Source: Tubulanus polymorphus (taxonomy: Eukaryota > Animalia > Nemertea). Taken from it: 64,000 nucleotides of DNA. Shown piece after piece: positions 1-64,000 of this stretch. The DNA lies in the NCBI RefSeq assembly GCF_964204645.1, contig NC_134032.1, positions 7,056,275 through 7,120,274 on the forward strand. The letters are read 5' to 3'. Under the pieces are notes generated by a model. It was not told where the DNA came from, searched no databases, and saw only the letters and a program-made list of their open reading frames with translations. How positions within the stretch are numbered: the stretch's first letter is position 1; the number at the start of each line of letters is the position of its first letter. The translations under genes were made by a program, and so were the position numbers.

Positions 1-639
1 TTTATTTGATTTAAGTTTACTAGTTTTGGAAGTTATATTCTGTTCAGAAGTTGTTTCTGTTTCTAAATTATTATCGATTGTTTCAAATAATTCATTAATT
101 CTTTGTTTAAATACTCTTTCATTTTTAATAATTTCTTCTTGTGTTACATCTTCTGGTTCATTACTATTTCTTATTCTTTTAATTCTAGATAGGTCTAACT
201 TAAGCAAAGTTGATTCTGCTAATATTTTTTCTTGTTTTTTATAAGAGATATCAATATAATAATCATCTTTCAAACGATAATAATATTCACCATCTAAAAA
301 CTTTAATTCTTGTACTAAAAGTCTAGCGCCTCTGGTATTGATATTATATCCAGATTTTTCAAATATAGGTTTGAAATTATAAATATATTCATTATATTCT
401 AAATTTTGTTTTACTAAATCTGGATTTTCATATTCAACAGGTATTCTCGATCTAGTTCTTCTATCATATTCATCTGTTGATGGAACTTTAGAACCACTAT
501 CTGCTAAATTAGAATTATATGCTGATTCATCATCATTATCAATATTAGTTTCTGCATCATTATAATCATCATCAATATATCCTTCATTATTATTTCCCAT
601 TTCTCCCATTTCATAATCTTCTACACCTTCTACATCCAT
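1..639 (-). CDS. N-terminal part of coiled-coil membrane protein (homolog of 38295..39731), truncated by window edge
   Basis: Open frame from TAAATG at 639 (MDVEGVEDYEMG...PDLVKQNL...YYRLKDDYYIDI) aligns to the 478-aa ORF. Confidence 0.8.
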   Translation of the reverse strand, partial: MDVEGVEDYEMGEMGNNNEGYIDDDYNDAETNIDNDDESAYNSNLADSGSKVPSTDEYDRRTRSRIPVEYENPDLVKQNLEYNEYIYNFKPIFEKSGYNINTRGARLLVQELKFLDGEYYYRLKDDYYIDISYKKQEKILAESTLLKLDLSRIKRIRNSNEPEDVTQEEIIKNERVFKQRINELFETIDNNLETETTSEQNITSKTSKLKSNK

Positions 640-2044
640 TTACATAATAAAAAAATTTTAATTTAAAATATAATATTCCTCCGATTACAATTCCTATACA
701 AGTTATAGCTAATTTAGTATTTTCATGGGATTTATTATCATCATTTAGTTTAATTATATCATGTTGAATTTTATCAGTTCTATTATTTTCTGATGTATTG
801 TAATCTTTTATTTTGGAATCATTAACCAATTTAATATTCTTAGTTTTAGTTTCTGTTGATTGAATATGTTTTTTATTTTTTTCACCTTCCATTAATTTTG
901 GAGCAGTAATAATCTTTTTATTTATATCATTTAATCCAAATGAATTATTTATTGTTGCAGTTTTAATTAGATTATTATAACCAATTATGTTTCCCATCTT
1001 TAATACTTAATCATTAGAAATAATTAATAGATTAGGGCCTATACAATAATTTAGTCTTACATGAGATTTATCTAAATAGTTTTGATATCTTATAATGTTT
1101 TCTGGAATCGATCTATTTTTATCATTATGAATTGAATCTTCAAATAAAACTTTAAATTGTTTTTGTGTATCGAATGATGTATTCAAATTTCCAATTATCG
1201 GTGATCTTGTTTCAACTTGCGCACCTAAAATACATATCAAATAAGTTCTAATAGATTGATTTATTCTTTCTATACCTGATTTAGTAAAACCTTCACTATT
1301 TTCTAAAATAAAATAAACCCAACCATTATTGTTTTCTTGTTTTAAATTATCATAAAATTTCGGTAATTTATTGAAATTTAATGTTTCTAAATCCTTTGTT
1401 TCTATTTTACCATAACCTAATTTATTATTATAGATATTATAAAAACTATTAGATGGTATGGGAAGTGCACAATATTCTGCAATCTTTCTAGGGCAAGGAA
1501 GTGATCTTATTGTTCCAATTTTTGTTCTAAAATCAGAATTATTTATATCTATATTAAATTCATTACAAATCTTATAAAACTTTGATAAATTAATATTACT
1601 ATCTAATTCTTTGAAATACCTAGATCCTGGTAAAGCGCACTCTAATTCATTTAATATTATCCTTATTTGAAAGTATGTATGAAATCTAAATAAACTTTGA
1701 ATTAATTTATATTTAGAATTATTCAAATGATCATTCCAACTAATTCCACAACCTGTTGTTGCACAATAAACAGCAAAATTTAATTGATTCTGCCAATACT
1801 TCATATTAGATTTTAATAACCATTGTTTTTCATCTTTCAATTTTTTAAAATTAATTAAATATACATGAAATATATTTTCCATCTTTGCATTAAAATTATT
1901 AGTTTCAGTAACATAAATTTCTAAATTAGTTAATGAATCTAAAACTTCATTTCTATATGTAATATCTTTATTAAAATCTATTGCTGGAATATTATATTTA
2001 ATTGATTTATTATATTGGAAAGCTTTTGGAAAACTATCTACCAT
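611..2044 (-). pseudogene. Conserved Polinton protein with C-terminal TM helix, interrupted by nonsense codon at 1007-1009
   Basis: ORFs 1007..2044 and 611..997 are in frame; element B reads TTA where A has TAA. Confidence 0.8.
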
Positions 2045-2061
2045 TTATATAATTAAAAAAA

Positions 2062-2496
2062 TTAATAATTTATTAATTCTTTTAATAATTTATCTTGTTC
2101 TTCAACTGTTATATGACCATTTAAACTTATTATATAATCTAGTGTGTTCTTTAATTTATTAATTTCTTTTATATTAGATTTTATTTTTTCTTTATTACTT
2201 TTTATATTTAATTTTGAACTTATACCAGTTAAAACACTTGAACTTAATCCTAATACACCAATTGATATAGCTAAAGGTGTTAATGGGCTGAATATTGCTA
2301 AAAATGTTATTACAGAACTAATTGTAACCAAACCACTTATAATCAAATAATATATAATTTTACTTTTTAAATATTTTTTCTTTTTTATCTTTAAGTCACT
2401 TTCAAATTCTAATATTTGTTTTTCTAAATATGTTTTTAATTTAGTTTTATTTATATCATGAGGAATAATATCAATATTATCAACTTTATCTTCCAT
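2062..2496 (-). CDS. 144-aa two-TM coiled-coil protein
   Basis: Two hydrophobic segments; near-identical copy at 41205..41606. Confidence 0.75.
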   Translation of the reverse strand: MEDKVDNIDIIPHDINKTKLKTYLEKQILEFESDLKIKKKKYLKSKIIYYLIISGLVTISSVITFLAIFSPLTPLAISIGVLGLSSSVLTGISSKLNIKSNKEKIKSNIKEINKLKNTLDYIISLNGHITVEEQDKLLKELINY

Positions 2497-2515
2497 TTAT
2501 TTAGAATAAAAATTA

Positions 2516-2938
2516 CTAATTAGTAAATTTATATGCTACAAATATAACAATAACTGTGCCACCTAAAATCCATATTATTTCATATTTCTGTTGTTCTTTA
2601 CTTGGGGTATAATAATCTGATAATTTAGGTTTGTATAGATGTAATTTTTCTTTATTTGTTACTGCGTTATATAAACTCATTGCATCATCAACTGATTGAA
2701 AATCTCTATGTGAAATCTTCTGATCATATAATTCTTTATTGATGTAATCCATATAGTTTTGTCTCTTTTCTCTATATTCTTCTGCAGCTTTATTGTATTT
2801 CTCTAACGCTAAGTTATGTCTTCTTTGTTCTCCTAATGAACTATTTTTATCAATATGTTTAAATAAATAACCACCACCAGTAAATGCTAAAGCGTTAACA
2901 ATTGCCGATCCTATAATAGTTATAATTGCAGAAGCCAT
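2516..2938 (-). CDS. 140-aa putative virion membrane-active protein (PW/cupiennin-like)
   Basis: Hydrophobic Gly/Ala N-terminus followed by EQRRHN motif reminiscent of Polinton PW proteins; C-terminal TM; family call tentative. Confidence 0.55.
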   Translation of the reverse strand: MASAIITIIGSAIVNALAFTGGGYLFKHIDKNSSLGEQRRHNLALEKYNKAAEEYREKRQNYMDYINKELYDQKISHRDFQSVDDAMSLYNAVTNKEKLHLYKPKLSDYYTPSKEQQKYEIIWILGGTVIVIFVAYKFTN

Positions 2939-2962
2939 TTATTTAGCAAAAAAATTATGCAT

Positions 2963-3184
2963 TTATATAGGAGGAATATATTTTTGTTTTTCCAAATAAT
3001 CAATAGTTAAATTAGATAAAGTAACTGCTAATGTTAACTTTAAAATATCATTTATATCAAATCTATCAACATTAACACTTCCCATTTTGAATACTTTTTT
3101 TAATACCATTGAATAACCAACCGTTCCAACTGATAGTAATGCGCCATTATATAATCCAGTTATTATCCACTTATTATCACTCAT
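2963..3184 (-). CDS. 73-aa hydrophobic protein
   Basis: Identical protein at 42074..42295 despite synonymous nucleotide differences. Confidence 0.75.
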   Translation of the reverse strand: MSDNKWIITGLYNGALLSVGTVGYSMVLKKVFKMGSVNVDRFDINDILKLTLAVTLSNLTIDYLEKQKYIPPI

Positions 3185-3526
3185 TTATTTATCAAAAAAA
3201 TTACTATCTTCAAAATATTTAGTTAACTTATTTATGATTAATTCAACATTTATTTTATTACTAGTTTTATGATTATCATATATTTTGGATAATATGTTTT
3301 TGATATCTTCAATAATTCCATCTTCATTTAATTCATAATATTCTAAAGGTGATTTAATTAAATCAATTACTTTTTCTATATTATACTTTTCTTTATCAAT
3401 CATTGATGCATTGTTAAATGATTTACTTTTTATATCAGAAATTACATCATTTAGTTTAATTCTCATTTCTTTACCATGTTTAAAATCAAACCCAAAACAT
3501 ATACTCGGTCCAACAGTTATATTCAT
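3185..3526 (-). CDS. 113-aa hypothetical protein
   Basis: Homolog at 42299..42643; TAAATG start. Confidence 0.7.
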   Translation of the reverse strand: MNITVGPSICFGFDFKHGKEMRIKLNDVISDIKSKSFNNASMIDKEKYNIEKVIDLIKSPLEYYELNEDGIIEDIKNILSKIYDNHKTSNKINVELIINKLTKYFEDSNFFDK

Positions 3527-3543
3527 TTATATAGTGAAAAAAA

Positions 3544-4305
3544 TTACTCTTTACATCTTATAACTAATTCATAAATTACAGGGAAATTATTTAAATCAAT
3601 TAAGTATCCATTATGATTTCTAATTTCTAATCTAAAATTATTAAAACTAGGAATGCATGGTTTGAAATCACATTCTGTTAAATTATAATTTATTTGCGTT
3701 CCAAATTCTTTAACATTCTTCAATGGTAAAATGTTTAGTAAACCAGAATTACAAGTTATATCTTTAGTTGCTTCGAATGTTTTTGTAGGATCGATCAAAT
3801 TGCAATAAATATAAAAATGTGTGTAAGGTATTAAGTTTGGTGTAGTAGCGTCAATATTTGTAAAAGATCTATCTGGAAGAATTCCTAACAGTTTAGCTAT
3901 AGGTTTTTTTACCATAAATTTATGTTTTTCACTATTAGACAACCTTATCTTTATTCTATCAGAACTCTCAATTTTTAAAAATCTAATACTAAACCCAGAA
4001 CTACTACCTAATTTATGCCAGGCTTTTCTATTAATTTCTTGTGCTAATGTATCTAAATTATATAACCCTGGTTTTAAATATATATAGACCCATTCATTTT
4101 CATTTTTATTAAAAACTAAAAAGACTCTATGTTCAATAGACTTATCCGATACATTGTAAAAAGAATTACATAAACTTATATTTACTAATTTTAAATCTAC
4201 ACAATTCTTGAATTCTCTATCTAATTGTACTAGTAAATTATGAGATTTATAATTTGTAAGTTTTCTAGAATCAACAAATATTCTATATTCTTTTAATTCC
4301 ACCAT
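3544..4305 (-). CDS. Minor capsid protein (penton, single jelly-roll)
   Basis: Size and motifs (IFVDSR, PGLY, YIYCNLID, RLEIRNHNGYLIDLNNFPVIYEL) typical of Polinton/PLV minor capsid proteins. Confidence 0.75.
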   Translation of the reverse strand: MVELKEYRIFVDSRKLTNYKSHNLLVQLDREFKNCVDLKLVNISLCNSFYNVSDKSIEHRVFLVFNKNENEWVYIYLKPGLYNLDTLAQEINRKAWHKLGSSSGFSIRFLKIESSDRIKIRLSNSEKHKFMVKKPIAKLLGILPDRSFTNIDATTPNLIPYTHFYIYCNLIDPTKTFEATKDITCNSGLLNILPLKNVKEFGTQINYNLTECDFKPCIPSFNNFRLEIRNHNGYLIDLNNFPVIYELVIRCKE

Positions 4306-4320
4306 TTATTTTACATATTT

Positions 4321-4662
4321 TCATTCAAAATCAATATCGTGCTGCCCTTTTTCATTCTTACCTTTGTATACGAAATAGAAATCTCCAGAACATAATTCTT
4401 CTAGATCTTCACTTGATAATCTATGAAATCTATCTGGTAAATAAGTTCTGAATTTATATGTATTTCCTTTTAATCCTTCATATGCTAAGTGTATAACTAA
4501 TTTATCTCCATATTTATTAGTAATTGTTTCAATGTTAGTAATTAAATATTTCTTGTGAATTGTTAACTCAGTTAGTTTTTTAAATTTATAATCTACAGAT
4601 TTGACGCTTGAAGTATCTTTAATTCTATCTAAGAATTCACTGTGTACTTGTTTACTCTCCAT
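4321..4662 (-). CDS. 113-aa putative SSB/OB-fold-like protein, homolog of the 108-aa TIR gene
   Basis: Shares KYG(D/E)K, F.(T/V)(Y/F)LPD(R/K) and Y.GKNE.G.HD with the 108-aa ORFs; SSB function is inference. Confidence 0.6.
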   Translation of the reverse strand: MESKQVHSEFLDRIKDTSSVKSVDYKFKKLTELTIHKKYLITNIETITNKYGDKLVIHLAYEGLKGNTYKFRTYLPDRFHRLSSEDLEELCSGDFYFVYKGKNEKGQHDIDFE

Positions 4663-4710
4663 TTATTATACAAATTTTTATTGAAATTGATTAACACGTT
4701 AGAATCCTTT

Positions 4711-7700
4711 TCATAATCTCATTTTCTTTTGTTTCTTCTCTTTTGAATTTATATATTCATCTAAATTGCAACCATAGGCGACTGTGTGGATTCCATCATC
4801 TAAAATATATCTTTTATCATCAAATGGGTTTAGACTTATCTTCTCTATCTCTTCAATATACATTTCATGATCTTCAGATCTTAAACATTTCATTTTATGT
4901 TTTCTAACTTCTTCATTAAATATACAATTGATGTAATCTTTAAAATGAATATTTTTTTCTACTACACTTTTGGTTATTCCTTTTAACTTTTTTAGCTTCA
5001 TGAGTTTTGGTTTTATATGAATACATTTTAGATCTAATACCAATGAACTCTATCATTTCTTCACCACCTAATTCATCCTTAAACTTCCCAGGAACTTTTT
5101 TATTATCATTGCTAAACAATTCATGATTTTTAGGATAATTACTAAAATCAAAATGGTGTTTTAATGTTTTTAAATCATCTGTTATGTTATCAGTTTTTAT
5201 CTTTAATATGTAACTGTCAGTATCAAAGTATAGAATTTCTATGTGTTTTTCTCCAAAATGAGGTTGTAGTATATTATAATAAAATTTATACATTAGGAAT
5301 TTTGAAATTTCTAGAACTGCAGCACCAACATAAATAAGTTTATTGAACTTCATTGAAGTTCTTTTCATTTTAACTGCTGCTAAATTTTCATCAAATATTC
5401 TGTTACCTATAAACTTAGGATATGATTGTAAATGCCTAATTCTTTTACCATTACTGACTAACTCGATATCATTTCTATTTCTAATATTTTCACAAGTCTT
5501 ACCATAGAATGCATTATTCATTAGTTTGAAGAAATCTTTTTCAAAATCAGTTTTAGATTTAGTTCTCTGTGTAGTATTAAAATCTATATATTTTTCTAAC
5601 CATTTAGATTGACTGAATGAAATATATCTATGTACTTTTTTTAATATCATTCCTTGATTCAAATAAAACTTCAACATTCTATAATGCACAACGTAATTAT
5701 ATTTATCTTCTTGAGTTACCATTAACTTTTCAGTATGAATATGATTATCAGGTTTAATTCTTTTTTGATAATTTGATAATTCTTCATGAGTTACAGTTTT
5801 ATGTTCGGGACAGTAAGCTAGATTTCTAGATTTGAATTTAATATTTTCAGGATATTCTAAATCTACAACGAAGAAGTAACCAATATCTGAATCATCTGCA
5901 ATATCTAGAATTCTTTTCTTCCAATCAAATTTATCAATTTGTAAAACTTCAGTTATTTCAAACATCCCATAAGGTTGTGGTTCCATCATTGCCCAACCAT
6001 AAAGATTATTTGCATCTATGTATAATAATTTATATCCAGGATTATCATTTACATTGAAATATCTATCACCCAATACACCTGAAACACCTCCTCTTATAGA
6101 TTTTTCAAATAATAGTAATTGATCTATATTTGTTAACAAATCCATTTTTATATCTGTAAATTTTAATCCACAATCCCATGTTAAACCTGGTGATGAATAA
6201 CAATGACAAGGATCAATGTTAAAATATTTTAGGTTTACATCTCTAAACCTTTCGAATATATCGGTTAATAATAATACATCTGATTTTAAATATAAATCTA
6301 CTAATTGCCCATGATTTGTTATTTTGAAATGATTCCAAATATTCAATGTTCTATTATAGACTTCATCTTTAACATATTCATTTTTTAATTCATCATAGAA
6401 TTGTTCTTTCAATAATTCAGTTATTTTAAAATCATTATGATTTTTATAGAAAGAATATGGAATAGCGCCTTTATATCTCATTAATTGAAAATCATCATTA
6501 TTTGGGTAATATTCTTTTAATATCTTTAATTCATCATCAACCAATGATTTTGATAGATTGTCTAATGAACTTCTTAAAAATCTATATGAATCTATAAATC
6601 TTAAGCATCCAAATTGGAAAGATATATAATTCTCAGATGTTTTAGCTAACATTCTAAATTTATAAGTTGGTATTTTATCTTTTGATCTATTTGAATTTAA
6701 TATTTCTATTTCATTATTGATTTCTTCTATTTTATGACATAACTGTTTGATGAATAAATGCGCGTCATACCCCGATAGATTATGAAATATAACTGGTACA
6801 AAGTTAATTTTCTTAGCTTGTAAGTTACAATTCTCATGTGCAGCGCCTCTAAACTTTCCATTCAAATGATCATGATCTCTTACTTTTTTATCTTTATAAT
6901 TAAATATCTTTTCACAATAATAACATTTATCTGCAAACTCAAATTCTTCTTTATCTTCTTCTGTCATAATTATTTCTTTATTTGTATTCAATAATTTACT
7001 AAATCTTATTTCATATTCAATTAATAAGTCACAAAAATGATTGATAACATTTTCATTTCTATAATTATAATATTCACTTTCGATTAGTTCTGGATAATTA
7101 GATTTAATATATAACCCGAAAGCTGCAGCTGATTGATGAATCTTTTTAATAGTATTTGTTATTGGTGGTTCATCTGAATAATCACTTTCATTAGAATTTA
7201 ATTTCTTTCTTTTATAATATATATCTTTTCTATCTTTATCTGTTAATTCTTTATTTAATGATTCAAAATCTCCATATATTACAAATGGTACTTTATTTTT
7301 GTAATCATATTTTTTGAATTCTAATATTTTATCTTTTTCATTTGGTAAAACTAATTTACAATAATCATGATTATCACATAGTTGTTTATGATTTAATAAT
7401 GCACCTTCAGTTCTGAATTTATGTAAACATTTTCTACATAGATATATTTTATTATCAAAATCATTTTCTGATTTAAAAAATAAATCGATTTGTTTAATCC
7501 ACATGTAATGATTCTCATAATATAGTATATCTATAACATCATTTTAATCATAATCTTTTGATAGGTATAAAGGTTCTAATGTATAATGTTTAATATTATT
7601 TCCTTTTGTATTTGGTAATTTGATTAAATCAAATACATTTATCTTTATATTATTATCTCTTTCTATTTTTGGGATGTTTTTAATTCTAACAGGATACTTA

Positions 7701-8722
7701 TCTATCTTATAATTATTTTCAAATGGTTTATAATGAGTTAATCTAAAACTATGTGTAATATCTTCTGTTGGATGTAAACAACTTATTATAGCCCATAGAA
7801 AACATTTATCATCTTCATTTTGTATATTTATTACACCATTAGTTTTAAATGGTAGTTTAATATAACTTGTTCCATTTATACTATCATCTTTATAATATGA
7901 TAAATTATTTTCATCAATTGGTTTTGATTTAGTTAACTTATTATATTTTGTGTTATAAACATGTAAAGTTATAAATATTATCTCATCAAATATTAAACCA
8001 GATCCTTCAAAATATTTCTCTTCTATTTTAGTTTTTATTTCATTATAACATTTATCTAATTTATCATCTATATGTTGTTTAGATATAATATGTTGTGAAT
8101 GAGAATTTATATTATATATTGGTTTATCTTCAGATTTTATAAACTTTACTTTAACTGATATACTAATTTTTGGATATTCTACGTTTGTAATTATTTTTAT
8201 TATTTCTTTCATATTTTCTAAATGTTTTTTATTTTCTTCTAATGTTTTACCTTTATGAAATTTAAACTCGATAGCTGCTGGACCAATATCACTTTTAAAT
8301 GCTTCGGTTATCTCTATATCTTTTTTATTATCTAATGAATTAATATAATTTCTTACATCTTCCATGTATGGTCTTTTATTGTTTAATTTATTTTTTATTC
8401 TTTTAATTGTCTTCTGTTTCTTATCGTTATCATTATCAAAATAATCTTCACCTAAAATATCATTATTCTTATTTCTAATATGACTTATAGATTTTAAATG
8501 TTCTTTATAATATCTTTTATCACTGAATGATTGATTACATGTATCACATTTGTATGTTTCTTTTTCATCCTTTAATTCTTCTAATTTATTTTCTAATATA
8601 TCATCTTTATACTCTAGTTTCAATTTATTCTCTAAATGTGTTCTAGTTTTATTGTGTCTTGCTTTTTGGGATTTATCTATATCGATATTACATGTTGGGC
8701 AGTAGTACTTATTTGCTTCCAT
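4711..8722 (-). pseudogene. polB: Protein-primed family B DNA polymerase, intein-free; nonsense at 7544-7546 and +1 frameshift near 4985
   Basis: Motifs YGDFES, FHNLSGYDAH, YIDANNLYGWAM, KLMNNAFYGKT, YFDTDSY, KMYSY; three ORFs join into one gene colinear with B pPolB. Confidence 0.95.
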
Positions 8723-8802
8723 TTTAATACTAAATTTTTTATTAAAATTGATTTTAGAAGTTCAATGATTTAAATGTTATTCATATATATGAATATTTTA
8801 AG

Positions 8803-9216
8803 AGTAATAGGGGTTTAGTTGTTTCATATCAAAGGTTTAATGATCGAGTTCATTAATAACATATATTAAAAGTAATTAAAAAACTATAATATATTTTCAT
8901 AACCGCGTGCATTTCAGTTGAATAATAGAATAATAGAATAATTATTATCATTTGAATATATTTGATTATTTGAATTTGTGTATTGTAATTAAATCAATTG
9001 GTCGCGGAGCGGAGCGGTAGCGAAGTGGAGCGACCAATTGATTTAATACAATATGCTTTTTATATTATTGATATCTTAGAATAAATATTTAGTTTTGATA
9101 TAAAATGCACGCGGTTATGAAAATATATTATAGTTTTTTAATTACTTTTAATATTTTGTTTTTTAATGGGCTCGACCTTTCGACCTTTGGTATGAAACAA
9201 CTAAACCCCTATTACT
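8803..9216. repeat. 414-bp imperfect palindrome at the end of element A
   Basis: AGTAATAGGGGTTTAGTTGTTTCATA at 8803 mirrors TATGAAACAACTAAACCCCTATTACT ending at 9216; internal arms also pair; GC-rich loop near 9001-9035. Confidence 0.85.
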
Positions 9217-9550
9217 CATATAGTCACCAGAGGGCGTTGAATAGTAGAAAAGCTTAGTTTTTCCTTATTAGATTGGTACCTAGGCATAGTTTGTTACCCT
9301 GATCCATTGCAAAGTTATAGTTCATGACATCGTCTATGATTGTGGTGAGTTTTTAAGGACATTAGTTATTCCATATAGTCACCAGGGGGCGTTGAATAGT
9401 AGAATGGCTTAGTATTTCCATATTAAATTGGTAACGAGGCATATTTTGTTATCACAATCAATTACAAAATCAAAGCTGCTCAAATGTTCTATGATTGTGG
9501 TGGGTTTCGAGGTCATTGGTTTTTGTATATGGTCACTAGAGGGCGTTATG
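9217..9550 (+). repeat. ~155-bp degenerate tandem repeat with CTCF-like core
   Basis: (C/T)ATAT(A/G)GTCAC(C/T)AG(A/G)GGGCGTT at 9217, 9372 and 9526. Confidence 0.7.
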
Positions 9551-9739
9551 TATTGAAATTGTTAGATTGTTGAGCATTTGAAACCACTTCCCAAGTGAGC
9601 ATGGTGTCCCTGGACCCCTAGTTTGGTTTTGTCGCCCGCGACAATTCATTATTTTGGTTTTGTCGCACGCAAAAATTCAATATTTTGTTTTTGTCGTCCG
9701 CAGTCAGATGCGAGTAAAATCCACACAAGATATACAGGG

Positions 9740-11105
9740 TTCTTGTAAGGCTGTTTTAATCAATTCTTATTTGTTTTGTGAAGCCTCAAGTTACTATGCA
9801 TGGTCAGATAATGGAAGCAGATTTCAAATCTAGATACAACATAAAAGGTAAGGCCCAGCTTTCCATTGAAGATGACACTCGGAAATATTTAGATGCAGTG
9901 AACGCTGATACAGAGAAGGTGTTTTTTAAAAATGTAGTGGCATTTTACCAAGCGGCGTGTGACTACATGGTGAAAAAAGTCAATCCTGCTAAGGAGCCTC
10001 TTTGGCTACATGCAAAGGTATGTAAATGCAGTATATCAGGGAGGAAATATTCTTTTATAATTGTTATTCAAAAAACCTTGCAGTCAGTATACATTGTATA
10101 AGGCATCATGACTGCAAAGTGATTAGATGGACTCTTTTCTTTCTTTCCAGGTGGCAGATCTGAAGCTCAGGGGTGAAGTTCAGTACTTTGACATGAAATA
10201 CTTCATTGACAGATTCCCCTGCATGCTTGAAGATGATAAGCGGGATTTACTGGAAATGGAGTTCTAAGACTACCAGACAGTCATGGATGCAGAATTGCCT
10301 AATGATTTCTTTGTGGCTTCTCCAGCCGGTGCTACAGAACGGCCTGCAGAAGAACAGTGGAAGATTATTTCTACAATGCAAGACTTCACTGGTTCAACGA
10401 GGTGGGTTTACTCGTAAAATTATTTCTGTGTTATTAGATTATAAGCCTACATGTTTTATGTAGGTGTACAGTAAAACTATAATCCATAAACAGTGGGTAG
10501 AGAAACTTTGTTGTATAGAATATAGATTTATCCACTAAATTATATTTTCTCTGCAGGTTTACTATCTTACCCAGGGTGATGCTTCAAGTGTTGTTGATAC
10601 CAGTTTCGAATGCGCAGTGCGAGAGAATTTTTAGTATCGTCAGGAAGAATCGAAATGACTTCAGAGCGTCATTAGGACAAAAGACATTGGAAAGTTTGCT
10701 CATCATGAAAGCTCAAGGCATTGATTGTCATGAGTATGATCCAAGCGTGAAATTATTAGAGAAAGCTAAGAAGGCTACAGCGGCAGCTTTATCGAAACGA
10801 TAATCGTGTTATGCTTATTAACAATTGTCCGTGAAAGTTGAACAATTTAGATGATAATTTTCAAAAGATGTATTTGCTAATCAATTTGCAGCGGTTTTGT
10901 CTCAGTTGTTTTTATTTGCCGGGAATCAATTATTACAGTATTAATTGTTCTGACAATCACAATTTGTTTTTTCGTTGATTAATAAAATGATTTATATAGT
11001 ATAACAGTGTTTTAGTATTTTATGCTTGTTACTGAAAAACTTCAAAAATTACTGATAATTTATGAAATTGTTCTGATTTAGTCAGACACAAGGTTGGCAG
11101 GTCTG
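9740..11105 (+). mobile_element. hAT DNA transposon remnant (3' part of spliced transposase plus right TIR)
   Basis: IPVSNAQCERIFS hAT dimerisation motif in 10576..10803; GT-AG introns near 10018-10150 and 10402-10556; TIR-like GGTTGGCAGGTCTG ending at 11105. Confidence 0.75.
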
Positions 11106-11308
11106 ATAATAGTATTTCCCATTCTGATGATGGTTTTTTTCTTGTATTCTTACTTGGTGTGCGAATTAAAAAATGTTATGGATGTAGGAAAGAAGTAATT
11201 GGGAAAGTAGGCTTTCAGGCCAGAGTACGAGAGTACTAGACACCACTCATCACCACAAGTAATTTTTTTTTCCTACTCATCACCACAAGTAATTTTTTTC
11301 CCTAATAA

Positions 11309-11635
11309 ATGGGAGATAGAAAAGCATTCTTAGCAACAATAAATAACAGAATAAAACCAGCAAAAAAACAATTTGAAATAAAAAAGTTAGTTGATGTTAC
11401 AAAAGAAATTGAACATAAAATATTGAAATTAGAAAAGATAAAAACTAAATATGGAGAGAAAGTATCAGCTAATTTAAGCTACTGTAATGTTAGTACATCG
11501 CGAGAATTTAAAGTGTTTTTACCCGATAAATGGGTTTCATTGAGTATGGAGGAATTGAAAGATTTAGTAGGATTTAAAATAATATATCATGGGAAAAATG
11601 AAGACGGTCATCATGATTTAGAAATTGTTGATTGA
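11309..11635 (+). CDS. 108-aa putative SSB-like protein (left TIR of C)
   Basis: Identical to 15260..15586; 2 aa differences from 33548..33874. Confidence 0.8.
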   Translation: MGDRKAFLATINNRIKPAKKQFEIKKLVDVTKEIEHKILKLEKIKTKYGEKVSANLSYCNVSTSREFKVFLPDKWVSLSMEELKDLVGFKIIYHGKNEDGHHDLEIVD

Positions 11636-11911
11636 AACTAACTTCAACTAGAATTTAACTAGAATTAACTAAAAATACACTAAATCAACTGTCTTGTTAA
11701 TCTTTTTAAATTTTTAGTCAATTCTAGTTAAATTCTAGTTGAAGTTAGTTGCAACTAACTTTAATTACAATTCAACTAAAATATAACTAAAATTTCATTA
11801 GATAAACAAAGTTGTCTATTTTAGTTTAATTTTAGTCGTAGTTCAATGTATTTCAATTTTACACAATAAATGAGATTTTTTTAAAATTCTTTACTTTAAT
11901 TTGTTATTTAA

Positions 11912-12193
11912 TCATTCCAATTTATGCCTAATTTTATGATTTCTAAATCCTTTTTCCGTCTTGTATTTTTTACTACAAATTTCGCATCTTTTAATATTTT
12001 TCATTCTATCTGAAATGTAATTGATATTATTTTTCAATTCAATATATTTTATTTTACAATCATCATAAAAATGAAACAATTGTTTCAAACTATAAACTGA
12101 AAATGAAAGTAACCCTGAAATCATCATAATTAATTTCATTTTCTCTTGATTTCTGTAAATAAGATTTAACAAATTTAATATATTTTCACTCAT
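11912..12193 (-). CDS. 93-aa protein with hydrophobic segment and C-terminal C2H2 finger
   Basis: CEICSKKYKTEKGFRNHKIRH; TAAATG start. Confidence 0.6.
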   Translation of the reverse strand: MSENILNLLNLIYRNQEKMKLIMMISGLLSFSVYSLKQLFHFYDDCKIKYIELKNNINYISDRMKNIKRCEICSKKYKTEKGFRNHKIRHKLE

Positions 12194-12233
12194 TTAATAA
12201 GAAAAAGATTTAATAGATTAATAGATTCACTAT

Positions 12234-12452
12234 TTAATCTGATTCAACAACTTTCTTGTGATTATTACCGTTTTTATAATTATTTCCATTTTTAGTATTT
12301 AACTTCTTTAATTTCTTGCTCAATTTATTATTTTCATTTATTAAATCTTTTGAAATATTTTCATAATAAAAGTAAAGCGCAGCTAAAATTAAACCTCCAG
12401 CAACTAAATAATGTTTTAAATCACTTTTCCCAGTTGGAATGAAACCATCCAT
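12234..12452 (-). CDS. 72-aa single-TM protein
   Basis: LVAGGLILAALYFYY; TAAATG start. Confidence 0.55.
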   Translation of the reverse strand: MDGFIPTGKSDLKHYLVAGGLILAALYFYYENISKDLINENNKLSKKLKKLNTKNGNNYKNGNNHKKVVESD

Positions 12453-12569
12453 TTATTTAAGAAAGAAATTAGAAAATTAATAAACATTTGCTTGTTTTTA
12501 TTTAAATATTTTAAAATCATTTTTAAAATATTAAACTTTTAAATGATTAAATCAAATAACAATTAAATT

Positions 12570-13018
12570 TACAGCTAAACAATTTATCATTTCAACTGTC
12601 AAACAATTTATCATTTCAACTGTCAAACAATTTATCATTTCAACTGTCAAACAATTTATTATTTCAACTGTCTTATCATTTCAACAATCAAACATTTTAT
12701 CATTTCAACTGTCAAACAATTTATCATTTCAACTGTCAAACAATTTATTATTTCAACTGTCGAACAATTTATCATTTCAACTGTCGAACAATTTATCATT
12801 TCAACTGTCAAACAATTTATCATTTCAACTGTCAAACAATTTATCATTTCAACTGACAAACAATTTATCATTTCAACAGTCGAACAATTTATCATTTCAA
12901 CTGTCGAACAATTTATCATTTCAACTGTCTTATCATTTCAACAGTCAAACATTTTATCATTTCAAATGTCAAACAATTTATCATTTTAACAGCCAAACAA
13001 TTTATCATTTCAACAGTC
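12570..13018. repeat. 24-bp minisatellite inside element C
   Basis: Unit CAAACAATTTATCATTTCAACTGT, about 18 copies. Confidence 0.95.
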
Positions 13019-13091
13019 TATTAGATATTTAAATCATTTAACTAAATTCAATAATTATTTGACTATTTTATTTATTTTCAATGTAGAATTG

Positions 13092-13772
13092 TTACTCTTT
13101 ACACCAGTTTTTATGTTTAATTGTTTGGTAATGCTTTGATTTATGTGATTTTGAATATTTACCTCCGCAATAACAATGAATTTTTTCATTAGGATTAAAT
13201 CTTTTGAATTCATTTTCTAAATCACATTGAATTGCGATATGTTTAAAAGATTTACTATTTTCTAAATCACACTGAATTGCAATATCTTTAAAAGAATTAT
13301 TGTTTTCTAAATCACATTGAATTTCAATATTTGATGTATTTTCATTATAAATAATTTGTTTATTATCAAAATTACAATAATATAATCGTCGTTTTTCAAT
13401 TCTTAAGTCTATCCTATCATTACCTTTTGAAAGTATTATATCACTTTCTCTTTCATTAAAAGGAAATTTAAGAATATTTATTATGTTTTCATCTAAATTA
13501 CCTTTATAATTTAAAACTGTATTAAATATTTTAGGATTTTTGGCGCCATTATCTAAAGTATCTATTAGTTCAGTAATTAAATATGTTTCATTTAATAATA
13601 TTTGATTAATTACAGTAATATTATTAATTTTATATTGTCTTCCATATACTAAATTTGTTGCTGAAATATAATTTCTAATGTTAAACTGTGAAAATGATTT
13701 ATTGGTTTCATTGATTTCGATTTTGAAGTTGGGTTCTTCTTTCTTCATTTTTATAACAAAATTATTACTCAC
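13092..13772 (-). CDS. ~220-aa protein with three IQCDLEN repeats and C-terminal zinc finger
   Basis: CYCGGKY...H...T.KH terminal motif; true start possibly ATG near 13748. Confidence 0.6.
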   Translation of the reverse strand: MSNNFVIKMKKEEPNFKIEINETNKSFSQFNIRNYISATNLVYGRQYKINNITVINQILLNETYLITELIDTLDNGAKNPKIFNTVLNYKGNLDENIINILKFPFNERESDIILSKGNDRIDLRIEKRRLYYCNFDNKQIIYNENTSNIEIQCDLENNNSFKDIAIQCDLENSKSFKHIAIQCDLENEFKRFNPNEKIHCYCGGKYSKSHKSKHYQTIKHKNWCKE

Positions 13773-14236
13773 ACTTTACTCACACTTTTAATATTGAAAA
13801 TCTCAATTATTTTACTCACACTTTACTCACACTTTTAATATTAAACAATTTTATCATTTTACTCACACTTTACTCACACTTTTAATATTGAAAATCTCAA
13901 TTATTTTACACACACTTTACTCACACTTTTAATATTAAACAATTTTATCATTTTACTCACACTTTACTCACACTTTTAATATTGAAAATCTCAATTATTT
14001 TACTCACACTTTACTCACACTTTTAATATTAAACAATTTTATCATTTTACTCACACTTTACTCACACTTTTAATATTGAAAATCTAAATTATTTTACTCA
14101 CACTTTACTCACACTTTTAATATTAAACAATTTTATCATTTTACACACACTTTACTCACACTTTTAATATTGAAAATCTAAATTATTTTACTCACACTTT
14201 ACTCACACTTTTAATATTGAACAATTTTATCATTTT
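13765..14236. repeat. ~77-bp dimeric tandem repeat (TTTACTCACAC doublets)
   Basis: Alternating 38/39-bp subunits, about 12 subunits. Confidence 0.93.
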
Positions 14237-14296
14237 ATTAGCGCTTTTATATTAAAAAGTGTGTTTATTTTTGGAAAAAAGCAAAAAAAAAATAAT

Positions 14297-14375
14297 TGAA
14301 TATCTCACTACTTTTGTCTATCTATGCGGAGCAATTAAATTGTCCAGATAAGTCATTTCGGATTCTAGATATTCA
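14297..14375 (-). ncRNA. Candidate structured RNA motif, copy in element C
   Basis: Same as 33905-34011 minus the variable hairpin. Confidence 0.5.
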
Positions 14376-14642
14376 TTATTTTTATTAATTTATTTTGTTT
14401 TTATTTAAATATTTGAATTTGAATTTGTTAATCAATTAACATAGTAATTGATTACTAATTTGATTAAAAATTATATCATAATGAAGTTAAAAATACATAA
14501 TTCATTTATCAGTTTTCATTCTTACATTCTTTTCATTTGGAATAATTTATAATTTCAAATTTCACATATTTTTTTAGCACCAACAACATTTACTTAGGTG
14601 TTTTAGCTAAGTATATAAGGCAATTCATTCAACCACTGGAGT

Positions 14643-14931
14643 GCCGCCGGGCTTGGCTTGCAGGGGCATTTCGAAAATGCACCTTTGTCCACCCTCCGTG
14701 GTTCTCCTTCAGTTTCGACTTTCGATCCTCCTTTCGGGGGTAAGGGGTTGATAGGAAATGCATTAGGCGCCTTTAATATAATGTGTTTCCTGTCAACCAT
14801 TGAAGGAGAATTGGTGAGGTGTGGGTCACAGGGGTGTAAGTAGAAATGCTTGGGGATAGGTATCTCGTGGCGCCTCTCAATAACGGGATGCTTATCCCCT
14901 AAAAACTCTGTGAGTCAAGTCGGGTGGTTTT
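14643..14931 (+). ncRNA. Candidate ~285-nt highly structured ncRNA
   Basis: Nested long helices with about 18 G-U pairs on the + strand; two GGCGCC loops; TATATAA ~30 nt upstream; TTTT directly after the closing stem. Confidence 0.7.
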
Positions 14932-15259
14932 GCTAAAACTTACCGTAAAAACATTGAAATATTCCTTTTAATCACGAGAGAATGATGACTAGTCGCGGCC
15001 GAGCTAATTTAAATAAACCTCGTTTTCAGCAACTAATGAAAACGCAGTAATTCAATACCAGCTAACTGGTTTGTGTGTGTTGTATGTACTACGTGCTTAT
15101 TATAACAACAACGTTGTGCAACACCTGTTTGATTGATCAATATTCAAATGAAGCACTCTCTTATAATAACATGTAACAGATGTACTGTATGATTGTAGTT
15201 GTTTATAAAACGACTAAGGTCATTTTGGATTGTAGATATTTATTATTTTTATTTCTTAT

Positions 15260-15586
15260 TTAATCAACAATTTCTAAATCATGATGACCGTCTTCATTTT
15301 TCCCATGATATATTATTTTAAATCCTACTAAATCTTTCAATTCCTCCATACTCAATGAAACCCATTTATCGGGTAAAAACACTTTAAATTCTCGCGATGT
15401 ACTAACATTACAGTAGCTTAAATTAGCTGATACTTTCTCTCCATATTTAGTTTTTATCTTTTCTAATTTCAATATTTTATGTTCAATTTCTTTTGTAACA
15501 TCAACTAACTTTTTTATTTCAAATTGTTTTTTTGCTGGTTTTATTCTGTTATTTATTGTTGCTAAGAATGCTTTTCTATCTCCCAT
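15260..15586 (-). CDS. 108-aa putative SSB-like protein (right TIR of C)
   Basis: Inverted identical copy of 11309..11635. Confidence 0.8.
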   Translation of the reverse strand: MGDRKAFLATINNRIKPAKKQFEIKKLVDVTKEIEHKILKLEKIKTKYGEKVSANLSYCNVSTSREFKVFLPDKWVSLSMEELKDLVGFKIIYHGKNEDGHHDLEIVD

Positions 15587-15702
15587 TTATTAGGGAAAAA
15601 AATTACTTGTGGTGATGAGTAGGAAAAAAAAAATTACTTGTGGTGATGAGTGGTGTCTAGTACTCTCGTACTCTGGCCTGAAAGCCTACTTTCCCAGTTA
15701 CT

Positions 15703-15973
15703 GAAAGAATTTACTGATTTTGATAGATTAACTCCAAGTGATTTGATTGTACGAAAATTAGATTACCGCACATACTTAGATAAGAATACAAATAATTTAG
15801 GTGTTATTGACAAACCACAAAATACATATTACCATTTGAATGTTTCTTGTATTAATAAGAAATATCCTAATTTCGTTCCAGGTGCAGTAAAAGTTACTGC
15901 AAGTTTACAGGCATCAATGACTGTTGGTCATTTGAAAAACTACCAACAATTTCTTCATAAAGGTTATTTTTAG
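15703..15973 (+). pseudogene. 3' part of a Cys/His zinc-finger-like ORF interrupted by element C
   Basis: Joins in frame to 11162-11193 giving CYGC...DLIVRKLDYRTY...YYHLNVSC. Confidence 0.6.
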
Positions 15974-17825
15974 ATCAATGAATTCATTTTTTCTGATTAT
16001 CATTTAACTATTATTTTCAGTGGATCGAGTGTGATCTATCGAGTTTGTGTACCAGTTTGTAGCCTATGCATTGATTAGTGAAGAAATATATGTATTTATG
16101 CATTGGTAAGAGAACTTACCATTTTTCAGTTTTTCATTTAATACTTCCATTGTCTACTTCACCTTATTTGGTGAAGTAACTCAGTTTTAGTTATAAAGTA
16201 CCAACCTTCCCAATGTCCCAAATCAATGTGTCAGTAAAGTTTGAAAATACGCCTTCTGTTTCTATGCCTACACACCGAGATACGTGTATTTTCAAAACAT
16301 TTTTATCATGGTTTGTAGGTAATTTAGACATCGGAAACAGAAAATGAAGACTTTTTTCTCCGATTCTGTTTTAGTTAATTAGAGAACTTTTGACATTCCT
16401 TCAATATGGCGTAAAATGCATTAAAAAATTGATGTTTTAGTTCCACTGTCCACTGCTGGTGATTTACGGACATTTTAATTAGGTAAATACGTCAGTTGAT
16501 CAAGTCCGATCAAAAAAGTTGAAATAGACATTAGAATACACGTACAAGTATTTCCTTGGGTGTATGCCTACGTGGCCATCCATAAAGTATGCATGCACAA
16601 CTTCTTATATTTTTAATTCCCTTGACCCAATTATGTGTAACGAAGAGAGAAGTTGATAAGAAATCAGGGAGTGTACCGAAGTGATACGTAAGTGTACCGG
16701 TATTATACTGCTAATAAATCTTGTTATTATTTCATGATAATAAAATACATTTATTTTTGATATGGAACTTAGTTTATTATTTTTGTCTTAGAGTTCAGGG
16801 GCTGAGATCATTTACACCTCTCGTCCTAATCTAAATTAGACTCACATAGCGTGGATGTGAACCGTTGGAGGATTATTTGAGAAAGGCTATCAGTCTTCGT
16901 GCGCGTTGCCGTTGTACCGTATTTAAACACGACCATCTAATGATTCCGGCATTCAAAATTCAAGGCCGGTTTAAAAAAAGGGTAGATCCTAATCGGCTCG
17001 TCAAAAATCGGCCCCAAAAAATCAGGATTCGAACACGCAAACACCGGAGAGTAAGCGTAACGTTTTAATCACAGCACTAGCGATGCGATCTTCCGAAACC
17101 ACTAATTTTGAAACAATATATAGCCTACCCTAAACCCTCTTGATACTAACCCTTCTGATCTTTCTAATATCATCGGTTGAAAAAGCTGCCGTTTTTCCGT
17201 TTTGTAATTGGATTGGATTGTGAATCAGTAAATAGTACAGTCACGAAAGTGACAATATCGGTAACTAGCACAGCTTCTAAATTAGGTAATTTTCTAGGAA
17301 TTAGGCGTTATGCGTTTTCCGATTCGGTGTTTTTCATTAGGCGTTTTTCGAATACCGCTTACGGAGTGTGCGATGGAGTTAGAACCCTTAAGATTATGGA
17401 TTCTATGGAGGGATAGACTTTCCTTGTGTGACAAATACTTAAATGTCTCCATACAGGATCCGTGATCGCGGGTTGACTACCGCTCTGCGAAGGATGGGCG
17501 TTTTAAATCACTACTCTACTATCATACTATCATATTTGATTGAGGTTCTTGAAATCCGATCGGTTGTACTCGATTCTGAATAATGAAAACAAAGAGCAGA
17601 GGCATACGGGATTTTCACGTGGGGTGGGGGCTGGGGGTGTTGTTAGGCGGATTTCGCTGCTCCTCGTCCCAAGAAACCTTAAGGATTAGTCTTATTTTCA
17701 TGCATTCAATCATTATAATTCAAAATGCACCTTGTATGCCTACTTTGAAGGAAAGCGTCGAAAGACTGGGAGTAGTTAGGAAATGTCACTTCAGGACCTC
17801 AATGAGCGAGGGGGGAGGGGGGAGG

Positions 17826-17990
17826 GATGACGTCATACCGGAAGTGACGTCATACCGGAAGTGACGTCATCCAAGATGGCGGCCGGAAGTGACGTAATCC
17901 AAGATGGTGACCGGAAGTGACGTCATCCAAGATGGCGGCCGGAAGTGGCGGTCGAAATTCAAATTTCAAATTTTTGGCGGGAAAATTCAA
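17826..17990 (+). promoter_or_regulatory. Subterminal cluster of ETS, CRE/ATF, YY1 and E2F sites (mirrored at ~31805-31950)
   Basis: Repeated CCGGAAGT, TGACGTCA, CAAGATGGCGGC and one TTTGGCGGGAAA (17973-17984). Confidence 0.7.
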
Positions 17991-18340
17991 AATTTTTCCG
18001 TTAAATCCAAATCAAATTATTGACAACAAATCCAAATCAATTTATTGGCGGTGTTAAATCCAAATCAAATTTATTGGCGGTGTTCAATCCAAATTTATTT
18101 ATTGGTATGATTGAATCCTAGATGGCGCTTACGCATTCCTATGCGTGTTTATGGGAAAAGTTGAATCCTAGATGGCGCTATTACGAGATCATATGTGTAC
18201 GTGAAGGTGAGGGGGAAGTGAAGTTAAATCCTAGATGGCGCTTTTCCCTGAGTACGGGCAAATTCGAGACAAAGAAAACCAAAAATTAAAAAAACAATGT
18301 AAAACAATAAAAAAAAAAACATTTTATTCACCGTTAAAAT

Positions 18341-18916
18341 TTAGTTTAAACACGGTTTAAATCCGAATTCCTTGGCGCACGAGACGTGAATATAAACGTC
18401 GCAGCAGTCTGTCTTTTGTTTAGTTATTTCCAAACATACTAAACACGTGTTGATGCCACAAAATAAAGTTATGCAGTTATAACAAAAATTTTCTTCATAC
18501 CCTTCACACGTTTTAAGTTCGCTTAAACAGGGCCAGCATATAGTTTTATCACAACAATGAAGCAAATCCTCTTGCGTGTGACAACGATAACAGTCTTTTT
18601 TCGCGATATGTTTGATAATCCTAAAATGTGCCATGCAATTCTCGATAGGACATTCGAAATCATGTTGAACGCCTAACCATCGAGCGTTCACTAGCCAGCA
18701 ATCTTCACAAATCGGTTTCCTGCAACACGTCGTTACTCGAAAACTACCGTATGTAATTGTCGTATTACAATATTTGCAAATCGCAAATCCGGTAGACCAG
18801 TCGATATCTTCAAAGTCGACATGATTTATTTCATGTTCCGTGGTAGTTGATTTTTTTTTTTTTTTAGGAAAATGTTTTCTACGGTAAAAAAATCGCCAGA
18901 CATTTTCGTAAGTCAC
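18341..18916 (-). CDS. Cys-rich multi-RING-like protein, left-arm copy (ATG out of frame through A15 tract)
   Basis: Three CxxC...CC...CxxC/HxxC clusters; mirror of 30886..31452. Confidence 0.6.
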   Translation of the reverse strand: MTYENVWRFFYRRKHFPKKKKKSTTTEHEINHVDFEDIDWSTGFAICKYCNTTITYGSFRVTTCCRKPICEDCWLVNARWLGVQHDFECPIENCMAHFRIIKHIAKKDCYRCHTQEDLLHCCDKTICWPCLSELKTCEGYEENFCYNCITLFCGINTCLVCLEITKQKTDCCDVYIHVSCAKEFGFKPCLN

Positions 18917-19304
18917 GTCTCGTTTATGCGAGTGTAAACAAAGCGAGTGCGCAGTTAAATCCTAGATGGCGCTAGTCCGTAATCCTATACAGATGCGTGC
19001 GCATGCGTGCGTTTGTGTGTACGTGTGTAAGCGAGTGACGTCATCCTAGATGATGCCATGATTATATAATCTTATGCGAGCGCGTGTATAGAGAGGGGAG
19101 CGGGATTAAATCCAAGATGGCTTCTTTTGACGGCTATTGTGAAATCATAGACAAGTTTAGGCGAACATATTTCGTAACATGTAAAACCATAAAACGAGTT
19201 CGGGTAAGTCATTTTCTGACAATAAAAACGCGTTGCAAATCCATAATTTAGTCATTCTGCTCAGAGACTTTGAACCGTCAACATCATACAACATCATCGT
19301 AATA

Positions 19305-20132
19305 ATGGATTCGGCCAGCGGACAAAGTATTTTAGAAATATCTAATACACCAGTTAAAGCAAAGTCATCGCTTCAATCTAGAAAAAGAAAACACCCCTCG
19401 CTGAAACTCGACTTTAGTAAGTTTCTACTTATTTCCCGTATTCGAAACCGTCAAATATTAAGACATACGTATACTGATATATAATATTTTATTGTTCTTT
19501 TAGGTTCGATCGTTAATGACAACGCTGTCGCCGGCCCGTCGAAAAGTGCGAACTTGCGTAACACCTGGAACAATGACCCCGAACCCCATTATCTGGGATC
19601 TCTTGTTTACGCGAGTGCGAAAACGTGGCAGGGGGTAAAACGTGTAGATTTACGGTCCTACGAGTGCTGTGAACGAAGAAAACAACTGTATCCCACTAAA
19701 AACGGTATTTCGCTCGATCTCCAAGAGTGGGTGCATATAGATTTTTGTAAATCCGATATCGAACACGAAATTGCGCGCGTTAAAGAAGATATCGAATACG
19801 TGGGTGTAATGACTGTTGGTCGTACGAATTTTATCAAAATATATAGGTCTAGTCACGATCATCGTATTTACGTAGATATCCGAAAATACGATCTATTCGA
19901 TGAACCTCTCGGTGTTTCCCCGACTAGATGCGGTGTAAAACTAACATTGGAACAATGGAAAAAATTGAAAGACATTGATTTTAATGACGATATACCCGAA
20001 CTAGCCAACATGACGCCCTGTTGGTATGATTCGAGTCACTCGAATCAGGAATACAGGTGTCCGTACTGCGCAAAAGACACTTCTGGAGTACGAAAAACAC
20101 CTGAATACGGTGTAATGATCACCCAAGTATAA
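19305..20132 (+). CDS. Spliced tandem-PC4 (Sub1-like) ssDNA-binding protein, 246 aa; exons 19305-19416 and 19504-20132
   Basis: Two PC4 signatures (VDLRSY...PTKNGISLDLQEW; VDIRKY...PTRCGVKLTLEQWKKL); 87-nt GTAAGT...TTTTAG intron keeps frame; RKRK NLS in exon 1. Confidence 0.85.
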
Positions 20133-20229
20133 TTTCACAGATATTAATTAGATAATATTTATATCATAACCGAACAACAAAATATGTAAAATACATCAAT
20201 TTATATAATTTAGTTTGCGTTAAACTCTT

Positions 20230-20322
20230 AGATAGAAATAAGTATCCGAAATGACTAATCCAGGACTTCATTAAGATCCGCTCTAACCAAAGAGGATTAA
20301 CTAAAGTAGTGAGTTTCTATCT
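20230..20322 (+). ncRNA. Candidate structured RNA motif, copy in D left arm
   Basis: Conserved ATCCGAAATGAC and AAAGTAGTGAG with compensatory stems relative to B and C copies. Confidence 0.5.
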
Positions 20323-21009
20323 TTTATGAAATTTATGGTTCTTTCGTGTATAGGTATATGACCTATGTTTATCTACAATATTTATAAAAATATTTATGTT
20401 TTTTAGGACTAAATAAAACATTAATTGAATAAAAGATTTCATTTTTGACTCATTCTGAGTTACGTTAATCTAGCATTTCGTTGCTATCCAGACCCATGAT
20501 ACCATATACCGACAAAGAAGGCAATTAATTGATTTAGATCAATACATGACCACGATTGGGGAAAATAGGTGTGAGCAAAACCAATTACCTAGACTAGTAG
20601 CAGATGGGTCGATAGTATCCAAACACCATTAATTATATGTGGAAGACGAAGGCAATTAAGTGATTTAGATCGGAGACACGTCCGAGATGGGAAATTATGT
20701 GTGAGGTTTCAAACCAATTACACTAGCAATAATTCGAACATTTTTAGTGCTCATAGCGCTGAGGTAATTAAATTGTTTAGAAAAAAACCGAACAGATGGT
20801 CCTATATGCTGGGTGATATTAGACCCGAGTATCAAAAACACCGTTAATTATATGTGATAGAATCCTCAAATACTTTGAGTAAACTGTTAGACTATGAGAA
20901 TTAATCAACTAATTAGTCGTCTGACTTAGACCCATAAATAAGGGGGTAGTTTTAGGACAAATCATTTCCAAGATGTCTGTTATTGGAGCACTAAAATAGT
21001 AGCCGAAAT

Positions 21010-21380
21010 GTTACGTTCGAACTTTATCAAGATATATGGATCTAGTCACGATCACCGTATTACGTAGATATCCGAAAATACGATGAGCTTTTCGACGTAA
21101 ATCCGACTAGATGCGGCATAAAACTAACATTGGAACAATGGAAAAAAATTGAAAGACATTAATTTTACAGAAGATATATCCGAACTGGCTAATATGAGAC
21201 CGTGCTGGTACAATTCGAGTCACTCGAATCAGGAATACAGATGCTCGTACTGCGCAAAAGACACAAGCGGGGTTAGAAAGCACCTGAATACGGTATAATG
21301 ATAACCGAAGTATAATTAAAGTAATTTAAAACCGCTCTGACCAAAAGAGGATTAACTAAAGTAGTGAGTTTCTATCTTTT
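21010..21380 (+). pseudogene. Degenerate duplicate of the 3' half of the PC4 gene and of the RNA motif (mirrored at ~28410-28780)
   Basis: Close match to 19820-20132 with indels, followed by CCGCTCTGACCAAAAGAGGATTAACTAAAGTAGTGAG. Confidence 0.8.
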
Positions 21381-23902
21381 ACGAATTTTTATACGTAGCG
21401 ACTCATTCGTCATCTACCGGATTGTATAAATAAAAGCCATAACCCGTGTATATGTATAATATTTTTGGAAAAAAAAAAATTATGTTTTTTAGATGAACGA
21501 GTAAATAATAAACTTGCAATGTATATAATATTTCATATCTGTCTCATTTTATTCAGATTTACTCTATAATAATCAAGCATTTTGTCGTTGGCCAGACCTC
21601 TTGATACAAAATATCATCTATGAACGTAATTAAGTAATTGAGAAACAAATACCATTGACCCATGGTTAGCATCTACCATCTAAAATATCTGGTCAGTACC
21701 CTCGATGATATGTGACGGAATATGCAGGATGAAAATTACGCAATTAAGTAATTGAGAAACAAAAACCATTGACTCGTTGTTAGCATCTGCCGAATAAGTT
21801 ATTTAGATCAGAGACACAACCGCGATTGGGGAAATTAAGTATGAGCAAACCAACTATAGTATACCCATTTCGGGTTTGTTGGTTGTTTGTTGATTGACTG
21901 ACGCGATTAAGCGTTTTGGAAAACCTAGACTAGTAACAGATGGTTTTCTACGGCGAGTTTATAGAAATATAATTTAGAAAATGACAAAATTCATATACAT
22001 AATAGTTTATTATAGAAGCTTAAAATATTTCACGATAAATTTTTCTTTTACAAAATAATCATTATCATTAGTTTTATTTGACAATAGTTTCGTAATATCG
22101 CGTAAATCGTTACCGTGACATAGGTGCAATAGTACAGATATTGCGTAATAACAGAAATACATCGGATAATACGTTTTGATACATCTTATTATTATATTTC
22201 CAATCTATACAATTTTCATCCAAGTATTTTTCTAACATTTATCACAAGTTCCGGTATGTTGCCCGAACGAATCAAAAATAACCGATTCCGTAATCGTTTA
22301 TATATACAGTTAGCCAATGTTCACCCGGTTCGTCGTAATTGTCAGTGTTTACTATAAAACCCAGCGGGACGCTGGTTTATATCTGGTAGTCGATCGCATG
22401 GAAAAACGCCAAAGAAAGACGCTTTTAGATATTTCTATAGTATAACTATTAACATATCGCAAGCGAATTTATTAACGTTACAATCTCATGGATGAATCGA
22501 AAAAACTATTACTTTACTTTACTTTTGCTTTATTTGACAAACTTTTGGTCTTAATACAAAGACAATTCGAGTGATACAGTATACATAAAAATAAATAAAT
22601 TATATATAGGACGCACAGTAGATAGATACATAATTACACATTGATTTTCATGTGAGCTATCAATTGAAAAGTTTCAAAATTCTTCCAACAAAAATACACA
22701 GTTTACGGAGTTCGGCTACATCTTTAGTTTGCATTAATAATTTTTATCTGAAAATGTTGGGGGTTCGTATAAAATCTCCTGTCTAGGTATAACTCCCTTC
22801 TATCATTTAAATATATACAGTTGAAAAGGTAATGAAATTCGTCCCCAATTCCATTATTACACAATTTACATATTCTTTCAGCACGCTTTACATTATTCCA
22901 TCGGCCAGTTTCTATTGGGAGCTTATGGTTTGCAGGACGGAATTTAGTTAAATTAATTATGAGGTTAACTGAAAGATCAGAGACTAGATGGTTACGGGGC
23001 TTGACTCAATGCCACGCGCTTGGACATGTTCTAATGTTATGTATTGTATACAAAGTGTTGACAAGCTCAATTTATACAGCATTGTAGCCCTCCGGCATTT
23101 TCAAAGTTTTAGATGATTTATCAATAGAAATACTCATATAATGCGCATCCTAGTGCGTTAGTGTTTAAGTGATTTTAGTGTTTTAGTGTCGAATATGTAA
23201 AACCGCAGTTTATTAGATTTCGAGTTGTAAGCATTTCCCGATAACTTACATTAATTATAATGCAGAATTCTTTACTTCCAGTTAACGAGGTTTAACAATT
23301 TTTCAGTTTTTAAAAAAATATGGTTTGGACTTTTTTAATAGGAAAATACTAACAGGTTTGATGAAAAAATAGAAAATGGGATTTCCGGTTTTAGCATTTT
23401 TCAGTATATGGCGTTTTAGTAGGATGATGATTTTAAATTTTCAATAAACGCGGTATAACAATTTTTAGGTTTTTGAAAAATATGGTTCCAAAAGTTTTGT
23501 ATACACAAGAGATTTTAAACAACGAAACTACACACACATGTAACTAAATCACTTTAGTCTTTCCAAATATAGAGAAATAACAGACAAAAATATGTATATG
23601 TATATACTTTATCTTTTTTTCGCATCGCTTTTTCTTTGTTACAAAATTCCCAATTTTTAAAAACTTTTCTTAAATATTTATGTTTTTTAAACATATTTTC
23701 ACAAATTCCCCATACTTTTACATTGCAATATTATATCGAGATTTTCTACATTTCATGCATTTTACAGCTAGACCTTGTAAAGATTTGGTACATTAAATAA
23801 CGCCGCAGGTAAACATTTCAATTGTATTACTTCGTTATGCGTAAATGTTTCGCGTCATCTTCCTACAATATGTGACTGCTATCGGCAGAAATATGGTAAA
23901 TT

Positions 23903-24505
23903 AGGAATTAACATATCTTAAGTTAGCTTCACTTTTCTTAGCTACTCTTACAGAAACCAAGTATGGTTAAAAGTTCAAACGATCTTCAAGCCGCATGAAT
24001 CGATCAACAGTATGCCATTTACTGACCGTGACTCGTGGCTACATTCGTATATATGGTTAAGGTCAAGAAAAAGAAATGAACTAGTTTAAGTTGGAAAGCA
24101 TAAAATGTTCTAGTACAAATATCTGGTTAGTTTGCTTAGTCTAAACCATACTTTCACTAACTTAAGAAATTGATGAACCTCATAAACTGAAAATTAAGTT
24201 TGAGGAATTAACATATCTTAAGTTAGCTTCACTTTTCTTAGCTACTCTTACAGAAACCAAGTATGGTTAAAAGTTCAAACGATCTTCAAGCCGCATGAAT
24301 CGATCAACAGTATGCCATTTACTGACCGTGACTCGTGGCTACATTCGTATATATGGTTAAGGTCAAGAAAAAGAAATGAACTAGTTTAAGTTGGAAAGCA
24401 TAAAATGTTCTAGTACAAATATCTGGTTAGTTTGCTTAGTCTAAACCATACTTTCACTAACTTAAGAAATTGATGAACCTCATAAACTGAAAATTAAGTT
24501 TGAGG
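23903..24505 (+). repeat. Exact 300-bp tandem duplication in the D spacer
   Basis: 23903-24202 equals 24203-24502. Confidence 0.95.
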
Positions 24506-27500
24506 TACTAAAAGATACTAAAACGGTAAAATCACTTAAATACTAACACACTAGGATGCGCATTATAGGAATATTTCTATTGATAAAACGGTGGACTCGC
24601 ACACTTTGGACATACCGGGGACAACAGTGTAGTATAAATTGAGCTTGTCGACACTCTTTGTTCTACCACCCGGATGGTGGTGCTACTGAGATTTTTGCCC
24701 ATATTCGCTATATGCATTTTTATCGTATCCCCTATGCACGACCGTTTCTTTTCTAAATATGGTAAATTAGGAATTTTTATAGATTCTTGTTACCTCTATG
24801 TACCAATGTTTGGTTAGGGGAATTCCATTCTATTCCCGACAATCGCTCGATTTTCGTATTTGTCCCAGCCCATTTTCGCGCTTTTGACAAAAAAAAAAGT
24901 GAAACTACATTACAAGCGTGTGTAATCGAGAAATGTTTAAAACTTACAATCTAAACTTTGGTATAAATTTGGATGCTGTAAGACATTAAAACAATGACCA
25001 TAAAGTTGCGCATAATAGGAATATTTCTACTCATAACTTGTGGGGTCTTTAAACTTTATAAAAACCTATATATTAAGCTTGCTTAAATAGAATTACTTCC
25101 AAAAGTGGTCGAACATGCGAATGTGTTAACGTTGATATGAAAACCAGAAAAACACGTCGGTGGCGTTTTAGATGACAACAAGTAGGGATATATTGTTTTA
25201 CATTAAATAGTTAGCGCGTAGTTGTCAATTATCTATTTAAACTCGTCACTTTGAAGTCTGGTAACTTTTCACCCAATTCAATACGCTAGTGTTACATGTT
25301 ATCAGGCACATATACGTACTCCCTAAGGGGCTAATAGATCGCGCATTATTTCAATTAGAATCACTGTGACGCTGAATTCCAGTATTGAAAAACGTTAACT
25401 TACAAATAACGAAGAATTTTACGTTAATGTTAACGAGCTACAGGACCAAAGTTCCTTCATTTGTGTATACATTAGTACTGCGATACACGTCAACGAGTCA
25501 TACCTTTACTGCTTAGGTGTTTTACTGCTTTAGTATCGAATGGTAACACTTTTATTCGGAATTATGGTTCTCGATATTTCAGTTCAAGCGTTTTATGGTT
25601 TACTAAATTCTTTATCTTCACTAAACGAGGTTCTAACAATTTTCAATTTTGAAGAAATGAGGTTTGAACTTTTTTAATAGGAAAATACTATACGGTTTTG
25701 ACAAAATAACATTAGTTAAAAATACGGTTTGACTATTTTTCGATTTTACATATTCGAGGTTTGAATATTTTTCAATTTGAACTAACAACAACGAAAATCT
25801 TGTAAAAAATAAATATGATTAGCGTTCCCGCGTATAATAATACATGTTGTTTTTTATACAAAAAAAATCAAATGCTCAAGCATGCATCAATAGATCTTCG
25901 GTCATCTCATCTTTTTTCTTTTTTGTGCTTGGAAATGAAATACAATTTCATTGAATGTGAATGTGAAATTTAAAAACTGACTCTTGCGTGATTTTTTCAA
26001 TCTTTATAAATTTACCAAGGTCTAGCTGTAAAATGCATGAAATGTAGAAAATCTCGATATAATATTGCAATGTAAAAGTATGGGGAATTTGTGAAAATAT
26101 GTTTAAAAAACATAAATATTTAAGAAAAGTTTTTAAAAATTGGGAATTTTGTAACAAAGAAAAAGCGATGCGAAAAAAGATAAAGTATATACATATACAT
26201 ATTTTTGTCTGTTATTTCTCTATATTTGGAAAGACTAAAGTGATTTAGTTACATGTGTGTGTAGTTTCGTTGTTTAAAATCTCTTGTGTATACAAAACTT
26301 TGGAACCATATTTTTCAAAAACCTAAAAATTGTTATACCGCGTTTATTGAAAATTTAAAATCATCATCCTACTAAAACGCCATATACTGAAAAATGCTAA
26401 AACCGGAAATCCCATTTTCTATTTTTTCATCAAACCTGTTAGTATTTTCCTATTAAAAAAGTCCAAACCATATTTTTTTAAAACTGAAAAATTGTTAAAC
26501 CTCGTTAACTGGAAATAAAGAATTCTGCATTATAATCAATGTAAGTTATCGGGAAATGCTTACAACTCGAAATCTAATAAACTGCGGTTTTACATATTCG
26601 ACACTAAAACACTAAAATCACTTAAACACTAACGCACTAGGATGCGCATTATAAGAGTATTTCTATTGATAAATCATCTAAAACTTTGAAAATGCCGGAG
26701 GGCTACAATGCTGTATAAATTGAGCTTGTCAACACTTTGTATACAATACTTAACATTAGAACATGTCCAAGCGCGTGGCATTGAGTCAAGCCCCGTAACC
26801 ATCTAGTCTCTGATCTTTCAGTTAACCTCATAATTAATTTAACTAAATTCCGTCCTGCAAACCATAAGCTCCCAATAGAAACTGGCCGATGGAATAATGT
26901 AAAGCGTGCTGAAAGAATATGTAAATTGTGTAATAATGGAATTGGGGACGAATTTCATTACCTTTTCAACTGTATATATTTAAATGATAGAAGGGAGTTA
27001 TACCTAGACAGGAGATTTTATACGAACCCCCAACATTTTCAGATAAAAATTATTAATGCAAACTAAAGATGTAGCCGAACTCCGTAAACTGTGTATTTTT
27101 GTTGGAAGAATTTTGAAACTTTTCAATTGATAGCTCACATGAAAATCAATGTGTAATTATGTATCTATCTACTGTGCGTCCTATATATAATTTATTTATT
27201 TTTATGTATACTGTATCACTCGAATTGTCTTTGTATTAAGACCAAAAGTTTGTCAAATAAAGCAAAAGTAAAGTAAAGTAATAGTTTTTTCGATTCATCC
27301 ATGAGATTGTAACGTTAATAAATTCGCTTGCGATATGTTAATAGTTATACTATAGAAATATCTAAAAGCGTCTTTCTTTGGCGTTTTTCCATGCGATCGA
27401 CTACCAGATATAAACCAGCGTCCCGCTGGGTTTTATAGTAAACACTGACAATTACGACGAACCGGGTGAACATTGGCTAACTGTATATATAAACGATTAC

Positions 27501-29466
27501 GGAATCGGTTATTTTTGATTCGTTCGGGCAACATACCGGAACTTGTGATAAATGTTAGAAAAATACTTGGATGAAAATTGTATAGATTGGAAATATAATA
27601 ATAAGATGTATCAAAACGTATTATCCGATGTATTTCTGTTATTACGCAATATCTGTACTATTGCACCTATGTCACGGTAACGATTTACGCGATATTACGA
27701 AACTATTGTCAAATAAAACTAATGATAATGATTATTTTGTAAAAGAAAAATTTATCGTGAAATATTTTAAGCTTCTATAATAAACTATTATGTATATGAA
27801 TTTTGTCATTTTCTAAATTATATTTCTATAAACTCGCCGTAGAAAACCATCTGTTACTAGTCTAGGTTTTCCAAACAGCTTAATCGCGTCAGTCAATCAA
27901 CAAACAACCAACAAACCCGAAATGGGTATACTATAGTTGGTTTGCTCATACTTAATTTCCCCAATCGCGGTTGTGTCTCTGATCTAAATAACTTATTCGG
28001 CAGATGCTAACAACGGGTCAATGGTTTTTGTTTCTCAATTACTTAATTGCGTAATTTTCATCCTGCATATTCCGTCACATATCATCGAGGGTACTGACCA
28101 GATATTTTAGATGGTAGATGCTAACCATGGGTCAATGGTATTTGTTTCTCAATTACTTAATTACGTTCATAGATGATATATTGTATCAAGGGGTCTGGCC
28201 AACGACAAAATGCTTGATTATTATAGAGTAAATCCGAATAAAATGAGACAGATATGAAATATTATATACATTGCAAGTTTATTATTTACTCGTTCATCTA
28301 AAAAACATAAATTTTTTTTTTCCAAAAATATTATACATATACACGGGTTATGGCTTTTATTTATACAATCCGGTAGATGACGAATGAGTCGCTACGTATA
28401 AAAATTCGTAAAAGATAGAAACTCACTACGTTAGTTAATCCTCTTTTGGTCAGAGCGGTTTTAAATTACTTTAATTATACTTGGGTTATCATTATACCGT
28501 ATTCAGGTGCTTTCTAACCCCGCTTGTGTCTTTTGCGCAGTACGAGCATCTGTATTCCTGATTCGAGTGACTCGAATCGTACCAGCACGGTCTCATATTA
28601 GCCAGTTCGGATATATCTTCTGTAAAATTAATGTCTTTCAATTTTTTTCCATTGTTCCAATGTTAGTTTTACGTCGCATCTAGTCGGATTTACGTCGAAA
28701 AGCTCATCGTATTTTCGGATATCTACGTAATACGGTGATCGTGACTAGATCCATATATCTTGATAAAGTTCGAACGTAACATTTCGGCTACTATTTTAGT
28801 GCTCCAATAACAGACATCTTGGAAATGATTTGTCCTAAAACTACCCCCTTATTTATGGGTCTAAGTCAGACGACTAATTAGTTGATTAATTCTCATAGTC
28901 TAACAGTTTACTCAAAGTATTTGAGGATTCTATCACATATAATTAACGGTGTTTTTGATACTCGGGTCTAATATCACCCAGCATATAGGACCATCTGTTC
29001 GGTTTTTTCTAAACAATTTAATTACCTCAGCGCTATGAGCACTAAAAATGTTCGAATTATTGCTAGTGTAATTGGTTTGAAACCTCACACATAATTTCCC
29101 ATCTCGGACGTGTCTCCGATCTAAATCACTTAATTGCCTTCGTCTTCCACATATAATTAATGGTGTTTGGATACTATCGACCCATCTGCTACTAGTCTAG
29201 GTAATTGGTTTTGCTCACACCTATTTTCCCCAATCGTGGTCATGTATTGATCTAAATCAATTAATTGCCTTCTTTGTCGGTATATGGTATCATGGGTCTG
29301 GATAGCAACGAAATGCTAGATTAACGTAACTCAGAATGAGTCAAAAATGAAATCTTTTATTCAATTAATGTTTTATTTAGTCCTAAAAAACATAAATATT
29401 TTTATAAATATTGTAGATAAACATAGGTCATATACCTATACACGAAAAAACCATAAATTTCATAAA

Positions 29467-29559
29467 AGATAGAAACTCACTACTTTAGTTAATCCTCTTT
29501 GGTTAGAGCGGATCTTAATGAAGTCCTGGATTAGTCATTTCGGATACTTATTTCTATCT
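29467..29559 (-). ncRNA. Candidate structured RNA motif, copy in D right arm
   Basis: Inverted copy of 20230-20322. Confidence 0.5.
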
Positions 29560-29656
29560 AAGAGTTTAACGCAAACTAAATTATATAAATTGATGTATTT
29601 TACATATTTTGTTGTTCGGTTATGATATAAATATTATCTAATTAATATCTGTGAAA

Positions 29657-30484
29657 TTATACTTGGGTGATCATTACACCGTATTCAGGTGTTTTTCGTA
29701 CTCCAGAAGTGTCTTTTGCGCAGTACGGACACCTGTATTCCTGATTCGAGTGACTCGAATCATACCAACAGGGCGTCATGTTGGCTAGTTCGGGTATATC
29801 GTCATTAAAATTAATGTCTTTCAATTTTTTCCATTGTTCCAATGTTAGTTTTACACCGCATCTAGTCGGGGAAACACCGAGAGGTTCATCGAATAGATCG
29901 TATTTTCGGATATCTACGTAAATACGATGATCGTGACTAGACCTATATATTTTGATAAAATTCGTACGACCAACAGTCATTACACCCACGTATTCGATAT
30001 CTTCTTTAACGCGCGCAATTTCGTGTTCGATATCGGATTTACAAAAATCTATATGCACCCACTCTTGGAGATCGAGCGAAATACCGTTTTTAGTGGGATA
30101 CAGTTGTTTTCTTCGTTCACAGCACTCGTAGGACCGTAAATCTACACGTTTTACCCCCTGCCACGTTTTCGCACTCGCGTAAACAAGAGATCCCAGATAA
30201 TGGGGTTCGGGGTCATTGTTCCAGGTGTTACGCAAGTTCGCACTTTTCGACGGGACGGCGACAGCGTTGTCATTAACGATCGAACCTAAAAGAACAATAA
30301 AATATTATATATCAGTATACGTATGTCTTAATATTTGACGGTTTCGAATACGGGAAATAAGTAGAAACTTACTAAAGTCGAGTTTCAGCGAGGGGTGTTT
30401 TCTTTTTCTAGATTGAAGCGATGACTTTGCTTTAACTGGTGTATTAGATATTTCTAAAATACTTTGTCCGCTGGCCGAATCCAT
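29657..30484 (-). CDS. Spliced tandem-PC4 protein, right-arm copy
   Basis: Mirror of 19305-20132 (one D/N difference in the ORF track). Confidence 0.85.
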
Positions 30485-30885
30485 TATTACGATGATGTTG
30501 TATGATGTTGACGGTTCAAAGTCTCTGAGCAGAATGACTAAATTATGGATTTGCAACGCGTTTTTATTGTCAGAAAATGACTTACCCGAACTCGTTTTAT
30601 GGTTTTACATGTTACGAAATATGTTCGCCTAAACTTGTCTATGATTTCACAATAGCCGTCAAAAGAAGCCATCTTGGATTTAATCCCGCTCCCCTCTCTA
30701 TACACGCGCTCGCATAAGATTATATAATCATGGCATCATCTAGGATGACGTCACTCGCTTACACACGTACACACAAACGCACGCATGCGCACGCATCTGT
30801 ATAGGATTACGGACTAGCGCCATCTAGGATTTAACTGCGCACTCGCTTTGTTTACACTCGCATAAACGAGACGTGACTTACGAAA

Positions 30886-31452
30886 ATGTCTGGCGATTTT
30901 TTTACCGTGGAAAACATTTTCCTAAAAAAAAAAAAAAAAAAATCAACTACCACGGAACATGAAATAAATCATGTCGACTTTGAAGATATCGACTGGTCTA
31001 CCGGATTTGCGATTTGCAAATATTGTAATACGACAATTACATACGGTAGTTTTCGAGTAACGACGTGTTGCAGGAAACCGATTTGTGAAGATTGCTGGCT
31101 AGTGAACGCTCGATGGTTAGGCGTTCAACATGATTTCGAATGTCCTATCGAGAATTGCATGGCACATTTTAGGATTATCAAACATATCGCGAAAAAAGAC
31201 TGTTATCGTTGTCACGCGCAAGAGGATTTGCTTCATTGTTGTGATAAAACTATATGCTGGCCCTGTTTAAGCGAACTTAAAACGTGTGAAGGGTATGAAG
31301 AAAATTTTTGTTATAACTGCATAACTTTATTTTGTGGCATCAACACGTGTTTAGTATGTTTGGAAATAACTAAACAAAAGACAGACTGCTGCGACGTTTA
31401 TATTCACGTCTCGTGCGCCAAGGAATTCGGATTTAAACCGTGTTTAAACTAA
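30886..31452 (+). CDS. 188-aa Cys-rich multi-RING-like protein (intact copy)
   Basis: ATG in frame through A19 tract; three zinc-binding clusters. Confidence 0.7.
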   Translation: MSGDFFTVENIFLKKKKKKSTTTEHEINHVDFEDIDWSTGFAICKYCNTTITYGSFRVTTCCRKPICEDCWLVNARWLGVQHDFECPIENCMAHFRIIKHIAKKDCYRCHAQEDLLHCCDKTICWPCLSELKTCEGYEENFCYNCITLFCGINTCLVCLEITKQKTDCCDVYIHVSCAKEFGFKPCLN

Positions 31453-33207
31453 ATTTTAACGGTGAATAAAATGTTTTTTTTAATTGTTTTACATTGTTTT
31501 TTTAATTTTTGGTTTTCTTTGTCTCGAATTTGCCCGTACTCAGGGAAAAGCGCCATCTAGGATTTAACTTCACTTCCCCCTCACCTTCACGTACACATAT
31601 GATCTCGTAATAGCGCCATCTAGGATTCAACTTTTCCCATAAACACGCATAGGAATGCGTAAGCGCCATCTAGGATTCAATCATACCAATAAATAAATTT
31701 GGATTGAACACCGCCAATAAATTTGATTTGGATTTAACACCGCCAATAAATTGATTTGGATTTGTTGTCAATAATTTGATTTGGATTTAACGGAAAAATT
31801 TTGAATTTTCCCGCCAAAAATTTGAAATTTGAATTTCAACCGCCACTTCCGGCCGCCATCTTGGATGACGTCACTTCCGGTCACCATCTTGGATTACGTC
31901 ACTTCCGGCCGCCATCTTGGATGACGTCACTTCCGGTATGACGTCATCCCTCCTCCCTCCCCCCTCCTCACTCCTCCCCCTCCCTCATTGAGGTCCTGAA
32001 GTGACATTTCCTAACTACTACTGGGTATAGATAATACGAGTGAAAGATTTTAAAAGTTATTCATTTGTCGATTTACGTAAAAACTCAACTTATAGTCTCT
32101 TTCGATTTTGGAACGTTCTTCTTCACATGTCTTGTTATTGTTACACCTTGGATCAGTAATCATAAGGTTACACTGCACATGCACTATATCCGATACAGTT
32201 GATCAGCAAGCGTATCAACCGAATTGATTTACTAGGGAAAAGAGACATTGTCCGAACATTTATCGTTTTAACGAATTGTTCGTATCATCGTGTTCACAGT
32301 ATCAGACTACTTGTATACCGATACATTCCACTATGTTATAAGATTTAACAAAATCGTATTTAATTCAATGACAATCATGTTCCAATGACGATCACTGTTG
32401 TTGTATCCTACAAAGATATCTTTAACCGTTCAAATTATAAACAGCTCCTGCGCGTATATATTCGTCTTGAAAGTACATATTTATATGATCAATCTTATCT
32501 TCAATCTTATTTGTATAAAGAAATGAAATGTTGTGTAAACCTCATTCATCAATTTGACTTGTAAGATATAATTGAAAAAAGAAAGATTATGTATATGAAT
32601 TTTGTACAATGATCGGTGGCTATTGGCGCTCGCTTGGTCTATACGTATGGAAAAACATGCCCTCAAAAGCTGGGACATGGTCAAATTCAGTGCCAGATCC
32701 ACCCCATGAACCAGCATTACAAAATGAAGAGAGACTATGACGATGGCAGTACTTCAAATCCAGGACCCGGTACTGTTTCAGGATCTTCACATCCCATAAT
32801 CACAGTTGAGTTGTGACCAACATACTCTGATTTTCAGAAGGGAGAGTGATCAAGGGAGGGAGGGGCGGGAGGGGAGAGGGAAAGAGAACAATAATTGTAA
32901 GTTGAATTATACGGAAGTATCAATGTTTATACCCTCTCATCAACGCAAGTTGTAATCAGGCCCATAGCCAGGGCCCTTCAAGGGGGTGTGCGATATAAAC
33001 TACAAGTGGACCTAACCACGCCGGTAAAGCCAAGCGGCTTATTGTTAAAATTTATCATTGTTATCATTACTGTTACTATTATTATCATCCATTGTTATAA
33101 TAATCAGCTTTTGTGCATTTGATATTTATTATATAACTTTTGATCACCGTCAATTGTCACTTTTACTTAAAAATAATTGTAATTGCACCTTAGCATGTAT
33201 TCATTTA

Positions 33208-33551
33208 AGTAATTAGAAAAGTGGGGTTTCAGATCAGAGGTCGAGAGGTCGAGACACCACTCATCACAGCTAGGCTCTAGTGAGAACGGACGATTGCTCT
33301 GTGACACACATATACAGTGAGTGCGCGTAACAGCAGCTGCGCGTGGATAGATCGATACAGTGAGTCTCTACTGAGAACGGTTATTAACGCGTGTGCTATT
33401 ATTGTAGTAGTACAGTGATTGCGTGTCAACTGTACCCGGATAAATAGATGCTGTGAGGCTTGGGTGAGAACGGTTAATAGCGTGTTTGTTATATACAAGG
33501 GGAAGTAATCCCCACTCATCACCACAAGTAATTTGTTTTCCTTATAAATGG
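33208..33551 (+). repeat. Left TIR of B
   Basis: Inverted match to 49869-50212 with about 5 mismatches; ends at the ATGG of the terminal gene. Confidence 0.95.
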
Positions 33552-33874
33552 GAGATAGAAAAGCATTCTTAGCAACAATAAATAACAGAATAAAACCAGC
33601 AAAAAAACAATTTGAAATAAAAAAGTTAGTTGATGTTACAAAAGAAATTGAACATAAAATATTGAAATTAGAAAAGATAAAAACTAAATATGGAGAGAAA
33701 GTATCAGCTAATTTAAGCTACTGTAATGTTAGTACATCACGAGAATTTAAAGTGTTTTTACCTGATAAATGGGTTACATTGAGTACGGAGGAATTGAAAG
33801 ATTTAGTAGGATTTAAAATAATATATCATGGGAAAAATGAAGACGGTCATCATGATTTAGAAATTGTTGATTAA
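33548..33874 (+). CDS. 108-aa putative SSB-like protein
   Basis: Homologs in A and C; function inferred. Confidence 0.75.
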   Translation: MGDRKAFLATINNRIKPAKKQFEIKKLVDVTKEIEHKILKLEKIKTKYGEKVSANLSYCNVSTSREFKVFLPDKWVTLSTEELKDLVGFKIIYHGKNEDGHHDLEIVD

Positions 33875-33904
33875 ATTTTTTAAAAAATAAATTAATAAAA
33901 ATAA

Positions 33905-34011
33905 TGAATATCTAGAATCCGAAATGACTTATCTGGACAATTTAATTGCTCCGCATAGATGGTGCCATAAACAGCACCACACAGTGATAGACAAAAGTAG
34001 TGAGATATTCA
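33905..34011 (+). ncRNA. Candidate structured RNA motif, copy in element B
   Basis: TGAATATCT/AGATATTCA closing stem, conserved internal loop and covarying inner stems. Confidence 0.5.
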
Positions 34012-34052
34012 ATTAATTAAAAAAAATTATTTTTTTGCTTTTTTCTAAAATA

Positions 34053-34421
34053 TTAATCCATTTTTTTTATTATCAATTTTGGAATTTCAGAAGTACTTTC
34101 ATTTTTGATAGCAGTTGGTTCAGAATTACTAATATCATGAATTTTATTTGATTTCTTATACCAACTACACCCAATCAAAATGAATACAATTACAAATCCA
34201 ACTGTAAAATATAAATATTTATCAAATATTCTACTATTAGAAGGAGTAGAAATAACAATATTTTCACCATTTTTATTAACATTTTTATTACTTATTTTTT
34301 CTTTTACAGCTTTTTTATATTCTTGTGATTTAATTCCTAATTGCCGAGACCATTCAATTTGTTTCTGAGTTCTCGGTTTTTTCTTCACAGTTAATTCCTT
34401 CACTTCTTTCACCTCGCTCAT
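34053..34421 (-). CDS. 122-aa basic single-TM protein
   Basis: KKPRTQKQIEW N-terminus; TM YLYFTVGFVIVFILIGCSWY. Confidence 0.7.
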   Translation of the reverse strand: MSEVKEVKELTVKKKPRTQKQIEWSRQLGIKSQEYKKAVKEKISNKNVNKNGENIVISTPSNSRIFDKYLYFTVGFVIVFILIGCSWYKKSNKIHDISNSEPTAIKNESTSEIPKLIIKKMD

Positions 34422-34953
34422 TTATTATAGAAATATTTTTACTTTCAATATTTGAAAATGTTATAACTCCAGTTGATAATAATGTCATAAATCCACCTAA
34501 TTGAAATGATAAATATCCAATCCATTTATTTAATTCAGTCATAACTAAATAATCATTTTTTAAATCGGAATATAATCTATTTTCATCTTCAATTGGTAGT
34601 ATATAATTACATAATTTACTATAACCTTTTACTACATTTTCTGATATCGCGTCATTAATTTTAGCTGTTCTCGCGGCTTCATAAATCTTAAATAATCTAA
34701 TAATTTCATCTGATTTCATTGTATCTAATTCATTATAAGTTAAATTTTTACCGACAAAATTTTTACATTTTCCAGATGCTATTAATATTTCTAATTGATG
34801 TTTACAATAAAGATAATATTCATAATTATTATTTGTTGTAACATTATTTAAAGCACCATCATCTGGAGTTTGTTTCTGTTATTCCTAAATCATCTAAAGT
34901 TTTTTCAATTGGAACATCACCATTTTTAGATTTTATTTTCTTTTCACCTCCCA
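34354..34953 (-). pseudogene. Conserved hypothetical protein, frameshifted near the N-terminus
   Basis: TAAATG start near 34953; frame upstream of the 121-aa ORF reads KHQLEILIASGKCKNFVGKNLTY. Confidence 0.6.
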
Positions 34954-34982
34954 TTTATATAACAAACAAATTAGTTGTGTTG

Positions 34983-35235
34983 TTGCAACTAGAATTCAAC
35001 TAGAATGTAACTAGAATTCAATTAGATTAACAAGCTAGTTGAAATATTGTTATTTTTGTTTATTTCTTGTTAAATCTAGTTGATTTTTGTTCCAACTACC
35101 AATAACTAGAATTCAACTAGAATGTAAATAGAATTAAACTAGATTAACAAGCTAGTTAAAATATTGTTAAATCTATTTGATTTTTGTTACAACTACCAAT
35201 AACTAGAATTCAACTAGAATGTAACTAAATATGTA
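34983..35235. repeat. Intergenic CAACTAGAAT direct/inverted repeat block, related to 11636-11760 in C
   Basis: Three AACTAGAATTCAACTAGAATGTAA units with interspersed CTAGTTG inverted copies. Confidence 0.75.
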
Positions 35236-35258
35236 ATTGATTAACAAACTAATTAAAT

Positions 35259-35866
35259 TTAAATAAATTCATATTTAAATGGGTGTTGTAATCTAAATAG
35301 TAATTTTGATCTTTTAATATTTTTCAACTTATCCATATATTCATTATGTAAATCATGTGGAATAATATCATTTTCCTCAAGTGCATTTTTCATCGATTTT
35401 CTATCTTTATTGTAGAATAAAACTAGAAATCTAATGTTTTCTCTAAAGTCTTTAACAATTGAATTATATTTTTGATTTAAAACCCAAGTTGTTATCCCAA
35501 AATGTCTCCCAGAGAAAGCTAAATAGCATAACTCACTTTCTCTAACTTTTGAATCATGTAGATTAGCACAATCATCTATAATGAATAATGTATTTGATCC
35601 TTTATAAATATCAATTGCTATTTTTATACAATTATCTAAATTTTCTTTTACTGTTTAGGATCTAATATAATAAATTTATTATTCCTAGTAATATTTTTAT
35701 CATAAGTTTGATTAAATTCATATGTTGGACAAAATAATACTATATTATCAAAATAGTTTTCATAAACAGTTTCTAATAAATGTAATATAAAATAAGTTTT
35801 TCCACAATTTGTTACACCAGAAATTAACATATTATGAGGCTCAAATATGAATAATTCCTTATTCAT
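35259..35866 (-). pseudogene. A32/FtsK-like packaging ATPase, frameshift near 35652
   Basis: Walker A GVTNCGKT; shifted frame gives Walker B LFIIDDC and SGRH...LNQ motif. Confidence 0.9.
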
Positions 35867-36994
35867 TTATATATTTTTAATTTTATTTGATAATATCCAT
35901 TCATTGAATTTATCTGGCCATCCAACCCATTTTACTAAAGAATATTTTTTTCTTTTAATAGTTTTTGTTTTTAATACTTTTTCAATTTTATATTCTTGTT
36001 CTAGATTTTCAGTAGTTAAACTTAATTCTTCTTCGTAAAAGTAGCCATCAACTTCTTCACCATCTAAATCTTCTAATTTATAGACATATGGTTTTGTTGT
36101 TATTACCTTTTTTATTTTATATATTTCTCTAGTAAAATTTCGATCGTATCCTTTATCAAATATCTTTTTATACTTAGAAATTCTAACATTTTGACCAACT
36201 TTAAATTTAGGTTCACCAAAATCATCTATAAGAAATGCTCCATATAAATTATTCCAAACAATTTCAGCATTTTCAGGTTTTCTAGCATCAATAGGTTTCA
36301 TTCCAATAGAAGAATGATAAGAATTATTATATCCTTCTATCAATTTTGGTAAAACATCAATCCATTTAAAAGTATTATTTGCTGTAAAATATTTCCACAT
36401 TCTTGTTCTTAATGTTCTATTAAATCGTTCAACAACTGCTGCTTTTTTATCTGATTTTGTTGAAAAATATTTAATATTATGATTATCTAAGAGTTCATGA
36501 ACAAGTGAATTATCAAATTCTTTTCCATCATCAAATTGTATTTTTTCTGGTTTTAGTTTATCATCCGAAAGAAATTTTCTTAAAACATTTGATGTTTGTA
36601 CAGCATCTTTTCTATAAAGTGGGAAGCTCCATATATAACGACTAAAAATATCAATTATATTCAATAACCACCAATAATCATCATTATCTTTCTTAACATT
36701 TTTCATATCAATTAAATCTCCTTGCCACTGTTGATCTACATAACTTACCATAGTTTTACGAGTTTCATATTTTCTAACAATTTTTTTATGTGTTGTATAT
36801 GTTGGTTGTTCTAACATAAATTCATTTATATCTTTGTATTTAACTAAATTTTGTGGGATTATCTTATCTAATTTATCTTGTTTTACTTGACGCCATATAA
36901 GTTTGGTAGAAGAATAAGCAACCGAACTCTCAGGGTTGTAATATAAATTTCTTAAATATTGTTCTTTAGTATTAGGAGTTTTTTTACCACTCAT
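35867..36994 (-). CDS. Retroviral-like (rve) integrase with C-terminal chromodomain
   Basis: DDE triad QGDLID / QFDDGKEF / VVERFNRT; chromodomain YKIEKVL...LVKWVGWPDKFNEWI. Confidence 0.96.
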   Translation of the reverse strand: MSGKKTPNTKEQYLRNLYYNPESSVAYSSTKLIWRQVKQDKLDKIIPQNLVKYKDINEFMLEQPTYTTHKKIVRKYETRKTMVSYVDQQWQGDLIDMKNVKKDNDDYWWLLNIIDIFSRYIWSFPLYRKDAVQTSNVLRKFLSDDKLKPEKIQFDDGKEFDNSLVHELLDNHNIKYFSTKSDKKAAVVERFNRTLRTRMWKYFTANNTFKWIDVLPKLIEGYNNSYHSSIGMKPIDARKPENAEIVWNNLYGAFLIDDFGEPKFKVGQNVRISKYKKIFDKGYDRNFTREIYKIKKVITTKPYVYKLEDLDGEEVDGYFYEEELSLTTENLEQEYKIEKVLKTKTIKRKKYSLVKWVGWPDKFNEWILSNKIKNI

Positions 36995-37024
36995 TTATAT
37001 ATCCTTAATTTTAACTTTATATTT

Positions 37025-38270
37025 CTAATATTGAATACTATCTAATTGTGAATTTACAATATTTAATTGTGCGTCAGATATAATATAAATATGCATTTTA
37101 AAATTTTTGATTCCTTTATTCTTTTTCATAAATAATTGTATTCCATCTTTAGTGTTTTGTAGTTTTTTTCCAGAACCATGTAATGAATTATCCTCTGTTG
37201 TTCTAAAATCTAACCATAATGCATATTTATTACCGGTATAATAATCAATTTGATTAATGTTACAATTTTCAAATGATTTTATTTTTTCATTCATAAAATG
37301 TTTTTTAATTTCTACCCATTGATCTATCATTCTCATTCCTTGACAAAATATTTTATTCGCTATTCCTTCGATAGTTATTTCTACTTTTGTTATTTCAGGA
37401 TTATAATAATTGTCAACATTTATTGCGCCATTAGTATACGTTCCAATAGTAAAAAATATTAATATACCTTTAATAGATCTTCTAGGAAAGTTAATATTCT
37501 CATTTATTATTTCATCATTTGCATTAATAGTTACAGTTTTAAATTTATCAATATAATCATATAATAATGAAAATCCTTGATTGTATTGAGTTTGAATTAT
37601 ACTTGAAATATTTTCATCAGTTACTGTATCATATTCTAAACATATATTCGATAATTTATAACTCATATCTTTATTAACGCTAGATAATACAATTTCATTT
37701 ACAGGAGCAAATGTTATCTCAAATATAATATCTTCTTGAATTGCGTATTTATATAAAGGTGCATTATTATTTATCAATTCAAAGTCTAATGGAATTTTAT
37801 ATTTGCTTCCATATATACTTTTTATCAATTTATCTACATCATTTGTTAATATTGCGCTATTAGCTTCTGATCTTAATTTATTTTGGTTTTCTGATTGAAT
37901 TCCTTGAAATATCATATTATTTCTATTTTCTTTAGTTAACCATAAATCTTTATAATGCATAAATAAATTATAATCATCTAATGAGAACTGTTTCCGGACC
38001 AATCTTTATTGTTAACTTTTTAATCAAATATCTTCCAACATTATCAACAACATAATTATTATTATTACCGATTACTTTTATATCGGCTGATAAATAAATA
38101 CTATTTGGAACATAAAAAGTATTTTGTGTTAATCTAGGAATTCTAACATATAAAGTTTCATCGGGATTAATATTTGAAGGGTTATGAGTAATTATATGAT
38201 GTGATCTTTCTGCTTTAATAGCATTAGATATTCTATGATTCTTCAAAGGACTTATATAACTCCCACTCAT
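37025..38270 (-). pseudogene. Major capsid protein (double jelly-roll), frameshift near 37985
   Basis: 98-aa and 325-aa ORFs join into a ~415-aa beta-rich protein adjacent to integrase and ATPase; only MCP-sized candidate in a complete element. Confidence 0.75.
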
Positions 38271-38294
38271 TTATTTAACAAAAAAATTAATTAT

Positions 38295-39731
38295 TTATTT
38301 TTTGATATTTTTTGATATCATGTTTACTAACCCAAAAATAATAGCACTTACAACTGTGATTAAAAATAAAATAATATGTTCAGCAGCAAAGTTAATAATG
38401 TTTCCTGCAGATTTCAATATAAAACCAACAATTGAAGCAATAACTCCTGGTAGTGCTGCAGCAGATTTTTTAGATAGTTCCCATAAATATTTTGCTAATT
38501 TCTTTAAACCATCCTTAACTTTATCTTGTATAGAATTATTGCCTGGAGGTTTATCTGGTTTATTGGGAGTGGGAGTAGATTTTAAAGCATTTGATATAGC
38601 TAAACCAATTGTTGTAAATAACATAGTTACAGCTGTTAGAATTGAAAGAATTGTTATTCCTTCTAATTTAAATAATAATCTTATTCTGTCTTTTAGTGAT
38701 ATTTCAGAATTTGGTTTAATCAACAAATCTTTAAAAATAACTTTTAATCTATTAATATTATAATCATATGATTTTAACAATAATTTAATTTCTTCTTTTT
38801 GTAATTCTATGTTATATTCTAAATCATCTTTTTCTTTTTCTAAACGTAATTCTTTTTGCCTATATTCTATTTCATCAATTACTTGATGATCTAAATCGGA
38901 CTTTAATTGTTCTATTTCTTTATTTTTATCAGTTAATTCTTTTTCTAAAGTTCTAATTTTAAAATCTCTTATACTTTTATTATGTGCAATTTTATCAGAT
39001 GCAAGTCTTATACTAATAATTTCTCTAATTGCTTTATCAGAAAATATATCTAAATCTTCTAATTCTTGATCTGTTGCATCAAGTAACCCATTCGGTAAAA
39101 GTTTTTCAATTGGAACTTTATTTGATTTAAGTTTACTATTTTTGGAAGTTATATTCTGTTCAGAAGTTGTTTCTGTTTCTGATTTCTTTTTGATTATTTC
39201 AAATAATTCATTAATTCTTTGTTTAAATACATCTATATTATCATCTATTTCTTTTTGTGTAACATCAGTTATTTCATTACTATTGCTTATTATTTTAATT
39301 CTATCTGGTTTTAATTTTTCTAAAGTTGATTCTGATAATATTTTATTTTTATTATTTTTATAAGTGATATCAATATAATAATCACCTTTCAAACGATAAT
39401 AACATTTACCATTATCTAAAAATTTTAATTGATCTGCTAAAAGTCCAACGTCTTCATCATTTATGTTAAAATTAGATTTTTCAATTAAATCTTCTAATTT
39501 AGGTATTTTGTTTAAATTATCTAAATCTTGTTTTACTAAATCTGGGTCTAAATTTTCAGGATTTAATTGTGATTCAGCATTTTTAATATAATCAGGCATA
39601 TTCAAATTATTATTATATTCTGGCTCGGTACCATCATTAAAACTTGTTTCATCAAAATCAGGTGGTTGTTCATCAGTTATACCAGGTTCATCAAAAGGAT
39701 CCATTCTAATATCTCCACCTTCTACATCCAT
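38295..39731 (-). CDS. 478-aa acidic/coiled-coil protein with C-terminal hydrophobic helices
   Basis: Long heptad region, then GITILSILTAVTMLFTTIGLAI, an amphipathic helix and IILFLITVVSAIIFGLV. Confidence 0.8.
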   Translation of the reverse strand: MDVEGGDIRMDPFDEPGITDEQPPDFDETSFNDGTEPEYNNNLNMPDYIKNAESQLNPENLDPDLVKQDLDNLNKIPKLEDLIEKSNFNINDEDVGLLADQLKFLDNGKCYYRLKGDYYIDITYKNNKNKILSESTLEKLKPDRIKIISNSNEITDVTQKEIDDNIDVFKQRINELFEIIKKKSETETTSEQNITSKNSKLKSNKVPIEKLLPNGLLDATDQELEDLDIFSDKAIREIISIRLASDKIAHNKSIRDFKIRTLEKELTDKNKEIEQLKSDLDHQVIDEIEYRQKELRLEKEKDDLEYNIELQKEEIKLLLKSYDYNINRLKVIFKDLLIKPNSEISLKDRIRLLFKLEGITILSILTAVTMLFTTIGLAISNALKSTPTPNKPDKPPGNNSIQDKVKDGLKKLAKYLWELSKKSAAALPGVIASIVGFILKSAGNIINFAAEHIILFLITVVSAIIFGLVNMISKNIKK

Positions 39732-39748
39732 TTATATAATAAAAAAAA

Positions 39749-41164
39749 TTAAAATTTAAAATATAATATTCCTCCGATTATAATTCCTATACAAGTTATA
39801 GCTAATTTAGTATTTTCATGTGATTTATTATCATCATTTAGTTTAATTATATCATGTTGAATATTATCAGTTCTATTATCACCGTGTGGGTGCCGTACGG
39901 CACCATTTTCTGATGTATTATAATCTTTTATTTTAGAATCATTATTTAATTTAATATTCTTAGTTTTAGTTTCTGTTGATTGAATATGTTTTTTATTTTT
40001 TTCACCTTCCATTAATTTTGGAGCAGTAATAATCTTTTTATTTATATCATTTAATCCAAATGAATTATTTATTGTCGCAGTTTTAATTAGATTATTATAA
40101 CCAATTATATTTCCCATCTTTAATACTAAATCATTAGAAATAATTAATAGATTAGGGCCTATACAATAATTAAGTCTTACATGAGATTTATCTAAATAAT
40201 TTTGATATCTTATAATGTTTTCTGGAATCGATCTATTTTTATCATTATGAATTGAATCTTCAAATAAAACTTTAAATTGTTTTTGTGTATCGAATGATGT
40301 ATTCAAATTTCCAATTATCGGTGATCTTGTTTCAACTTGTGATCCTAGAATACAAATCAAATAAGTTCTAATAGATTGATTTATTCTTTCTATACCTGAT
40401 TTAGTAAAACCTTCACTATTTTCTAAAATAAAATAAACCCAACCATTATTGTTTTCTTGTTTTAAATTATCATAAAATTTTGGTAATTTATTGAAATTTA
40501 ATGTTTCTAAATCCTTTGTTTCTATTTTACCATAACCTAATTTTTTATTATAGATATTATAAAAGCTATTAGATGGTATGGGAAGTGCACAATATTCTGC
40601 AATCTTTCTAGGGCAAGGAAGTGATCTTATTGTTCCAATTTTTATTCTAAAATCAGAATTATTTATATCTATATTAAATTCATTGCAAATTTTATAAAAC
40701 TTTGATAAATTAATATTATTATCTAATTCTTTAAAATATCTAGATCCTGGTAAAGCGCACTCTAATTCATTTAATATTATTCTGATTTGAAAGTATGTAT
40801 GAAATCTAAATAAACTTTGAATTAATTTATATTAAGAATTATTCAAATGATCATTCCAACTAATTCCACATCCTGTTGTTGCACAATAAACAGCAAAATT
40901 TAATTGGTTCTGCCAATACTTCATATTAGATTTTAATAACCATTGTTTTTCATCTTTCAATTTTTCAAAATCAATTAAATATACATGAAATATATTTTCC
41001 ATCTTTGCATTAAAATTATTAGTTTCAGTAACATAAATATATAAATCAATTAATGAATCTAAAACTTCATTTCTATATGTAATATCTTTATTAAAATCTA
41101 TTGCTGGAATATTATATTTAATTGATTTATTATATTGGAAAGTTTTTGGAAAACTATCTGCCAT
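39749..41164 (-). pseudogene. Conserved Polinton protein with C-terminal TM, nonsense at 40832-40834
   Basis: Colinear with 611-2044; A reads AAA where B has TAA. Confidence 0.8.
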
Positions 41165-41204
41165 TTATATAACTAAAAAATTAATAATTTATTAATTCTT
41201 TTAA

Positions 41205-41606
41205 TTATTTATCTTGTTCTTCAACTGTTATATGACCATTTAAACTTATTATATAATCTAGTGTATTCTTTAATTTATTAATTTCTTTTATATTAGTTTT
41301 GATTTTTTCTTTATTACTTTTTATATTTAATTTTGAACTTATACCAGTTAAAACACTTGAACTTAATCCTAACACACCAATTGATATAGCTAATGGACTG
41401 AATATTGCTAGAAATGTTATTACAGAACTAATTGTAACCGAACCACTGATAATCAAATAATATATAATTTTACTTTTTAAATATTTTTTCTTTTTTATCT
41501 TTAAGTCACTTTCAAATTCTAATATTTGTTTTTCTAAATATGTTTTTAATTTAGTTTTATTTATATCATGAGGAATAATATCAATACTATCAACTTTATC
41601 TTCCAT
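41205..41606 (-). CDS. Two-TM protein, slightly truncated by nonsense codon
   Basis: Homolog of 2062..2496. Confidence 0.75.
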   Translation of the reverse strand: MEDKVDSIDIIPHDINKTKLKTYLEKQILEFESDLKIKKKKYLKSKIIYYLIISGSVTISSVITFLAIFSPLAISIGVLGLSSSVLTGISSKLNIKSNKEKIKTNIKEINKLKNTLDYIISLNGHITVEEQDK

Positions 41607-41625
41607 TTATTTAGCAAAAAAATTA

Positions 41626-42048
41626 CTAATTAGTAAACTTATGAGCAACAAATATAACAATAACAGTTCCGCCTAAAATCCATATTATTTCATATTTCTG
41701 TTGTTCTTTACTCGGGGTATAATAATCTGATAATTTAGGTTTGTATAGATGTAATTTTTCTTTATTTGTTACTGCGTTATATAAACTCATTGCATCATCA
41801 ACTGATTGAAAATCTCTATGTGAAATCTTCTGATCATATAATTCTTTGTTAATATAATCCATATAGTTTTGTCTCTTTTCTCTATATTCTTCTGCATCTT
41901 TATTATATTTCTCTAACGCTAAATTATGTCTTCTTTGTTCTCCTAATGAACTATTTTTATCAATATGTTTAAATAAATAACCACCACCAGTAAATGCTAA
42001 AGCGTTAACAATTGCCGATCCTATAATAGTTATAATTGCAGAAGCCAT
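41626..42048 (-). CDS. 140-aa putative membrane-active protein (PW-like)
   Basis: Homolog of 2516..2938. Confidence 0.55.
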   Translation of the reverse strand: MASAIITIIGSAIVNALAFTGGGYLFKHIDKNSSLGEQRRHNLALEKYNKDAEEYREKRQNYMDYINKELYDQKISHRDFQSVDDAMSLYNAVTNKEKLHLYKPKLSDYYTPSKEQQKYEIIWILGGTVIVIFVAHKFTN

Positions 42049-42073
42049 TTATTTAGCAAAAAAAATTATGCAT

Positions 42074-42295
42074 TTATATGGGAGGAATATATTTTTGTTT
42101 TTCCAAATAATCAATAGTTAAATTAGATAAAGTAACTGCTAACGTTAATTTCAAAATATCATTGATATCAAATCTATCAACATTAACACTTCCCATTTTG
42201 AATACTTTTTTTAATACCATTGAATAACCAACAGTTCCAACTGATAGTAATGCGCCATTATATAATCCAGTTATTATCCACTTATTATCACTCAT
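42074..42295 (-). CDS. 73-aa hydrophobic protein
   Basis: Identical to 2963..3184 protein. Confidence 0.75.
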   Translation of the reverse strand: MSDNKWIITGLYNGALLSVGTVGYSMVLKKVFKMGSVNVDRFDINDILKLTLAVTLSNLTIDYLEKQKYIPPI

Positions 42296-42298
42296 TTA

Positions 42299-42643
42299 TT
42301 AATCAAAAAAATTACTATCTTCAAAATATTTAGTTATCTTAGTGATGATTAATTCAACATTTATTTCATTACTAGTTTTATGATTATCATATATTTCGGT
42401 TAATATGTTTTTAATATCATCGATGATAAAATCTTCATCTAATTCATAAAATCTTAAAGACTCGGTAATCTTTTCTACATTAAAAGTTTCTTTATCAATT
42501 GTTGTTTCATACTCAAATGTTGTTTCATTAGAAAATGCAATATTTTTGATATGTGTAATTACATCATTAATGTTAAATTTCATTTCTTTACAATGTTTAA
42601 AATCAAATCCAAAACATATACTCGGTCCAACAGTTATATTCAT
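42299..42643 (-). CDS. 114-aa hypothetical protein
   Basis: Homolog of 3185..3526. Confidence 0.7.
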   Translation of the reverse strand: MNITVGPSICFGFDFKHCKEMKFNINDVITHIKNIAFSNETTFEYETTIDKETFNVEKITESLRFYELDEDFIIDDIKNILTEIYDNHKTSNEINVELIITKITKYFEDSNFFD

Positions 42644-42659
42644 TTATATAATGAAAAAA

Positions 42660-43457
42660 TTACTCTCTACATCTTATAACTAATTCATATATCACAGGAA
42701 AGTTATTTAAATCAATTAAGTATCCATTATGATTTCTAATTTCTAATCTAAAATTATTAAATTGAGGAATACAAGGTTTGAAATCACATTCAGCTAAATT
42801 ATAATTTATTTGCGTTCCAAATTGTTTAACATTCTTCAATGGTAAAATGTTTAATATACTAGAATTACATGTTGTATCTTTAGTTGCTTCGAATGTTTTT
42901 GTAGGATCGATTAAATTGCAATAAATATAAAAGTGTGTAAAAGGTATTATATTTGAGTTACCATGTTTGTTTCCACCAAATTGATTTGGAGTAATTCCTA
43001 ATAGTTTAGCTATAGGTTTTTTTACTGTGTAAGTATGTCTTCTTGTCATCAATGGATCAGATTTAACAAGTTTAATAAGTTCATCATCAAGCTTTATTTT
43101 AATTTTATTAGAGCTCTCACTTTTTATGAATTTAATATTAAATTTGGAATTACCATTACCTAATCTAATCCGAGCTTTTCTATTAATTTCTTGCGCTAAT
43201 GTTTCTAAATTATATAATCCTGGTGTAAGCATAAGTTGAATCCATTTTTTTTCAAGTTTATCAAAAATAAGAAGGCTTCTATGTTCATCAGTTTTATCCG
43301 ATATATTATAAAAAGAATTACATAAACTTATATTTACTAATTTTAAATCTACACAATTCTTAAATTCTCTATCTAATTGTACTAATAAATTATGAGATTT
43401 ATAATTTATAAGTTTTCTAGAATCAACAAATATTCTGTATTCTTTTAATTCTACCAT
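42660..43457 (-). CDS. Minor capsid protein (penton)
   Basis: Homolog of 3544..4305. Confidence 0.75.
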   Translation of the reverse strand: MVELKEYRIFVDSRKLINYKSHNLLVQLDREFKNCVDLKLVNISLCNSFYNISDKTDEHRSLLIFDKLEKKWIQLMLTPGLYNLETLAQEINRKARIRLGNGNSKFNIKFIKSESSNKIKIKLDDELIKLVKSDPLMTRRHTYTVKKPIAKLLGITPNQFGGNKHGNSNIIPFTHFYIYCNLIDPTKTFEATKDTTCNSSILNILPLKNVKQFGTQINYNLAECDFKPCIPQFNNFRLEIRNHNGYLIDLNNFPVIYELVIRCRE

Positions 43458-43514
43458 TATTTATAACATAAAAAAATTACACTCATCACCACAAGTAATT
43501 TTTTCCCCTAATAA

Positions 43515-44816
43515 ATGGATGAGAAGATAGCATGCGAAATTTGTGGTGAACTTATCAGAAAGAGTAATATGGCTCGACATATGAAAAAACATGATGAAAA
43601 TTATAAACCCCCTAAACAAAACTGTCCAAAATGTAATAAATTATTCTCAAGAAATTATGTTAAAAAACATTCAGAGAAGTGTAGAATTAATGGCGCAACG
43701 GCTAATGTTGATAGTAATTCTGCTGAAGTTGAACCTGAAGTTATTTGGAAAAGACCTTTCTTATTCTATGATAAGGATAATATAAAAGATCATTTCTGTG
43801 AGCCTTGTCAAGTAAAATATAACCCCGAAAATATAGAAGATTGGGAGAATCATCAATTTCGTAAAGCACATATAGATAAAATTTCTAATAAATTTGAAAC
43901 TGAATTCAATGAAAGAAAAAATAATTTATTAGAAAAAATAAAATATGAGAAAACGTTACTAGATAATAAAGAAACAGTTGAAAAGTTAGAAAAACAATAT
44001 AATGAATTAACAAGAAAAACATATTATTGTAAATATTGTAAATTGATTATTACAACAAGTAATTCAAATCTACATAATAGAACAATAAAACATAAAGAAA
44101 ACGTAAGAAAATACCAAGAGCTTAATGAAGATCTATTACCAATATATTATAAACAAAAATGCCCACAATGTATTTATGCGACCTTAAGACAAGAAGGTAC
44201 TATGTTATTTTGTGTTGAATGTGGATGGCAAAAGAATTTATGGGGTGAAGAAAAAACTAGAGATTTTCTCATAGAACCAAAATTAAATTATCTAGATGAA
44301 ATTTTTAAAATATTTTCTATAGAAGATCATACACCAGAATATATGCAATGGCTTGAAAAAATGAAAATAATAGAAAATAAAAATGGTGAAATAACTAAAA
44401 AAGATATTATAAAAACAATTATTCCACCAACATTTAACACAAAACAAAAGAAAATGTATTTATATTTATTATTTAACGATTATTATGAAAAACCTAAATT
44501 AACAGAAGAAGATATGGAAAATATTAAAAAAATATTCAAACAAATATTAATGTATCATTTGGAAAATAGAATAACAGATTCAATAAATTATGAATTCTTT
44601 TTAAATAAGATTGTAAATTATTTAAACATAGATATTATAATTCCATTTGACGAATTAACAAACAAAAAGAAACAAAGAGAGCGAGATGAAATGTGGAACA
44701 AGATAGAAATTTATTTAAATGAGAAAAATGGAATTGAAGAAGAACCTGAACAATTAAATGAAAATGAAGAAGCCAATAGTGATTTCGAGTTTGATGATAT
44801 TGATTTTATGTTTTAA
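43515..44816 (+). CDS. 433-aa multi-zinc-finger protein
   Basis: CEIC..H..H, CPKC..H..C, CEPC..H..H, CKYC..H..H and CPQC..CVEC clusters; acidic tail. Confidence 0.8.
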   Translation: MDEKIACEICGELIRKSNMARHMKKHDENYKPPKQNCPKCNKLFSRNYVKKHSEKCRINGATANVDSNSAEVEPEVIWKRPFLFYDKDNIKDHFCEPCQVKYNPENIEDWENHQFRKAHIDKISNKFETEFNERKNNLLEKIKYEKTLLDNKETVEKLEKQYNELTRKTYYCKYCKLIITTSNSNLHNRTIKHKENVRKYQELNEDLLPIYYKQKCPQCIYATLRQEGTMLFCVECGWQKNLWGEEKTRDFLIEPKLNYLDEIFKIFSIEDHTPEYMQWLEKMKIIENKNGEITKKDIIKTIIPPTFNTKQKKMYLYLLFNDYYEKPKLTEEDMENIKKIFKQILMYHLENRITDSINYEFFLNKIVNYLNIDIIIPFDELTNKKKQRERDEMWNKIEIYLNEKNGIEEEPEQLNENEEANSDFEFDDIDFMF

Positions 44817-47800
44817 TGGCCATAAGGTAATGTTTTTATACCATCATCTAAAATATGCCTTTTATCATCAAATGGATTTAAACTAGTTTTTTCAATTTCA
44901 TTTATGTACATTTCATGATTTTCTGATCTTAAACAATTCATTTTGTGTTTCATTACAATTGATTTATATAAACACTTTATATAATCTTGAAATTCTATAT
45001 GTTTATCAACCACATGTTTTGTTATTCCTTTTAACTTTTTAGCTTCATGTTCTTTAGTTTTATATGAATACATTTTACTTCTTATCCCAACAAATTCAAT
45101 CATTTCATCACCTCCTAATTCATCTTTAAATTTACCAGGAATCTTTTTATTATCATTGCTAAATAGTTCATGATCTTTAGGATAATTGCTAAAATCAAAA
45201 TGATGTTTTAATGTTTTTAAGTCTTTTGTTATGTCATTTGTCTTGATTTTTAGTATGTAGGCGTCGGTATTTTTTGGATTAATGGGAACCCAGAATTGAA
45301 TGTTCCATCATCTGTTGATAAATCATAAACATAGTCAGTTGGGTTATATATTTCAAATAAATCTTTAACTTCTTCTGTTAACTCATTTTCTACATGGCTT
45401 AAATTAAAGCAATTTGGTTTAGATTTAATCAATCCAATATTCATATTAAATCCTAATGAACTGCATAATATATTCAATCCTGATATAGCAACTTTTCCTT
45501 TTTGAGCTAAAGATATTGTTTTGCGGTTTTTGAAACTTTTTGAACCATCTGCAGCATAGAATCCAATGAAGAACCATTTTCTTAAATTATTTTTTGCATT
45601 TAATACATAATCTGGAACTATCTTTTCTTTTGTTGAAGTATTACTTTTCACTATTGCATGAATATAGAATTCATCATTATATTCTATAGCAAAATCTTTA
45701 GGATTATTTACAAGTATTCTATAAACTGCTGTTGATTTCATAACATCCATGATTCTAAATGTTTTATGTGAATAAACTTCTTCACAGAATTTCTTAATTC
45801 TTTCTAATAATTTTAAGTCTTGATTGCATAAATACCAACAATATTTAGTTCCACTAACATAATTATACACACCTGCTGAACCATCGCCCATGAAAAATCC
45901 TTTGATAAAATATTCTTTTTCTTCCAATGTTTCGGGTTCTATATTATAAATATTATCAATTATTTCATCAAATGACATATGATTCATTCTTGGGTAAAAT
46001 CTTTTATGTAATAATTCATCTCCAATTTTTATATCAGTTGGTTTTATTTCATCACCATTTTGTTTAATTAAACTATGATCTTCAGTAACATCAACAAATC
46101 CTAATTCAGTTCTAACTCTATAGATTTTCTTATTTGTTTTATGTCTAATAATATTCTTTAATTTTTTCCATCCATTTCTTGTCCAAACATCCATTAATCC
46201 ATTTATTTGTATTAATTCTTTTTCACCGTATGAAATATAACATTCATTTTGTTTTGGAATTATTTCTGAAATTCTTCTTACCAATATTTTATCATTACAT
46301 TTTAATAATATTGGGGTGTCAGCTGTTACAGAATCAAAATATAATATTTCTATATGTTTTTCTCCAAAAAGTGGTTGTAAAACATTATAATAAAAATCAT
46401 ACATTAATAATTTTGATACTTCTAAAACAGTCGAACCAATAAATATAGGTTTATTAAATTTCATTGATGTTCTTTTTAATTTAACTGCTGTTAAATAATC
46501 TTCAAATCTTTTATTTCCTAAATGTCTAGGACTTGATTGTAAATGTCTTAATCTTTCAGAATTATTTACTAATTCAATATCATTTCTATTTCTAATATTT
46601 TCACATGTTTTACCATAAAAACTATTGTTCATTAATTTAAAGAAATCTTTTTCAAAATCTGTTTTTGATATGGTTCTCTGTTGAGTATTGAAATCTATAT
46701 ATTTTTCTAACCACTTCGATTGATTAAATTCAATATATCTATGTACTTTCTTTAATTTCATTCCTTGTTTTAGATAAAATTTTAACATTCTATAATGAAC
46801 AATATAATTGTATTTATTATTTTGAGTAAGTATTAATTTTTCCGTAAAAACATGATCTTTCGGTTTTACTTTCTTCTGGTATTCACTTAAATAACTATCA
46901 TCTACAACTAAATGTTCAGGGCAATAAGGTAAATTTCTTGTTTTAAACTTTATGTTATCAGGATATTCCAAATCAACTACAAAGAAATAACCAATTGGTG
47001 CTTCATCTTTTAAACTCGTAATTGCGCTTTCCCAGTCAGTTTTATCATCATTTTCAACTTCAGTTAATATAAAATTTTTGTATGGTTGAGGTTGCATCAT
47101 TGCCCAACCATATAAATTATTGGCGTCAATATATAATAATTTATATTCATCATTTGCTTTAAAATACCTATCTCCCATAACACCACTAATTCCACCTCTA
47201 ATTGATTTTTCAAATAATAAAACCATATCTGGTTCTTTTAATAAATCTAATTCTACATTTGTATATTTTAAACCACATTGCCAGGTTAAACCAGGACTTG
47301 AACAACAATAACAAGGGTCAACATTAAAATGGTTTAGATTAACTTCTCTAAACTTTTCAAATATATCTGCCAATATCATAACATCTGATTTTAAATATAA
47401 ATCAACTAATTCACCATGATTTTTCATATTAAAATGGTTCCAAATATTTAATGTTCTATTAAAAACTTCGTCTTTCACATACTCCTCTTTTAATTGATCA
47501 TAAAATTGATCTTTTAATAATTCTGTTACATTAAAATCATCATGTGTTTTATAAAATGAATAAGGAATTGCGCCTTTATATCTCAATAATTTAAAATCTT
47601 GTTCATTTGGATAATAATATCGAGTTATAATAAAATCATTATCAACTAATGATTTTGATAAATTATCTAATGAACTTGCTAGAAATCTATAAGAATCTAA
47701 AAATCTAATGCAACCAAATTGAAATGAAATATAATTTTCAGATGTTTTAGCTAATAGTTTAAAATCATATTTTCTTACATTTGCTTCATTCATAGCATTA

Positions 47801-49872
47801 TATTCTTCTATTTCTTGATTAATTGCACCCAATTTTCCCGATAATTGTTTTATAAATAGATGGGTATCATATCCTGATAAATTATGAAATAATATTGGTA
47901 CGAAATTTACTTTTTTAGCTTGTAAATTGCAATCTTCATGAGCAGCTCCACGATATTTTGAATTCAAATGATCATGATCTCTAACTCTTTTATCAAATGA
48001 ATAAAAACGTTTTTCACAATAACAACAATGAGTTGCATAATTAAAATCAATTTCATCTTCTTTTGTCATAACTATTCTTTTATTTTTGTTTAATAATTTT
48101 GCAAAATCACTTTCTAATTCAATAATTTTGTTATAAAAATCATTAACTACATTTTCACCTCTAAAAGAAATATATTGACTTTCATATAATTCGGGATAAT
48201 TTGATTTGATGTAAATTCCATAAGCAGCAGCTCTTTGATGAACTTTTTTAATTGTATTTATAATTGGTGGGTCTTGAATTATATCTTCATTTAATTCATT
48301 TCCTTTATCCATTGATTTTAATAATTGCTTTTTGTTATATATTTCTTTTCTATCTTGATCAGTTAATTCTTTATTCAACGATTCAAAATCCCCATAAATT
48401 ACAAATGGAACAATATTTTTAAATTTATGATTAGTAAATTTCAATTTATAATCTTTTTCTGCTGGCATTATTAATTTACAAAAATCTTTAATATCACATA
48501 ATTCTTTATGTTTTAGTAACGCATTCTCAGTTCTAAATTTAGATAAACATTTTCTACATAGATAAATTTTACGATGATGATCACTTTCTGTTGTTCTAAA
48601 GAATAAATCAATTTGTTTTAACCACATATAATGTTCATTTTCATCTTTTTTGTAATATAACAAATCTATAGCATTTTCATCGTCATAATATTCTGTTAAA
48701 TATAAAGCTTCCAATGTATAATCTTTAATATTTTCACCTTTTGTCTTTGGTAATTGCATTAATTCAAATACATTTATTTTTAAATTATTAATTTTTTCTA
48801 TTTTAGGAATCATTTTTATAGTTACTGGATATTGATCAATTTTATATAATGTTTCATATTTCCGATAATCTGTTATTCTACAAACATTTTCCTGCGTTGG
48901 ATGTAAGCAACTAATAATTGACCATAGAAAACATTTATTATCTTCATTTTGAATATTTATTACTGCTTTTGTTATAAATGGTAATTTAATATAAGATGAT
49001 GCTTTAATATCCTTTTCTGTTGTAAAGTTTGAATCATTTTTAAACATTTTATTACTTTTTGATGTTTTATTCCTTTTTGTATTATAAACATTTAAATCTA
49101 AATATATAATTTCATTCAATGTTAAGCCAGAACCCTCAAAATATCTTTCTTCAATATAACGTTTAAATTCATTTAATATTTTTTCTAACTTCTCTTTTAT
49201 TTGTGTTTTTGAAATTATTTCTTCAGAGAGTGTTTGAATATTATAATCCATTTTTTCTTCTGACTTTATAAAACTTACTTTCCCAGAGATACTAATTTTT
49301 GGATATTCAACATCTGTTATCAAATCTAGTAATTTTTCTATTATTTCATTAAATTTACTATAATCTTCTATTGTTGTACCTTTAAAAAATCTAAATATAA
49401 TAGCTGCAGGACCAATTTTACTATGTAATGTTTCTAAGATTTCAATTGTATCTTTTATTTCTAGTGAATCAATATAATTTCTAACATTTTCCATGTAAGG
49501 TTTATTTGAAATGGATTTAGTTTTTGAAGTTGATTCTTTTACTTGTTGAGGTTTATTATCAAAATATTCTAATCCTAAAACATTTTTATTTAAATTTTTA
49601 TAATGTTTTTGTGATTCGAGATGTCTATTATAATTCCTTTTTACTATAAATTCATTACAAACTTCACATTTTATTTCATCCACATTCATATTTTCTAATC
49701 GTTCTTTTCTTTCATTGGAATTTTCTGGAGTTTCAATATCTATTACATTTTTTATATGATTTAAAGACTTTTCATGACGCGATTTTTGAGATTTATCAAT
49801 GTATTTTTTACAATATGGACAATGATATTGATTTTCATTAACATCAATTTGTTCTGTCTTATTCTCTTCCAT
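44813..49872 (-). CDS. polB: Protein-primed DNA polymerase B with intein; one-base frameshift at 45270-45275
   Basis: N-terminal zinc fingers, OTU-like DNKCFLWS...EHY, EndoVII-like RDHDH...AHEDCN, exonuclease and polymerase motifs; adding one A joins the 1540-aa ORF to 44813..45103. Confidence 0.95.
45269..46332 (-). mobile_element. Intein with LAGLIDADG homing endonuclease (~355 aa)
   Basis: YFD|SVTADTPI...VTEDHSL...FIKGFFMGDGS...FFIGFYAADGS...VYDLSTDDGTF...QKN|TD; absent from the A pPolB. Confidence 0.93.
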
Positions 49873-50212
49873 TTATAAGGAAAAAAAATTACTTGTGGTG
49901 ATGAGTGGGGATTACTTCCCCTTGTATATAACAAACACGCTATTAACCGTTCTCACCCAAGCCTCACAGCATCTATTTGTCCGGGTACAGTTGACACGCA
50001 ATCACTGTACTACTACAGTAATAGCACACGCGTTAATAACCGTTCTCAGTAGAGACTCACTGTATCGATCTATCCACGCGCAGCTGTTGTTACGCGCACT
50101 CACTGTTTATGTGTGTCACAGAGCAATCGTCCGTTCTCACTAGAGCCTAGCTGTGATGAGTGGTGTCTCGACCTCTCGACCTCTGATCTGAAACCCCACT
50201 TTTCTAATTACT
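49869..50212 (-). repeat. Right TIR of B
   Basis: Inverted match to 33208-33551; includes the pPolB ATG. Confidence 0.95.
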
Positions 50213-51383
50213 CATTTAGTATATTCTATTGTCATTTTATCATTTATTTGTACTATTAAAAAGCCAAGCGGCGAAGGCTCGTAGTTTTGATGCGAGGTCA
50301 ACCCTCATTTGGTTTCAATAGCTGGTCCTCTGATCAGAAAACATCAAAACACTGAATATGAAAATGACATTTAGTATTTTACAATACGGCACTTCGCATT
50401 TGCCTCGGGTGCAGATTGGCAAATAGATCGAACACTTTTTCTGGGAAAATATATCCCCCCATTGGCAAAATTACGGACCCGACTTTCGCACCCAACGCAG
50501 CCCCTGGCTACGGGGTTACGTAAATTTGAGTGTAATCATGGAAAAGGTGATTTTCTTGTGCTTCAGTCGTTCGGACCTTGGTTCACAAAGACTACTCCAG
50601 CTGATAGGGTTTGATTGATATTTTCGATCACTTCGTTCATATCTTTCTTCTAATCCAGAGATATGAACGAAATGAAGGGATAAAACTGGAAATGATATGG
50701 AGAAAAATTTCAACAACGTGCCTGGGTAAAAAGGTTTTGTAGCCGACCAATATGGCTATGTGGTGTAAAGCTTTAAAGTTAGTGGATTACATGTGGTTGT
50801 TTACTTAGGACGCTAGGTTTTTATGCGAAATATATTCATTTTCTTGATTTGGGGAAAGTTCGGTGATAAGTCCAACCCTTGATAGAACGCGTACAGAACG
50901 ATTTTAGCCCATTTTCAACACTGAATAAGCTTTTCTGTTCGACTTCTTGTGAATTTTATCTAGTGGAGGTATATAAAATGTGTATTTTAATGATTTCTTT
51001 TTCGAGTATCGATTCCTTTTCTGAAGACATAGCAGCGATCTTATACACAGAATGATTAATGAAAAAATGATTCTCCAAAAAGTTCATCGAGCAGCAATCT
51101 CCCGCATTACATCCAACAACCCCCTTGATTTTGACGATTTTACTCTACTGTAAATTCTATCAATTATCTTAACTGGGTCAAGGAAGTGTAAGTTTCCGGA
51201 CTAGGTCAACTACGTACGTACCATCTGTTTGGCCGGAGTCTGAATGCGCGCAATTTATTTCGAGAAGTCGCACGAAGCAAAATCGGGTAGCAACTTTACT
51301 TTAGAACTAAGGTCTAATAATCTATCGAGATGTGTAGCAAAAGTGATTCAAATGGATGGACATTTTTGTATGCTTCAGTTTAA

Positions 51384-52600
51384 GAAGTCGACTTTTCGAG
51401 TTAGTAAGTCGACTTTTCGAATTAAAAAAGTCGACTTTTCGAGTTAATAAGTCGACTTTTCGAGTTAATAAGTCGACTTTTCGAGTAAATAGGTCGACTT
51501 TTCGAGTTTAAGAAGTCGACTTTTCGACTTTAAAAAGTCGACTTTTCGTACGTCCGCCGGCAGTGATGTGATAGTTGTTCGACCCAATATATTGCTGACC
51601 TATAGCTGACCTAATTTCAATAAAGAGACGCATACTTAAGGCCCAATAGTAAAACGGGAGGGGGAGGGGGTTCAGGCAGAAATCTCAAGGAGTATGTGGC
51701 CCCTAAAGCCCTGTGATGTGCCAACTATCTGGAAAATTAAATTGAATATGTAACCATTTGTATTTGCATATGAAGTGCTGAAAAATTACACTTGCTTGAA
51801 ATTGAATGTAGGAATAATGGAGAACACCCTTAATGCCCTTAGACCTCCCTGTATCTTGTAATTCGATGAGGTATCCCTCAGTTTTCTATGAACCGGAATT
51901 AGGTCAGCGATCTCAATATATCAATATGAATAAGTATACTTCATCAATTTTACAATGTCGTGATATTGATGTCGACTTTTTGCGATATTGTCTCAATAAA
52001 TTGACGTGCATTTTAAGGTTAACTCGTGATAATTTTGTCGATGGTACGGTCAGGTCGAGATACAGTATATCGACATAAGTTAAAGTCGTGATCCGTATCA
52101 CGATTTACCGTGATAGGTTTTTGCGATAAGACGACATTATCGCTACGTATCAACTTAATCATGTCGATAAATCGCTATATATCTCGTTTTTTCGACATAA
52201 TTTCGTCGTGATAAAGGCTCGCGACGGTTTTGTACGAGTCCCAAAAAGTGACAGTCGAAAAGTCGACTTTTTAAAGTCGAATAGTCGACTTACTTTTTAA
52301 ACTCGAAAAGTCGACTTTTTAAAGTCGAAAAGTCGACTTTTTAAACTCGAAAAGGCGACTTACTTACTAGAAAAGTCGACTTTTTAAAGTCGAAAAGTCG
52401 ACTTAATAACTCGAAAAGTCGACTTTTTAAACTGAAAATAAAATGTTGTTGGCCGCATTGCTCTTCCGTACATAACAGCCAGACTTGAATAATTTTTGTA
52501 TAAACCGTCCGCAGAAAAGTTAACATGCAGTTTAAACATATATACGTAACGTAAGTTATTCGACATAATAAGTCGACTTTTCGACTTCAAAAAGTCGATT
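51384..52600. repeat. Arrays of palindromic AAGTCGACTT units in inverted orientation (foldback/MITE-like)
   Basis: AAGTCGACTTTTCGA array at 51384-51548; inverted array at 52255-52427; further copies near 52570. Confidence 0.75.
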
Positions 52601-53725
52601 TTATAAGCACGTGGTTACCGGGTCAGGGTGTCAGGGAAAGGTCCACATGCGCGCTACTACAGAGACAGACACACGTGAGTGCATCCGCGGACTGAAGTTA
52701 AAGGAAATGTAAGTACATAATCTTTTGAAAACGAGCCATTTTTTGCTAACATCATTGTTATATCCCATAGAACGCACTTCGCGTTGACCAAACAATTCAA
52801 ACTCGAACGGAACGGCCCTGGTAATTGGTGTTCGTTGGTCCATCTCATTTGATTAGTCGACGAATGTTTTAACTGTGGCTAATTATTTTCTTTCGTGGGC
52901 TTGGATTTTATAGGAAGGCCTATGATTAGTTCACTTTGCTACCGCATAGCTCCTTATGCTGGACTTACTCTTACTGCGTAGAATAATGACGGGCATATAT
53001 TGATTCTCATCAGCACCCCGCTCCGTAATGCGGCGGCCTGGGGTTTTCTTTGTAATATTTTAGAATAAAATATTATAAAGCTACCACAGTCCAAAGTCAT
53101 CCGCCCACTGCACAACATGTAAACAGTTGAAACATAGTCTTAATCGCTAAACATACAGATACAGGCTATATTACAATAGGCCTAATTCAATAATACAGAT
53201 ACGGTGCCTTGTATTCACGAGTTCACGATTTCCACCATATGTCAACCCATTTTCGTTTCGAGACAAGCGGTTTCGGTTAAACTAAACAATCTCAACGTCA
53301 CCGGGTCGATTTTAGGTAAATGGAGTCTTTTTATTATCATAAATCATCACGCCATTCATCGTAATAGATAATAAGTACCGGTAGAGTATGAAATACAACC
53401 CCCTCTTCGAAGATTTTTTCACATCTTTTGATGAGTATGAAGTGGTTGATTTCATATGGCAAATTCCAGAGTCTTTGAATAATAAATTCAGCAATTTACA
53501 AAGGGATCTAGGGTAGGTCCTTGATATGGACCCCTTTGTGCGGTAATCTAATTTTTCTGGGTTCGCCCCCATTTTTACCATACCCTAACAGGTTATTCAA
53601 CCATTATGCGCTTGCGTAATGAAAACTGATTTAAAACATAAGAACGCTATGGCCCAAGTGTGCATACTTTTTTAACTTACGTCTCTGAAACATTTCCACC
53701 TACTTAATACTTTATATTTTTAGCT

Positions 53726-55976
53726 ATGGACAAGTTTTTGCGAGGTAGAGGTGTGGAAACACGTCCACTTGAAGAAGAAAAGGTATTATTCTTGATTCAA
53801 CTCATTCGTCTCCAGCGACTGGGAGAGAAAATTACTTGTAAATCGTTCAAAAATTTGATTAATCTTTCGAACGATTCATCTGTTGACACAAAAACAATAA
53901 TTGGTTAGTAGGGTAGAATTGCCGACCGTTCGATAATTTACAATGTGTATCCCTGTAACCTTTTATCGAAATGGTCTGATATTTTATGTCTTGCAGTTCA
54001 ACCAGGATTCGTGAAGTTCCTGCTTTACGGTTGTCGATTGTCTAATTATCATACAATGCTTGTTTTTATAGATTGATGAGGTTGCTGTTAATTCTATGAC
54101 GGATGATGAGCTGAAGATTTTCGTTCCCAAGTATGGCGACAGAATTGCATTGCGATCGTTTCTAAGAAAAAACAAGTCACTGAACAGCGAGAAAAAAATT
54201 AGCCTTTTAGAGAAACTCAAACATAATCTGAACAGTAGAAAAGACGAATCAACATCTCAGAAGGAATCCGAGGTTGCAGAGAGCAACAACACGCATGATT
54301 CAAAAACTATAGAATTAGGATTATTGTTATTTGATTCAAAAAAGAAATTATTTAAACAAGTGAGAGCCACAAAAGGCGGGGGAATTCGATATCCCAAACT
54401 TTCTAAAACGGCGAAAAAGAAAGATATACTAGATGTTGCCATTAACGTTTTCTTTACTCCAGGAACTCCACTTGGTGAGAAAAAGGAATATTTTTGTGAA
54501 ATTACAGATTTCAAGCAAGTCGTATTGGATGATGAAAACATAACTATCGGAGAAATCGAGAAATCTACAGAAATTAAGAAGCTGCGGTTCTATCTGGCAA
54601 TTTCAAAAATTGAGAAATCCCCTGAATTTGAGGCTGCTAGTAAAGACACACCTCAGGGTGATAACATTTTTTCAGCATCGGCCTCAGTCCAGGACACTAT
54701 GTGTCATGATCATCCGGTAGCTTCAACATCGCATGAACACACTGAGACAGGCACGTACTATGAAGAGCCAGTCGCATCAGTATTAAGCAAGGATCCTACG
54801 TCGATGAGCCCAGTCTTTGGACATCAAATAGCATCTACATCACAAGAGGACCCTGTGACAGAAACATACTTTGGCGATCTGGTTGTGTCAACATCGGAAG
54901 GAAATCATCATGTATACTTTGAAGATTCCAGTGGCGAAATCCAGTTTCTGAGTAATCATATGCCCACGGAGAGCGTTATCAGACTTCACCGTGGACACAT
55001 TTTTCTAGAACTTATTCAAAACTTCCTAACCATCGCCATCCATGGCCGTCTGAAATTTGAACTGATAATGCCTAATGGAGAGAAGGAGGTTGCTGAGGAC
55101 AATGTGGGAGTTGCGCGCGATGTGCATCAGTGAATTTTGGAAAACGTTTTATGAAAAGTGTACTATGGGCGACAGAGTTAAGGTGCCAGTTTTAAGACAC
55201 GATATAACCCACAGTAACTGGTATTCCATCGGGAAAATTATAGCCTTCGGATGGAGAGAACATTTCTTTTTACCAATCGAAATTGCACGTTCGTTTTTCG
55301 AGTTATGTTTCTTGGGAAACGAGGCGGCGATACTGAACGACATGGTCGTAAATGATTTTCTGCACAATTTGCCGCTTGCAGACAGAGAATTACTCGTACA
55401 AGCTCAAAATGGTGGATTTGACGCCGATGAAGTGACCGAGGTCTTAACCAGCTATGATCTCAAAACAATCCCAACGGTTGAAAATATAAATCGTCTGATC
55501 CAAGAGCTCGCGAGAAAAAAAGGTTTTGCATGAGCCCAGTTTTGTCAAGGACTGCTGGGTAGAAGCGTGGTGTGACAGTCAGTTTGACATGAATATGGAT
55601 TTGGAAGACATGCACAGTAAGCTTTCCTTATAACCAAAAAAGGTCTTGGACATTTTGGACTTTGGCGAATTGTCTGCGAAAGAGGAGAAAATTGCTAAAT
55701 TTCTGAAAAGATTTATCAAAGGCTTAAACTCAGACATCTTGGAAAAATTCATGCGATTCTGTACTGGGTCGGGTGTAATGGGTCTCGATGTTGACGGAAC
55801 GTACTTCCAAGATAAGCATACGGTTCACGAATCTGACCGGGGCTAGTCGTCGCCCGATAGGTCATACATGCGGTCGAGTATTGGAACTTCCGCGCGAGTA
55901 TGATGACTTCATAGATTTTAGGTCGGAGTTCATGGCAATACTTACATCTAACGTATGGGTAATGGATTTTGCATAA
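53726..55976 (+). pseudogene. SAM-like plus HECT-domain protein, spliced and frameshifted
   Basis: Exon 53726-53782 splices in frame to 54072; AEDNVGVARD, FMRFCTGS and RPIGHTCGRVLELP (HECT catalytic Cys) lie in successive frames. Confidence 0.75.
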
Positions 55977-57256
55977 TGTAACTGATTTTATCAAGGTCTT
56001 AAGTCTCCCGGGTGTTTTGAACATTTGTAGTGATAAGGAATCACTCTTTTATTCGCCTCCTAAGGGTTGAATATTTCATTTTTATTTGTTTTACACGGAT
56101 GCGTATAACGCCCACTAGTTAACACTTTATCTGATATCAAGTAACCAATTCAGATCGTCATGAATCAAATTTTAGTACAATTTAAATTAAGTCATCGAAT
56201 GAAATTGCTTATTTGATATGACAAAAAGTGGTAACTTTTCCCGCTTCCTTTTTAAGTTGAGCGTAACAAGCAATTACTGCAATTGCCGCTTATGGCAAAT
56301 AGTTTTACCTCGTTATACTTGTTGAACGTCGAAAAAGGTTCGAAGATCATCTCGATTTTATTAGACTTTAATTTTGAAAGTGAAATTTTATCAAGTTGCA
56401 TAATTTTTCAAAATGTATGTATTATGGATTATCCAAATACGACAAACATGTGCTTGAGAAATCAGTTAATGTGAGCAGGAGCATTTTGATTTAAGATAAC
56501 AATAAATAATAATTTTCTGAAGAATCAGCTTGAGATTCTGACTTAATCTAATCGTGTCTTACAGCGGTAAATAACTATTTGCAGCGTAAATAATTGATAA
56601 TGAGGTTTTAAACTGCTTAATTTCAGTTTTATATCAATCTGTTATAATAAAAAAAAAATTCTGTTCTCATTAACTGCCTTTGTAAGATTTTCTCGCCGTC
56701 TCAAAACTCTTTCCAAATGAATGAAGCGAAGTTACCCCTCTTGACTCGGTGCTCTTGTGGATTCTCATGACCACCCTTCAATTTATTGGATAATGTGCTG
56801 AACAAGACAGCGTACCTGATACTAAGCGTAGTCTTTTTTCAAGCAATATCTCACATCCTAACATCGAGAACTGCATATCTTACATTCGAGGTTAGTCGTG
56901 TACAATGACGTCATACACGCGAATTGTAAAATAAACGTGAATTTCCGTTTCACACGAGCTAGAAATTGCTGGCTGAAAACCGCTCGTGAAAATGTTTGCC
57001 GCAGCGTCTTCCAGCTCTGCCACCAAAAACGCTAGTGAAAACGGTCAAATTGCGGTAGCGGTTTCCAGCCGGCACGTGGAACCAGCTACATGAAAATGCA
57101 TGCCGCTGAAGTTGTTTTCACGTAGCTGGAAAAAGCCGCAGAAAAAGCTAGCTGGAAACTGCTCGTGAAAACCAGGCTTTTTAGGGAAGTTAGCTCGTGT
57201 CTGTTGCCATAGAACAACAATGAACGTAACTCAACAGTATATTCCTACACTACACT

Positions 57257-57897
57257 TTATTTAGTGATAATTTGTGCCAAAAATGTATGAAAACACTTAA
57301 AGAGTGCAGACCAAGCCTCCAAGTCGTCAGTGATTTTGTTACGCAGTGTAATATATAGGTCACAGATATCATAAGGATCATCCAGGAAATCCCATCCCAT
57401 TTCATCCATGATATTAACGCATAGCTGACAGAAGTCTTCGTCACATGGAATTCCAGTCTTAGCAACAATTTCTTGGTGGGAAATCTGAATTTTCTGTTGG
57501 TTGACTTCTTTCATGTCATCACGAAAACCATGCAGCTCTGGATGCACATACATCATGATTGGGCGTCCTGTCGGCATGTCTATTCTTTGCTTCCTTATCT
57601 TGTGACGATTCCAAACATTCACCACCTGATCGAGATCGTGCTGAAGAAGAGAAGTTTTTGAGTTATATGGCCACATAATTCATAACCATGACTATATTAA
57701 CATGATCTGAACCATATATCGATGTAGATTACAAGCTGCCAAAATGTATCGAATCGTAACACTTTCGGTACCTTGTATTCAACAAAACCATTAAACAGAG
57801 ATATACAAAGAAACCATTTGAGAGAAGATATTCCTACCTGAATTACATGCATGAAACAAAACTGCAGAAGATTCTTATCTAGAAAGTCACCAGTGTA
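57257..57897 (-). pseudogene. C-terminal exons of an integrase-core DDE transposase
   Basis: GDFLDKNLLQFCFMHVIQ, GT-AG intron, then HDLDQVVNVWNRHKIRKQ...PTGRP. Confidence 0.6.
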
Positions 57898-58814
57898 ATA
57901 GCACAGGGGTTTGGCGATGGGCTTGGATCGTGTTTTCTATGTGGTTGCTTGGATCGAGAAATCGAAAAAATTGAATATTTCCTTTACTCACGAACGCTGC
58001 TCATCACAAACCCGGAAATGATTAGCGGAAGTATGTGGCAGTGTTGCGTCGAAATTTTACCGCAGGTGCTGTAACATAATTTTCGTTTTTCATGAGTTGA
58101 TCGCTGATAATCGTAATATACACTGAGAAAAATATGAAATGTTTTTCTAAAATACTACCTATCCATTATCAAACATTCATATATTATCAGTCGCGTCTGA
58201 CTATATAAAATCACAAGGGATGAAACGCCTTCAGAGTTGTGCCAGCCAGAAAGTTGGGACAGTCACGTGACTAACGCTTCTAATTTGCATATCACTGACT
58301 GAATGCGAACCTTTTGTCATCACCGTCGGCGAGATGATGCTCAAGAATTCTGGGGTTTTCAATAGGAATTCAACGGGTGACCAGGCTCGCTGCTGTAAGC
58401 TGACCAAAATGTAGCTGTTTGAAGGAGGGGATTTCAAGGAAAATATCGGTGTTTTACCCTACCATCTGTTTATTAAACTCGAAATTTGCATTGAGATAAG
58501 CACGTAAATAATCCGTGGGTATATTTAATCACTTCATTTTAGGCCGTTTTGATGTGATATTTGCATTTTTTTGCGCTTTTGTACAGCGCGGCATGACGGC
58601 ATGGCGCCGGTCATTTTCTTTTCAAAAGTTTCAATGTGTCTGGCCGGGATGCATGAGTGCTCATTTGTTCTGTGCTGATTGTTATCTGCATTTGCAATCT
58701 CACTGACTGACTCCGAATCAAAGTTTACTTTCCATTTTTGCCTGGTTTTAAACACCACTGACCCTTATAACCACCCCTGTGCTTTTTAGCTAGGTTGTTC
58801 ATTGCATCATTCAT

Positions 58815-59396
58815 CTGGAACTCAAGTTTGATTCCATCAAGCAATTGAGCTGAAAACTCCAATTTGATTCCATCAAGCAATTGATCTGAAACTCCAATTT
58901 GATTCCATTGCACTATTTTGATCCGAAACCGCAATTTGATTCCATCACACAATTGAGCTGAAACCGCAATTTGATTCCATCACACAATTGATCTGAAACT
59001 CCAATTTGATTCCATCACACAATTGAGCTGAAACTCCAATTTGATTCCATCACACAATTGAGCTGAAACTCCAATTTGATTCCATCACACAATTGAGCTG
59101 AAACTCCAATTTGATTCCATCAAGCAATTGAGCTGAAACTCCAATTTGATTCCATCACACAATTGATCTGAAACTCCAATTTGATTCCATCAAGCAATTG
59201 AGCTGAAACTCCAATTTGATTCCATCACACAATTGATCTGAAACTCCAATTTGATTCCATTGCACTATTTTGATCAGAAACCGCAATTTGATTCCATCAC
59301 ACAATTGATCTGAAACTCCAATTTGATTCCATTGCACTATTTTGATCTGAAACCGCAATTTGATTCCATCACACAATTGAGCTGAAACCCCAATTT
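58815..59396. repeat. 35-bp minisatellite
   Basis: Unit AAACTCCAATTTGATTCCATCACACAATTGAGCTG, about 16 copies. Confidence 0.95.
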
Positions 59397-59405
59397 GTGG
59401 ACAGA

Positions 59406-62400
59406 ATGTTAAATCCTGAGCAACAAAAAGCAGTAGACCTTATTGCAGCAGGTCATTCTATTTGTATTTTGGGTCAAGCAGGTTCTGGAAAAAGTTTTTG
59501 TATACGTAAAGCCGTGACGAAATTGAAAAAACAGTCAAAGAAAGTTGCAGATTGTGCAACTACTGGTATTGCTTGTTGTCAATTGACAGACCTTGATGCA
59601 GTAACTATACATAGCTGGTCAGGTATCTTAGATGGACGTTTTTCTAAATCTGAGATGAAGAAGAGGCTCATGACAGACGCCCAACTTATCGATGTTAAAA
59701 ATTACATTTCATCAACAGATATTTTGTTCATTGACGAAATTTCAATGCTCAGCGCATATATTTTTGAACTCATCGAGTTCACTTGTCGTACAGTGCGAGG
59801 TTCATCACAGTGGTTTGGTGGTATGCAAGTAGTAGTGAGCGGTGATTTTTTTTTCAATTACCACCAGTACCAAATCTGGAATACGAAGATGATTGCCATT
59901 ATTGCTTTGAAAGTAGTATATTTAATTTTAGTCATGTGATGATTTTGAGTAAGGTTGTTCGTCAAGCTGATGAAGAGTTTATTAATATCATCAATGAGGT
60001 AACTCGTGGTATTACATCGAAGGAAAGTAATTCCTTTTTAGCAAGTTTAACGCGTCCTTTACCAGAAAATCTTACTGTAACTCATCTATTTGCAAACAAT
60101 TTTAATGTAGAAGTTACAAACCAAATGGAGTTAAGTAAACTTGCCGGTATTGGGAAAATATATGTAGCTACTAGTGAAGAAGGGACATCTGATTCCCTTA
60201 ACTCTTTGCCAGCAGTTCATAAGTAATACTTGAAGATCGGTGCGCCAGTTATTTTGATAAGAAATATCAACAAGTTTCTTGTCAATGGTTTACAAGGCTA
60301 TGTAAAGAGTATGCACCCAGATTTTGTAACAATATTTTTTCCGTCTGTCCATAAAACTGTTGACATCAAACCAGCGGTGTTTTCTGTATTTTCAAAAAGA
60401 AAGCGTGTAAATATTTGCAAGCGATCGCAACTGCCTTTGCGTCTAGCATTTTCATTGACGATACATCGTTGCCAAGGTATGACTTTAGAAGCAGTTTCTG
60501 TTGATTGTCGCAACATACGAACAGCTGGTCAGTTTGGTGTAGCAATCAGTCGTGTAAGAACACCAGATAATCTGCGTGTCCTACATTACGAGCCCAAAAT
60601 ATGCATCAAACCCCCATCAAGCGTTTTAGATTTTTATGAGGAGCACATAATGGCTTCTGCAGATTTTGTTCATGATCTGTCGTGCAGTGTTTTTGGTGAA
60701 GGTATATGCCCTATTGATGCAATTAGCTTTGATTCGGAATGTCAGTCAGATGAAGATAGTCAATTCGACGAATCCGATTTGCGAGCTATAGATTATTTTT
60801 TATCAGGTCAAACTGATTGTTTCGATAGCAGTCGATCCTCAACTTACCCTTCTACAATCGACCCTTGTCATGTTGTAAAACAATTGAAGTTTTCGGACGC
60901 AGTTCTTGATAATCAGATCGACCAAAATAGAGTTCTCGATGATATCTCATCGTCTATCGATTTGACTCTTTACATCTCACATATCTGGTCGAAATTGGAT
61001 TACTTATATGAGTTATATGTATCTTTAACCATGATCCAGCAACCAAAAAACCCGGTGCAATACATATCAGCATTTCATTCATTTGTGACTAGTCAAGAAT
61101 TCCTGACTTACTCCGAGCAATTGTTGAAGCGAAAACCCTTAACTCCGATTGAGATTAAAGTGTGTTCAAGAATCTGTTTCAAACTATTATCCAAGTATCT
61201 GGAATTTCGTACTTCAAGCATAGATAGAATTGTGATTGTAAATAGTTCAGCAACTGTTGAGTCTAGTGCCCACGGAAAAGTTCGTTACGTGGGTGGTTTT
61301 TGTATTTTTTCCGTTTCTCGCTATTTCCAAAAACTCGTCCGTTTTCATTTAGCAAAGTTGGACGAATGTTTTTATGTAGCAAAGTTGAAATTTGATTCGT
61401 TACAATCACTCAGAGTCGCTCAGGCTATGCTTGAAGAGAGTGTTTATCAAGAAACACTTGTTGAAACTTTGTGTCGGCAAAATTCGTTTGAAGGTCTAAC
61501 GAATATATCGGATAAAGCTTTCGAATTTTTCCTCGAACTGGAGAAACTTCGTATTCGATATCATAATGTAAATAATCAGGCATATGAGACTCTGTAGGAA
61601 GATGCTCTCAATTATGTTGTGAGGGACTCTGGTATCAAGGCGAAGTGGTTTAGTTTGTTTGAGATAACTAGTCATATTCCTGAAGTTACGGAATCATCTG
61701 GAATTCGTGATTTGGTCGATAAACTTTTTCTTATTTCCACTGCAATTTTAGATATTTTTCGAGATGTCTGTGTGAAGTATATGAAAGTTGGGAATGCTCA
61801 ATTTCGTAAAGATCTGTTACAGTATATCGGCCAAAAAAGACTCAAGCCCATAGACGTCAAATTCTTATAAGAAAAGAGAAGCAATCGCAGCAGCAGTCCG
61901 ACATTATTACTATGACTACTATCAGAAATAATCCCACTACCATACATTCAATCATTCAGTATGCATTATCTAATCAATCATTTAAATTTGATGGTTTCTG
62001 CAAAGCTGACCTAATGATATTATGTCGCTGCTACGGTATAAAATCAGTTTCTAAACTGAATAAGGTTGGCCTTGTAAACGCGCTGTTGGAAACCCTGTGT
62101 GAACTAGAATCCATGCCGAACCCCGAATTTCTCGACCAACGTAGTATCTCTAGCAGCAAGGTGGTATTACAGCAACAGCAACACAGCATTGTTGCTGTTG
62201 CTGCTGATACTGCTGCTGATGGTATTGAAGGTGCTTCTAGTTCGAAGGATTCTTCGGGATCAGAACAGAGAGGTCTATTAGCTCTGCCCATTGCAACATC
62301 TGCAGACTGCCATAGCTCTATAAAGACTTCTTCAGGGAAGCGAAGTGTTCGTAGTGGAACGCGGGGTAAATCCGTGACCCGGAAAAAACCAAAAACAGAA

Positions 62401-62604
62401 CCTGTTTATTCGTGCCCTATCTGTAAATTGGAATGGTCACTTTCTAGTAAGTTCAGTGATTACTGGCTGGAATGTGGAAACTGTTTGAAATGGATAGATC
62501 CTAAATGTACTGGCCTTATTGTAGGCAGCCCTGAATGGTTACATATTACATCCGATCCTAACATTGAATGGCATTGTCAGTTATGTAAACCATCGACTTC
62601 ATAG
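59406..62604 (+). pseudogene. PIF1-family helicase with C-terminal PHD finger, multiply disrupted
   Basis: GQAGSGKS, FIDEISM, FGGMQVVVSGDF, LVNG, TIHRCQGMTL, VAISRVR; PHD CPIC...CGNC..W....C...WHCQLC. Confidence 0.85.
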
Positions 62605-62950
62605 ATAGAAATTCATTTTTGAGTCCATGGTTGAATTTCATAAGACTTGGCTCTGTGCCAGTTTTATTGTACACAAATACTAGTGTTGCATAGCAACACT
62701 GAATGTATTGATTTTATCTCAGTGCAAATGCAAAACATTATTGGACAGCTGTTGGTGCAAGGGGGGCTTTGCACAAGATCATATAAGATCATTGATGATA
62801 TCAGTGTATGAAAAAAACCAGATCAAACAGTTCTCTACCACAAACACTGGTATCGTCCATGATCCTATGTCATCTTGTGACAGGCCCCAGGTGCTGGTTG
62901 CATAGTCACGGTATAGATACCCGACAAGTAAGACTTAGTTCTAGGGGATC

Positions 62951-63650
62951 TGTGATGATGCACGGTATCATCGCACAATGCAGGAACTAGGTATAAAAAA
63001 CCGTGATCACGAACAAAGTCTTAAGATGTTCACTTTCCGTGTTAGAAGTCATTTATTTCGTCGTATAGTGTAAAATCCTTTTCACAGTCATATCATATCA
63101 AGTTGAAGTTTATTATTTAATTTTGCGTACAGTTACGGTAATAAAACTAACTGCAGATAGTGAAAATTAGTTTTAAATACAAGCGTTGGCTTTTCCAAAA
63201 ATCCAAACGAAACCAACCCCGCAAGTTAAGTGCGGGGGTATTTTATACCCAAATATCACATGACCAAGGGTCACGTGATTTTAACTAGTGATTTTAGTGG
63301 AGGAAAGCTTAGGAATGATATCATGATTTTGCAGCTCAGAAACTGGCATCCCTTCAAAACCCTGGAATCTTTAATTACTGGACCATGTCCGGTTGTTTGT
63401 TCAAACTGTACTGATATCAACAGGTTAACAGTACTTGGACACAGCAGTTCATTTGAACTTTACCTGTGAGGATAGTAAGAAGGGTTGCATCCATAATACT
63501 ATTACTTACTGTTGATATCAATGATATTAATTCCAAAAGATGCTTTATCATAATTATAATTCAATTGAAATGAAGTTAATAATTCCAACTATAAGTTAAT
63601 AATTTCAAATATCAAAATAAATTCAAAATGTCAGAACTGCGATCATGACA
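62951..63650 (-). mobile_element. Probable 3' LTR of a minus-strand LTR retrotransposon
   Basis: TGTGATGAT...ATCATGACA inverted ends; polypurine tract (GAAGGAGGGGGAATA on the minus strand) directly adjacent at 63651-63665. Confidence 0.6.
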
Positions 63651-64000
63651 TATTCCCCCTCCTTCGGAAAAGTTCACGTCCCCGTGAAAATTTAATTCCA
63701 CGAAGAGAAAAAAAAATAAGACAACGCCCGACTAAATTTTTCGACAATTAAAGTTACACAATCAGTATCGGTATCATGACTGTCGTCGGCAATTCAAATA
63801 CAACTTCGTCCCCCACTCTGATTTCGTCCCAAAGCTGCCACGTTATTTCAAGTCTATGCCGACAATTCGACTTATCCACGGGTATATCGGGCACTTTGAT
63901 CCCAGAGCAGTCGAGTTCAAGTGGATGATGCGGACAGGATCCCAGTGGTATAAATACACTGGTAGATCTGTCGCAGCATTCCAAAATTAAATGAGAACAG

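What the first reader, a model, noticed from the sequence alone, without database searches (positions are those of the whole stretch)
17771..32019. 14-kb Polinton-ended element that is 84% inverted repeat
Seen: AGTAGT termini and a perfect 6-bp TSD, 6.0-kb near-identical arms around a 2.2-kb spacer, and no polymerase, integrase or capsid gene. Established: Polinton TIRs are normally hundreds of bp. Inference: a copy-back (defective-interfering or satellite) genome made by template switching during strand-displacement replication and integrated in trans by a helper family different from B. It remains near unit genome length, which may reflect packaging.
Basis: partly seen in the sequence, partly recalled or inferred. 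Interest (0 to 1): 0.75.

Follow-up and report, generated by a model that had tools for sequence, protein, structure and literature searches.

The report
Palindromic Polinton satellite carrying PC4 gene
This 14-kb stretch, likely from a ribbon worm, is made of two 6-kb mirror-image arms with the ends of a virus-like Polinton transposon and none of its core genes; it belongs to a multi-copy family, keeps a predicted single-stranded-DNA-binding gene in each arm, and likely depends on a related Polinton in the same genome to be copied and inserted.

Summary
In detail: 14,249 bp, (AGT)2 ends, a perfect 6-bp target duplication, 6,011/6,009-bp arms (99.2%), a 2,229-bp spacer, and no polymerase, integrase or capsid gene. 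The arms are not empty. Each carries an intact spliced tandem-PC4 gene (predicted ssDNA-binding), a Cys-rich ORF, a decayed second PC4 copy and a LINE 3' end. The PC4 protein is identical to Tubulanus polymorphus RefSeq proteins at two loci. Raw reads of another individual cover the arm about 9-fold deeper than the left flank, so this is a family. An independent contig has the same sub-terminal repeats and PC4 gene beside a protein-primed polymerase. That polymerase's closest relatives are T. polymorphus proteins and are remote from those of the neighbouring Polintons. This ties the arm to one end of a different Polinton lineage. Verdict: a non-autonomous Polinton derivative with arms about four times the longest published TIR I found. 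Copy-back replication is the likeliest origin but is inferred. The packaging idea is unsupported. The empty site and a single read spanning both arms were not obtained.

The parts
17765..17770 (.). left target-site duplication (6 bp)
17771..23781 (+). left arm, 6,011 bp, starting with the (AGT)2 end motif
17807..17844 (.). G-rich and repeat-unit tract that differs between the arms and among family copies
17828..17947 (+). 17-bp and 28-bp sub-terminal repeats (YY1-, ETS- and CRE-like motifs; labels recalled), similar to repeats near the start of contig L001; mirrored at about 31844-31960
18000..18105 (+). 29-bp AT-rich tandem repeats; mirrored at 31686-31791
18341..18961 (-). Cys-rich frame (206 aa stop to stop; three CxxC...CC...C/HxxC units), weak lead to viral RING proteins; right-arm copy 30877-31452 (+)
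19305..19416 (+). tandem-PC4 gene, exon 1 (mirror 30373-30484, -)
19504..20132 (+). tandem-PC4 gene, exon 2, after an 87-bp GT-AG intron (mirror 29657-30285, -); predicted ssDNA-binding protein with a C-terminal Cys/His cluster
20999..21317 (+). decayed second copy of the PC4 3' half (82% DNA identity), part of a tandem duplication of about 1.2 kb; mirror 28473-28791
22507..22985 (-). 5'-truncated LINE-like remnant (ORF2 C-terminus, 3' UTR, AATAAA, short-repeat tail; family resemblance recalled, Pfam zf-RVT only E 0.15); mirror 26805-27283
23782..26010 (.). spacer, 2,229 bp, with no recognisable gene
23903..24505 (+). perfect 300-bp tandem duplication in the spacer
24514..24655 (-). diverged (81%) inverted copy of arm 23054-23190
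24783..24817 (.). 35-bp scrap of a high-copy repeat (127 and 123 reads leave at its two edges)
25606..25708 (+). diverged (83%) direct copy of arm 23266-23371
26011..32019 (-). right arm, 6,009 bp, ending in (ACT)2
32020..32025 (.). right target-site duplication (6 bp)

Best explanation
The element is a 14.2-kb palindrome with Polinton ends, one target duplication and no core genes, and it is likely a helper-dependent satellite of a PC4-carrying Polinton lineage whose left end was probably copied onto the right end by a template switch during protein-primed strand-displacement replication. Steps. (1) Shown: the outer 2.4 kb of each arm has the layout of one end of an autonomous-type Polinton (repeats, then a spliced tandem-PC4 gene). 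(2) Inferred: a gutted ancestor duplicated part of the PC4 region and acquired a LINE 3' end before the arm was mirrored, because both features are in both arms. (3) Inferred: the polymerase left its template in the interior and copied back along the nascent or a sister strand, giving two arms and a unique loop; a displaced strand would then fold into a 6-kb stem that rebuilds a duplex origin. (4) Inferred: polymerase and integrase came in trans, the polymerase from the host's related pPolB lineage; one 6-bp duplication marks one insertion of the whole unit. (5) Predicted: the retained PC4 protein binds the displaced single strand. (6) Shown: the sequence is multi-copy and rearranged in another individual. 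I put the Polinton-derivative identity at about 0.9 and the copy-back step at about 0.55.
For: Ends and duplication match the (AGT)2//(ACT)2 motif and 6-bp TSD of Mavericks. There is no second pair of ends inside: the terminal 12-mer occurs exactly only at 17771 and 32019, and the two 2-mismatch hits in the spacer are at the chance level seen in coding DNA elsewhere in the window. L001 has similar sub-terminal repeats (E 4e-11), a PC4 exon 44% identical over 210 aa preceded by a GT-AG intron, and a PF03175 pPolB. The top 4 of 1,237 hits of that pPolB are T. polymorphus proteins, which form a 100%-supported clade with it in a quick 17-row tree. The best viral fold match of the PC4 model is MOSUB of Branchiostoma lancelet adintovirus (E 2e-6); the top PDB matches are PC4 and PUR ssDNA-binding folds (E 1.4e-3 and weaker). 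Family: the left-arm protein is identical to RefSeq proteins at two loci on two contigs, and a third locus differs by one residue. Raw reads of another study average 85.6-fold on the outer arm against 9.8 on four left-flank bins, and 53-79-fold over the LINE remnant. A 653-bp contig of another run bridges the spacer/right-arm junction with 2 differences. Reads join spacer to right arm at two other points (6 and 5 reads), and 5 reads plus one low-depth contig turn back with a loop of about 47 bp. The panhandle model for protein-primed replicons is stated, as unproven, in PMC11886824.
Against: No read or contig spans both arms, and the empty site was not seen; most loose-end rows were hidden (304 and 190 not shown). 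The left arm/spacer junction is supported only by continuous depth, not by a listed bridging record. Only one other molecule type is clearly palindromic in the reads (the turn-back joint), and it could be a library fold-back. Inner-arm depth (32.7) equals left-spacer depth (31.7), not twice it, and mid-spacer depth is 12.8, so most family copies do not have this exact layout. Arm differences are clustered: 12 of 23 substitutions fall in 800 bp (p about 0.0008), and at least one is polymorphic in the family, which a single clean copy-back followed by uniform decay does not predict. The sub-terminal tract differs between the arms. The PC4 gene beside the host pPolB is only about 65% identical to this one, so the direct parent was not identified. 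The single-copy baseline is uncertain (flank bins 4.9 to 20.7; 5.4-6.2 from flow-cytometry size), so the copy ratio may lie between about 4 and 17.
Confidence: 0.58

Rival explanations
1. The palindrome formed once in the chromosome: after insertion of an ordinary non-autonomous copy with short TIRs, repair or conversion primed from the TIRs extended the inverted repeat inward. It is not a replicating form.
For: It also gives one TSD and near-identical arms. Clustered arm differences fit patchy conversion. Mid-spacer depth is only about 1.3 times the left flank.
Against: Another individual shows spacer-to-right-arm joints at two other positions and a turn-back joint. The right junction contig in run X1 has depth 214 against 94 for a flank contig, which suggests more than one copy of that junction, although contig depth is not a copy number.
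Confidence: 0.2
2. The long arms are inherited: the autonomous parent already has multi-kilobase TIRs that include the PC4 gene, and this element only lost the central core.
For: One earlier unchecked AI note reports polymerase-carrying relatives built the same way in another genome. Only one end of L001 is held, so its TIR length is unknown.
Against: In L001 the pPolB 3' end lies 0.7 kb after the PC4 gene, where this element instead has 3.6 kb of decayed duplicate, LINE remnant and filler in both arms. The four 65%-identical host PC4 proteins are each listed once, on contigs of four different lengths.
Confidence: 0.12
3. Two separate family members inserted or recombined head to head around a captured spacer.
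For: The family is young and multi-copy, with identical proteins at two loci, so two near-identical copies could meet. The window holds three other Polinton-type elements.
Against: Identical 6-mers flank the outer ends and no inner ends exist. Both arms share the window letter at 21 of the 25 arm sites listed, 8 of them where 85% or more of reads differ; this test is weak because the reads are from another individual whose flanks also differ by 3-4%.
Confidence: 0.06
4. Assembly or fold-back artefact.
For: No spanning read was obtained. Seven of the ten arm indels lie in or beside short homopolymer runs, and the spacer holds a perfect 300-bp duplication.
Against: The flanks are distinct and share the 6-bp duplication. 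The arms differ at 23 substitutions and in a repeat tract. The right junction is bridged in an unrelated run. At four arm differences 94-100% or so of reads carry the other arm's letter, and at one the reads split about evenly.
Confidence: 0.04

Closest known systems
Mavericks/Polintons with (AGT)2//(ACT)2 ends (Barreat and Katzourakis 2021, PMC8097293; Jeong et al. 2023, PMC10748475; passages read)
   Same: End motif, perfect 6-bp TSD, length within 12.7-24.6 kb.
   Different: TIRs there are 46-1,447 bp; here 6 kb. All eight core genes are missing. The retained gene is spliced, whereas the core ORFs are described as intronless.
Adintoviruses (Starrett et al. 2021, PMC8502044; passages and section 3.2 read), in particular the MOSUB protein of Branchiostoma lancelet adintovirus (database label)
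   Same: A PC4/MoSub1-type accessory protein; the linked pPolB groups with a Rhodactis adintovirus PolB and scores well on PF03175, as the Alpha class does.
   Different: No hexon, penton, protease, ATPase, PolB or integrase; the accessory gene is present twice, once per arm.
Copy-back and snap-back defective viral genomes (review PMC13506859; AAV snapback genomes PMC10924063; passages read)
   Same: One genome end repeated as its reverse complement around a unique loop; loss of replication genes; several junction variants in the population.
   Different: Those are transient products of RNA viruses or AAV. This one is integrated with a TSD, is multi-copy in a host genome, carries a host LINE remnant, and interference is untested.
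Teratorn (described in PMC6431247; passage read)
   Same: [quoted passage not shown]
   Different: Herpesvirus-piggyBac fusion, 41-182 kb, autonomous; unrelated ends and genes.
Short-TIR non-autonomous Polinton derivative in the same window (11194-15702)
   Same: AGT-type ends, 6-bp TSD, no core genes.
   Different: 444-bp TIRs, 4.5 kb, related to the AT-rich neighbour family.

Membership tests
Polinton/Maverick (autonomous) | (AGT)2//(ACT)2 or (AG)3 end motif | tested here: met
Polinton/Maverick (autonomous) | 6-bp target-site duplication | tested here: met
Polinton/Maverick (autonomous) | TIR of about 50-1,500 bp | tested here: not met
   6,011/6,009 bp
Polinton/Maverick (autonomous) | protein-primed PolB and retroviral-type integrase | tested here: not met
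Polinton/Maverick (autonomous) | capsid, ATPase and protease genes | tested here: not met
   no frame over 215 aa and no Pfam hit; homologues of the parent lineage's capsid genes were not available as queries, so heavily decayed remnants are not excluded
Non-autonomous Polinton derivative | sequence homology to the end of a pPolB-carrying element | tested here: met
   L001 repeats, PC4 gene and pPolB
Non-autonomous Polinton derivative | multiple copies in the host | tested here: met
Non-autonomous Polinton derivative | an autonomous partner with the same termini in the genome | tested here: inconclusive
   related pPolB genes are in the host, but no genome was held and their termini were not seen
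Non-autonomous Polinton derivative | empty-site allele | tested here: inconclusive
   not among the rows shown
Copy-back / snap-back defective genome | one end of the parent repeated as reverse complement beyond the parent's TIR | tested here: inconclusive
   the arm extends 3.6 kb past the part shared with L001, but the parent's TIR length is unknown
Copy-back / snap-back defective genome | replication as a free molecule by a helper polymerase | not testable with these tools
   no data on extrachromosomal forms
Copy-back / snap-back defective genome | interference with the helper; packaging in its capsid | not testable with these tools
   none; a 4.5-kb neighbour shows length is not needed for insertion
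Foldback-type cut-and-paste transposons (FB, Galileo; features recalled) | 7-9-bp TSD and a P- or MULE-type transposase partner | tested here: not met
   6-bp TSD, Polinton end motif and Polinton-linked gene

The most novel reading that the evidence does not exclude
This is a member of a recurrent, unpublished class of snap-back Polinton satellites that mirror one end of their helper, keep only a single-stranded-DNA-binding gene in each arm, and multiply as whole palindromes. Because the family amplified after picking up a host LINE remnant, it would show that integrated, capsid-less Polinton copies are re-mobilised in trans, and it would give the first genomic record of the panhandle intermediate.
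Probability: 0.35. Interest if true: 0.8.

Novelty: new variant of a known kind. Interest (0 to 1): 0.6.

Why it matters
How Polintons replicate and spread has been inferred, not observed. One study concludes that they spread mainly by particles and reinfection and calls the amplification of defective copies unexplained (PMC8097293); direct evidence for panhandle intermediates in protein-primed replication is said to be lacking (PMC11886824). A multi-copy, core-less family that carries a host LINE remnant points to complementation in trans, and giant arms are what panhandle or copy-back replication would leave behind. Such elements have no core gene, so screens that require polymerase plus integrase miss them. 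A 6-kb inverted repeat with inward-facing genes could also yield long hairpin RNA against the helper family (speculation). Four earlier unchecked notes of this scan describe similar layouts in other genomes, which lowers the uniqueness of this locus and raises the chance of a general class.

Tried and rejected
No whole genome was held, so copies could not be counted or mapped directly. Exact scans of viral contigs for the terminus and for the sub-terminal repeat found 0 matches; a PC4-alignment scan gave 31 pattern matches and 0 relatives; a broader alignment was too diverged to scan with. No RNA holder was listed for the stretch. The joint 23187/24200 first looked like an alternative palindrome centre; it falls on the last base of the stretch laid and on the spacer's own diverged copy of the arm, so I dropped it. 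The joint 24775/24212 is likewise explained by a 21-bp direct repeat and the stretch end. Terminal flanks and the empty site were not among the rows shown in either read call. The Cys-rich protein has no Pfam family, no homologue among 1 candidate, no convincing PDB match (best E 0.11) and an unusable model (pLDDT 41); Atlas neighbours at 0.86-0.90 are mostly viral RING proteins, a lead only; its frame is longer than in 2,000 of 2,000 shuffles. Cryptic inner termini were rejected as chance. The second-look fold search did not run. Kapitonov and Jurka 2006 and Daniell and Mullenbach 1978 were not held and are recalled only. The Widen et al. preprint passages held nothing on long-armed Mavericks. 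Packaging as the reason for the length was considered and left unsupported.
Full report
Observation. Self-BLAST of the window gives one long inverted match, 17771-23781 against 32019-26011, at 99.17%. The element is 14,249 bp with arms of 6,011 and 6,009 bp and a 2,229-bp spacer; both ends begin AGTAGTTAGG and ACTGGG lies outside each. The chance of that 6-mer is 1.2e-4. Of 44 arm differences, 13 sit in one G-rich, repeat-unit tract at 17807-17844; beyond it there are 23 substitutions in 5,925 bases. No polymerase, integrase or capsid gene was found: the longest frames are 215 and 206 aa, 20 of 21 left-arm and spacer frames were scanned against Pfam, 123 related pPolB proteins gave one chance-level tblastn hit, and the neighbouring Polintons gave no tblastx hit.

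What the arms hold. Each arm carries 17-, 28- and 29-bp sub-terminal repeats, a Cys-rich frame, a spliced tandem-PC4 gene, a decayed duplicate of its 3' half and a LINE-like 3' end. The PC4 gene has an 87-bp GT-AG intron in both arms. Its product scores twice on PF02229 (E 5.9e-14). A model from an 8-row alignment (mean pLDDT 67) matches PC4 and PUR folds in the PDB at E 1.4e-3 and weaker and, best of the viral library, an adintovirus protein labelled MOSUB (E 2e-6). ssDNA binding is therefore predicted, not shown. The Cys-rich frame is longer than in 2,000 of 2,000 shuffles but has only a weak lead to viral RING proteins. The LINE reading rests on an ORF2-like C-terminus (resemblance recalled; Pfam zf-RVT E 0.15), a 3' UTR with AATAAA and a short-repeat tail, and very high contig depth at that tail.

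Host and family. The exon-2 query found 4 proteins among 91 candidates, three of them T. polymorphus RefSeq clusters. The left-arm product is identical to P0005, recorded at two loci on two contigs; P0001 differs by one residue and matches neither arm exactly; an 87% relative and four 65-68% relatives also exist. The host is thus likely the nemertean T. polymorphus. No genome was held. Ten runs were listed, 4 holding the stretch, from one study, plus a raw-read run (X5) of another study. In X5 the mean depth is 9.8 on four left-flank bins, 85.6 on the outer arm, 32.7 on the inner arm, 31.7 on the left spacer and 12.8 on the mid spacer. Other flank bins are 4.9 and 20.7, and flow-cytometry genome sizes imply 5.4-6.2, so the arm stands at roughly 4 to 17 copies, about 9 by the main baseline. 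Depth over the LINE remnant is 53-79, so the family amplified after acquiring it.

Is the palindrome real and shared? A 653-bp contig of run X1 spans 25827-26478 with 2 differences and bridges the spacer/right-arm junction. The left junction shows continuous depth but no listed bridging record. X5 has joints from spacer to right arm at 24422/28732 (6 reads, 3 starts) and 24729/26296 (5 reads, 3 starts), and a strand-changing joint at 26019/26066 (5 reads, also one X2 contig at depth 2.7). If the rest of those molecules matched this copy, they would be 9.9, 12.7 and about 12.0 kb long. Plain deletions explain the first two equally well, and the third could be a library fold-back. Two other joints were dropped as stretch-end effects. 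Fifteen joints were shown in each call, with 12 and 8 hidden. The empty site and terminal flanks were not among the loose ends shown. Both arms share the window letter at 21 of 25 listed right-arm sites and 17 of 19 listed left-arm sites (66 and 336 rows were hidden, and four sites are mirrors of each other), but X5 is another individual with flanks 3-4% different, so this is weak support for arm-to-arm copying.

Parent and helper. The 48% PC4 relative led to one locus among 58 pattern matches in metagenome contigs. L001 begins with repeats similar to the element's sub-terminal repeats (E 4e-11), then has a PC4 exon 44% identical over 210 aa behind a GT-AG intron, a 104-aa ORF and a PF03175 pPolB. 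The top 4 of 1,237 hits of this pPolB are T. polymorphus proteins. In a quick tree of 17 chosen rows (the careful search did not finish) L001 and four host pPolBs form a clade with 100% SH-aLRT support, far from the two pPolBs of the window's AT-rich Polintons; pairwise identity to the neighbour is 23% over the best stretch. That PC4 is of the 65% type, so it marks a sister family, not necessarily the parent. The neighbour at 33208-50212 matches this element at 11 of the first 13 terminal bases, so its integrase is not excluded.

Mechanism. Shown: Polinton ends, one duplication, no inner ends, homology of the outer arm to a pPolB-linked end, multi-copy status and rearranged variants. Inferred: a gutted ancestor gained a PC4-region duplication and a LINE remnant; a template switch during protein-primed strand displacement then mirrored 6 kb of one end; helper proteins copied and inserted the unit. 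A displaced strand would fold into a long stem and regenerate a duplex origin, the panhandle model that PMC11886824 describes as popular but without direct evidence. Against a single clean event, 12 of 23 substitutions cluster in 800 bp (p about 0.0008), the sub-terminal tract differs, and inner-arm depth is not twice the spacer depth. Rivals are extension of the repeat in the chromosome (0.2), long arms inherited from the parent (0.12), two copies head to head (0.06) and artefact (0.04). Packaging is unsupported: a 4.5-kb core-less neighbour has its own duplication.

Comparison with what is known. Vertebrate Mavericks have the same end motif and TSD, TIRs of 46-1,447 bp and lengths of 12.7-24.6 kb (PMC8097293, passages); another paper gives 100-1,500 bp (PMC10748475, passages); C. 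elegans Polinton TIRs are 744 bp (10.1101/2024.01.15.575659, passages). Copy-back and snap-back genomes are defined in PMC13506859 (passages) and listed for AAV in PMC10924063 (passages). Teratorn has long inverted repeats but is unrelated (PMC6431247, passages). Adintovirus classes and accessory genes are from PMC8502044 (passages and section 3.2). The element fails the tests for an autonomous Polinton and meets those for a non-autonomous derivative, apart from the untested partner termini and empty site.

Novelty. Full-text searches (listings only, except the papers named above) showed no description of a Polinton derivative with multi-kilobase arms. Subscription journals, Repbase, Dfam and supplementary tables were not seen and could hold one. 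Earlier notes of this scan had nothing on this place or sequence but describe similar palindromic elements in four other genomes, one with a likely ssDNA-binding gene in each arm; these are unchecked and are not counted as support. I rate it a new variant of a known kind, interest 0.6. The most novel reading, a general class of snap-back satellites that multiply as palindromes and show re-mobilisation of integrated Polintons in trans, has probability about 0.35 and would deserve 0.8.

Noticed in passing
window 33208-50212: A 17,005-bp AT-rich Polinton with 348-bp TIRs and a 6-bp duplication, 1.2 kb from the element. It encodes an integrase with a chromodomain and a pPolB frame containing an intein/LAGLIDADG segment; the last part of the polymerase lies in a separate frame.
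   Followed up: partly
window 11194-15702: A 4,509-bp non-autonomous element with 444-bp TIRs and its own 6-bp duplication, related in its ends to the 33208-50212 element.
   Followed up: partly
window 1 to about 8750: Another AT-rich Polinton piece, 74-88% identical to parts of the 33208-50212 element, with a pPolB lacking the intein. Four Polinton-type elements within 50 kb suggest an insertion hot spot.
   Followed up: no
window 14312 (-) and 33996 (+): Two matching (AGT)2 end-like sequences lie inside the two neighbouring elements, possibly nested or older termini.
   Followed up: no
window 21116-21914 and its mirror: 12 of the 23 arm substitutions fall in this 800-bp stretch, over the decayed PC4 duplicate (p about 0.0008), which suggests patchy conversion or a mosaic arm.
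   Followed up: partly
window 23888-23908 and 24755-24775: A 21-bp direct repeat brackets the part of the spacer that holds the 300-bp duplication and the inverted arm paralogue.
   Followed up: no
window 20164/21505 (mirror 28285/29625): 19 reads of run X5 and one contig of X3 skip the second PC4 copy, so a subfamily with one PC4 copy exists; other joints (31974/29702, 31705/30024) go back within the arm.
   Followed up: partly
L001 1-4868: End of a Polinton-like element with motif repeats, a spliced tandem-PC4 gene, a 104-aa ORF and a pPolB whose closest relatives are nemertean.
   Followed up: yes
proteins P0133-P0280: Tandem-PC4 proteins with a conserved C-terminal Cys/His cluster form a wide, mostly unnamed family (399 representatives at E 0.001); one cluster has Mytilus members labelled CARD-domain proteins.
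   Followed up: partly
window 17771-26010: CpG observed/expected is 1.2-1.6 in the element against 0.9 in nearby host-like DNA and 0.4-0.5 in the AT-rich Polintons.
   Followed up: no
window 59406-61597: PIF1-type helicase split over two frames.
   Followed up: no

Follow-up and report, generated by a model that had tools for sequence, protein, structure and literature searches.

Animal Polintons are variously regarded as autonomous nuclear viruses, as plain transposons or as parasites of large DNA viruses, and the question raised by this locus is which machinery transcribes an element in which nearly every gene begins at TAAATG. Dependence on a helper has so far been proven for protist systems only, the sole link to a poxvirus being co-purification (PMC11296320). 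The window, the whole 64,000-nt stretch of DNA that was analysed, holds elements designated A, B and C, which the preliminary description had proposed to be transcribed by a pox-like or other NCLDV machinery. The motif behind that proposal proved to be real, clade-specific and bipartite, with an upstream core that fits poxvirus promoters, whereas the intein, also offered in its favor, failed as evidence.

Element B and its relatives in the window

Element B (33208..50212; 17,005 bp, 24% GC) is, on the basis of its terminal inverted repeats (TIRs), target-site duplication (TSD) and gene set, an integrated, full-length Polinton-like virus. The 6-bp duplication CATTTA lies to its left (33202..33207) and right (50213..50218), and the 348-nt TIRs occupy 33208..33555 (forward strand, 5' AGTAAT) and 49865..50212 (reverse strand). 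The inner end of each TIR is a T-run plus TAAATG promoter. On the left it serves a 108-aa ORF with no assigned function (33548..33874, forward), which recurs at each end of C as well as in locus L001; on the right it serves the protein-primed polymerase pPolB (44813..49872, reverse; Pfam DNA_pol_B_2, E 3e-19), which is broken at the C-terminal junction of its intein near 45270. A 433-aa zinc-finger protein (43515..44816, forward; Pfam zf-U1, weak C2H2 matches) is separated from the likely penton, a minor capsid protein (42660..43457, reverse), by a 57-nt bidirectional spacer (43458..43514) with two T-run promoters, one of which duplicates the promoter cassette of the TIR.

The remaining genes lie on the reverse strand. 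They comprise a 122-aa ORF with a hydrophobic stretch (34053..34421), a homologue of the relatives' 206-aa gene that is broken in its 5' part (34354..34954), an A32-like packaging ATPase with a break near 35650 (35250..35866; Pfam Pox_A32), a retroviral-type integrase with a weak chromodomain match (35867..36994; Pfam rve, E 2e-10, and Chromo), and the major capsid protein (MCP), recognized through the folds of intact relatives and present in two frames with a break near 37970 (37025..38270). These are followed by a 478-aa coiled-coil protein with a hydrophobic C-terminus (38295..39731), a homologue of a conserved 442-aa gene with a premature stop near 40832 (39749..41164), a 133-aa two-TM protein whose SLATT-like match is weak and below cut-off (41205..41606), a 140-aa conserved family protein (41626..42048), a 73-aa conserved hydrophobic protein (42074..42295) and a 114-aa ORF (42299..42643). 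Antisense ORFs of 80 aa within the TIRs, and an ORF at 38320-38763, were left out as spurious. Five of the 15 genes are broken, so this defective copy would depend on intact ones. ORFs of the window are unbroken save at frame breaks, which is consistent with the absence of introns.

Element B has several of the features that define a Polinton/Maverick (Polintoviricetes): pPolB, a retroviral-type integrase, TIRs with a 6-bp TSD, and a double jelly roll MCP together with an A32-like ATPase. The MCP is without a Pfam match; modelling of its intact relatives gave a double jelly roll, without a close structural counterpart among adintovirus entries, and in the structure ranking the mavirus and Sputnik MCPs stood below those of iridovirus and PBCV-1 (8-11% identity). 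No virophage MCP was found among the named sequence matches, and no Ulp1/adenain-type protease when all B ORFs and a further 17 from relatives were scanned with Pfam, several ORFs being without an assignment; the virophage-type MCP plus protease of Maveriviricetes/Lavidaviridae was not found. The penton candidate was linked by Atlas (0.97-0.98) to Preplasmiviricota and Sputnik V18/19 clusters, with a recognition score below the tool threshold, and it matched the mavirus penton weakly (VIA Z 4.7, rmsd 8.3, 209 aligned), its model (pLDDT 46) being of too low a quality to assign a fold.

Element A (1..9216, reverse) is a B-related copy that extends past the window edge, 74-88% identical to B across long stretches, with a split pPolB that lacks the intein. 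Element C (11194..15702) is a non-autonomous relative of 4.5 kb that has 444-nt TIRs, the TSD GAAAGA, and whose two terminal ORFs are TIR copies; zinc-finger ORFs are present in both B and C. The integrated family is high-copy (11,183 contigs in one run), and no relatives of the element MCP and integrase were found among the viral contigs scanned. The sole homologue of a flanking ORF is from scallop, and the host looks animal, likely a marine invertebrate.

The intein (45289..46332, reverse) carries a LAGLIDADG endonuclease and is sited in polymerase motif C. It had been taken to be of NCLDV type and a sign of a helper link. In a quick tree (61 rows of 109 full-length matches) it sits instead in a clade already spread among Polinton pPolBs (SH-aLRT 99), where the pPolB label of P0123 and P0125 comes from rank and context, without Pfam. 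Its nearest relatives are in other pPolBs and then in Pol-delta-like polymerases without pox-specific domains, where the intein family chiefly occurs. No pox-specific Pfam family is carried by any of the 120 matches listed for the intein.

TAAATG at gene starts

TAAATG stands at the start of 14 of the 15 genes of B, 8 of the 9 visible genes of A and 4 of the 5 of C. These counts, given in the preliminary description, were exact on recount, since ORFs at 40117 and 997, considered as motif-less genes, proved by single-frame tblastn to represent the 3' portion of the 442-aa gene. The exception in B is the penton candidate at 43457 (start TAAATAATG), that in A is pPolB (TAAAATG), and the exceptional start in C reads TAAAAATG; one TAAATG start in B (34954) belongs to a broken gene. 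Other ATGs are preceded by TAA at 35/649 positions in B, 26/363 in A and 9/141 in C, and in the host flanks at 14/657 and 10/519. First-ATG-after-stop controls, which adjust for TAA as an in-frame stop, gave 11/176 (B), 10/101 (A) and 3/49 (C), and the gene starts stood far above this range of 5-10% across controls. Two binomial tests, both on older, more conservative totals, gave p 1e-15 (14/16 vs 6.2%) and, after the three TIR-type promoter copies were collapsed to one, p 7e-11 (12/14 vs 10%). The starts are not all independent: one duplicated promoter cassette is common to three B starts, the terminal ORFs of C are copies carried by its TIRs, and A resembles B at the level given above. The T at -3 runs against the usual animal start context.

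In B, the T6-8 tract that had been described before many starts is present ahead of 9 of the 14 TAAATG starts and ahead of the penton start; it is T7 at the MCP and T8 at the 478-aa and 140-aa genes. The 122-aa ORF and the ATPase have an A-rich core.

Among related loci, TAAATG occurs at 60/72 ORF starts in 16 loci whose GC content spans 20-44% and whose gene orders are rearranged, near-duplicates (L004/L005, L011/L012, L030/L031) being counted. It occurs at 0/11 starts of the sister lineage L015/L017/L019, which has the same genes and is equally AT-rich (Fisher p 8e-8), at 0/4 in L020, and at 12/209 in 17 IMG/VR elements with a related pPolB. The sister lineages have start motifs of their own, TATA-like in L015/L017/L019 and TAAAATG in L020. 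A single branch separates the 12 motif-bearing MCPs from the rest (SH-aLRT 80, quick tree), and the motif is restricted to one capsid clade. These MCPs are only 50-77% identical, and retention of the motif at orthologous and rearranged starts, and at the unrelated internal ORFs of C, argues for lasting selection. A signal that matches the poxvirus late promoter, present in close relatives and missing from more distant ones, suggests that the element would be activated by a poxvirus-like virus and would parasitise it.

The upstream core and poxvirus promoters

Vaccinia late promoters combine TAAAT(G) with a conserved T at the 10th base upstream, according to PMC11980589. In the elements, the base ten positions ahead of TAAAT is T in 20/26 promoters of the window and 43/60 of the loci, compared with 53/159 non-start TAAATG sites. 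The position-specific core sits 7-15 nt upstream and is of an A-then-T-run type; a core class without the T-run is A-rich and found in a subset of promoters (ATPase, 122-aa ORF, some pentons). TAAAT(G) over the start codon, as in a poxvirus late promoter, was found together with T residues about 10 nt upstream and a 5-7 nt spacer, save in the A-rich subset.

In 45 poxvirus loci with full-length NPH-II, TAAATG marked 384 of 986 starts, and T peaked at -11 to -9. In 30 loci of other large viruses (the set minus L146 and L149, 12.6-kb records) it stood at 34/391 starts and the T peak was absent. A matrix of positions -20..-5 was built from 261 poxvirus promoters, which come from a single orthologous region and are hence non-independent. 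On 68 element promoters it beat column-permuted matrices at three offsets (p 0.002-0.005), as did a matrix from 21 AT-rich poxvirus loci alone (p 0.002-0.007); the five loci nearest an insect-type poxvirus query gave p 0.004, 0.21 and 0.043 at the three offsets. Matrices from the L076-like group and from non-pox promoters did not fit (p 0.15-0.66), a failure of low power, these sets being small (27 and 41) and the promoter sample drawn without asfarvirus and egovirus. The upstream core is thus supported, by position, as fitting poxvirus post-replicative promoters, and through this positional match the elements appear to share a promoter motif with a large DNA virus. On its own, TAAATG is not confined to poxviruses: the L076-like group, with its own RNA polymerase, has it at 50/175 starts (29%), and the non-pox contigs L067, L088 and L066 have many such starts in a scan selected for two per locus.

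The elements resemble poxvirus intermediate/late promoters in TAAAT over the ATG with a T-rich core about 10 nt upstream, in the existence of an A-rich class and in leaving no room for a templated leader. They differ in a core that is sharper and about one base closer to the start, and in a motif at 83-93% of starts in the element family vs 39% in the sampled poxvirus region.

Other features of the elements bear on transcription. Pfam detected no RNA polymerase, TBP or TFIIB family among the element proteins scanned, and every element ORF large enough for an RNA polymerase has an assignment. Divergent ATG-to-ATG spacers measure 19-30 nt in six loci and 57 nt in B, and such spacers are, as judged from their length, shown to be too short for ordinary 5' leaders. 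Coding strands show no depletion of AATAAA, with 67 copies in B where 64 were expected and 187 in relatives against an expected 194 (L031 being omitted from coding-strand word counts as a duplicate of L030). It occurs about once per 200 coding bases; that it is not avoided gives weak support to non-nuclear transcription. Depletion of the pox early terminator TTTTTNT in these strands was considered as a pox sign and rejected as general homopolymer avoidance, A6 and the control elements showing it to the same degree. A comparison of 134 element-family proteins with 1,071 poxvirus-locus ORFs (~22 kb per genome) gave 0 matches.

Candidate machineries and known systems

We consider it probable, with real reservations, that A, B and C are expressed by a poxvirus-type post-replicative machinery and represent an integrated poxvirus virophage. 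The A/T-run plus TAAATG would be read by the intermediate/late RNA polymerase machinery of a co-infecting, as yet unseen poxvirus-type virus, and reading by a helper would make the family an endogenous virophage; that no RNA polymerase was detected among the scanned element proteins agrees with this lifestyle. Initiation inside TAAAT would add a 5' poly(A) leader through slippage, as vaccinia does, with T-run promoters acting as late and the A-rich ones (ATPase, 122-aa ORF, some pentons) as intermediate. The element would be silent until the helper infects the cell, and would then replicate by its own pPolB and be packaged in its own capsid.

The element would still be a virophage-like parasite if the helper were another large DNA virus with an ATG-overlapping late initiator, whether iridovirus-like, asfarvirus-like or an undescribed member of Pokkesviricetes. 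We regard this as unlikely but deserving weight: the TAAATG starts of the L076-like group and of L067, L088 and L066 speak for it, as does an intein family found chiefly in Pol-delta-like polymerases, and differing sister-lineage motifs are expected if lineages track separate helpers. However, at -13..-10 the L076-like promoters favor A and the element T, their matrix reached an AUC of 0.59-0.60 vs 0.87-0.90 for poxviruses (p 0.15-0.42), and ASFV late promoters are described with TATA-type initiators and AU leaders (PMC5294985, PMC7163114). Nuclear transcription by host RNA polymerase II with an element factor, such as the 433-aa zinc-finger protein, would make the pox likeness a convergent AT-rich initiator. 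The family is integrated and high-copy, and the zinc-finger ORFs of B and C could be its own regulators, yet the overlap of motif and ATG, the T at -3, the 19-30 nt spacers shared by two divergent genes, the undepleted AATAAA and the missing TBP, TFIIB and polymerase families among scanned proteins make this quite unlikely.

It is improbable that the promoters are a relic of dependence on a pox-type helper and that copies now spread as transposons. The broken genes of B, the split pPolB of A, the non-autonomous C and the unseen helper would suit such a history, but the motif persists at orthologous and rearranged starts and at the unrelated internal ORFs of C. Least credible, and largely refuted, is the view that TAA precedes ATG for reasons of translation or compaction (stop-start coupling or an upstream-frame block) or as a by-product of AT-richness. 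The upstream stop doubles as the TAA in two tandem pairs of the window (35866/35867 and 3184/3185), but it abuts only 2/60 TAAATG starts in the related loci. Moreover, the stop is invariably TAA with a preceding A, the core has a fixed position, and the motif is present at 40-44% GC and missing at 29-30% GC.

The wider reading of poxvirus-type transcription, that endogenous poxvirus virophages, integrated in the germline in many copies, are widespread in marine animals with a full gene set wired to poxvirus intermediate/late transcription, is put forward tentatively, as something short of probable. If it is true, the promoters would be the footprint of undescribed marine-invertebrate poxviruses and the elements a candidate inherited antiviral defence, and each sister lineage with another start motif would mark a separate helper virus. 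A clade-wide, statistically clean poxvirus-type promoter supplies a testable prediction at the level of sequence, and it predicts poxviruses in hosts for which literature searches found none: no poxvirus of molluscs or cnidarians was found in the literature searched. Read assignments to such virus families are often host genes (PMC11097642). Inferring the helper from the start-codon motif of a Polinton is offered as a general method; no pox-type promoters in Polintons were found in the largely open-access literature searched.

Yeast pGKL1/2 cytoplasmic linear plasmids have their own RNA polymerase and lack capsid and integrase, whereas no RNA polymerase was found among the element proteins. 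They are likewise pPolB replicons with TAAA-type initiators adjoining the ATG, and produce 5' poly(A) by slippage (PMC6831550). Mavirus and endogenous mavirus-like elements (virophages of CroV) share with the element pPolB, a retroviral integrase, TIRs and an AT-rich island in the host. They also share one motif at nearly all genes that matches a large virus's late promoter; Sputnik and mavirus rely on the late promoter of their helper and Gezel on the early one (10.1101/2022.07.28.501842). The element differs in a pox-type motif rather than the TCTA of CroV, a host that is likely animal, a cysteine protease that was not detected, an MCP only about 8-10% identical in structure alignments, and a helper dependence that is putative. 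Polinton-like viruses (PLVs) occur in entomopoxvirus occlusion bodies, and these (AHEV_PLV1/2, CBEV_PLV1, Ca_PLV1) are likewise Polinton-like and proposed poxvirus hyperparasites (PMC11296320). They are ~12 kb, with an adenovirus-type protease and without an rve integrase (compared by description only), and their link is co-purification, whereas B offers promoter evidence, an integrase and an intein without a physical link; a term search of the text of PMC11296320 found no promoter analysis. The Maverick/Polinton elements of animals have in common with the element pPolB, integrase, A32 ATPase, double jelly roll capsid, a likely penton, AGT-initial TIRs and a 6-bp TSD; from them the element differs in that no protease was found and in promoters that are clade-specific and of poxvirus type.

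Three integrated Polinton-like elements

Three AT-rich islands (22-25% GC; flanks, 35-38% GC) lie in the window, which carries the related Polinton-like elements A, B and C. Element B (33208-50212) is bounded by 348-nt terminal inverted repeats (TIRs) and a 6-bp target-site duplication, and the non-autonomous element C (11194-15702) by 444-nt TIRs and its own target-site duplication. Element A, 74-88% identical to B, is truncated by the left window edge. Besides two capsid genes and ten more genes, B carries genes for an intein-containing protein-primed polymerase (pPolB), an rve integrase and an A32 ATPase. Five B genes in all are broken, by decay or assembly error (pPolB, the major capsid protein (MCP), the ATPase, and the 442-aa and 206-aa homologues). 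The product of the MCP gene (38270-37025) had 639 homologues, and for an intact relative the MCP model (pLDDT 82.5) matched iridovirus, PBCV-1, mavirus and Sputnik capsid proteins of the double-jelly-roll type, with identities of 8-12%. A 265-aa ORF of B is a likely, if weakly assigned, penton. Four sequencing runs of one organism contain the region, and in three of them contigs at least 85% identical to it numbered 11,183, 2,311 and 2,825, which indicated that the family consists of many diverged copies.

The target-site duplication of B (33202-33207 and 50213-50218) reads CATTTA, the reverse complement of TAAATG, possibly by chance; CATATA directly follows the presumed right end of A, and the duplication of C, GAAAGA, is unrelated to CATTTA. 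At the right end of A (8799-9220), an imperfect palindrome of 420 nt (74%) has AGTAATAGGGG in both arms and a central GC-rich hairpin; this end differs from the TIR of B. C retains a 108-aa ORF in both TIRs and carries tandem arrays of 24 nt and 47 nt, a zinc-finger ORF and a GC-richer insert at approximately 14600-15250. Degenerate ACTAGAATT-like repeats between converging transcription units are common to B (34950-35260) and C (11630-11830).

A 6-kb inverted repeat (17771-23781 and 26011-32019; 99% identical), with a PC4-domain ORF (19485-20132; Pfam E 4e-14) and a cysteine-rich ORF, may be an independent element of foldback-like structure or may have arisen in assembly. Host-side mobile DNA (59364-62604, 9796-10803, 51374-52614 and 58809-59397) comprised a broken PIF1-helicase element, a transposase-like remnant, an inverted GTCGAC-repeat array and a 35-nt tandem array. 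The sole homologue of a flanking ORF was a scallop protein, with 44% identity across half its length, as would be expected if the host is a marine invertebrate.

The intein of B (45289-46332), inserted at pPolB motif C, had been described preliminarily as NCLDV-type and as support for a pox or NCLDV link. As evidence of a pox link the intein was rejected: its closest group (support 99) comprised seven inteins from other pPolBs, one of them in a different pPolB type, and its further relatives were in Pol-delta-like polymerases. The motif-C intein clade across pPolBs (P0121-P0131) includes a 136-member cluster on large contigs. These results show an old exchange with an intein family spanning pPolBs and Pol-delta-like polymerases. 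The intein site is empty in the pPolB of A and filled in that of B, a possible homing pair.

TAAATG at gene starts and its distribution among relatives

TAAATG was present at 14/15 gene starts in B, 8/9 in A and 4/5 in C, and in all three remaining starts TAAA still lay a few bases from the ATG. In the controls, TAA preceded 5-7% of other ATGs inside the elements, 6-10% of first ATGs after a stop and 2% of ATGs in the host flanks. Both the occurrence of the motif on nearly all genes, as claimed in the preliminary description, and its enrichment over background were confirmed. The unrelated internal ORFs of C also start with TAAATG. One promoter cassette, CACTCATCACCACAAG followed by a T-run, is reused at 43480-43514, 33510-33547, 49873-49910 and 11272-11308; its recurrence at TIR ends and within B suggests that new genes were recruited through copying of a ready-made promoter.

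A scan of metagenome contigs for relatives yielded 19 MCP loci. In 16 of these, whose GC content ranges over 20-44% and whose gene orders are rearranged, mechanical calling gave 72 starts, and TAAATG occurred at 60; several of the misses were broken-gene fragments, and only 2 of the 60 abutted an upstream stop. Loci L015, L017 and L019, probably a single lineage, have a gene set in common with the motif-bearing loci, a GC content of 29-30% and TAAATG at 0/11 starts. The motif was found at 0/4 starts in a more distant relative, L020, which has TAAAATG at three, and at 12/209 in 17 IMG/VR elements with related pPolB. In a quick tree built from 32 MCP rows, a single branch (support 80) separated the 12 motif-bearing rows from the others, L015 among them. 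The frequencies at comparable GC, the IMG/VR counts and the tree indicated that the motif is a lineage trait and not a product of AT-richness.

In the sister lineage (L015, L017 and L019), AATATA/TATA-like motifs lie immediately 5' of the ATGs and AATAAA is mildly depleted (8 vs 13.9). TATATA is described as an asfarvirus-type late motif in passages of PMC11788076 and PMC5294985. The sister lineage could track another helper or be nuclear. L020 has TAAAATG starts at divergent spacers of <60 nt (240-295 and 2964-3018) and is located in a bacterial MAG, probably as a binning contaminant. A close relative, L001, carries a deoxynucleoside kinase gene (10340-10981; Pfam dNK E 2e-31) with a T-run and a TAAATG start. 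MCP relatives in protein cluster P0013, annotated as hypothetical proteins on short contigs of several Bartonella assemblies, are likely contamination.

Comparison with large-virus promoters

Aligned on TAAAT, the family promoters had A at -15/-14, a T-run from -13 to -7 (peak -11 to -9) and A at -1, and non-start TAAATG sites had none of this upstream pattern. According to passages of PMC11980589 and PMC5294985, late promoters of vaccinia consist of TAAAT(G) and, ten bases further upstream, a conserved T; intermediate promoters have TAAA and an A/T-rich core in which this T is missing, and DNA-packaging proteins are among the products of intermediate genes. In chordopoxviruses the TAAAT element also templates a 5' poly(A) leader through slippage (excerpts of PMC4542343).

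An IMG/VR scan for divergent TAAATG pairs returned 59 loci, and L055, a top locus, encodes the pox families NPH-II, G9/A16 and E10. With its NPH-II as alignment seed, 45 loci with full-length NPH-II were taken as poxviruses, an assignment backed by further markers for L055/L097 and by full-length NPH-II for the rest. Thirty of 32 weak helicase matches were retained as non-pox large viruses, as a set rather than classified one by one. A third set comprises the relatives of L076; RNA polymerase subunits are among their products, and by gene content they are presumably iridovirus-like. TAAATG starts numbered 384/986 in the pox loci, even at 66-68% GC, 34/391 in the non-pox loci and 50/175, with an A-rich core, in the L076 relatives. 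Two contigs with metagenome-type identifiers, L099 and L118 (78 and 94 kb; 19-25% GC), carry full-length NPH-II with 41-43% identity to the query and represent divergent pox-like viruses, not linked to this host.

The pox upstream-base matrix separated element starts from element non-start TAAATG sites with an AUC of 0.87-0.90, compared with 0.59-0.60 for the matrix of the L076 relatives and 0.59-0.75 for that of the non-pox loci, a comparison inflated by coding versus spacer composition. Matrix columns were therefore permuted. The pox matrix retained positional fit (p 0.002-0.005) and the other two matrices had none (p 0.15-0.66), in a sample whose pox promoters are orthologous and not independent, whose other sets are small, and which lies outside asfarviruses and egoviruses. 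The pox-late-like motif proposed earlier, TAAAT plus a T-rich upstream core, was upheld.

Promoters of the MCP and five neighbouring conserved genes had a mean of 4.8 T at -13..-8 (34 promoters), and those of the ATPase, integrase, 122-aa gene and two pentons were A-rich, with a mean of 2.4 (16 promoters; p 1e-5, for groups picked post hoc and containing non-independent homologues). By analogy, this split may parallel the late and intermediate classes of poxviruses.

Transcription and the putative helper

Scans of the element proteins revealed no RNA polymerase, TBP or TFIIB family, and the element would therefore borrow its transcription machinery. Transcription by ordinary nuclear polymerase II sits poorly with divergent start codons only 19-30 nt apart in six loci, with a motif that overlaps the ATG, and with AATAAA that is undepleted in the family. 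These same features favour a poxvirus-type enzyme, which would initiate at the ATG and add a poly(A) leader. We conclude that the pox-type promoter system of this integrated Polinton-like virus is real and extends across its clade. The element most likely works like a virophage, and on sequence grounds we lean slightly towards a putative pox-type helper. Against this reading, no helper virus was found, and proteins common to the family and the sampled pox regions numbered 0/134. A virophage-like element served by some other large virus as putative helper appears unlikely. By its capsid, the family is not within the virophage class.

Polinton-like viruses occur in entomopoxvirus occlusion bodies, in a report where a term search detected no promoter analysis (PMC11296320), and some coral, hydrozoan and bivalve elements fall outside Maverick groups (10.64898/2026.06.19.733378, in part). 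Term searches detected no reference to promoters in PMC11131425, PMC11161782, 10.64898/2026.10.13.758929 and 10.1101/2024.03.23.586382. A pacmanvirus transpoviron carries helper promoters (section of PMC11788076). In the element family the whole gene set, pPolB and integrase included, would be under a post-replicative signal, in likeness to mavirus and Sputnik, which are reported to use their helper's late promoter extensively (10.1101/2022.07.28.501842, in part).

Follow-up and report, generated by a model that had tools for sequence, protein, structure and literature searches.

The locus raises the question of what a motif repeated in several transposable elements of Tubulanus polymorphus is, and what it does. 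An earlier note on this DNA had described a covarying RNA motif shared by the otherwise unrelated elements B, C and D, located downstream of their putative ssDNA-binding genes, and had suggested an undescribed ribozyme or a 3'-end processing or stability element. The whole 64,000-nt stretch that was analysed (contig NC_134032.1, positions 7,056,275 to 7,120,274) is referred to as the window, and coordinates are those of the window unless a homolog locus is named.

Motif copies and host elements in the window

The copy in element B is full and is located at 33905..34011 (+). It contains helix P1, a conserved 16x13-nt internal loop, P2, P3, and P4 with a longer insert, and was scored at 50.4 bits using a model from which it had been held out. 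The 5' strand of the internal loop (33913..33928, +), which presumably holds the GAA half of a loop-E-like module, is followed by the 5' arm of P2 (33929..33934, +), whose partner in the covariation model is 33985-33990. The P3 hairpin (33935..33952, +) has a GGA/UCC base, a one-base bulge and a variable top, the hairpin in the P4 position lies at 33960..33979 (+), and the 3' strand of the internal loop (33991..34003, +) carries the AGUA half of the loop-E-like module.

Three other copies are present, one in element C (14297..14375, -; 57 bits with the held-out model) and one in each arm of element D (left, 20230..20322, +, 60.6 bits with the held-out model; right, 29467..29559, -). None of 93 positions differs between the two D copies, since they occupy the two arms of a 6-kb inverted repeat. 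Copy C is derived from a B-type copy, with which it has 77 identical nucleotides; it is without the 28 nt that hold B's extra hairpin, and thus without P4, and its inner length is 34 versus 62 in copy B. A 20-letter two-part pattern produced 4 matches in the window compared with a mean of 0.00 in 100 shuffles, and the coordinates and strands given previously for the four copies were confirmed by a sequence check. The half copies noted near 21331 and 28415 are also present. The one in the left arm (21318..21376, +) is a 3' half containing P4, the P2 arm, the 3' loop strand and the P1 arm, is located behind a second PC4-like stretch, and scored 21.1 bits; its mirror (28414..28472, -) has one change in the loop strand and scored 16.4 bits. 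A decayed 5' half (about 15203..15242, -) lies in C directly behind the 108-aa gene, with a score of 9.9 bits (E 4.4) and support from the DNA alignment to B. Since the window contains only two independent motif sequences, covariation is not demonstrable from the window alone.

Members of the Polinton/Maverick family have terminal inverted repeats (TIRs) with AGT-type ends and a 6-bp target duplication. Element B (33208..50212) is a Polinton/Maverick with a pPolB containing an intein, an rve integrase with a chromodomain, 348-nt TIRs and a 6-bp target duplication. Element C (11194..15702) is a short derivative of a B-type element with 444-nt TIRs and a 6-bp target duplication, and element D (17771..32019) has 6-kb inverted arms, Polinton-like termini and a 6-bp target duplication. 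All three are assigned to one transposition system because they have in common the start AGTA(A/G)T, the terminal inverted repeats and the 6-bp target duplications; pPolB and the rve integrase are found in B only and are absent from C and D. The 108-aa gene of B is also present in C (98% identical), and the DNA alignment of D with B produced no match outside the motif. The description of the elements as otherwise unrelated thus applies to D and B at the level of DNA, but not to the set, since all three are Polinton-system insertions and C carries a gene of B.

Several other features of these elements were recorded. The inverted arms of D are unusually long, being 99% identical over 6 kb. D also contains PC4-like stretches in tandem, an ORF rich in Cys and, near 22275-22364, a short remnant resembling adenain. 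A second partial Polinton, element A (1-9200), is 74-88% identical to B over its genes. On one side the terminal repeat of B (33208-33555) reaches the start codon of the 108-aa gene, and on the other (49865-50212) that of pPolB; 46 nt of the repeat's inner end recur at 43480-43525, before a 433-aa ORF at 43515; this inner end is possibly a promoter that is reused three times. The pPolB of B (45250-49872, -) has an intein with a LAGLIDADG-like domain (PF14890, PF14528); the ORF stops in the intein region, and the last part of the polymerase is a separate ORF (44813-45103). Tandem arrays with units of 24, 47 and 35 nt and two facing arrays with a 21-22-nt unit occur at 12464-13066, 13671-14375, 58810-59397 and 51374-52438, and the flanking DNA contains a fragmented PIF1-like helicase and part of a hAT dimerisation domain (59406-61597 and 10579-10803).

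Homologs, structure and covariation

Homologs outside the window were sought by pattern scans keyed on the letters of the motif core. The window-derived pattern matched three stretches in IMG/VR; two (L001 and L002) represented a single chance match within a phage ORF and were rejected. The third, L003, is 2,735 nt long, encodes birnavirus VP1 and carries the motif 17 nt past the stop codon. Both stretches matched by a second pattern were birnavirus records, and L004, like L003, encodes birnavirus VP1. Aquabirnaviruses are dsRNA viruses of fish and are unrelated to Polintons. Four aquabirnavirus segment B records were found with VP1 (90-100% identical); two of them contain the whole motif, two end inside its 5' strand, and all four match the motif as far as their sequence reaches. 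In the full birnavirus record, the motif is located at 2647-2736 of 2784, so that about 48-57 nt remain to the 3' end, and folding placed it apart from the stem-loop at the segment's terminus.

A metagenome scan produced nine stretches, of which four (L006, L011, L013 and L014) have the full architecture. All four are on contigs with Polinton-type genes, the pattern itself being gene-blind: L006 has an adenain (PF00770), L011 has ORFs at 37-38% identity, L013 has an integrase with 33% identity to that of element B, and L014 has ORFs that reach 41% identity to those of element B. In a sequencing run of the window's organism, one contig of 5,801 nt aligned only over the D motif (20221-20326, 9 differences) and is probably another element carrying the motif. 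None of the sequencing runs listed for this DNA was an RNA run; reads matching the D region were from DNA or untyped runs and are uninformative about expression, and their differences over the PC4 ORF include contributions from its paralog.

Candidates from a single bacterial locus (L007, L009, L010, L012 and L101; 15 bits, no P2) were rejected. L008 (884-990, -; 34.5 bits) and L102 (1489-1583, +; 31 bits) have the core by selection and are without the GGA/UCC hairpin; both were judged to be chance matches. A relaxed IMG/VR scan with 86 stretches yielded no new member, and in two other relaxed IMG/VR scans, with at least 120 stretches each, none of the 240 listed exceeded 21 bits except the known birnavirus record. 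The two matches in 596 Gb of prokaryote genomes were both judged chance, and the phage collection had no match to the motif.

The fold comprises about 95 nt and proceeds from P1 through the 16x13-nt internal loop and a P2 of 5-6 bp to a three-way junction with P3 and P4. The GGA/UCC base and one-base bulge of P3 are present in eight of nine copies (L013 differs), and P4, previously described as an optional variable hairpin, can form in eight of the nine aligned copies and is missing in C only. The P3 and P4 loops have no sequence in common among the copies. The internal loop has about 23 invariant positions, and the invariance of the core is partly circular because the core letters were used to select the matches.

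Covariation was evaluated in several ways. With RNAalifold and an unfitted MAFFT alignment of the nine copies, P2 alone was predicted, with changes on both sides at 5 of 5 pairs. Both-side changes were found at 14 of 16 pairs when the named structure was applied to the nine copies, and at 17 of 18 pairs when the four helices were examined in the six non-window sequences. The covariation score was not reached by any of 500 shuffles, and in the six non-window sequences 82% of positions paired in the true register versus 31-51% in slid controls. At anchor-fixed positions, 39 of 40 P2 cells pair, and the pairing of each arm with its own partner was the best of 40,320 permutations. P1 and P2 were both present in 8/8 true copies (copy C was left out of this count as a derivative) versus 1/68 chance anchor matches. 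G-U pairs are present on the sense strand of the motif. The model built from the six non-window sequences scored the window copies at 50-61 bits, and a model built from Polinton-type rows only, which had been aligned using the first model, scored the two birnavirus records at 69 bits and the best non-members at 34.5 and 31 bits.

Other results concern the fit of individual sequences. P1 requires small register shifts in three copies, the P2 arm of copy B has a second possible pairing, the minimum-energy fold of the birnavirus 3' UTR differs from the model, and sequences folded singly have little stability (z -2.1 to +1.5). The close relationship of L003 with L004 leaves about seven independent lineages; since the stems are wholly rewritten in these lineages yet still pair, long selection on the structure is indicated. 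The pattern scans returned further homologs, in Polinton-like contigs and in aquabirnavirus segment B, and together with the covariation counts these homologs support an RNA structure of the sense strand that is conserved, covaries and lies in non-coding sequence on the 3' side of genes. The earlier statement that the stems change but still pair is borne out once the outside homologs are added, although not from the two independent types in the window.

The position of the motif relative to genes was compared among the copies. A same-strand stop codon lies 14-111 nt upstream in 6/9 copies. Copy B follows the 108-aa ORF (33548..33874, +), which has no Pfam match (nearest named cluster PF17427, score 0.88) and an AlphaFold model whose pLDDT of 57.5 makes it uninformative; its look-alikes are mostly eukaryotic, with Arthropoda the commonest among the few that have a record. 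Judged from sequence, it is possible, as a lead only, that this is a phi29-type ssDNA-binding protein. Copy D follows a PC4-domain ORF (19809..20132, +; PF02229, E 3.3e-06; open frame from 19485; mirror 29657-29980, -). The sense orientation 3' of the 108-aa gene, at a distance of 896 nt in C, or of the PC4 gene in D is as had been reported. The motif in L013 is about 190-230 nt from putative upstream frames, and the 120 nt present upstream in L006 contain no same-strand ORF. In homologs, the gene preceding the motif is a birnavirus RNA polymerase, a capsid-like ORF or a further Polinton ORF, and element A has a 113-aa paralog (33% identical to the 108-aa protein) that is located elsewhere and without the motif. 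The proposed tie to ssDNA-binding genes fails on both of these points. An ORF begins about 20-60 nt downstream of the motif in L011 and L013. In L011 (478-586), the motif takes up all of the sequence that separates a capsid-like ORF from a protease ORF, with a stop codon abutting P1 and an ATG about 20 nt past the core; a query with the capsid-like protein found no relative in IMG/VR.

Known RNAs and possible functions

With E values of up to 10 admitted, no Rfam family matched the motif in the window; at the five homolog loci compared there was likewise no match, the only hit being snoRNA sR19 on the opposite strand (E 9.8). The s2m element was presumably among the 4227 Rfam families compared. 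Large viral 3'-UTR reporter screens, which to our knowledge are in subscription papers, could bear on the novelty of the motif. In the full-text literature search the motif was not described; subscription papers in general, supplements and the UTR figures of PMC12191561, which are pictures only, could also bear on this point. The terms 'structured RNA' and 'RNA element' did not occur in the Polinton literature searched.

Structured 3'-UTR elements are known from viruses whose mRNAs are without a cap and/or poly(A), among them the 3' cap-independent translation enhancers of plant viruses (BTE, PTE, ISS and YSS) and the viral 3'-UTR stability elements that recruit TENT4. The motif resembles them in kind and in proposed working principle, but it occurs in animal hosts, matches no Rfam family and has no conserved CNGGN hairpin loop. 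The preferred explanation, held tentatively and at slightly less than an even chance, is that a conserved host factor of animals binds the motif in the 3' UTR, with a resulting gain in translation or stability that would replace or aid poly(A). The large internal loop would serve as the binding site for the host protein, P2 would by its fixed length set this loop against the P3/P4 junction to form a binding surface, and the bound mRNA would be better translated or more stable, the element acting instead of a poly(A) tail or together with one. The partner is probably supplied by the host, since no protein common to the two viruses could be identified and only the animal cell is shared by both, and the affected step would be cytoplasmic because birnaviruses replicate there and their mRNAs are without cap and poly(A). 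Translation initiation factors or a poly(A)-tail enzyme complex may be suggested as candidate partners by analogy only. As stated in the excerpted text of a 2026 review, IPNV mRNA is VPg-linked and without poly(A), segment B is without an IRES, and the function of the IPNV 3' UTR is uninvestigated (PMC13120071).

This explanation is favoured because free stems and a conserved loop at a fixed distance from the junction indicate a binding surface or a catalytic core, because the animal cell is shared, and because a cut would detach terminal cytosines. The stability or expression half of the original inference is thus better than the ribozyme half. Polinton mRNAs are presumably capped and polyadenylated, and the need for an enhancer is therefore less obvious in Polintons. 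Given the ORF that begins downstream in L011 and L013, the motif could also act on the following gene. The decay of copies (D and C contain half copies, and C has lost P4), the 896-nt distance in C, the absence of the motif from all three further pPolB-related loci (partial contigs) and the weak single-sequence folding stand against the host-factor element.

A link to DNA replication was considered given that each window type has either a PC4 gene or a candidate phi29-type SSB gene upstream, so that the motif might be an ssDNA signal read by the ssDNA-binding proteins of the elements. This is extremely improbable, since occurrence in a dsRNA virus without a DNA stage argues that the motif acts as RNA and largely refutes the reading, and other Polinton copies are behind unrelated genes. 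A self-cleaving ribozyme of a new class, in which the loop would dock on the P3/P4 junction and the cut would set the mRNA end or start downstream translation, is unlikely. The hairpin and twister-sister ribozymes have a conserved loop set off from a junction by a helix of fixed length, and the motif, with its roughly 23 invariant loop positions and fixed-length helix leading to a conserved junction, has a similar anatomy. Hammerhead and hairpin ribozymes have the core words CUGANGA and N/GUC, respectively; CUGANGA is found in 0/9 copies and GUC in 1/9, in a variable stem, so that both are absent from the core, and no Rfam ribozyme model matches. According to an excerpt of PMC13725137, small ribozymes occur in the UTRs of linear dsRNA viruses and can start translation, and the L011 motif occupies a spacer between two ORFs; the described viral cases are mainly in 5' UTRs. 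The position of the motif 48-57 nt from the 3' end of the birnavirus segment makes cleavage less likely: a cut in segment B would detach the last 48-130 nt including the terminal cytosines, which prime second-strand synthesis (PMC12191561 and PMC7168660, in part), and no ORF follows.

Similarity to the retroviral constitutive transport element (CTE) prompted an explanation in which the internal loop binds NXF1/NXT directly and aids the export of intronless Polinton mRNAs and polysome loading; its probability is likewise low. Both RNAs have an internal loop between helices and are common to a virus and other genomes, and one strand of the SRV-1 CTE loop, read from a primer in the available part of PMC4330393, aligns 11/11 to the 5' loop strand of the motif with two single-base insertions (shuffle p 0.004, chosen post hoc). 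Excerpted sources indicate that CTE function is conserved from fish to man (PMC4338338) and that NXF1 promotes polysome loading (PMC4174252). However, AAGACA, named as the defining internal-loop feature of the CTE (PMC4330393 and PMC4174252, in part), is absent from 9/9 copies, and the opposite loop strand has no similarity (p 0.99). The motif loop is 16x13 nt with a loop-E-like module, versus 6x6 nt for the NXF1 CTE inner loop (PMC4338338, in part), and the motif has a three-way junction and occurs in a cytoplasmic virus without a nuclear stage. A protein-free exonuclease barrier or 3'-end-forming structure that protects the message would be consistent with the 3' location, the three-way junction and the need of tail-less birnavirus mRNA for protection. 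Known xrRNAs require a conserved pseudoknot partner, whereas the P3 and P4 loops are without common sequence and visual inspection of the alignment revealed no such partner; intrinsic stability is weak and the complete birnavirus record continues for 57 nt past the core, which makes this explanation quite unlikely. The IBDV 3'-terminal stem-loop, found in the same UTR, is at the extreme 3' end, whereas the motif ends 48 nt upstream and folds separately.

The s2m element is a mobile 3'-UTR element of astro-, corona-, picorna- and caliciviruses, and the motif could similarly be a horizontally moved passenger of little benefit. Its patchy distribution and decayed copies agree with this, and s2m, itself a 3'-UTR RNA structure that is patchily common to distant viruses, provides a precedent for such movement (PMC8352927, excerpt). 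The passenger explanation is nevertheless very unlikely given stems that were rewritten yet pair in about seven lineages and the match of 4/4 aquabirnavirus segment B records as far as they reach. The motif also differs from s2m in having no Rfam match, a size of about 95 nt with a junction, and freely covarying stems, and in linking a dsDNA element with a dsRNA virus.

Significance

Within the sequences compared and the literature searched, the motif is an undescribed structured RNA family common to animal-type Polintons and aquabirnaviruses. In the tests made it lies outside the CTE, the known small ribozymes and s2m, and the family may be new while its job may be of a known kind. It rather probably represents an undescribed class of RNA that has moved between two virus realms, those of animal Polintons (dsDNA) and aquabirnaviruses (dsRNA), and whose members would be self-cleaving ribozymes of a new kind or else a new, portable type of expression element that substitutes for poly(A) and recruits a conserved host factor. 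Either outcome, a new ribozyme class or a new expression element, would be of use, and the 95-nt size makes testing cheap. Within the literature searched, this is the first structured RNA reported from Polintons, and a covariation-backed structure is now available for most of the 3' UTR of aquabirnavirus segment B. Such a class of RNA, if real, would explain how the tail-less IPNV polymerase mRNA is kept and translated. That one motif occurs in both a dsDNA element and a dsRNA virus suggests that a regulatory RNA was transferred across realms and that its partner in the animal host is conserved.

Follow-up and report, generated by a model that had tools for sequence, protein, structure and literature searches.

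A Polinton polymerase interrupted in its catalytic motif

The window, i.e., the whole stretch of 64,000 nucleotides analysed here, carries a complete Polinton of 17,005 bp (copy B) and, at its left end and 41 kb away, a second copy (copy A; Table 1). The TIRs of copy B are 348 nt long, 98% alike and start with AG; its ends read AGTAATTAG, and the 6-bp TSD CATTTA flanks it on both sides. Together with a protein-primed polymerase (pPolB), an rve integrase, an A32-like ATPase and a probable capsid gene, these ends identify the element as a Polinton. For the capsid candidate, the Atlas look-alikes carry Capsid_NCLDV/DJR-like families on 10–18% of their members, a low recognition that makes the assignment a lead only, and a Pfam scan of this gene gave no match. 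Several genes of copy B are split by frame breaks, and no cysteine protease family was matched among its ORFs scanned with Pfam. A zinc-finger ORF of 433 aa (43515–44816, plus strand) lies in copy B and is lacking from copy A. Scans of the window for tRNAs and Rfam families found nothing.

Table 1. Position of the intein, its host element and the intein-free copy in the window.
Feature	Position	Strand	Basis
Polinton B, complete element	33208..50212	-	TIRs and TSD
pPolB N-extein, 1,180 aa, up to YFD of motif C	46333..49872	-	PF03175, E=3.4e-19
pol-c intein with LAGLIDADG homing endonuclease, 1,064 nt, 353 aa in-frame	45269..46332	-	HMMs, fold, alignment
Ser1, block A nucleophile	46330..46332	-	sequence
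Block B TEDH, intein residues 83–86	46075..46086	-	motif
First LAGLIDADG motif, GFFMGDG	45880..45900	-	motif
Second LAGLIDADG motif, GFYAADG	45544..45564	-	motif
Block F VYDLST, intein residues 335–340	45313..45330	-	motif
Frame break in mononucleotide (T) run at intein C-terminal junction	45270..45275	-	ORF translation, reads
pPolB C-extein, 151 aa, starting with TDAY	44813..45268	-	70/80 residues identical to copy A
Integrase (rve and chromo) of Polinton B	35867..36994	-	PF00665, E=1.8e-10
A32-like packaging ATPase of Polinton B, two frames	35259..35866	-	PF04665 in each piece, E=7e-6 and 4e-6
Probable double jelly-roll major capsid gene, two frames	37025..38270	-	Atlas look-alikes
Polinton A pPolB, intein-free allele, broken near 7544 and 4988	4720..8722	-	translation
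Copy A empty pol-c site, YFD|TDSY	5221..5222	-	alignment; ~300 X5 reads across

Further elements lie around the two Polintons. A 4.5-kb element (11194–15702) with Polinton-type AGT ends and the 6-bp TSD GAAAGA contains inverted copies of a 108-aa ORF, which is also present at the left end of Polinton B, as well as tandem arrays of 24 and 47 nt; it is probably a non-autonomous Polinton derivative. Positions 17845–31946 are occupied by a palindromic element of 14 kb, whose arms of ~5.5 kb are 99–100% alike and each carry an ORF with a PC4 domain (PF02229, E=3e-14) and a Cys-rich ORF; no transposase was seen in this palindrome, and its ends consist of repeats of TGACGTCA, CCGGAAGT and CAAGATGGCGGC, which we take to be CRE, ETS and YY1-like. 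At 51374–52614, a GTCGAC-containing unit of 21–22 nt forms inverted arrays ~860 nt apart, an arrangement that is MITE- or foldback-like. A PIF1 helicase spread over three frames and followed by a PHD-finger ORF is found at 59364–62604, preceded by an array of 35-nt tandem repeats (58810–59397).

The polymerase of copy B is split within motif C (YFD|TD). As the first-pass annotation had read it, the minus-strand ORF running from 49872 to 45250 continues HIEILYFD|SVTADTPILL...TEDH...GFFMGDG...GFYAADG...VYDLST, and the proposed identity of the insert as a homing-endonuclease intein held up in profile and structure searches. The nucleophile Ser1 and block A are recognized by the model of intein N-termini TIGR01445 (E=6.5e-7, 30.3 bits; cut-off 24.5), and both the TxxH of block B and the Asp of block F are in place. 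Intein_splicing gave E=1.4e-7 with 31.9 bits, which is below its cut-off of 35.8, and the two endonuclease helices with their acidic residues are covered by Pfam LAGLIDADG_3 (PF14528; E=1.4e-7, 32.1 bits; cut-off 22.5). An AlphaFold model of the intein built on 34 sequences (pLDDT 87.5) matched I-DmoI and PI- enzymes, and its best PDB matches are all homing-endonuclease inteins, namely TliVMA, PI-PkoII, PhoVMA, PI-PfuI and PI-SceI. With PI-PkoII, TliVMA, PI-PfuI and PI-SceI the insert shares the fold (Foldseek E=2e-16 to 1e-9, TM 0.41–0.64), whereas identity amounts to only 10–18% and these inteins reside in other host genes or kingdoms. Among viral structures, the model came closest to PolBs from a phycodnavirus, pandoraviruses, a marseillevirus and a megavirus. 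Moreover, the FNSGF-PLI end that follows block F is common to Polinton inteins and some giant-virus inteins.

The insertion point, after the first Asp of YxD|TDS, is that of the pol-c allele, which the available text of Ogata, Raoult and Claverie (2005; PMC549080) defines as YGD|TDS, and the closest kin of the insert are pol-c inteins. Judged by sequence and model, we consider it a real pol-c intein with a two-motif LAGLIDADG endonuclease, residing in what appears to be a new class of host gene.

Frame, reads and the intein-free copy

The C-terminal junction is not intact in the window copy as assembled. The insert of 1,064 nt is not divisible by three, the polymerase ORF terminates in-frame with FPLIQKIPTPTY*, and the C-extein (TDAY...) continues in another frame. 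The end QKN|TD given in the first-pass annotation is consequently not a reading of the window sequence, as the frame is broken at 45270–45275. As assembled, the copy has Thr+1 and lacks a terminal Asn in-frame with it, whereas a terminal Asn in-frame with a +1 Ser, Thr or Cys is present in all eight other full-length Polinton inteins; the assembled copy would yield a truncated polymerase, with the endonuclease domain upstream of the break. In an Illumina run (X5) from a study other than that of the four runs containing the stretch, but with the same species label, the length at 45270–45275 differs in 25 of 87 reads, as it does in contigs of the runs X1, X2 and X4, and at the break of copy A it differs in 308 of 419 reads. 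Neither break is therefore common to all copies, and each may be real in the window or stem from the assembly.

Read depth in run X5 was ~100–250 over the intein and 245–310 over its flanks, figures that have no single-copy baseline and are not copy numbers. Of 7,921 reads aligned, 552 were at least 99% alike, 3,857 fell between 95 and 99% and 3,512 between 90 and 95%, a spread which implies many diverged filled copies in the species. Twelve reads skip the intein and ~300 cross the empty site of the copy A type, so that empty copies are common as well. An empty allele with another +1 residue, suggested by nine skipping reads jointed at 46329, was dropped, as the aligner may pass one mismatch. 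No loose end indicating filled A-type copies was seen at 5221/5222 among the 24 listed of 130. The 20 intein variant places listed have the strongest support among more than 500 and are not a random draw; 14 of them fall on third codon positions (p=0.0009), as do 9 of 12 N-extein places, which hints at purifying selection on the intein.

These data bear on the question whether the intein is an artefact of assembly or giant-virus contamination fused into a polymerase. The window does contain several frame breaks in mononucleotide runs, as a faulty assembly could produce. However, intein and exteins agree in GC content (25.7% vs. 23.0 and 24.6%) and GC3 (14% vs. 11–16%), which also indicates that the intein is neither a fresh arrival nor part of a foreign contig; the intein and its junctions are covered by reads of the separate study, and an intein occurs at the same site in other pPolBs. 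Reads and other carriers thus already refute such an artefact, whose probability we regard as negligible.

A host other than an animal, i.e., a protist, a symbiont or a contaminant contig, deserves more weight but is still distinctly unlikely, and the Polinton intein itself would stand in that case. In favour of such a host, no gene pointing to a host taxon was recognized. Protist nuclear genes are known to have inteins, as described in the available parts of Gallot-Lavallee et al. (2023; PMC10710043). Against such a host, the element is integrated with a TSD amid other repeats in the 64-kb contig, and whole-genome reads of a second study with the same species label cover it deeply. Neighbouring repeats are, presumably, animal-like in look. 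In addition, the virion proteins of adintoviruses are apparently restricted to animals (Starrett et al., 2021; PMC8502044). On this indirect evidence, the setting of intein and Polinton is probably an animal genome.

Copy A offers the corresponding intein-free allele. Its polymerase segment from 7504 to 4940 reads YFD|TDSY without the 353 intein residues, and translation as well as an alignment of A and B DNA place the uninterrupted site where it had been reported. DNA similarity between the copies ends at 5223/45270 and restarts at 5218/46329; the absence is precise in copy A, in 105 relatives and in the 12 insert-skipping reads. The copy A polymerase itself has an in-frame stop near 7544 and a frame change near 4988. 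Between A and B (1–8722 vs. 39117–49872), DNA identity reaches 88% in the structural module (92–97% in places) and 74–80% in the polymerase, which suggests a swap of polymerase modules. The proposed homing between Polinton copies left no mark on this pair: there are seven differences in the 30 nt at the site, and identity is not raised nearby.

Relatives of the intein and of its host polymerase

In protein searches, an intein at the same site was found in the pPolBs P0049, P0051, P0057, P0060, P0066, P0322 and P0366 as well as in fragments, and also in hundreds of RNA-primed PolBs. Among 295 inteins cut from the matches, 257 follow YGD and 282 precede TDS. The relatives outside Polintons are mostly inteins of giant-virus-kind RNA-primed PolBs, which agrees with the origin from a large DNA virus that had been proposed, except that the capture extends beyond this element. 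Scans of metagenomes and viral contigs with the intein returned loci at 27–58% identity, of which the extracted full-length ones were not of the pPolB type; viral contigs searched with the Polinton-intein alignment gave no match.

In trees without an outgroup, a single branch separated the nine full-length, non-redundant inteins of the Polinton type from the remaining ones, both with FastTree (252 rows after 40 of 292 inteins had been dropped as near-duplicates; support 0.987) and with IQ-TREE C20 (51 rows after removal of 3 of 54 long or mis-cut rows; 100/98). All nine carry a one-residue deletion in the C-terminal block and the FN.GF-PL end; both features also occur in 21 of the remaining 42 rows, and these 21 group on a separate branch. 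The proteins of this GF-PL type that were scanned are PF00136 PolBs (10/10), and one of the inteins comes from the Imitervirales MAG GVMAG-M-3300020169-51; the other two GVMAG names are absent from the supplement searched. Inteins in giant-virus DdDP have been reported (Green et al., 2018; PMC5784728, in its available parts), and the GF-PL type is nearest to the Polinton inteins, with 38–41% identity over the whole intein and the deletion and end in common, whereas the Polinton inteins sit on a branch of their own, apart from the giant-virus pol-c inteins. A quick tree joins the GF-PL group with them as sister (90); the careful tree does not (60/66, on a long branch), and the AU test gave p=0.49. 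The comparison with giant-virus PolB inteins that the first-pass annotation had called for yields a nine-member Polinton clade, with the GF-PL group as its possible sister. Because the inteins are far more diverse among giant viruses, we infer that the transfer ran from these to a Polinton.

That different Polinton lineages each captured an intein from a giant virus could be read from the identities, since the Polinton inteins are 39–64% identical to each other, barely above the 37–41% that they share with the best giant-virus inteins, and from filled P0049, whose flank IIYGD resembles that of giant-virus polymerases, in contrast to the YQD, YLD or YMD of its empty relatives. Nevertheless, three trees group all nine behind one branch with strong support, and each of the nine has the C-terminal deletion, so that repeated capture is already disfavoured and very improbable.

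Polymerases with and without the intein were compared among the 120 nearest pPolBs listed, of which 4 are filled, 105 empty and 11 have no scorable site. The four nearest relatives of the B polymerase, including copy A (72–73% identity), are all empty, and the filled copies are dispersed over the polymerase tree (117 rows, excluding the 11 without scorable site and P0009, which was too short). In the filled P0057, P0060 and P0322, ASD or SSD takes the place of YxD before the site, where GFD or AMD is found in the empty relatives of these three.

Among the carriers, P0051 stands apart: its polymerase, which matches PF03175 with E=9e-32, is 16–22% identical to those of the other carriers, whereas its intein shares 43–52% with theirs and nests beside intein B (99/88 in the 51-row tree). 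Starrett et al. (2021; PMC8502044) distinguish Alpha PolBs, the archetypal PF03175 type, from Beta PolBs, which are <30% identical to Alpha; our labels follow this description, and by it the P0051 polymerase is presumably of a class other than that of the B-like (Beta-type) carriers. Within the Beta-type pPolBs, intein and polymerase identities largely run in parallel (80/78, 60/67, 86/83 and 47/44). As one intein clade extends over several pPolB lineages and Beta-type identities track each other, much of the intein history is co-divergence with loss.

Probable traces of movement were found in another Polinton family. In the cluster of P0366, filled proteins of 1,537 aa and empty proteins of 1,191 aa are near-identical and encoded on separate long contigs. 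Filled P0470 and empty P0481 differ in 16 of 1,191 residues, 10 of which fall within the 40 residues from –10 to +30 around the site (Fisher p=4e-12). This burst is a gene-conversion footprint of the kind that co-conversion during homing leaves; loss of the intein by conversion could look alike. The survey of filled and empty sites and of flanking co-conversion lent support to the idea of homing in this family, and not between A and B. Moreover, CHYMD, the flank of the filled copies, recurs in other subfamilies: it was seen in 13 of 20 filled proteins, including seven near-copies from one cluster, and in none of 83 empty ones. Three empty-site haplotypes, LHYTD|CDSM, CQYFD|TDAM and YHYGD|TDAM, coexist among the near-identical P0475, P0477–P0482, P0358 and P0362; they are possibly variants that escaped the endonuclease.

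The main rival to homing is an old capture followed by vertical descent with many losses, in which the endonuclease no longer homes and empty sites arise by conversion from other empties. The parallel identities of Beta-type inteins and polymerases fit this account, as do the three empty haplotypes in one near-identical family and the hundreds of reads from empty A-type sites alongside filled copies, and an intein clade restricted to the Beta type, without P0051, was not rejected by the AU test (p=0.076). On the other hand, it needs precise loss from 105 of the 109 relatives with a scorable site, intein B and the other Polinton inteins have kept both LAGLIDADG motifs intact, and the flank CHYMD moves with the intein across subfamilies; for P0051, vertical descent is excluded by the gap between polymerase and intein identity. 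Taken as a whole, we consider this rival unlikely, albeit the strongest of those discussed.

Probable capture, homing and loss among Polintons

The sequence comparisons point to a single old capture from a giant-virus PolB into a Polinton pPolB, followed by homing and loss among Polintons, as the probable history. The intein would have entered the homologous YxD|TDS motif of a pPolB, likely once and long ago, in one cell in which a Polinton and a giant virus both replicated; for this first jump, only the short conserved motif common to both polymerase types would be needed. Unbroken copies would be translated as a precursor, from which the Hint domain could splice itself out by means of Ser1, the block B His, the block F Asp, the terminal Asn and Thr+1, rebuilding the catalytic YxDTD. 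The endonuclease would cut the empty allele, and repair would copy the intein together with short flanks, so that the intein likely persists by invading empty Polinton alleles even as other alleles lose it. We infer the splicing and homing steps from established intein biology.

We lean, with somewhat less assurance, towards the wider reading that a mobile giant-virus pol-c intein resides in animal genomes, where it would home among Polinton copies and subfamilies, have crossed two deep polymerase classes, diversify active-site flanks and record the presence of a Polinton and a giant virus in one cell. Metazoan genomes are said to be without inteins, according to the available text of a review (PMC8529194), and this absence is also a premise behind intein-directed drugs. 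If true, a homing intein that resides in an endogenous virus-like element of many copies would be an exception to it, with protein splicing and LAGLIDADG homing at work in such a genome. The pol-c allele now reaches from RNA-primed into protein-primed polymerases, i.e., genes alike in little beyond the catalytic motif, although homing across non-alignable genes was deemed implausible by Ogata et al. (PMC549080, in the text available). In this context, the intein might serve as a genetic marker for Polinton replication alongside giant viruses and for Polinton lineages meeting and recombining in one cell.

Known systems share single features with the one described here. The Mimivirus PolB intein, as presented in the available parts of PMC549080, also lies in motif C (YGD|TDS there, YFD|TD here), has ~350 aa, starts with Ser, is followed by Thr and contains LAGLIDADG motifs. 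Its host, however, is an RNA-primed PolB of the viral/archaeal type and not a protein-primed PF03175 polymerase of an integrated Polinton, flanks outside the motif are not alignable, and the Polinton intein differs by the one-residue deletion in its C-terminal block. HNH and VSR inserts in Polinton pPolBs (Jeong et al., 2023; PMC10748475) likewise place a nuclease domain within the polymerase, and Krupovic et al. (2024; PMC11071308) suggested that these domains derive from intein invasions; in the accessible parts of these papers, the inserts occupy other positions and no splicing domain is reported, in contrast to Hint and LAGLIDADG within the catalytic motif here. In Anaeramoeba, virus-derived nuclear inteins move between paralogous polymerases of a eukaryotic genome (available text of Gallot-Lavallee et al., 2023; PMC10710043), but they reside in protist cellular genes and not in a multicopy endogenous virus-like element.

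The literature covered, which lay outside subscription journals, Repbase, bioRxiv supplements and the supplements of Jeong et al. (2023) and Starrett et al. (2021), held no report of a splicing intein in a pPolB. The word "intein" does not occur in the main text of Jeong et al. (PMC10748475), inteins are unmentioned in the main text of the adintovirus paper (PMC8502044), "polinton", "animal" and "metazoa" are absent from PMC10710043, and the available portions of PMC12220804, PMC3671162, PMC5718144 and PMC10710043 describe no intein in a pPolB.

Apart from polymerases, inteins of the pol-c kind were observed in type II topoisomerase look-alikes (P0054, P0152, P0199 and P0275; topoisomerase identity confirmed by Pfam for P0054), where they interrupt a D.D|TDG motif resembling the polymerase site. 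A non-allelic jump is a possible explanation for their occurrence in these genes.
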